Part shown: in pieces, positions 1 to 14,876 of the stretch
How positions within the stretch are numbered: position 1 is the stretch's first letter
How the letters are laid out: each line of letters opens with the position of its first letter
DNA from: a virus
Direction: 5' to 3' (one strand)
DNA: 14,876 nucleotides
Virus genome (UHGV): UHGV-1725451
Made by a program: the position numbers and the translations under genes
Notes under the pieces: generated by a model
What the model saw: the letters and a program-made list of their open reading frames with translations, nothing else
What the model was told of the DNA's origin: nothing
Database searches by the model: none

Positions 1-89
1 CCGGCGGCAATGGACGACCAGGTCACATCTTCATGATTATTAGCCGCCCACGCTCCCCAACGCTCAAGAACCATCTGAATATCACGCAT
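1..89 (-). CDS. quuD: Q-family late antiterminator, 5' portion only (runs off the window start)
   Basis: Minus-strand ATG at 87-89 opens a frame reading [30 protein letters not shown]..., which matches my recollection of the DLP12 QuuD N-terminus. Gene order Q downstream of rusA-ylcG fits the lambdoid layout. Confidence 0.55.
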
Positions 90-174
90 CAACTTACTCC
101 ACAAAACTCAGACCAGAACGCCAATTACAAGCAAAAATCAACAAAACAGTATTAGTTGATTGTTATCTCTGACT

Positions 175-315
175 TCATACTCCTGCTCCTGTCAGTGTTT
201 TGGCGTAATTCTTCAGTATTCGGTAATCGGTCAAAACAGAGCCGGGGAAACGATATAAGCGCAGACGCCCCCAGCGGTGGCGAAGAAGTTCTGCCATATT
301 AAACTCAAACATCAT
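175..315 (-). CDS. ylcG: small prophage protein YlcG (46 aa)
   Basis: Hand translation of the minus strand gives [46 protein letters not shown]. Its ATG overlaps the rusA stop (ATGA). Too short to appear in the ORF track. Confidence 0.6.
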
Positions 316-675
316 TCATTCCCCATTTCGGTGATGGTCAGTTCCAGCCTCCCACCTTTGGTAACAGGCATCTTCACAACGCGGTAATCAACGACCTGAG
401 CATCATCCAGCCAGAAACCTGCTTTAGTGAGTGCGTCAAAAGCGGCTTTTTGCAGATTATCCAGGTCACGGCTACGGCGATCCGGCATGTGGCACTCAAT
501 GCGGATTTTCACAGGCATAGCCAGGCCGATATCCAGCATTGCGTTTTTAATGATTCGGGCGACGTTATCGCGGTATGCCTGCCCCCTCTGCACTGACGTG
601 CGTGCGCCCGCGATTATGGCGGTAATAGCGATTATTGCTCGGAGGCCAGGGTAATGTGATACTGTAGGTATTCAC
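312..675 (-). pseudogene. rusA: RusA Holliday-junction resolvase, frame-disrupted by one extra base in a C5 run (582-586)
   Basis: ORF 312-593 encodes the RusA C-terminus (...[36 protein letters not shown]...TITEMGNE). The N-terminus [31 protein letters not shown] is read from a GTG at 673-675 in a different frame and stops at 565-567. The two frames join at the C-run. Confidence 0.7.
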
Positions 676-962
676 GCCTTAATAACCCCCTCTTTCAGCC
701 AGATAACCTGTGTTCTCGCCATACCTTCCAGCGCGCATTCTTTTGCATATGCAGCATCGACAAAATGTGTGCGGCGGTCGATTTCGTCGTGGCAGGCAGA
801 ACATGCAATGGTGGCAATCAGGTCTGGCGGTTTGATACCGGTACCGCACAATCCAGCCAGCCGGATATGTGCCAGTACAGACGTTTCAGAATTGCCATTA
901 CATACGCCAGGGATTCTTACCTGGCATTCCCGACCACGCGCTGCTTTTCTCAAATCAGCCAT
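672..962 (-). CDS. ybcO: YbcO-family (DUF1364) prophage protein, putative nuclease
   Basis: ORF 672-1001 contains [23 protein letters not shown]...CSACHDEID...WLKEGVIKA. Likely start is the ATG at 960-962, preceded by GGAGGAATC and overlapping the ninE stop. Confidence 0.75.
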
Positions 963-1125
963 GATTCCTCCTTGCTGCCAGTCGCAACCATTTTTTATCA
1001 ACCAGGCTAGCGGTATATCCGAGCAGTGTTGGTATTTCGGATGGCTTCAGCTCAGGCTTACGCTTACGACGATTTGATACTCTGTAGATGTGTCCGTTCA
1101 TGACACGAATAAGCGGTGTAGCCAT
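955..1125 (-). CDS. ninE: NinE-family protein (56 aa)
   Basis: Hand translation gives [56 protein letters not shown]. Its start overlaps the ybcN stop (TAATG). Below the ORF-track size cutoff. Confidence 0.7.
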   Translation of the reverse strand: MATPLIRVMNGHIYRVSNRRKRKPELKPSEIPTLLGYTASLVDKKWLRLAARRNHG

Positions 1126-1580
1126 TACGCCTCCTGCTTGTCGCGGAGCAGCTGGAACTCGCAGCTCTGCGGAATAGTCAGGTGGCAGCCAATATTCACC
1201 GCCCAGGCTTCAACCTTACACAGGAAGACATACATCTCTCCGGTATCAAGATCGGAGGTATGGCGTAACGACTGGATAGTGGTGATATCACCGGTTACGA
1301 CATCAACCAGGTCTTTGGTTTCATAACCGAGATATGTGTGTTTGAGAGCATCTTTTACCCAAGCTGGAGTGGCGAACGTTTTACCCCTGCTGATGAGGTA
1401 TTCACTGATTTCGCTGTACCACATGTGGCTGAGTGCATTCTGGGAAAGACTGCGTTTCTCACGCCACGGTTTAAGCACCATGCGAAAGCATTTGCCCTCC
1501 TCCAGATAAGGCTGGATCTGCCGACCGATAGCGGTGAAGTTGCCGCGATGTAATTTGATGCCGTCTTGTGAGAGGTTCAC
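1125..1580 (-). CDS. ybcN: NinB/Orf-family recombination protein (YbcN)
   Basis: 151-aa [58 protein letters not shown]..., matching the lambda NinB / DLP12 YbcN family. Confidence 0.8.
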
Positions 1581-1701
1581 GCTTCACCTCCGCAGAGGTC
1601 AAACGCTAGATGCAAAGAATTGCAGGTGCATTTCTGCATCTGTGAAGGGAGAAGAGAGTTTGGATTGTATGTGCGCATAAACGTCCCCGTTTAGCGCAGA
1701 A

Positions 1702-1730
1702 GTCACCGGAGTTGTTCAGGCTCCGGTGAC
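1702..1730. repeat. perfect 10-bp GC-rich inverted repeat (GTCACCGGAG / CTCCGGTGAC) with a 9-nt spacer
   Basis: Read directly from the sequence. Lies between ybcM (3' end) and ybcN (5' end). No U-tract follows on either strand, so it is not a canonical intrinsic terminator. Confidence 0.8.
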
Positions 1731-1794
1731 ATAATTATGCCGTGTTGATTTCCCAAAATCAAAATCGATAGAATTGCTCCTTCTTAAAACACTT

Positions 1795-2592
1795 TTACTC
1801 TCTGGAAGCTTTTCTTATCTCTCTTGGTGTTATATTAAAACGATTATGAAATCTTTCAGTAAAACGAGAAGGACACTTATAACCATTTTCTCTGGCAATC
1901 TCGCTTATAGGTTTTACCGTCGTTTGTATAGCAGACAACGCATTATTTAACCTCACATCGTCCAGTATACTTTGGAAACTTACCCCCTCGCTTGCTAGAC
2001 GGCGATGTAATGTAGAAACAGAAATGTAGAGATATCGAGCAACCTTGTTTGCTGTCCATTTTGTGCCGGGTTCGGATAGCAGCAGGTTATAACAACGACT
2101 TATCAATGATTGTTTACTATATGATAAAAGTAAATGATTAACATGATTCACTCCTAACGAAAGTAGAACGCCCATTGCTAAGTGCTCCTGAATTTTAGTT
2201 GAGAAGCCTCGGGAAACAGATGTTTTTAGTTGCTCCCAACAATATATTAACTCAGGATTCTGAGGTAAAAAGAAACTTGTTTTGTTACGTATTTGATCAG
2301 TTACCGTATAAAGTTTTTGGAAACTCTCAATTAAATCAATGGGTAAGTAAAGCATTTCTGCAAGATAAAGCCCTGCTTCAGGATAATTCTCAATATAAAA
2401 TTCATAACCACAAGGAAATAATATTATTTGATTATTATCAACAGTTAAAGTATGCGTCTCCCAATTGATAACTTTCTTTCCCTGACGGATACGACACAAA
2501 GCTGGCATAAGAGGCTTAACCCTATGAATCTCATGATGTTTATGCATCCGTATTTCTTCGATCTTTAAGTTAGTCTTACCTCTTGCCAGCAT
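1795..2592 (-). CDS. ybcM: AraC/XylS-family transcriptional regulator (YbcM-like)
   Basis: 265-aa ORF with a C-terminal AraC-type HTH region (...[33 protein letters not shown]). Low-GC coding sequence. Confidence 0.85.
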
Positions 2593-2601
2593 ACTCTCAC
2601 C

Positions 2602-3153
2602 CTACTTTATCTCATAAACTGGTGTTATCTCAGCGGTTGCGATTTTATTAGCATTAAGCATATAACCAACTAACGCTCCGCTGGAGTTAGAATCTACAGG
2701 AATCTTTTCAGTTTTTAGAGCCCATACTTTAAACTGGTAATGATGTGGTTTATCTCCTTTAGGAGGACACGCGCCACCAAACCCAGCATAGCCAAAATCA
2801 TTTCGGCCTTGAACAGCACCAGTCGGCAGTTTTGTTCCATCACGTCTCCCTGCATCAACGGGCAAATATGTTATTGTTGCTGGAATATTAACAACAGTCC
2901 AATGCCACCAACCACTGCCTGTAGGTGCATCTGGATCATATACAGTTACGGCAAAGCTTTTGGTACCTTCAGGAACACCAGACCAGGTTAATGAGGGCGA
3001 TGTATTACCACCTTCACACCCAAATCCAGAAAAGACATGAGACGTTGTAAGTTGCTCTCCTGTTTTTATTTCATTACTAGTGACCTGAAATGCTGCAGCC
3101 TGCGCAGAAAATGTTATGAATGCCAATACAGTTGAAACGATAAGTGTTTTCAT
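2602..3153 (-). CDS. ybcL: PEBP/YbcL-family (UPF0098) secreted protein
   Basis: 183-aa ORF with an N-terminal signal peptide (MKTLIVSTVLAFITFSAQAAA) and PEBP-like motifs (YDPDAP, HHYQFKVWAL). Sits 9 bp upstream of ybcM, so the pair is probably an operon. Confidence 0.85.
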   Translation of the reverse strand: MKTLIVSTVLAFITFSAQAAAFQVTSNEIKTGEQLTTSHVFSGFGCEGGNTSPSLTWSGVPEGTKSFAVTVYDPDAPTGSGWWHWTVVNIPATITYLPVDAGRRDGTKLPTGAVQGRNDFGYAGFGGACPPKGDKPHHYQFKVWALKTEKIPVDSNSSGALVGYMLNANKIATAEITPVYEIK

Positions 3154-3369
3154 AAAAACCTCTTTGTTATGACCTATCGTTATTTTATTTGATATTCCTT
3201 TATCTCATTATGCATAAAGGCGCAATTTTTATGCAAAAGCAATCACAATTGTACCCCCAACCCAATTATTTGCCACAATATACACAAAGCACATTGATAC
3301 TATCTAAAAACTCTGCTTTATTATTAGTAATACCTACGAAAGTCGGTGTTATTTTTTAACCTATCATTC

Positions 3370-3419
3370 AAAATACGTGACATACACCATTTTGCTCATA
3401 ATAATTTGTCACGTATTTT
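3370..3419. repeat. perfect 13-bp inverted repeat AAAATACGTGACA (3370-3382) / TGTCACGTATTTT (3407-3419) around a 24-bp AT-rich spacer
   Basis: Read directly from the sequence in the ybcK-ybcL intergenic region. Forms a symmetric 50-bp site. Confidence 0.85.
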
Positions 3420-3617
3420 CAGTATTTGAATCTGCGACCAAGAGTTCTCACCTGACAAATGATTAAGATTGTATAGCTCATTTACTACCCCAATACAGCC
3501 GTACAAAACTCGCTTGTGGGAGCAAACAAAGTAATTACCCATTAAGTTTCGTCAAAGATAATTAATTCTGTCTTGCACTTTATCACCATAGCATAACTTA
3601 AAATCCGAGATCATTAT

Positions 3618-5144
3618 TTAGAAATAAATCTCACCATCAACCATATATTTGAGAGCACTTATCGCCTGCTGGGCGGATATTACTTTCATTAAAGGATAGT
3701 GTTTAAAAACAATGCCATTCATAAAATAAATATCACAGGTTTTATTATCCGTATTAATTATGATTTTTTCGAATGTTTTATAGGCAAGTGTACGGCATAA
3801 CTCTCGTCCATTTTTACTGGTTAAGTCAATAGCATAAAAATCACTGAATGAATTTACACCTTTACTCTTCAAAGTTTTCAATGATACCGAAGCCCTTCGT
3901 AATTCCTTATCTAATAGTCTTATTTTCTCTGCTATAGCGGTAACTTCAGGCGCGACAGACAATGCAACGATTAAATTATTAATTTTCATCTGAAGCTCAA
4001 TAATTTTTAACTCTAAAGTTTCATTAGCATCTTTCTTGTTTTCAACTGGTTGAATTTTGCTACAATTAAAAAGCAATTCATTAATGATATTATAATCAAC
4101 CAAATCTCTTTTTATTGATGGCCTGTCACATCGATGTAATCTTCTCATCGGACAAACATAATAGCCATGCAAACTTCCAGATACCGCATGAACAATCATG
4201 GTATTACCACAAGCCTCACACTTCATAACTGTTCGAAGTAGATTTATTAGCATAGGATTCTTGCTACTATTGCTAATACCAAAAGGTGCCAACCGAATTT
4301 CCTGTACAGCGTAAAACAAATCATCTGATATGACTCTGGGATAATAGCCAGCGATTTCACTTATCCCTTTCCCTCTTGCACGATATGAAGGTACGCATAT
4401 ACCTATCAGAGCTTTATTCGCTAATAATTTTTCAATTACAGAAGGTCCCCATGCACTTTCTTTTCCTGAGAAATTCTTTACAGCATGATCATTTAAATAC
4501 TTGGCTATTGCATTCAATGAGCGCCTTTCCATCCTGAGTTTAAAAATTAGCTCAATAGTTTTCACCCTGTCGGGGTCTGGAACAAAAGCCGTTCTTTTGT
4601 CATCTAAGGAGAGCCATCTCGGACAAGACGCCGTCATAATCGTACCTGATTCCAGTGCATCCTGCCGTTTTTTCTTCCATGATAATTTAACCCGACTTGA
4701 CTTTATCTCGCTTTCTTCATTTGCCCTTTGTGCTATAAGTATGGCTTTTATTAATGAATATGGCTCATTCAAAGAGTCAATATTATAGACTGTATTGTCG
4801 CAAAGAGTTATAACATCAATACCGTGATTCAAAATCAATTTCAGACGTTCAATCGCTTCACCGACTTTTTCTCTTGAAAGTCTGTCCAGACTTTCAACTA
4901 ACAATGTAGTTCCTGGCAATATATAACCATGCTCTATAGCATCTAAAAATTCCGAAAAAGCTCCTGATTGTGCATGCTTTCCTTTGAATGCACTTAATCC
5001 TAAATCTTCATATGTTATGGTATCAAGATAATAATCACTATTTACCTTTAACCATTCAGCAATAAGTCTTCTCTGTCGGTTTAATGAGTCACCAGACATC
5101 TGACCTGGTGATGAAAATCGCATATATGCTATGGCTTTTTTCAT
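3618..5144 (-). CDS. ybcK: large serine recombinase (resolvase/invertase catalytic domain, recombinase domain, Cys-rich zinc ribbon), YbcK-like
   Basis: 508-aa ORF. N-terminus AIAYMRFSSPGQ...LLVESLDRLSRE is typical of the serine-recombinase catalytic domain. A C-terminal cysteine cluster (CEACGN...YYVCPMRRLHRCDRP) is present. Confidence 0.85.
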   Translation of the reverse strand: MKKAIAYMRFSSPGQMSGDSLNRQRRLIAEWLKVNSDYYLDTITYEDLGLSAFKGKHAQSGAFSEFLDAIEHGYILPGTTLLVESLDRLSREKVGEAIERLKLILNHGIDVITLCDNTVYNIDSLNEPYSLIKAILIAQRANEESEIKSSRVKLSWKKKRQDALESGTIMTASCPRWLSLDDKRTAFVPDPDRVKTIELIFKLRMERRSLNAIAKYLNDHAVKNFSGKESAWGPSVIEKLLANKALIGICVPSYRARGKGISEIAGYYPRVISDDLFYAVQEIRLAPFGISNSSKNPMLINLLRTVMKCEACGNTMIVHAVSGSLHGYYVCPMRRLHRCDRPSIKRDLVDYNIINELLFNCSKIQPVENKKDANETLELKIIELQMKINNLIVALSVAPEVTAIAEKIRLLDKELRRASVSLKTLKSKGVNSFSDFYAIDLTSKNGRELCRTLAYKTFEKIIINTDNKTCDIYFMNGIVFKHYPLMKVISAQQAISALKYMVDGEIYF

Positions 5145-5342
5145 GGTGACACCTGCTAACGTATGCTTTTATAAACCTTAGTGGTGGGATATAATTTTTG
5201 TTTAATTTTTATTTAAAAAGACAATTAAGGTCACATTATCTTGAATATACAACAATAATCGTATTGCAATTTTCTTACGCCATAATCTTGAAAGCACAAA
5301 AGAATACATAAAAAATAAAGACATTAACAAAAAGCATAAAAC

Positions 5343-5368
5343 GAGGCTCATATAAATATAAGAGCCTC
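5343..5368 (-). terminator. putative intrinsic terminator downstream of emrE
   Basis: 7-bp stem GAGGCTC/GAGCCTC with a 12-nt loop, followed on the minus strand by a T-rich run (TTTATGCTTTTTGTT), about 30 nt after the emrE stop. Confidence 0.5.
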
Positions 5369-5398
5369 CATATTTTAGTCGTTTAGAAACAAATTATT

Positions 5399-5731
5399 TT
5401 AATGTGGTGTGCTTCGTGACAATAAATTAATAACCAACACACCGGCACAAATCAACATCATGCCTATAATAGCTGGCAGGTCCAGCCGTTGGTCGAAAAG
5501 TCCCCATGACAGTAAGCTAATCAGGACAATACCGACTCCTGACCAGATAGCATAAGCAATCCCTGTAGGAATATAAGCCAGCGTCTGAGCTAATAACCAG
5601 AATGATGCACAATAACAAATAATTGTACCAACAGATGGCCATAACCGTGTAAAACCTTCTGAAAACTTCATTAAGGTTGTACCAATGACCTCTGCAAGTA
5701 TTGCACCACCAAGATAAATATAAGGGTTCAT
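5399..5731 (-). CDS. emrE: SMR-family multidrug efflux transporter EmrE (110 aa)
   Basis: ORF 5399-5785 contains MNPYIYLGGAILAEVIGTTLMKFSEGFTRLWPSVGTIICYCASFWLLAQTLAYIPTGIAYAIWSGVGIVLISLLSWG.... The true start is the internal Met (MNPYIYL), preceded by AGGAAAG. Confidence 0.85.
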   Translation of the reverse strand: MNPYIYLGGAILAEVIGTTLMKFSEGFTRLWPSVGTIICYCASFWLLAQTLAYIPTGIAYAIWSGVGIVLISLLSWGLFDQRLDLPAIIGMMLICAGVLVINLLSRSTPH

Positions 5732-5746
5732 AGCATATTCTTTCCT

Positions 5747-5781
5747 GTTCAAACTGGAGAGAATTGTACTACAGTTTGAAC
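5747..5781. repeat. perfect 10-bp inverted repeat GTTCAAACTG / CAGTTTGAAC with a 15-nt spacer
   Basis: Read directly from the sequence between the ren stop (5799) and the emrE start (5731), immediately upstream of the emrE ribosome-binding site. Confidence 0.8.
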
Positions 5782-5798
5782 TCAACTCACCTGTTTCA

Positions 5799-6101
5799 TC
5801 ATTGTGTACCCATTGATGTTCTTTTATATACCCTCAATACCCGTTTCATCGCGGCACTCTGGCGACACTCCTTAAAAATCAGATTCGTGCTCACCTTTCC
5901 TTCCCGTTCTTCTCTGGTAGCGAACCGGTAATACACCGTTCGCCAGACCTTACCATCAACGACCAGGATTCCTGCCCGCGCCATTTTAGCCGCAGCCTGA
6001 TTTATGCTGGTTACGGTTGCGCCTGTTACCGCGGCAACGTCCTGTGCACAGAAGCTCTTATGCGTCCCCAGGTAATGAATAATTGCCTCTTTGCCCGTCA
6101 T
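5799..6101 (-). CDS. ren: Ren-like protein (lambda ren homolog)
   Basis: 100-aa ORF MTGKEAIIHYLGTHKSFCAQDVAAVTGATVTSINQAAAKMARAGILVVDGKVWRTVYYRFATREEREGK..., closely matching lambda Ren as I recall it. Start overlaps the P stop. Confidence 0.75.
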   Translation of the reverse strand: MTGKEAIIHYLGTHKSFCAQDVAAVTGATVTSINQAAAKMARAGILVVDGKVWRTVYYRFATREEREGKVSTNLIFKECRQSAAMKRVLRVYKRTSMGTQ

Positions 6102-6799
6102 ACACTTGCTCCTTTCAGTCCGAACTTAGCTTTAATTTCTGCGATCTTCGCCAGAGCCTGTGCACGATTTAGAGGTCTACCGCCCATAACAGGAAGTTGT
6201 TTTACTGGTTCAGGTATCGTCTCACCACGGTTAATTCGCGCTGTCATACAGGTCAGTTCATCGGCAGCCTTGCGCCGTAATTCCGCGTCAGTCAGCGCAT
6301 TGGCCCGCATGTTCTGGTACAAGTTGGTAACCAACCAGTAATGCGCGTTCGATTTCCACGGATAAGACTCTGCATCCGGATACAGGCCACGCTTCCGGCA
6401 ATACTCGTAAACCATATCAACCAGCTCGCTGACGTTTGGCAGCCCGGCGTTAACAGATGCTTCTTCCCGGCACCAGGCGACAAACTGCCCGGGTGATGGC
6501 AGGAATGGTCGATTCTGCCGACGGGCTACGCGCATTCCAGCGTTAACCTGTTCCATTGTGGTGATCCCGTTTTCCCGGAAAGCCAGAACCCACTGGCGGC
6601 GGATTTCGTTCAGTTCATTCTGGTCACGGTTAGCCAGGCTCGCCGGGAAAGTTGCCAGTAACTGGCTGAACACACCGTTGATGATCTGCGCTACCTGCTG
6701 TACCTGTGGCTTTTCGTCGTACTGTTCCGGCATGTTGTTGGCGATCCGGCGCATCTGCTCACAGTCAAAGTTAACCATCTGTGCGGCGATGTTTTTCAT
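6098..6799 (-). CDS. P: replication protein P (DnaB helicase loader), lambda P-like
   Basis: 233-aa ORF MKNIAAQMVNFDCEQMRRIANNMPEQYDEKPQVQQVAQIINGVFSQLL...AKFGLKGASV, near-identical to my recollection of lambda P. Confidence 0.9.
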   Translation of the reverse strand: MKNIAAQMVNFDCEQMRRIANNMPEQYDEKPQVQQVAQIINGVFSQLLATFPASLANRDQNELNEIRRQWVLAFRENGITTMEQVNAGMRVARRQNRPFLPSPGQFVAWCREEASVNAGLPNVSELVDMVYEYCRKRGLYPDAESYPWKSNAHYWLVTNLYQNMRANALTDAELRRKAADELTCMTARINRGETIPEPVKQLPVMGGRPLNRAQALAKIAEIKAKFGLKGASV

Positions 6800-7725
6800 A
6801 GCTCCACCCCGTAAATCCAGTCAGTGTTCGTCAGGTCGAGTTTTGGTTTGCCGGCTGTCACGCCAGCCTGTTGCTTGTTTCGGTTGATTTCGAGCTGGGT
6901 CCACTTGTCGCGGAGTTTGGCCGGACTTAGCACGTTACCGGACCAGAAGTTGTCCTGGCATGCCCAGCGGAACAGCACGCACATGTCGCGGTGGTTACGT
7001 CCGTCACGTTCACGCATCAGGCGGATATCGTTAGCCCACCCTGCAAAATTCGGTTTTCTGGCTGATGGCGCGATGGTCTTCACCATGTCAAACATCCACT
7101 CTGCGGCGGTCAGGTCTTCTGCTGTCCCCCACTTGCTGCCGCTCTGAATTGCAGCATCCGGTTTCACCACAGGAAGATCGTTTTCTGGTTGGTCAGAGGA
7201 TTCGCCAGAATTCTCGGACGAAAAAGGTTTTATATTGTCTTTTGTTAGTTTGTCTTTTGTGTTTACCTGATTCGGGTAAACGCCTTTACCTGATTTGGGT
7301 AAACTTTTTTTACCTGATTCAGGTAAATTTACCTCTTTCAGGTAAACTTTATTTTTCTTACCTGATTCGGGTAATGTTGACCATTCACTGACCACATTAT
7401 TAATGCCGGTATTCCGCCCGCTCTGAATAAAAATCCCACGCTTTACCAGAACACTTTTTGCAGCAGAACACTTGTGCGGCAATATCCCGGTTAATTCGGA
7501 AAGTTGCTCGTTGCTAACCCAATCCAGTTTTTTATTAAAGCCATATGTTTTGCGCATGACAGCCAGAAAGACCAGAAGCTGGTGCTGTGTTAATCCGGCC
7601 AGCATCACAGCTTCCAGCAACTCATTTGCAATGCGCGTATAACCATCATCGAGATCTGCCACGCGCGGCTCCTTTTGTGCCGCATCCGGCACTGGAAAAT
7701 TGAATATCTCAGCAGTGTTTGCCAT
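6796..7725 (-). CDS. O: replication initiator O (lambda O-like, divergent sequence) containing ori iterons
   Basis: ORF 6796-7815. Likely start is the ATG at 7723-7725 (MANTAEIFNF..., preceded by GGGAGGAAT). The conserved N-terminal motif VADLDDGYTRIANELLEA matches lambda O. The C-terminal region interacts with P in lambda. Iterons lie inside the gene. Confidence 0.85.
   Translation of the reverse strand: MANTAEIFNFPVPDAAQKEPRVADLDDGYTRIANELLEAVMLAGLTQHQLLVFLAVMRKTYGFNKKLDWVSNEQLSELTGILPHKCSAAKSVLVKRGIFIQSGRNTGINNVVSEWSTLPESGKKNKVYLKEVNLPESGKKSLPKSGKGVYPNQVNTKDKLTKDNIKPFSSENSGESSDQPENDLPVVKPDAAIQSGSKWGTAEDLTAAEWMFDMVKTIAPSARKPNFAGWANDIRLMRERDGRNHRDMCVLFRWACQDNFWSGNVLSPAKLRDKWTQLEINRNKQQAGVTAGKPKLDLTNTDWIYGVEL
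7263..7376. repeat. replication origin iterons: five ~19-bp copies of TTACCTGATTCGGGTAAAC-like repeats inside O
   Basis: Copies at 7263-7281, 7286-7304, 7310-7328, 7329-7347 and 7358-7376, each an internal palindrome (TACC...GGTA). An AT-rich tract follows downstream on the minus strand (7215-7260). Same layout as ori-lambda. Confidence 0.8.
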
Positions 7726-7811
7726 AATTCCTCCCGCAATGAGTGTGTTACGATTTGCACCTGAAAGTCGGTTCTGTTCCCGCAGACCGACTTTCGCCAT
7801 TTTTGAACCTG

Positions 7812-8351
7812 TCATATTGCCCCCAGCATGGTGGTGACCATCGCCATCAATGGACCAGCCAGATCCGGGTCCACTCGAAACATCGACACAATGCCTTCAC
7901 TCATCTCCTTCAGTTTCTGGTGGCGTGGTGCGTTGAGAATGACCGCCTGCTTTGCCTCACTGAGTTCCTTTTCCATTTCAGCCAGCCGAGCCATGAAGCT
8001 ATCCTGCTCAACCAGGTGGCCGCGATATTCCAGCGGTAGTACCGCCAGAATTGCCGGGGTCAGTTCACGCACGTTATTTCGGTATTTTTCAGAATCGAAT
8101 TTGTTATCGAGGAAGCGGAACAGCTTCTGGCGTGCACGACTGACATCATCAGGAAAATCGATGGTGCCGCCGCCCTGTGCTCGATACTCATTCACAATGA
8201 GTGCGGCAACTACATCCTGATTATCTTCAGCAGACCAAGCGCGGACGGCATCACGGATTTTTTCGTGGCCTGGCACCTGTTTTGTTTGAGAACGATTTAT
8301 CACCGCAGTCGGGCTAAATCCGCTAGTCTGTTGGTATGTAAGTGGTTGCAT
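7812..8351 (-). CDS. YdaT-family / CII-position regulatory protein (function uncertain)
   Basis: 179-aa ORF with a good ribosome-binding site (AAAGGAG), located between the cro-like gene and O, where lambdoid phages carry cII. Resemblance to Rac prophage YdaT-type proteins is from memory and not verified. Confidence 0.55.
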   Translation of the reverse strand: MQPLTYQQTSGFSPTAVINRSQTKQVPGHEKIRDAVRAWSAEDNQDVVAALIVNEYRAQGGGTIDFPDDVSRARQKLFRFLDNKFDSEKYRNNVRELTPAILAVLPLEYRGHLVEQDSFMARLAEMEKELSEAKQAVILNAPRHQKLKEMSEGIVSMFRVDPDLAGPLMAMVTTMLGAI

Positions 8352-8420
8352 AATTGACTCCTTTAGTTTGAATTGACTGTTAAGTTGATTGCTTATTGTT
8401 AAAGAGCGTGAAATGGAAAT

Positions 8421-8651
8421 TTAAGCTGCGTTCTTTTCGGTGTGTGGAAACAACTTCGGAAGATCCGGGCGAATCTGGTATGCCTTCACTACTCCACCAG
8501 TAGCCGTAACAATGCTGCCGACATGTTCAGGGGATACCTTTGCTTTGTTGTGAAGCCACTTATAGACGGCCTGCTGTGAAACTTCGCAAGCAGCGCCCAG
8601 TTTCTTTTGTGAACCAACGATATTGATCGCTGTTTTGATAGCTGGGTTCAT
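8421..8651 (-). CDS. Cro/YdaS-like small HTH DNA-binding protein
   Basis: 76-aa ORF MNPAIKTAINIVGSQKKLGAACEVSQQAVYKWLHNKAKVSPEHV... with an HTH-like segment. GGAGG ribosome-binding site. Transcribed divergently from the repressor. Confidence 0.7.
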   Translation of the reverse strand: MNPAIKTAINIVGSQKKLGAACEVSQQAVYKWLHNKAKVSPEHVGSIVTATGGVVKAYQIRPDLPKLFPHTEKNAA

Positions 8652-8678
8652 AACAACCTCCGTGGTTAATTTGAATCA

Positions 8679-8749
8679 AGATTAAAACCATGGTTGTTTT
8701 TAGTCAACAACCATTTTCGTTTGATGGAATAAAACCTTGGTTGTACATT
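8679..8749. promoter_or_regulatory. divergent pR/pRM-like promoter region with operator inverted repeats (OR)
   Basis: Minus-strand candidate: -35 TTGACT (8702-8707), 17-bp spacer, -10 TAATCT (8679-8684), driving the cro-like gene. Plus-strand candidate: -35 TTGATG (8721-8726), 17-bp spacer, -10 TACATT (8744-8749), ending about 7 nt before the repressor ATG (possibly leaderless). Operator-like palindromes AAAACCATGGTTGTTTT (8684-8700), ACAACC (8707-8712) and AAAACCTTGGTTGT (8731-8744) overlap the spacers. Confidence 0.5.
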
Positions 8750-8755
8750 TGGACT

Positions 8756-9445
8756 ATGAAAACAACACTCTCAGAAAGACTTAAAGAAGCCAGATTAGCG
8801 CGAGGCCTTACACAAAAGGCGCTTGGGGATTTGGTCGGGGTTAGCCAAGCTGCTATTCAGAAAATCGAAACAGGGAAAGCTAATCAAACAACTAAAATCG
8901 TGGAGATCGCGAACGCTTTGGGTGTGCGCGCAGAATGGTTATCTTCTGGCGTTGGAAATATGTCAGACAGTACAGTGCAACCAATACAATCAACTGTCAG
9001 CCATTCCAAATACTTCAAGATTGACGTTCTTGATATAGAAGTCAGTGCTGGGCCGGGAGTCATCAACCGTGAGTTTGTAGAAGTTCTACGCTCGGTTGAG
9101 TACTCGTTTGACGATGCTCGTCATATGTTCGATGGTAGGAAGGCGGAAAATATCCGCATCATTAACGTGCGTGGTGACAGCATGTCAGGAACGATCGAAC
9201 CAGGTGATCTGCTGTTCGTTGATATCACAGTTAAATCTTTCGACGGTGATGGTATCTATGCGTTTCTGTACGACGACACAGCCCATGTAAAGCGCCTGCA
9301 AATGATGAAGGATAAGCTGCTGGTCATCTCTGATAACAAAAGCTACTCACCGTGGGACCCGATCGAGAAAGACGAGATGAACCGGGTGTTCATCTTCGGT
9401 AAGGTTATTGGGAGCATGCCGCAGACATATAGGAAGCATGGGTAG
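8756..9445 (+). CDS. cI: CI-type prophage repressor (N-terminal XRE-family HTH, C-terminal S24 LexA-like peptidase domain)
   Basis: ORF 8690-9445. Probable start MKTTLSERLKEARLARGLTQKALGDLVGVSQAAIQKIETGK (HTH). C-terminal GDSM serine motif (INVRGDSMSGTIEPGDLLFVD) and lysine (HVKRLQ) typical of autocleaving repressors. Confidence 0.85.
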   Translation: MKTTLSERLKEARLARGLTQKALGDLVGVSQAAIQKIETGKANQTTKIVEIANALGVRAEWLSSGVGNMSDSTVQPIQSTVSHSKYFKIDVLDIEVSAGPGVINREFVEVLRSVEYSFDDARHMFDGRKAENIRIINVRGDSMSGTIEPGDLLFVDITVKSFDGDGIYAFLYDDTAHVKRLQMMKDKLLVISDNKSYSPWDPIEKDEMNRVFIFGKVIGSMPQTYRKHG

Positions 9446-9566
9446 TACCAATTAAAAATTATCAACTGGGCATTGTGCTCATTCAGTAAAGAACTAATTC
9501 CTATCTTTGCTCTAGGTAGTAATATTAAGCCACCGCAATAATATCTTTACCTAACGGCGTAAGAAT

Positions 9567-9592
9567 CCCGGTCACCGTGCCGGGTTTTCTTT
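9567..9592 (+). terminator. putative intrinsic terminator after the repressor gene
   Basis: CCCGG(U)...(G)CCGGG stem of 5-6 bp followed by TTTTCTTTT. The stem is short, so confidence is limited. Confidence 0.4.
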
Positions 9593-9706
9593 TGCCCTCC
9601 CCTCATCACACACACCGTTAAAAAAACCACCATAACCTCGCTTCAGTTATCGCTATGCGATTCAAGTCACAAAATAAATCCATCCTAAATACAACCAGTT
9701 ATATCT

Positions 9707-9763
9707 AAAACAACCAATAAAACAACTTTTGTTGTTGACGGTAAAACAACTATAGTTTTAAAT
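9707..9763 (+). promoter_or_regulatory. pL-like promoter with OL-type operator repeats
   Basis: Candidate -35 TTGACG (9735-9740), 17-bp spacer, -10 TTAAAT (9758-9763). Three direct AAAACAAC copies (9707-9714, 9719-9726, 9743-9750) and an AACAAC-TTTT-GTTGTT inverted repeat (9721-9736) share the ACAAC(C)/GGTTGT half-site seen at OR. Confidence 0.45.
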
Positions 9764-9956
9764 AAGTTCATCGCAACAACACAACGATACGGCAACCACC
9801 TGATTCACCGTTGCGATGACCGCTTAGATCCGCAGTTTGAATTTCAGCAGGCTTCGGGGAGTGCGAGGGGTGAAACGGACGCGTGAACGTCGGTGTGACC
9901 AGCTGAAATCAACTCAACATTTCATACCTTAGTCGCTTCAACGAGGCGACTTAGTT

Positions 9957-10247
9957 ATGACAACCGGCGGCCATCCACCGCCTGAATACGCGCAGAAGTC
10001 TCTATATGTTCAGCAGCCCAGCTTACGGGCAGGAGTTTTTATGGTTCATCAACATTACGGAACGCAGACCGTTAATCGAGGTGCGGTCATGCCAGGAATG
10101 CTGGTCAAACACAAAGATGGTACCTGGACTGCATCAGCTAATTTACGCGGACGGCTTTATCTGCATCGCGGCATCGAGCGCACTTATACCCGTGATTTGC
10201 TCGTGGAAGTTTTTCTCGACGGACGCGGTAACGGCCTGAATCGCTAA
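9957..10247 (+). CDS. hypothetical protein, first gene of the left operon (96 aa from 9957; alternatively 68 aa from ATG 10041, which has the better ribosome-binding site AGGAG-N5-ATG)
   Basis: ORF-track frame [13 protein letters not shown]...[69 protein letters not shown] recognise no homolog. Occupies the position where lambda has N-ral-sieB-cIII-kil. Confidence 0.4.
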
Positions 10248-10322
10248 TCCCCTTTCCTGTTTTCCTAATCAGCCTGGCATTTCGCGGGCGATATTTTCAC
10301 AGCCATTTTCAGGAGTTCAGCC

Positions 10323-10619
10323 ATGAACGCTTATTACATTCAGGATCGTCTTGAGGCTCAGAGCTGGGCGCGTCACTACCAGCAGATCGCCCGTGAAGAG
10401 AAAGAGGCAGAACTGGCAGACGACATGGAAAAAGGCCTGCCCCAGCACCTGTTTGAATCGCTATGCATCGATCATTTGCAACGCCACGGGGCCAGCAAAA
10501 AAGCCATTACCCGTGCGTTTGATGACGATGTTGGGTTTCAGGAGCGCATGGCAGAACACATCCGGTACATGGTTGAAACCATTGCTCACCACCAGGTTGA
10601 TATTGATTCAGAGGTATAA
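10323..10619 (+). CDS. gam: Gam (GamS form), RecBCD inhibitor
   Basis: 98-aa [101 protein letters not shown], near-identical to lambda GamS as recalled. Confidence 0.85.
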
Positions 10620-10624
10620 AACGG

Positions 10625-11410
10625 ATGAGTACAGCACTCGCAACGCTGGCAGGGAAGCTGGCTGAACGTGTCGGCATGGATTCTGTCGACCCACAGGAAC
10701 TGATCACCACTCTTCGCCAGACGGCATTTAAAGGTGATGCCAGCGATGCGCAGTTCATCGCATTGCTGATCGTCGCCAACCAGTACGGCCTTAATCCGTG
10801 GACGAAAGAAATTTACGCCTTCCCTGATAAGCAGAACGGCATTGTTCCGGTGGTGGGCGTTGATGGCTGGTCCCGCATCATCAATGAAAACCAGCAGTTT
10901 GATGGCATGGACTTTGAGCAGGACAATGAATCCTGTACATGCCGGATTTACCGCAAAGACCGTAATCATCCGATCTGCGTTACCGAATGGATGGATGAAT
11001 GCCGCCGCGAACCATTCAAAACTCGCGAAGGCAGAGAAATCACGGGGCCGTGGCAGTCGCATCCCAAACGGATGTTACGGCATAAAGCCATGATTCAGTG
11101 TGCCCGTCTGGCCTTCGGATTTGCTGGTATCTATGACAAGGATGAAGCCGAGCGCATTGTCGAAAATACTGCATACACTGCAGAACGTCAGCCAGAACGC
11201 GACATCACTCCGGTTAACGATGAAACCATGCAGGAGATTAACACTCTGCTGATCGCCCTGGATAAAACATGGGATGACGACTTATTGCCGCTCTGTTCCC
11301 AGATATTTCGCCGCGACATTCGCGCATCGTCAGAACTGACACAGGCCGAAGCAGTGAAAGCTCTTGGATTCCTGAAACAGAAAGCCACTGAGCAGAAGGT
11401 GGCAGCATGA
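10625..11410 (+). CDS. bet: Bet (Red-beta) single-strand annealing recombinase
   Basis: 261-aa [70 protein letters not shown]..., near-identical to lambda Bet as recalled. Confidence 0.9.
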
Positions 11411-12087
11411 CACCGGACATTATCCTGCAGCGTACCGGGATCGACGTGAGAGCTGTCGAACAGGGGGATGATGCATGGCACAAATTACGGCTCGGCGTCA
11501 TCACCGCTTCAGAAGTTCACAACGTGATAGCAAAGCCCCGCTCAGGAAAGAAGTGGCCTGACATGAAAATGTCCTACTTCCACACCCTGCTAGCTGAGGT
11601 TTGCACCGGTGTGGCTCCGGAAGTTAACGCTAAAGCGCTGGCCTGGGGAAAACAGTACGAGAACGACGCCAGAACCCTGTTTGAGTTCACTTCCGGCGTA
11701 AATGTTATTGAATCCCCGATCATCTATCGCGACGAAAGTATGCGCACCGCCTGCTCTCCCGATGGTTTATGCAGTGACGGCAATGGCCTTGAGCTGAAAT
11801 GCCCGTTTACCTCCCGGGATTTCATGAAATTCCGGCTCGGTGGTTTCGAGGCCATAAAGTCGGCTTACATGGCCCAGGTGCAGTACAGCATGTGGGTGAC
11901 GCGAAAAGATGCCTGGTACTTTGCCAACTATGACCCGCGTATGAAGCGTGAAGGCCTGCATTATGTCGTGATTGAGCGGAATGAAAAGTATATAGCGAGT
12001 TTTGACGAGATGGTGCCGGAGTTCATCGAAAAAATGGACGAGGCACTGGCTGAAATTGGTTTTGTATTTGGGGAGCAATGGCGATGA
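11407..12087 (+). CDS. exo: Exo (Red-alpha) 5'-3' exonuclease
   Basis: 226-aa [71 protein letters not shown]..., near-identical to lambda Exo as recalled. ATGA overlap with bet. Confidence 0.9.
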
Positions 12088-12266
12088 AACATCCTCACGA
12101 TAATATCCGCGTAGGCACGATCACTTTCGTCTACTCCGTTACGAAGCGAGGCTGGGTATTTCCCGGCCTTTCTGTTATCCGAAATCCCCTGAAAGCACAG
12201 CGGCTGGCTGAGGAGATAAATAATAAACGGGGAGCTGTATGCACAAAGCATCTCCCGTTGAGTTAA
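12078..12266 (+). CDS. lambda orf60a-like small protein
   Basis: 62-aa [65 protein letters not shown] overlapping the exo stop. Position and sequence resemble lambda orf60a (from memory). Confidence 0.6.
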
Positions 12267-12430
12267 GAACGAGTATCGAGATGGCACATAGCCTCGCTCA
12301 AATTGGAGTCAGGTTTGTGCCAATACCAGTAGAAACAGACGAAGAATTTCATACGTTAGCCGCATCCCTTTCACAAAAGCTGGAAATGATGGTGGCGAAA
12401 GCAGAAGCAGATGAGAGAGACCAGGTATGA
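12239..12430 (+). CDS. lambda orf63-like small protein
   Basis: 63-aa [66 protein letters not shown]. Confidence 0.6.
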   Translation: MHKASPVELRTSIEMAHSLAQIGVRFVPIPVETDEEFHTLAASLSQKLEMMVAKAEADERDQV

Positions 12431-12510
12431 CAACCACGGAATGCATTTTTCTGGCAGCGGGCTTCATATTCTGTGTGCTTATGCTTGCCGACATGGGACT
12501 TGTTCAATGA
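12427..12510 (+). CDS. putative 27-aa hydrophobic mini-protein, translationally coupled on both sides
   Basis: Hand translation gives MTTTECIFLAAGFIFCVLMLADMGLVQ*. Its ATG overlaps the orf63-like stop (ATGA) and its stop overlaps the next gene's ATG (ATGA). Purine-rich tract upstream. One predicted transmembrane helix. Confidence 0.3.
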   Translation: MTTTECIFLAAGFIFCVLMLADMGLVQ

Positions 12511-12722
12511 CACCTCAGCAGGAAAACGCCCTTCGCAGCATTGCCCGTCAGGCTAATTCTGAAATCAAAAAAGCCAGACAGCAGTTTCCGGATAAAAACG
12601 TCGATGACATTTGCCGTAGCGTACTGAAGAAGCACCGCGAAACGGTAACGCTGATGGGATTCACACCGACTCATTTAAGCCTGGCAATCGGCATGTTAAA
12701 CGGCGTCTTTAAGGAACGATGA
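12507..12722 (+). CDS. lambda orf61-like small protein (71 aa)
   Basis: MTPQQENALRSIARQANSEIKKARQQFPDKNVDDICRSVLKKHRETVTLMGFTPTHLSLAIGMLNGVFKER, the in-frame portion of ORF 12411-12722 that starts at the coupled ATG. Confidence 0.5.
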   Translation: MTPQQENALRSIARQANSEIKKARQQFPDKNVDDICRSVLKKHRETVTLMGFTPTHLSLAIGMLNGVFKER

Positions 12723-12820
12723 ACATGAAAAGCAAAATCATCAGGGAGCTACAGGCTCCTTTTTTATTATTCGCATTCACCCTCAAGCGTATTAACCAAC
12801 AATTCAGGGATTAATGAAAG

Positions 12821-13039
12821 ATGGCAGACATCATTGATTCAGCATCAGAAATTGAAGAATTACAGCGCAACACAGCAATAAAAATGCGCCGCCTGAACCA
12901 CCAGGCTATATCTGCCACTCATTGTTGTGAGTGTGGCGATCCGATAGATGAACGAAGACGCCTGGCCGTTCAGGGTTGTCGGACTTGTGCAAGTTGCCAG
13001 GAGGAGATCGAACTTAAGAACAAACAATGGGGACTGTGA
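12821..13039 (+). CDS. TraR/DksA-family C4 zinc-finger protein (phage TraR-like)
   Basis: 72-aa ORF with CxxC-N17-CxxC (CCECGDPIDERRRLAVQGCRTCASC) and an acidic N-terminus, typical of TraR/DksA-like RNA-polymerase secondary-channel binders. Confidence 0.7.
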   Translation: MADIIDSASEIEELQRNTAIKMRRLNHQAISATHCCECGDPIDERRRLAVQGCRTCASCQEEIELKNKQWGL

Positions 13040-13086
13040 TGGCCTCAAAGCAGCAAATTTCAACATCGTCCAACTGAGGTGTAAAA

Positions 13087-13365
13087 ATGTTCAGAATCAT
13101 TTTTCCTAACACCTGGTACGTCGACCACCACGGCGCTCCCTGCAAAATCCTGCGTTCTACCCACAACAAAGTTCACTACATCCGAAAAGGCAGAACATGT
13201 ATCGCCAGCATGTTCCGCTTTAATCATGACTTTGAACCTGTGAATAAAGCTGATGCAGATCGGATAGCAGAAGAGATCGAAACGGCAGAACACATTAAGA
13301 AGTTACGTGACATGCGTTCAAAAAGCAGAGGTAACCATGGAATCATACAGCCTCACACTCGATGA
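13087..13365 (+). CDS. hypothetical protein (92 aa)
   Basis: ORF MFRIIFPNTWYVDHHGAPCKILRSTHNKVHYIRKGRTCIASMFRFNHDFEPVNKADADRIAEEIETAEHIKKLRDMRSKSRGNHGIIQPHTR. Same strand and operon context as neighbours. No homolog recognised. Confidence 0.45.
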   Translation: MFRIIFPNTWYVDHHGAPCKILRSTHNKVHYIRKGRTCIASMFRFNHDFEPVNKADADRIAEEIETAEHIKKLRDMRSKSRGNHGIIQPHTR

Positions 13366-13455
13366 GGCCTGACAGTTTCTCAAGATCGCCAGATCTACCG
13401 CAACCGACAATAACCGCCACTGAACGGTTTATTTCTTTATGGAGAAACCATACAA

Positions 13456-13686
13456 ATGACAATCAATATTCAGCCGATTCTAATAAACCGCGAGCGTGTT
13501 CAGGAGATGCTTGGTGGTATCTCCAGAACTACTTTTTACCGGAAGCGTAAACAGTGGGAGCAATCAGGGACACCATTCCCTCGGGAAGTGGAAGAAATCC
13601 ACCCACCGAAAGGCGGCGCCCTCTTTCGCTACAAGGAAGTTATTCAGTTTTGCAAAGATAAAGGATTGATTTCCGAACACTCTTGA
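13456..13686 (+). CDS. xis: excisionase/AlpA-like small DNA-binding protein (Xis-family winged helix)
   Basis: 76-aa ORF ...ERVQEMLGGISRTTFYRKRKQWEQSGTPFPREVEEIHPPKGGALFRYKEVIQFCK... follows the Xis/AlpA pattern (I/LS..T.YR...fP...gg..w). Adjacent to the integrase. Confidence 0.6.
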   Translation: MTINIQPILINRERVQEMLGGISRTTFYRKRKQWEQSGTPFPREVEEIHPPKGGALFRYKEVIQFCKDKGLISEHS

Positions 13687-14672
13687 ATTTTCTTAGCCCA
13701 TAATTCTGCTGCGTCCTGCTGCTCGGGGATGTAGTCATACTGGTCATAAACAGCCAGCATCCCCGTGAGCTTATGCCCGAGAATTTTCTCCGAAACATGA
13801 GGTGCTACTCCAAGTTCAGCCATTTTTGTTTTGCACGTTCTGCGCAGATCGTGCAATGACCAGTGCTCGCCCCCCATAACATCTTCTACCTGTTCTGCAA
13901 TAGAAATTAGGGTGCTGGCAGACATTGGGCGATTTTCCTGTAACTTAGCCGGAGGAAATACGATTGACAGATCAGGGTATAGATCAAATACCTGCTGCAA
14001 ATAATCTGCTGCGAGTTTTGAAATACCGCGAACAAATCGCTTACGCGTTTTTGAGTTCTCTTTCGGTATAGTCCATTCTCTAGACTTCAGATCAAAATCA
14101 GTCTTCTTAGCCAACCGCAATTCAACACCACGACAACCAGTTAACGCAACAATTCGAATAAACATTTTGTTTTGCCACGACATTTTCGTTTTGTCGATGG
14201 CATTCCAGAATGCGCCTATCTCAACATCGTTAAGAAAACGTTCGCCATTATTAGGTCTACTGCCGATATCATTAATCTCAAGAAGCATCAGTGCATTTGA
14301 TGTTATGCGTTTTCTGCGTAACGCATAGCGGATCACTTGCTTCATCTTCACCAGTACATTTCCCGCCTGTACGGGTGACCCACCTTTTGTTATGCGAATG
14401 AATATTTGCTCCCACTCTACAGGACTCATTTCATCTGCAATCAGCTTACCGTAATTGTCGGTGATGTGAAGTTTCAGCATCCGCTTCCAGTATTCGTACT
14501 TCACCATCTCTTTTACTGAAGGAGTATCAAACCACTCGTCAACTAGGGTACTGATGCTTGGGGAACTTGATGCAATATCTTTGGCTTTCTTCCTTTGCAT
14601 GGCTGGGTCTTTACCCTTCTCCAACCACCCTTTACACTCTTCCAATGCATCGCGAGCTTCCTTAAGCGACAT
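13644..14672 (-). CDS. int: tyrosine recombinase / phage integrase (catalytic and core-binding domains); N-terminal arm-binding region is upstream but frame-disrupted
   Basis: 342-aa ORF with the HDLRRT motif and C-terminal ...LAVYDQYDY (tyrosine region). The same frame continues upstream without a start codon (NTLQETRGGSDGGGLSVRISPKGLITFQYRYRFNGKPARLKLGTYGK-MSLKEARD) to a stop at 14814-14816. A candidate N-terminus MLPSETMIWQPEFTDKTLSRKPG starts at ATG 14858-14860 in another frame. Confidence 0.85.
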   Translation of the reverse strand: MSLKEARDALEECKGWLEKGKDPAMQRKKAKDIASSSPSISTLVDEWFDTPSVKEMVKYEYWKRMLKLHITDNYGKLIADEMSPVEWEQIFIRITKGGSPVQAGNVLVKMKQVIRYALRRKRITSNALMLLEINDIGSRPNNGERFLNDVEIGAFWNAIDKTKMSWQNKMFIRIVALTGCRGVELRLAKKTDFDLKSREWTIPKENSKTRKRFVRGISKLAADYLQQVFDLYPDLSIVFPPAKLQENRPMSASTLISIAEQVEDVMGGEHWSLHDLRRTCKTKMAELGVAPHVSEKILGHKLTGMLAVYDQYDYIPEQQDAAELWAKKIQECSEINPLSLQN

Positions 14673-14876
14673 CTTCCCGTACGTTCCGAGCTTTAACCTG
14701 GCGGGTTTTCCATTGAAACGATAGCGGTATTGAAAGGTGATAAGTCCCTTCGGGCTGATCCTGACAGAAAGTCCGCCTCCGTCTGAACCGCCCCGGGTTT
14801 CCTGGAGAGTGTTTTATCTGTGAACTCAGGCTGCCAGATCATCGTTTCCGATGGAAGCATAATAAGCTTTTTCTGC

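Follow-up and report, generated by a model that had tools for sequence, protein, structure and literature searches.

The cryptic DLP12 prophage of Escherichia coli K-12 matches the locus described here gene for gene between ren and ylcH-ybcN, in order as well as orientation, with 99.5% DNA identity. Its ren is split by IS3, whereas the window (the whole stretch of 14,876 nucleotides analysed) has an intact ren and early region. Even so, the prophage in the window is a defective one: a genome that matches the window at 100% identity has a frameshift in rusA and non-phage genes after Q. Window 3000–6400 is 99.5% identical to K-12 strains, bar the IS3 insertion in the K-12 ren; at this identity the block is not new, and by sequence it is the long-annotated DLP12 cluster.

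The ren-tR2-ninB region of lambda and the 'moron' concept offer a second comparison, sharing with this locus the backbone position, presence or absence among close relatives, foreign composition and a presumed benefit to the lysogen. The island differs in being a composite of three modules, one of them a recombinase gene, and documentation of its promoters and terminators is only partial, consisting of a prediction for the emrE terminator and published work for the YbcM site and t_ybcK. The anti-phage hotspots of P2-like phages and P4-like satellites (PMC9122126) likewise have a fixed backbone position, sharp edges and many cargos, and some alternative cargos of the present slot also look defence-like (PD-lambda-1 and a TIR-domain protein). 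However, these hotspots belong to a different phage family and position, and the window's four island proteins match no PADLOC defence model. In one relative (L020), a SIR2-domain gene lies nearby in the same early operon. Finally, YbcK has the same architecture, catalytic residues, zinc ribbon and coiled coil as the serine integrases, including PhiC31, Bxb1 and others with solved att complexes. Unlike them, ybcK has no identified att sites and lies away from the prophage border, in a prophage with a tyrosine integrase and an excisionase. The island is probably an accessory ('moron') cluster, emrE-ybcK-ybcL-ybcM, of DLP12-type lambdoid E. coli prophages, placed in a generic variable slot.

Composition and gene content of the island

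The GC content of window 1764–5825 is 0.362, compared with 0.500 in 1–1763 and 0.484 in 5826–14876, and among all 4062-bp intervals of the whole sequence the minimum starts at 1751. The GC3 values of the four island genes (0.26–0.34) are separated from those of rusA, ybcO, ybcN, ren, P, and O (0.46–0.61). An earlier note on this DNA had described an AT-rich, compositionally distinct block encoding an AraC regulator, a PEBP protein, a 508-aa large serine recombinase and an SMR pump; the composition and the Pfam and NCBIfam matches (Table 1) agree with both statements, and the tyrosine integrase that it placed in the prophage is present at 13644–14672. Its island end, 5785, comes from an ORF extended too far, to a TTG start; the real emrE is listed in Table 1. 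The names ybcM, ybcL, ybcK, ylcJ, emrE, and ren are those in the PGAP annotation of the 100% identical genome.

On the right-hand flank, ybcN scores 22.3 bits on Pfam NinB, under the cut-off of 23.8, and stands beside every cargo type at 94–98% identity. Record X92588 of phage 82 names ylcH orf33, and RefSeq genomes list it as a hypothetical protein. The island does lie between ren and this ninB-like gene, as proposed, but it does not replace nin genes. In lambda, ren is followed by 73 bp with a GC-rich hairpin and then a T-run, and by ninB, with no cargo; we take the hairpin and T-run to be tR2 (the record has no such annotation). Because ren adjoins ninB in lambda, the island stands where lambda has tR2, ahead of the nin genes.

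Table 1 Features of the cargo island and its flanks (window coordinates).
Feature	Position	Strand	Basis and remarks
ybcN, NinB-position gene, right-hand backbone flank	1125–1580	-	NCBIfam PRK09741, 277 bits
ylcH/orf33 small ORF, conserved nin leader	1577–1678	-	Intact, 33 codons
Perfect 10-bp palindrome/hairpin GTCACCGGAG N9 CTCCGGTGAC	1702–1730	.	RNA fold -19.2 kcal/mol, z = -4.4
Sigma-70-like nin-operon promoter, TTGATT-17-CATAAT	1734–1762	-	Consensus scan; putative -35/-10 annotated in phage 82
Cargo island	1764–5825	-	Comparative junctions; GC 0.362; four genes co-oriented with pR transcription
ybcM, AraC-family regulator, 265 aa	1795–2592	-	Pfam HTH_18, 61.5 bits; PGAP name
ybcL, periplasmic PEBP/RKIP-like, 183 aa	2602–3153	-	Pfam PBP, 143 bits; NCBIfam YbcL equivalog, 399.8 bits (cut-off 277)
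ybcL upstream region	3154–3308	-	Kept with ybcL-ybcM in the ybcK-less chromosomal remnant
268-bp non-coding segment	3309–3576	.	Window-type arrangement only; perfect 13-bp inverted repeat 3370–3382/3407–3419
ybcK segment	3577–5391	-	41 bp 3' flank, ybcK and 247 bp 5' region; common to all ybcK carriers
ybcK, predicted intact large serine recombinase, 508 aa	3618–5144	-	Resolvase, Recombinase and Zn_ribbon_recom, each over Pfam threshold
ylcJ, small ORF in ybcK leader	5202–5351	-	PGAP annotation mapped from L112 7702–7851
Intrinsic-terminator-like hairpin just past emrE	5343–5368	-	GAGGCTC N12 GAGCCTC, U-rich tail (minus strand); fold z = -3.2
emrE, SMR multidrug efflux pump, 110 aa	5399–5731	-	NCBIfam SMR_efflux_EmrE, 237 bits (cut-off 226); Pfam Multi_Drug_Res
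Perfect 10-bp hairpin	5747–5781	-	Gap from ren stop to emrE Shine-Dalgarno; -13.4 kcal/mol, z = -1.1; no U-tail
ren	5799–6101	-	Last ~9 codons vary with cargo

A sharp-edged slot with mosaic cargo

Alignment of related loci shows a slot with two sharp edges, both common to at least nine unrelated cargos. The downstream edge is the -35 hexamer of the nin-operon promoter (junction 1763/1764): all ten aligned loci are conserved up to this hexamer and unrelated past it, and six phages that carry other cargo, together with three chromosomal prophages, have the identical junction. The upstream edge, at ~5821–5835, falls in the last codons of ren, where a twelve-way alignment gives a spread of at most ~10 bp in nine cargo types and lambda; homology to lambda DNA (93.8%) stops at 5826. 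Alternative cargos include an acyltransferase with a lipoprotein, PD-lambda-1 with Rha, a TIR-domain protein, and small hypothetical proteins, and PhiR26_1 and IdasGreatGrand hold an extra copy of the nin leader within the cargo. With other cargos at the slot and lambda empty, this comparison upholds the reading of the block as a foreign island.

These comparative edges, and not the flanking hairpins proposed earlier, are the limits of the island. Both hairpins do have perfect 10-bp stems, but their sequences are unrelated and they do not form a pair around the block. The one at 1702–1730 belongs to the conserved flank, 33 bp beyond the island edge, and is there with any cargo; it is nearly invariant across ten loci with differing cargos and is annotated in phage 82 as a 'possible regulator-binding site'. 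The other lies inside the island, ahead of emrE, and has a single stem mismatch in E. coli 536. Four perfect 10-bp-stem hairpins occur in the window, against 0.34 expected from first-order Markov simulations of it.

The DNA comparisons further show that the island is a mosaic of three separately exchanged modules: emrE, the ybcK segment, and ybcL-ybcM. Phages Perceval and Turner have window 3577–6900 in common and different DNA where ybcLM stands; their ybcK segments are 96–98% identical to that of the window, and Turner equals IdasGreatGrand as far as a break within a rha-like gene. The 268-bp segment is present in window-type IMG/VR contigs and absent from Perceval, Turner, and the E. coli 536 remnant described below. 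Five different fillers follow ybcK on its 3' side among 80 IMG/VR contigs, and emrE always precedes it, standing directly upstream in 78 of the 80 (all that reach far enough upstream). The same single context, directly downstream of emrE, was found in 1382 genomes. YbcK occurs at 97.6–100% identity in 12 E. coli lambdoid phage genomes, PhiR70_1 has int and xis as well, and the island is carried by plaque-forming phages. No backbone-gene fragments were found inside the island.

A chromosomal remnant near fliE, present in 2622 of 5426 complete E. coli genomes, keeps the porin, ybcM, ybcL, and emrE genes without phage backbone and without ybcK. Its order in E. coli 536 (yedK-porin-ybcM-ybcL-emrE-fliE) corresponds to three collinear pieces of PhiR70_1 at 89–92% identity, and window 1578–3308 aligns at 89% with positions 5579–7309 of the 536 locus (L019). 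About half of the complete genomes therefore hold this decayed, domesticated copy, in which only host-useful genes are kept. Compared with E. coli 536 and with IMG/VR contig L113, in which the ybcK-less cargo is still attached to cI-O-P-ren, the window is longer by one clean segment of 2083 bp (3309–5391), which starts 7 bp past the emrE stop and includes the predicted emrE terminator hairpin. Both the remnant and L113 also bear an undoubted deletion from Q to ybcN.

YbcK and the competing explanations

The profile search suggested earlier for the YbcK catalytic domain and zinc ribbon was positive for all three Pfam domains listed in Table 1. The motifs YMRFSS and LDRLSR are present; R9, S11, Q15, D87, R88, R91, and four cysteines are invariant in 28 homologues; and dN/dS against Perceval is 0.077. 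The AF2 model matches full-length serine integrases (E 1e-18), and Foldseek E-values for the solved enzymes range from 1e-18 to 1e-13, but at 14–19% identity; phmmer found no match for YbcK in the PDB. Judged from its sequence and model, YbcK is a large serine recombinase that is predicted to be catalytically intact and evolves under purifying selection. The earlier proposal that this gene points to a nested mobile element, or to a module controlled by the recombinase, is not supported, since no att-like ends were found, ybcK has one context, the island is a mosaic of at least three modules, and the edges are independent of ybcK: both island junctions are also used by cargos without ybcK, and no terminal inverted repeats or att-like symmetry were found at any candidate island boundary. 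Relatives of YbcK have one of two settings: some share its early-operon location, and others close a prophage, as the final gene behind the tail-fibre genes. As a tentative best guess, held with low confidence, YbcK may be an orphan phage integrase-type gene that serves the phage and not the host, and would be lost with the phage backbone during prophage domestication.

It is unlikely, though the least so of the alternatives, that the ybcK segment (~3309/3577–5391), or emrE-ybcK, is a small integrative element placed by YbcK into an older emrE-ybcL-ybcM cargo, with the fliE type as the empty site. Such an element would fit the clean 2083-bp extra segment, which holds little but ybcK, and a protein that is intact and under selection. 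Homologues are solitary in other genera, where three loci (L013, L020, and L021) have DNA in common from about -40/-68 to the stop and nowhere else, each in a different context, and in L020 and L049 the recombinase block lies between diverged, directly repeated stretches of a backbone gene (229 bp, 82%; 380 bp, 75%). However, long diverged direct repeats are no signature of serine recombinases, the inner ends of the segment lack inverted-repeat symmetry (12–13 of 22 positions match, which is also the mean of the controls), and ybcK was never seen apart from emrE in E. coli. The ybcK gap may instead be one more deletion, as the remnant and L113 already carry that from Q to ybcN, and none of the 5426 complete E. 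coli genomes links ybcK-less cargo to ren-P.

The prophage-end relatives bear on another, improbable reading, in which YbcK is a second integrase for the whole phage, using an alternative bacterial site independently of the tyrosine integrase. Relatives at 50–60% identity in Atlantibacter, Erwinia, Pantoea, and Ewingella are last after tail-fibre and tail-fibre-assembly genes, beside host DNA (ssrA/smpB, lepA, and others), as read at the recombinase-side ends alone, and a Yersinia relative adjoins a second, P2-like prophage. A place at the prophage end after tail genes is the usual position of serine integrases in temperate phages, and the modelled YbcK has every part of the integrase architecture, coiled coil included. 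Nevertheless, the same prophage ends at the tyrosine integrase in 243 genomes, the PhiR70_1 record, in prophage order, opens with int-xis, and no sampled genome or viral contig has a prophage-host junction beside ybcK. Very improbable is a switch in which YbcK inverts or excises a short adjoining regulatory segment controlling accessory genes. The long AT-rich non-coding stretches around ybcK (464 and 254 bp) and the 13-bp inverted repeat would suit it, but that repeat sits in a segment that other ybcK carriers lack, no repeated sites surround a promoter-bearing segment, and all sampled full-length matches in E. coli genomes and 80 viral contigs are collinear without inverted variants. Such switches are run by serine recombinases of other subfamilies.

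Proposed cargo exchange and expression

For the accessory-cluster reading, we propose that cargos are swapped by recombination in the conserved flanking backbone, O-P-ren on one side and leader-ylcH-ybcN on the other. The agents would be the phage's Red/Rad52-type recombinases, working between lambdoid (pro)phages resident in the same cell, with occasional illegitimate joins, and selection would then trim the junctions to functional boundaries. This mechanism is drawn from the junction patterns and, by analogy, from published Red-mediated exchange between lambda and DLP12 (PMC3945230), which concerns a different part of the genome. Several observations run against the accessory-cluster reading as a whole. 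An unrecognised site-specific process could also account for the sharp junctions. Variation is unusually high in the DNA immediately 3' of ybcK, and the prophage-host border has the same position in the prophage-end relatives, as expected if an att site were there; the breakpoints of the 2083-bp difference from the fliE remnant are close to ybcK; and the reading does not account for strong purifying selection on a recombinase without a known substrate.

The earlier description of ybcL-ybcM as lacking an assigned role is outdated. YbcM binds upstream of ybcLM (a ChIP-exo site in K-12) and affects H2O2 survival (PMC8464067), and the UPEC variant of YbcL suppresses neutrophil migration (PMC4810123). 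In K-12, a Rho-dependent terminator, t_ybcK, was reported in the untranslated region upstream of ybcK (PMC4150792). From this literature on K-12, a different strain, emrE and a YbcM-autoregulated ybcLM operon may act as lysogenic-conversion genes in the lysogen while Rho-dependent termination keeps ybcK off. After induction, N-antiterminated pR transcription would run through all four co-oriented genes.

Layout and composition of the block

On the minus strand, the window carries rusA (frameshifted), ybcO, ninE, ybcN and ylcH, followed by the four genes of the block, ybcM, ybcL, ybcK and emrE. Beyond emrE lie ren, P, O, a YdaT-like gene in place of cII, a YdaS/Cro-like gene, a cI-type repressor gene, kil/gam/bet/exo, and the gene for a tyrosine integrase. 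The GC content of 1764-5825 is 0.362 versus 0.50 and 0.48 in its two flanks, and no other stretch of that length within the window is as low. The island genes have GC3 values of 0.26-0.34, compared to 0.46-0.61 for the backbone genes. The AT-rich, compositionally foreign block described in the earlier note is therefore real.

Features of the window and segments matched by the E. coli 536 remnant
Feature	Position	Strand	Remark
ybcM	1795-2592	minus	
ybcL	2602-3153	minus	
ybcK	3618-5144	minus	
emrE	5399-5731	minus	
ren	5799-6101	minus	
Tyrosine integrase gene	13644-14672		
536 piece 1			porin and Q 3' end; 91% identity
536 piece 2	1578-3308		ybcN start codon to 155 bp upstream of ybcL, including ybcM and ybcL; 89%
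536 piece 3	5392-5808		emrE to last 9 nt of ren; 92%
nin leader hairpin	1702-1730		perfect 10-bp stem
emrE leader hairpin	5747-5781		perfect 10-bp stem
Hairpin inside ybcK	4874-4897		perfect 10-bp stem
Hairpin at O/ydaT-like gene overlap	7763-7795		perfect 10-bp stem
13-bp inverted repeat	3370-3382 / 3407-3419		perfect; spacing 24 nt
YdaT-like gene (cII position)	7812-8351		PF06254, 103 bits
YdaS-like gene (cro position)	8421-8651		PF15943, 62 bits

The locus itself is already known. The emrE-ybcK-ybcL-ybcM segment of the E. coli K-12 prophage DLP12, in which ren carries IS3, unlike in the window, matches the block at 99.5% and has been annotated for decades; the finding as stated does not change that knowledge. 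At least 80% of the whole window is present at approximately 100% identity in 243 complete genomes. The rusA gene (312-593) is reduced to a 93-aa ORF and is a pseudogene in the PGAP annotation (compared locus L112, 2812-3175). In a genome matching the window at 100%, non-phage genes (lipocalin and YbgA family) follow Q, and the integrase gene adjoins espL1, not argU. These three features indicate that the window's prophage is related to DLP12 but is defective and inserted elsewhere.

EmrE matches NF042984 over residues 1-110 of 110 with 237.2 bits (curated cut-off 226), and YbcL passes the NCBI equivalog model. In K-12, YbcM binds upstream of ybcLM, and a ybcM deletant has an eight-fold survival defect after H2O2 treatment (PMC8464067). 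The YbcL variant of most UPEC strains suppresses the transepithelial migration of neutrophils, while laboratory and commensal isolates have an inactive variant (PMC4810123).

A variable cargo slot between ren and the nin promoter

Six phages and three chromosomal prophages with the flanks of the window but other cargo were used for comparison. All nine loci diverge from the window at 1763/1764. On the minus strand, a promoter-like sequence (TTGATT-17-CATAAT) begins at this point with its TTGATT hexamer, followed by the nin leader palindrome, ylcH, and ybcN. On the ren side, all variants, including lambda, converge within approximately 10 bp at 5821-5835, in the last codons of ren, and the C-terminal nine or so residues of Ren vary with the cargo. 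The slot contains genes for an acyltransferase and a lipoprotein in PhiR30_1, PD-lambda-1 and Rha in PhiR26_1 (PD-lambda-1 at 3942-5444 of its locus, L004), Rha with small ORFs in PhiR5_1 and IdasGreatGrand, a TIR-domain protein in E. coli EH10-18-47 (locus L011, 766-1578), and sets of small hypothetical proteins in others. In lambda, by contrast, the position holds only 73 bp, a GC-rich hairpin followed by a T-run, which we take to be tR2 (not annotated in the record). Presence, replacement and absence at the same backbone position among close relatives is the pattern of a moron, and the reading of the block as a cargo island, proposed in the earlier note, is thus supported.

Among the loci compared, lambda, which has a different ninB, is the only truly empty slot. 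A chimeric query (1300-1763 joined to 5836-6300), representing an exact empty site with a ybcN-type flank, gave no single-piece match among the matches listed; in 111 genomes the insert was short enough for the two halves to be joined, the smallest insert seen being approximately 775 bp. None of the phage records covered at least 80% of this query. The cargo of PhiR26_1 (L004 3545-3699) and that of IdasGreatGrand (locus L007, 3614-3742) each contain a further, diverged nin leader, hairpin included (window 1610-1763; 80-85%), suggesting that cargo builds up by unequal exchange at the nin leader.

The cargo also travels in phages sequenced as complete genomes, since ybcK is present at 97.6-100% identity in twelve sequenced lambdoid coliphages, including PhiR70_1, PhiR68_2, PhiR34_1, Perceval, 4A7, Lambda_4C10, and Turner, and PhiR70_1 has int, xis, and a full late-gene set. 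Perceval-type and Turner-type phages have window 3577-6900 (emrE, ybcK, ren, and P) in common at 96-98%. In place of ybcL-ybcM, one of these two types has an opposite-strand alpha/beta hydrolase gene, and the other has the portion of the IdasGreatGrand cargo nearest to ninB, with the join falling within a rha-like gene that is truncated. In a sample of 80 IMG/VR contigs with YbcK of at least 97% identity, emrE was directly upstream of ybcK in every contig reaching that far (78 of 80 by our tally). By our grouping of the pattern classes, five different fillers separated the stop codon of ybcK from the nin leader: the window type (30 contigs), a rha fragment with other DNA (approximately 17), the Turner type (13), the hydrolase type (9), and a short filler of approximately 320 bp (6). 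The five alternative contents found in E. coli all begin within approximately 41 bp of the ybcK stop codon.

In our proposal, the block represents a cluster of cargo genes occupying a slot permissive for recombination, and selection would set the edges of this slot at the end of ren and at the start of the nin promoter. Modules would be swapped via homology in the flanking backbone, and the internal breakpoints would stem from illegitimate joins. This exchange would probably be carried out by the phage Red system, whose genes bet/exo/gam lie in the window, and by host recombination. For a different genomic region, experiments have shown that lambda and DLP12 recombine in a Red-dependent manner (PMC3945230). 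We regard this picture of edges, module exchange, and agents as probable overall, and have much lower confidence in any specific role of YbcK.

As a by-product, the comparison places the slot at base-pair resolution between the end of ren and the -35 hexamer of the nin promoter, and relatives carry defence-type genes in it; lambdoid phages may have a hotspot for defence genes here. A search of five proteins with the PADLOC models gave no match and hence no support for a known defence system. The related phage locus L020 has a SIR2-domain gene (5755-7695) in the same early-right region. Carriage by plaque-forming phages makes the traits of the cargo transferable, namely suppression of neutrophil migration by the UPEC variant of YbcL and export of quaternary cations by EmrE.

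YbcK and its possible role in the island

YbcK was correctly recognized in the earlier note as a large serine recombinase. It has a resolvase-type catalytic domain (PF00239, 69.1 bits; cut-off 23.3) with the motifs YMRFSS (containing S11) and LDRLSR, a recombinase domain (PF07508, 53.9 bits), and a zinc ribbon (PF13408, 33 bits). Residues R9, S11, Q15, D87, R88, and R91 and the zinc-binding cysteines 309, 312, 331, and 339 are invariant across 28 homologues, down to 29% identity. A phmmer search of YbcK against PDB sequences gave no match, and a fold search was used instead. The AlphaFold model (mean pLDDT 80) has coiled-coil helices at 368-397 and 401-427, and Foldseek matched it over its full length to serine integrase-att complexes, PhiC31, and Bxb1 (E = 1e-18 to 1e-13). 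The window and Perceval alleles of ybcK differ by 39 synonymous and 12 non-synonymous changes, giving a dN/dS of 0.077, similar to that of the replication gene P (0.061). Judged by its sequence and predicted fold, YbcK looks like a functional enzyme.

Our literature search found no report of YbcK activity; for the function or the slot it returned only general prophage reviews and a paper on Rho-dependent termination, in which a Rho/NusG-dependent terminator in the K-12 ybcK leader is reported to keep ybcK mRNA low (PMC4150792). All four island genes are co-oriented with pR transcription, and N-antiterminated transcripts should therefore include ybcK after induction.

Homologues with 40-61% identity are present in Atlantibacter, Yersinia, Erwinia, Pantoea, Ewingella, Kluyvera, and Citrobacter, and they are always solitary. 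Some are located in the early-right operon of lambdoid prophages, between the replication genes and Q (loci L020/L034, L027, and L049). Others stand at a prophage end as the final gene behind those for the tail fibre and its assembly (L013, L015, L017, L025, L026, and L043), adjoining ssrA, lepA, other host genes, or, in L015, a second prophage. Further relatives lie beside umuDC or dinI, two of them still at a prophage end (L021, L028, and L035-L037), on megaplasmids of Pantoea and Duffyella (L030 and L031), and in a plasmid-like region of Citrobacter (L023). Serine integrases usually sit at the prophage end, and the occurrence of YbcK relatives in this position suggests that YbcK may be descended from a phage integrase.

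The DNA common to the loci L013, L020, and L021 is confined to the gene and the 40-68 bp preceding its start codon, and their downstream flanks have nothing in common. Their common upstream stretch (approximately 40-70 bp) resembles the window weakly, and apart from this stretch no motif is shared between the homologue flanks and the window. In two loci, the recombinase block lies between diverged direct repeats of a backbone gene: the 5' part of the DUF1367 gene in L020 (9623-9851 and 12609-12831, 82%) and part of P in L049 (9281-9657 and 12216-12592, 75%). No such backbone-gene fragments are present inside the island of the window.

The presence of a large serine recombinase in a prophage with a tyrosine integrase had led to the proposal that the block is a second, nested mobile element or an accessory module controlled by the recombinase. 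The evidence argues against this part of the earlier reading. Cargos that lack ybcK have the same two junctions as the island. At five candidate boundary pairs, terminal inverted repeats or att symmetry did not rise above the control in a comparison of low power, att half-sites being only weakly symmetric. A ybcK gene of at least 97% identity is always directly downstream of emrE-ren-P, in the IMG/VR contigs reaching far enough (78 of 80), 1382 genomes, and 12 phage genomes, and a second context in E. coli was never found in these 1382 genomes, 80 contigs, and 12 phages. Elements of the Tn4451/TnpX-like or SCC/Ccr-like type would have ends tied to the presence of the recombinase and occur in at least two unrelated contexts; we found neither.

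Candidate empty sites are the ybcK-less emrE-ybcL junctions, which occur in loci also bearing other deletions. In E. coli 536 (NC_008253.1, 1913500-1917360), the interval between yedK and fliE contains a porin gene, ybcM, ybcL, and emrE as three collinear pieces of a PhiR70_1-like phage (Table). This remnant still has the nin promoter, hairpin, and ylcH leader; it lacks the region from Q to ybcN, everything left of ren, and a 2083-bp segment (3309-5391) including ybcK. The same arrangement is found in 2622 of the 5426 complete E. coli genomes, compared with 1382 that have ybcK-linked emrE. Thus, in approximately half of the complete genomes, emrE, ybcL, and ybcM, usually taken as ordinary E. 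coli genes, reside in a stripped prophage remnant. A chimeric query joining ybcK-less cargo to ren-P matched none of the 5426 genomes. One IMG/VR contig with this junction (IMGVR_UViG_3300029728_000157, 542-6400; L113) runs from cI, O, P, ren, and emrE straight into ybcL, ybcM, and the leader, followed by the Q 3' end, without ybcK or the segment from ybcN to Q. It is 98.9% identical to E. coli 536 and has the appearance of a halfway stage in the decay to the fliE-type remnant. The 2083-bp difference could be read as an old insertion of the ybcK segment; further deletion is the simpler reading, because the remnant lineage has certainly suffered deletions. In either case, selection has kept the four host-useful genes (porin, ybcM, ybcL, and emrE) and not ybcK, suggesting that ybcK serves the phage rather than the host.

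A broader possibility is that YbcK-type proteins form a clade of solitary serine recombinases specialised for temperate phages and plasmids of Enterobacterales. Their target would be a site directly 3' of the recombinase gene, and they would be either autonomous hitch-hikers of a single gene or devices for capturing cargo. We consider this improbable. Observations in keeping with it are that the relatives are solitary and occur only in phage cargo positions or on megaplasmids, that three of them share the gene alone and two are bracketed by backbone-gene repeats, that five alternative contents start so close to the ybcK stop codon, that the catalytic residues are invariant, and that the gene was dropped like a phage gene from the domesticated remnant. 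A conserved and, by its residues, catalytically intact serine recombinase in inducible coliphages could provide an integrase tool or have a phage-side function.

Hairpins and minor features

The earlier note had also taken the nin leader and emrE leader hairpins as brackets of the island. Both hairpins exist, and perfect 10-bp hairpins are commoner than chance in the window (four versus 0.34 expected). As the two ends of one element they were rejected, their sequences being unrelated and the nin leader hairpin lying in the conserved flank. The edge at 1763/1764 and the phage 82 record X92588, which annotates the same leader elements (a putative -35, a putative -10, and a 'possible regulator-binding site'), assign the latter hairpin to the conserved nin leader rather than to the island. 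The other hairpin precedes the ribosome-binding site of emrE. It has no U-tail, its folding energy is unremarkable in context (z = -1.1), and one stem mismatch is present in E. coli 536. When 1400-6300 was searched against Rfam (E <= 1), nothing matched; accordingly, both hairpins fall outside the known RNA families, and emrE is not preceded by a riboswitch. As to transcription signals of the cargo's own, which would allow expression from the repressed prophage, a terminator-like hairpin of emrE is predicted, and promoter-like sites were no more numerous than in shuffles (17 versus 15.4).

The two further perfect 10-bp hairpins of the window lie inside ybcK and at the overlap of O and the ydaT-like gene. 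The 13-bp inverted repeat (AAAATACGTGACA / TGTCACGTATTTT) is located approximately 220 bp upstream of ybcL in a 268-bp segment limited to the window-type arrangement, and may act as a site for a regulator or as a terminator downstream of ybcK.

The last 93 bases of the window (14784-14876) differ from all best-matching genomes, whose alignments stop at 14783, and probably represent the prophage-host junction just past the integrase gene. The genes at the cII and cro positions match PF06254 and PF15943, Pfam families labelled as toxins; the former gene is named 'toxin YdaT domain-containing protein' by PGAP and cII in phage records.

Follow-up and report, generated by a model that had tools for sequence, protein, structure and literature searches.

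The segment between the repressor gene and gam (positions 9446-10322 of the window, by which we mean the whole analyzed stretch of 14,876 nucleotides from virus genome UHGV-1725451) is best explained, with a probability of roughly 0.55, as the start of an early-left operon independent of N, comprising its control region and its first gene. It belongs to a DLP12-like lambdoid prophage of the 4A7/Bievrevirus type. Under this explanation, the cI transcript would end at the terminator behind the repressor gene, while pL, overlapped by three operators, would start near 9770 a transcript composed of a private, structured 150-nt leader, a conserved hairpin with a mini-ORF, a kil gene of the KilR type, and lambda-type gam, bet and exo genes, in that order. 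The operon would probably end at the terminator near 12743-12770, which follows an orf61-like gene. The features on which this explanation is built are listed in Table 1.

Table 1. Features of the early-left region and of the neighboring right operon (window coordinates).
Feature	Position	Strand	Description or evidence
rrn-type boxA, CAC GCUCUUUAACAA U	8395-8410	-	Directly after the cro stop, nutR position
cI-like repressor (HTH + S24 peptidase)	8756-9445	+	Pfam Peptidase_S24 E 1.5e-18, HTH_3 E 6.5e-13
Cargo-gene scar, last ~76 nt of a gevA/ASCH-type gene	9487-9562	+	Homology to relatives
Intrinsic terminator, end of the repressor (pRM) transcript	9567-9593	+	6-bp stem, 5 GC pairs, then TTTTCTTTT
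Operators OL3-OL1 and pL	9688-9763	+	AAAACAAC repeats; layout parallels pR on the opposite strand
Lineage-private 5' leader	9770-9919	+	Two predicted hairpins; no homolog outside the phage group
Arg-rich 31-aa ORF (..RGVKRTRERRCDQLK..), rejected as a gene	9837-9932	+	No family; frameshifting indels
Conserved RNA element	9924-9980	+	Covariance model R1, 85.8 bits
Mini-ORF body	9957-10040	+	In frame into kil here, giving an optional 96-aa form
kil, KilR-type FtsZ/cell-division inhibitor, 68 aa	10041-10247	+	PHROG_294; AGGAG Shine-Dalgarno
Mosaic junction and lambda-type gam leader	10241-10322	+	Alignment with lambda
gam, GamS-size, 98 aa, then bet and exo	10323-10619	+	Pfam Gam E 8.8e-65
Strong intrinsic terminator after orf61-like gene	12743-12770	+	8-bp stem, then TTTTTATTATT

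The general layout agrees with the original prediction, which had described a gap of about 880 bp containing a terminator, a pL-like promoter with operator repeats and a leader of about 190 nt. The repressor gene ends at 9445 (coordinates from the PGAP annotation of a 100%-identical genome) and gam starts at 10323, leaving 877 bp for the terminator, the promoter pL with its operator cluster, the extended leader and a single real ORF. The terminator is present as a stem (9567-9584) plus a T-run, and is kept in relatives as the common end after cI and any cargo genes. Relatives carry a full cargo gene between cI and this terminator, which is the rex position. Homology to PhiR47_2, IdasGreatGrand and 4A7 begins at query position 42, within the 3' end of their GevA/ASCH CDS, and homology to relatives with other cargo restarts exactly at the terminator (query 115-122). 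Five of the six exact AAAACAAC copies in the window lie within the control regions 8693-8766 and 9707-9750. Since TATAGT (9751-9756) is located only 10 nt from TTGACG (9735-9740) and inside operator OL1, and by analogy with pR, we infer that pL uses TTGACG as its -35 and TTAAAT (9758-9763) as its -10, with a 17-nt spacer and a start near 9770, which corrects the promoter assignment. The two ATGs, at 9957 and 10041, lie 187 nt and 271 nt from this putative start, respectively. Immunity swaps in relatives have breakpoints at 9771 or 9804, and in the full prophage the integrase is encoded on the opposite strand.

The ORF at 9957-10247 exists as described, as does its 68-aa version starting at 10041, and its earlier label as an unknown ORF can be replaced. 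An HMM search of the ORF matched PHROG_294, "Kil protein for bacterial septation inhibition" (E about 1.6e-38 to 1.7e-37), and BLASTP aligned it with K-12 Rac KilR (b1352; 36% identity over 61 aa, E 9e-13). The NCBIfam family NF008465 was also matched (E 3.6e-17), with 62 bits, which is under its curated cutoff of 92 bits, and PGAP names the product "phage encoded cell division inhibitor protein." On these matches, the 68-aa core is a member of the Rac KilR/PHROG_294 family and a predicted division inhibitor. Far from being poorly conserved in related prophages, the ORF is kept across genera: homology in Citrobacter, Kluyvera, Enterobacter, Silvania and Pseudocitrobacter begins exactly at the ATG at 10041. 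Codon differences comprise 27-32 synonymous vs. 10-15 non-synonymous changes, with 35-41 nucleotide differences at third positions vs. 6-11 at positions 1 and 2; judged from this pattern, kil is a real, selected protein-coding gene under purifying selection. Lambda Kil (Pfam Lambda_Kil type, 47 aa) gave no BLASTP alignment with this protein at E ≤ 100, no Pfam match was obtained, and a search for solved structures resembling Kil found none. KilR has been studied experimentally as an inhibitor of FtsZ and MreB and bears no relation to lambda Kil (PMC12482147). As in Rac, a homologous protein of similar size (68 aa here vs. 73 aa) occupies an early-left operon slot adjoining recombination genes, with a long regulatory 5' UTR upstream. 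The leaders themselves are not homologous, the one in Rac containing the KilS sRNA as well as a terminator of its own. KilR also depends critically on its C-terminal tail (PMC12482147), and the two proteins differ in sequence there. An alternative-frame ORF at 10006-10239, annotated in PhiR34_1, has no family match and is stop-rich in other genera. For annotation we recommend the name Kil (KilR family, 68 aa) for the ORF at kil. Some phage records list a "hypothetical protein" in the alternative frame or a "Kil" of 128 aa, and both calls are erroneous.

Downstream of kil the sequence is that of lambda. Identity with lambda begins at about 10241-10247, at a kil stop codon common to both, and Megablast matches to lambda-like kil/gam regions begin at query 796-799. 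The abrupt junction proposed earlier is indeed sharp and just 5' of gam, although its point has to be moved to the kil stop, and from the alignment it is a gene-boundary swap at that codon. A GamL-like peptide had been noted upstream of gam; this N-terminal coding remnant is present, but a 1-nt insertion places it out of frame with gam, so that the GamL extension is destroyed. The locus shares with lambda the succession of repressor, terminator, three-operator pL and division inhibitor directly before gam-bet-exo, as well as identical sequence from the kil stop codon on. In contrast to lambda, N, nutL, ral, sieB, ea10 and cIII are all missing, Kil is of an unrelated family, and the distance from pL to gam is ~550 bp rather than ~2.3 kb. 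The module is not lambda-like, as had been proposed, but the claim that it replaces N-ral-sieB-cIII-kil is right only in part, since kil was exchanged for the KilR type and not lost.

The absence of N was likewise upheld when other frames were inspected. Among plus-strand ORFs of at least 20 aa between the repressor gene and gam, no N homolog was found and only Kil has a family, and the PGAP annotation of the whole prophage, from Q to int, contains no N. No boxA occurs within 3 mismatches on the plus strand of 9770-10322, and no boxB-like short stem-loop next to a boxA was seen by eye in the leader and its predicted folds. The put covariance model R2 detects put in HK022, HK639 and 20 of 100 element-bearing IMG/VR loci (59-95 bits); against this leader it gave no match at E ≤ 10, filters off included. 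Local alignment of the leader to nine put RNAs gave scores within the shuffle range, and together these tests rule out the leader as a member of the put family. Like this prophage, the put phages HK022 and HK639 have no N gene and carry a structured RNA at the 5' end of the pL transcript; here, however, the leader matches neither the put model nor put sequences, and the right operon has no put-like copy.

The leader consists of two parts, a private one and a conserved element. The private part (9770-9919) is ~97% conserved across at least three immunity types, and shows no homology to the Rac kilS/kilR leader, to the HK022 or lambda left arms, or to the kil leaders of other genera. It is predicted to fold into a 5'-terminal hairpin (9770-9817) and a branched hairpin (9834-9914) without a U-run after it, neither of which is significantly more stable than shuffled sequences (z = -0.4 and -0.7). 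An Rfam gathering scan of the whole window and a scan of 9440-10330 at E ≤ 10 returned chance-level matches only. Rho should find a good substrate in the 5' leader, which has 187 untranslated nt and is C-rich in part.

The second part of the leader is far from featureless and contains a conserved covarying hairpin and a mini-ORF that are common to phi80, HK225 and HK639. In order, this element comprises AUACC, a 9-bp hairpin (9928-9954) with a loop ending in GAG, UU, and AUG ACA ACC GGC GGC CAU CCA CCG; its homologs, found in phi80, HK225, HK639, KO-TP1, ENT1 and at least 120 IMG/VR contigs, are recognized by the 9-bp covarying hairpin, the loop ending in GAG, and then UU-AUGACAACCGGCGGCCAUCCACCG. 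In a model-guided alignment (A4), which leans toward structure, 96.6% of cells were paired and 7 of 8 pairs were changed on both sides; A4 replaced a MAFFT alignment (A2) for the pair counts, as the latter misaligned shorter-loop hairpin types. The covariation score was 0.749 vs. 0.230 in shuffles (0 of 500 shuffles reached 0.749). Slid-partner controls yielded at most 48% paired cells vs. 96.6%, which argues that the hairpin signal is real. The element has no match among Rfam families, and our literature search on the mini-ORF peptide, phi80 tL1 or the N-lessness of Bievrevirus found nothing relevant.

The stretch 9957-10040 is the most conserved of the region (0-1 variable sites per 50 nt vs. 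4-9 in gam). Synonymous sites included, there is hardly any variation in the first 24 nt of the mini-ORF, and the reading frame of a downstream block, GCGCAGAAGUCU, differs between phages; the peptide may therefore not account for all of the constraint, some of which would fall on the RNA. Elsewhere the mini-ORF is usually 16-28 aa long and either ends ahead of the next gene or overlaps with it. Its codons 7-9 encode a PPP motif. The mini-ORF probably has a split ribosome-binding site, made up of the loop GAG(G) and the AUG next to it. Running in frame into kil here, the mini-ORF would probably load ribosomes early on the leader. Such loading would couple translation to transcription and set the amount of Kil, and the mini-ORF may act as a polyproline-stalling leader peptide that modulates the access of Rho.

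The surroundings of the element suggest how N could have become dispensable. In phi80, HK225, HK639 and many contigs, the element stands just after the first pL gene or genes and an intrinsic terminator, and in KO-TP1 and ENT1 it likewise follows terminators. Loci of the type found in the window have ...CAGCUGAAAUCAACUCAACAUUUCAUACC 5' of the element, with neither a U-run terminator nor an ORF. Phage phi80 (M11919; NC_021190) has, as here, the element (R1, 69 bits) and a kil of the KilR family downstream. In phi80, however, N and the intrinsic terminator tL1A come before the element, which opens the mapped tL1 signal, and the mini-ORF stops after 21 codons, whereas here it runs into kil. Relatives with N (phi80) or put (HK639) have the first pL gene or genes and an intrinsic terminator (tL1A) before the element; in this lineage the gene-plus-terminator block is missing and the leader is joined directly onto ...UUUCAUACC. 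With the block and its terminator gone, RNA polymerase would therefore reach kil-gam-bet-exo without a processive antiterminator.

Two other explanations concern the leader itself. The first, which we regard as an unlikely account of its main role, is that the leader is a Rho-dependent attenuator that silences the toxic kil gene when pL leaks, as Rho/NusG do on Rac kilR. That the hairpin and mini-ORF serve as its switch, with ribosome loading or polyproline stalling blocking Rho, is a similarly tentative proposal. In Rac, Rho/NusG repress kilR, whose 5' UTR harbors an sRNA along with a terminator, and the homologous phi80 region starts the experimentally defined tL1 signal, which includes the annotated Rho-dependent tL1B. 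The attenuator proposal is also consistent with the excess of C over G at 9740-9849 and 9900-10029 and with the PPP codons, but the C/G skews are modest and phi80 tL1B shares no homology with the sequence 3' of the element. Attenuation by Rho is compatible with the N-independent operon proposed here.

The second explanation, somewhat less probable still, is that the private leader is a new cis-acting antiterminator or processivity RNA, put-like in action and unrelated to put in sequence, and that by modifying RNA polymerase it would make pL transcripts resistant to Rho and to downstream terminators. The private leader is a possible source of the protection that a good Rho substrate may require. 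It extends from +1 of the pL transcript over ~150 nt with two stem-loops, in at least three immunity types. The loci L116 and L119, which, like the window, lack the upstream gene and terminator, carry instead a genuine put RNA in exactly this slot, abutting the same hairpin/mini-ORF element, so a cis-acting RNA function has to be taken as a serious alternative. Put-like RNAs in N-less lambdoid phages have also been speculated on by others (PMC12315714). Against it stand the failure of R2 and of the alignments to nine put RNAs described above, a folding energy no better than that of shuffles, and the pR operon, which has an rrn-type boxA in place of a second copy. Moreover, in a manual reading of variable sites against the fold, the outer stem of hairpin 2 had four such sites, of which two break a pair, two change it to a G-U wobble and none is compensated.

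Much less probable is that a miniature N-like RNA-binding peptide is encoded in the leader. The original prediction had excluded an N-like arginine-rich ORF; an arginine-rich ORF of 31 aa does exist, but it is unsupported as a gene. Its RGVKRTRERR stretch, which we take to resemble arginine-rich motifs, could belong to such a peptide (9837/9861-9932) or, in the majority CAG variants, to an N-terminal extension fused to Kil, and the frame is open into kil in 47 of 53 distinct sequences and annotated so in PhiR47_2. However, the ORF has no PHROG or Pfam match and no tblastn match outside the phage group, the leader offers no boxA or boxB-like hairpin, and other genera have Kil without such an extension. 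Single sequences carry frameshifting 1-nt and 5-nt indels in this frame, and the TAG/CAG polymorphism at 9930, a stop/sense change, falls on the free, always-mismatched position of the conserved hairpin. Finally, the cargo-gene deletion scar lies next to this arrangement and DLP12 of K-12 is defective, but a functionless decay product of a prophage that lost N is very improbable, as the identical architecture is found in complete-genome phage isolates from several studies (4A7, 1W, 3W, Perceval, Turner, IdasGreatGrand and the PhiR series) and in 1986 of 5426 complete E. coli genomes, across at least three immunity types and with Kil under purifying selection.

For the right operon, our analysis identified a candidate substitute for N outside the segment. 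An exact boxA 12-mer (8407-8396, minus strand), preceded by CAC, occurs once in the window, without a boxB hairpin after it. Relatives that share the immunity type have kept this boxA, and other immunity types of this phage group have a different post-cro signal. The rrnG boxA reads CACUGCUCUUUAACAAUUUA, and an extended boxA of the rrnG type reportedly suffices to overcome Rho-dependent terminators (PMC2724277). Right after cro, the sequence on the pR transcript is CAC-GCUCUUUAACAAU, almost the rrnG extended boxA, and it is present on the right operon only. This boxA may stand in for N by recruiting Nus factors of the host.

Lambda N/nut is the textbook case of processive antitermination, and over a third of complete E. 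coli genomes, as well as plaque-forming phages, have instead this N-less, put-less layout. Loss of the N-plus-tL1A block would be a simple route to N-independence, with two testable substitutes, the rrn-type boxA on the right and the leader element on the left. The hairpin/mini-ORF element is the new lead: it is common to phi80, HK225, HK639 and phages of Klebsiella and Enterobacter, lies at the mapped phi80 tL1, and could account for gated expression of a toxic division inhibitor. We advance only tentatively that the hairpin and the MTTGGHPPP mini-ORF constitute an undescribed, widespread cis-regulatory element of lambdoid early-left operons, with, as a second possibility, the private 150-nt leader as a new put-like class of processivity RNA. 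If the former is true, a leader peptide, a structured split ribosome-binding site and an EF-P-dependent polyproline stall would gate Rho termination at the classical tL1, and this gate would set the expression of toxic kil and be the only checkpoint between pL and kil in the N-less lineage.

Profile searches assigned the ORF at 9957-10247, left in the original prediction as an unknown protein, to the KilR-type Kil proteins. Both its 96-aa and 68-aa forms matched PHROG_294 ("Kil protein for bacterial septation inhibition"; E = 1.6e-38 and 1.7e-37, respectively) and, under the family cutoff, NCBIfam NF008465 ("FtsZ inhibitor protein"); the 68-aa form has 36% identity to KilR of the K-12 Rac prophage (E = 9e-13) and no similarity to lambda Kil. 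KilR, whose inhibition of FtsZ and MreB has been studied experimentally, is not related to lambda Kil; in Rac, Rho/NusG silence it (PMC12482147). Lambda carries its own kil type next to gam, whereas the window has the KilR type there; since the ORF belongs to the KilR family and is unlike lambda Kil, kil has been exchanged rather than lost, with the recombination joint at its stop codon. The abrupt onset of lambda-like similarity just upstream of gam was confirmed and coincides with the final codons of kil and its stop (10241-10247). The predicted GamL-like frame upstream of gam does exist, although an insertion of 1 nt shifts it out of register with gam.

The ATG at 10041, preceded by a Shine-Dalgarno sequence, is the exact start of homology in Citrobacter, Kluyvera, Enterobacter, Silvania and Pseudocitrobacter (79-87% protein identity), and codon differences are mainly synonymous (27-32 versus 10-15 non-synonymous). 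These comparative data support a 68-aa gene with an optional 96-aa form. The overlapping frame at 10006-10239, annotated in PhiR34_1, was rejected because it contains many stops in the other genera. Public annotations conflict here (window 10006-10239, + strand; PhiR34_1, 3561-3794; PhiR47_2, 3377-3763): the PhiR34_1 record names the wrong frame "hypothetical protein", and that of PhiR47_2 has a 128-aa "Kil" begun in the leader. The 3' part of kil contains a hairpin and U-run resembling a terminator (CCGUGAUUUGCUCGUGG AAGUUUUUCU; 10190-10215, + strand).

The small repressor-gam gap was confirmed at 877 bp, as was the terminator after the repressor gene. The pL promoter with operator repeats stood in part: the window has six exact copies of AAAACAAC, five of them within the pR (8693-8766) or pL (9707-9750) region, but TATAGT (9751-9756) does not suit a -10 element, being only 10 nt from TTGACG (9735-9740) and the centre of operator OL1. 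From alignment to the pR layout on the opposite strand (TTGACT, a 17-nt spacer holding an operator, TAATCT), we place the predicted pL -10 at TTAAAT (9758-9763) and the start near 9770; homology to relatives of other immunity types breaks at 9771 or 9804. Between the repressor gene and its terminator, in the rex position, lies a hotspot for cargo genes (window 9446-9566; PhiR47_2, 1648-3076; relatives L005, 2049-3650, and L098, 5660-7076), which in relatives holds GevT/GevA, a SIR2-family protein, or a 353-aa protein plus an ASCH-domain protein. Positions 9487-9562 of the window are the last ~76 nt of a gevA/ASCH-type gene, a deletion scar; the rest of the cargo is gone.

Coordinates of features of the window and of put RNAs in two IMG/VR contigs (L116, L119)
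Feature	Position	Strand	Evidence or context
Repressor (HTH + S24 peptidase)	ends 9445	+	domain matches and annotation of identical genome
gam	starts 10323	+	Pfam Gam, E 9e-65
Terminator 3' of repressor	stem 9567-9584 + T-run	+	
rrn-type boxA	8395-8410	-	directly after cro stop, before YdaT-like gene; CAC upstream (CACGCUCUUUAACAAU)
Strong intrinsic terminator	12743-12770	+	AGGGAGCUACAGGCUCCUU + UUUUAUUAUU, after orf61-like gene
put RNA	L116 6151-6300		94 bits; ends 8 nt upstream of element
put RNA	L119 8420-8567	-	91 bits; ends 8 nt upstream of element

As far as can be judged from sequence, the ORF, family, boxA and put searches bear out the absence of an N homolog. On the + strand between repressor and gam, the only other ORFs that reach 20 aa encode 22 aa and an Arg-rich 31 aa (9837-9932); the latter corrects the claim that no Arg-rich ORF is present, although it has no PHROG or Pfam match. 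This ORF was ruled out as N by its lack of a family and of any tblastn relative outside its own phage group, by 1-nt and 5-nt indels interrupting it in single sequences, and by a TAG/CAG polymorphism (9930) at the always-mismatched third position of the conserved hairpin described below. No boxA within three mismatches was found in the pL leader. Applied to 100 other phage contigs, a covariance model built from HK022 putL/putR and HK639 putL detected put RNAs in 20 (59-94 bits); it gave no match in the window or close relatives, even with filters off; local alignment scores of 9771-9923 against nine put RNAs fell inside the shuffle range. HK022 and HK639 are N-less lambdoid phages that use put, whereas the window lacks both; LLS is an N-less phage for which put has been speculated (PMC12315714).

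What precedes kil, from 9920 onward, is a conserved element (hairpin plus start of a mini-ORF). It consists of (U)CAUACC; a hairpin of 9 bp that has an invariant internal mismatch and whose loop ends in GAG; UU; and AUG ACA ACC GGC GGC CAU CCA CCG CC, with its AUG at 9957. Distant blastn homologs occur in phi80, HK225, HK639, Klebsiella phage KO-TP1 and Enterobacter phages. In phi80, the N stop codon and annotated intrinsic terminator tL1A immediately precede the homolog, which lies where the "t-L1 regulatory signal" of the original 1985 GenBank record (M11919) begins; in HK225, HK639, KO-TP1 and ENT1, too, the first pL gene(s) and a GC hairpin plus U-run come before it. Pattern scans of IMG/VR gave at least 120 matches, with at least seven different stem sequences among the copies listed. 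When 40 distinct sequences are aligned under the model, 96.6% of cells pair (at most 48% in slid-partner controls), seven of eight pairs change on both sides (69 cells), and the covariation score is 0.749 versus 0.230 in shuffles (0 of 500 reach 0.749). The window matches the resulting model with 85.8 bits at 9924-9980, and each locus has one copy; Rac, HK022, lambda and the kil loci of other genera have none. No Rfam family matches the element, which appears undescribed in Rfam and the searchable literature and overlaps the old phi80 tL1 mapping.

Outside the window lineage, the mini-ORF usually has 16-28 codons (ending, for example, in ISAEVLY, IETLNKCVEVLY or AYFSHKRRSLV) and stops before, overlaps or sometimes fuses with the next gene; a KilR-family gene lies 82-959 nt downstream in most loci long enough. 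Among its variants are one with a codon inserted in frame, synonymous changes of two kinds, the substitutions T3I and P8S, and a single divergent MTHGGYPPLM. The first 24 nt hardly vary, and phages differ in the frame in which they read the downstream block GCGCAGAAGUCU, so the constraint probably acts in part on the RNA. In the window lineage, the mini-ORF continues in frame into kil, which makes the 96-aa form possible. No other part of the whole region is as conserved as these 84 nt, among loci picked for an identical Kil protein, a choice that biases nearby diversity down.

Upstream, the private segment 9770-9919 is restricted to this phage group and ~97% conserved over at least three immunity types. 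At 187 nt, untranslated and richer in C than G, the 5' leader should attract Rho. Compatible with the main explanation, an N-independent operon, the leader may be a Rho-dependent attenuator that limits toxic Kil; the mini-ORF, which has PPP at codons 7-9, would be its switch. In a rival reading, less probable than the main explanation, the private segment would be a new cis-acting processivity RNA: in L116 and L119 a genuine put RNA occupies exactly its place, with neither ORF nor terminator before the same element, so that put replaces the private leader in an otherwise window-like layout. The segment folds into a 5'-terminal hairpin and a branched hairpin of unexceptional folding energy; the outer stem of hairpin 2 has four variable sites, of which, read off against the fold, two break a pair and two give only G-U wobbles, and we consider a processivity RNA unlikely. 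The 13-mer AAUCAACUYAACA, possibly by chance, is common to the pL leader (9907-9919, + strand, just before UUUCAUACC) and the pR transcript (8390-8378, - strand, just after boxA); L116 carries AAUCAAACGAC at the matching spot. The 5' UTR of K-12 Rac kilR (L099 6406-6503, - strand) contains an sRNA, KilS, which ends in an intrinsic terminator and is unrelated in sequence to the window leader; long regulatory leaders seem to come repeatedly with KilR-type genes.

An N-independent early-left operon would then be assembled as follows. In window-type loci, the sequence leading up to the element ends in CAGCUGAAAUCAACUCAACAUUUCAUACC and has neither U-run terminator nor ORF; this lineage therefore lacks the block found ahead of it in phi80 (nutL-N-tL1A) or HK639 (put-ORFs-terminator), and the private leader joins pL to the post-tL1 block. 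The recombination genes would be reachable without a processive antiterminator, since kil-gam-bet-exo and three small lambda-like ORFs are packed tightly downstream, the strong intrinsic terminator following them probably ends the operon, and the integrase of the prophage is on the other strand. Genes past this terminator (a 216-nt ORF, a TraR/DksA-like gene and DUF4222) would need their own promoter or read-through.

On the right, CAC-GCUCUUUAACAAU after the cro stop is almost an extended rrnG boxA (CACUGCUCUUUAACAAUUUA); the exact boxA 12-mer occurs once in the window, with no boxB hairpin beside it. An rrn boxA with flanks is reportedly sufficient against Rho-dependent terminators (PMC2724277), and no strong intrinsic terminator was predicted between cro and Q on the - strand. 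Host Nus factors acting via this boxA are a plausible candidate substitute for N on this side. In three relatives from this phage group with other immunity types (L005, L006, L098), the cro-ydaT intergenic region has no boxA and carries UUGUUUAAC followed by a hairpin, GCCGCCUAAACUGCGGC, resembling the phi80/KO-TP1 tL1A stem GCCGCCUAACCAGCGGC but without a U-run; this signal has the look of a nut site, although the phage is N-less. As in Rac, YdaS-like (Pfam YdaS_toxin, E = 4e-17) and YdaT-like (E = 8e-30) proteins, rather than homologs of lambda Cro and CII, occupy the cro and "cII" positions (7812-8651, - strand).

The 877-bp segment is 100% identical in a DLP12-like lambdoid prophage of E. 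coli 266917_2 (gene order Q, rusA, ninE, ybcN, ybcK, emrE, ren, P, O, immunity region, kil-gam-bet-exo), and the isolated phages PhiR34_1, Turner, IdasGreatGrand, 4A7 (genus Bievrevirus), 1W, 3W and Perceval have a near-identical module. The segment was found, at least 80% covered in one place, in 1986 of 5426 complete E. coli genomes. In the orientation used for the window, the + strand carries the leftward operon. N-less lambdoid phages and KilR-type Kil proteins are already known; the layout here is a variant that lacks both N and put on its left side and carries an rrn-type boxA on its right.
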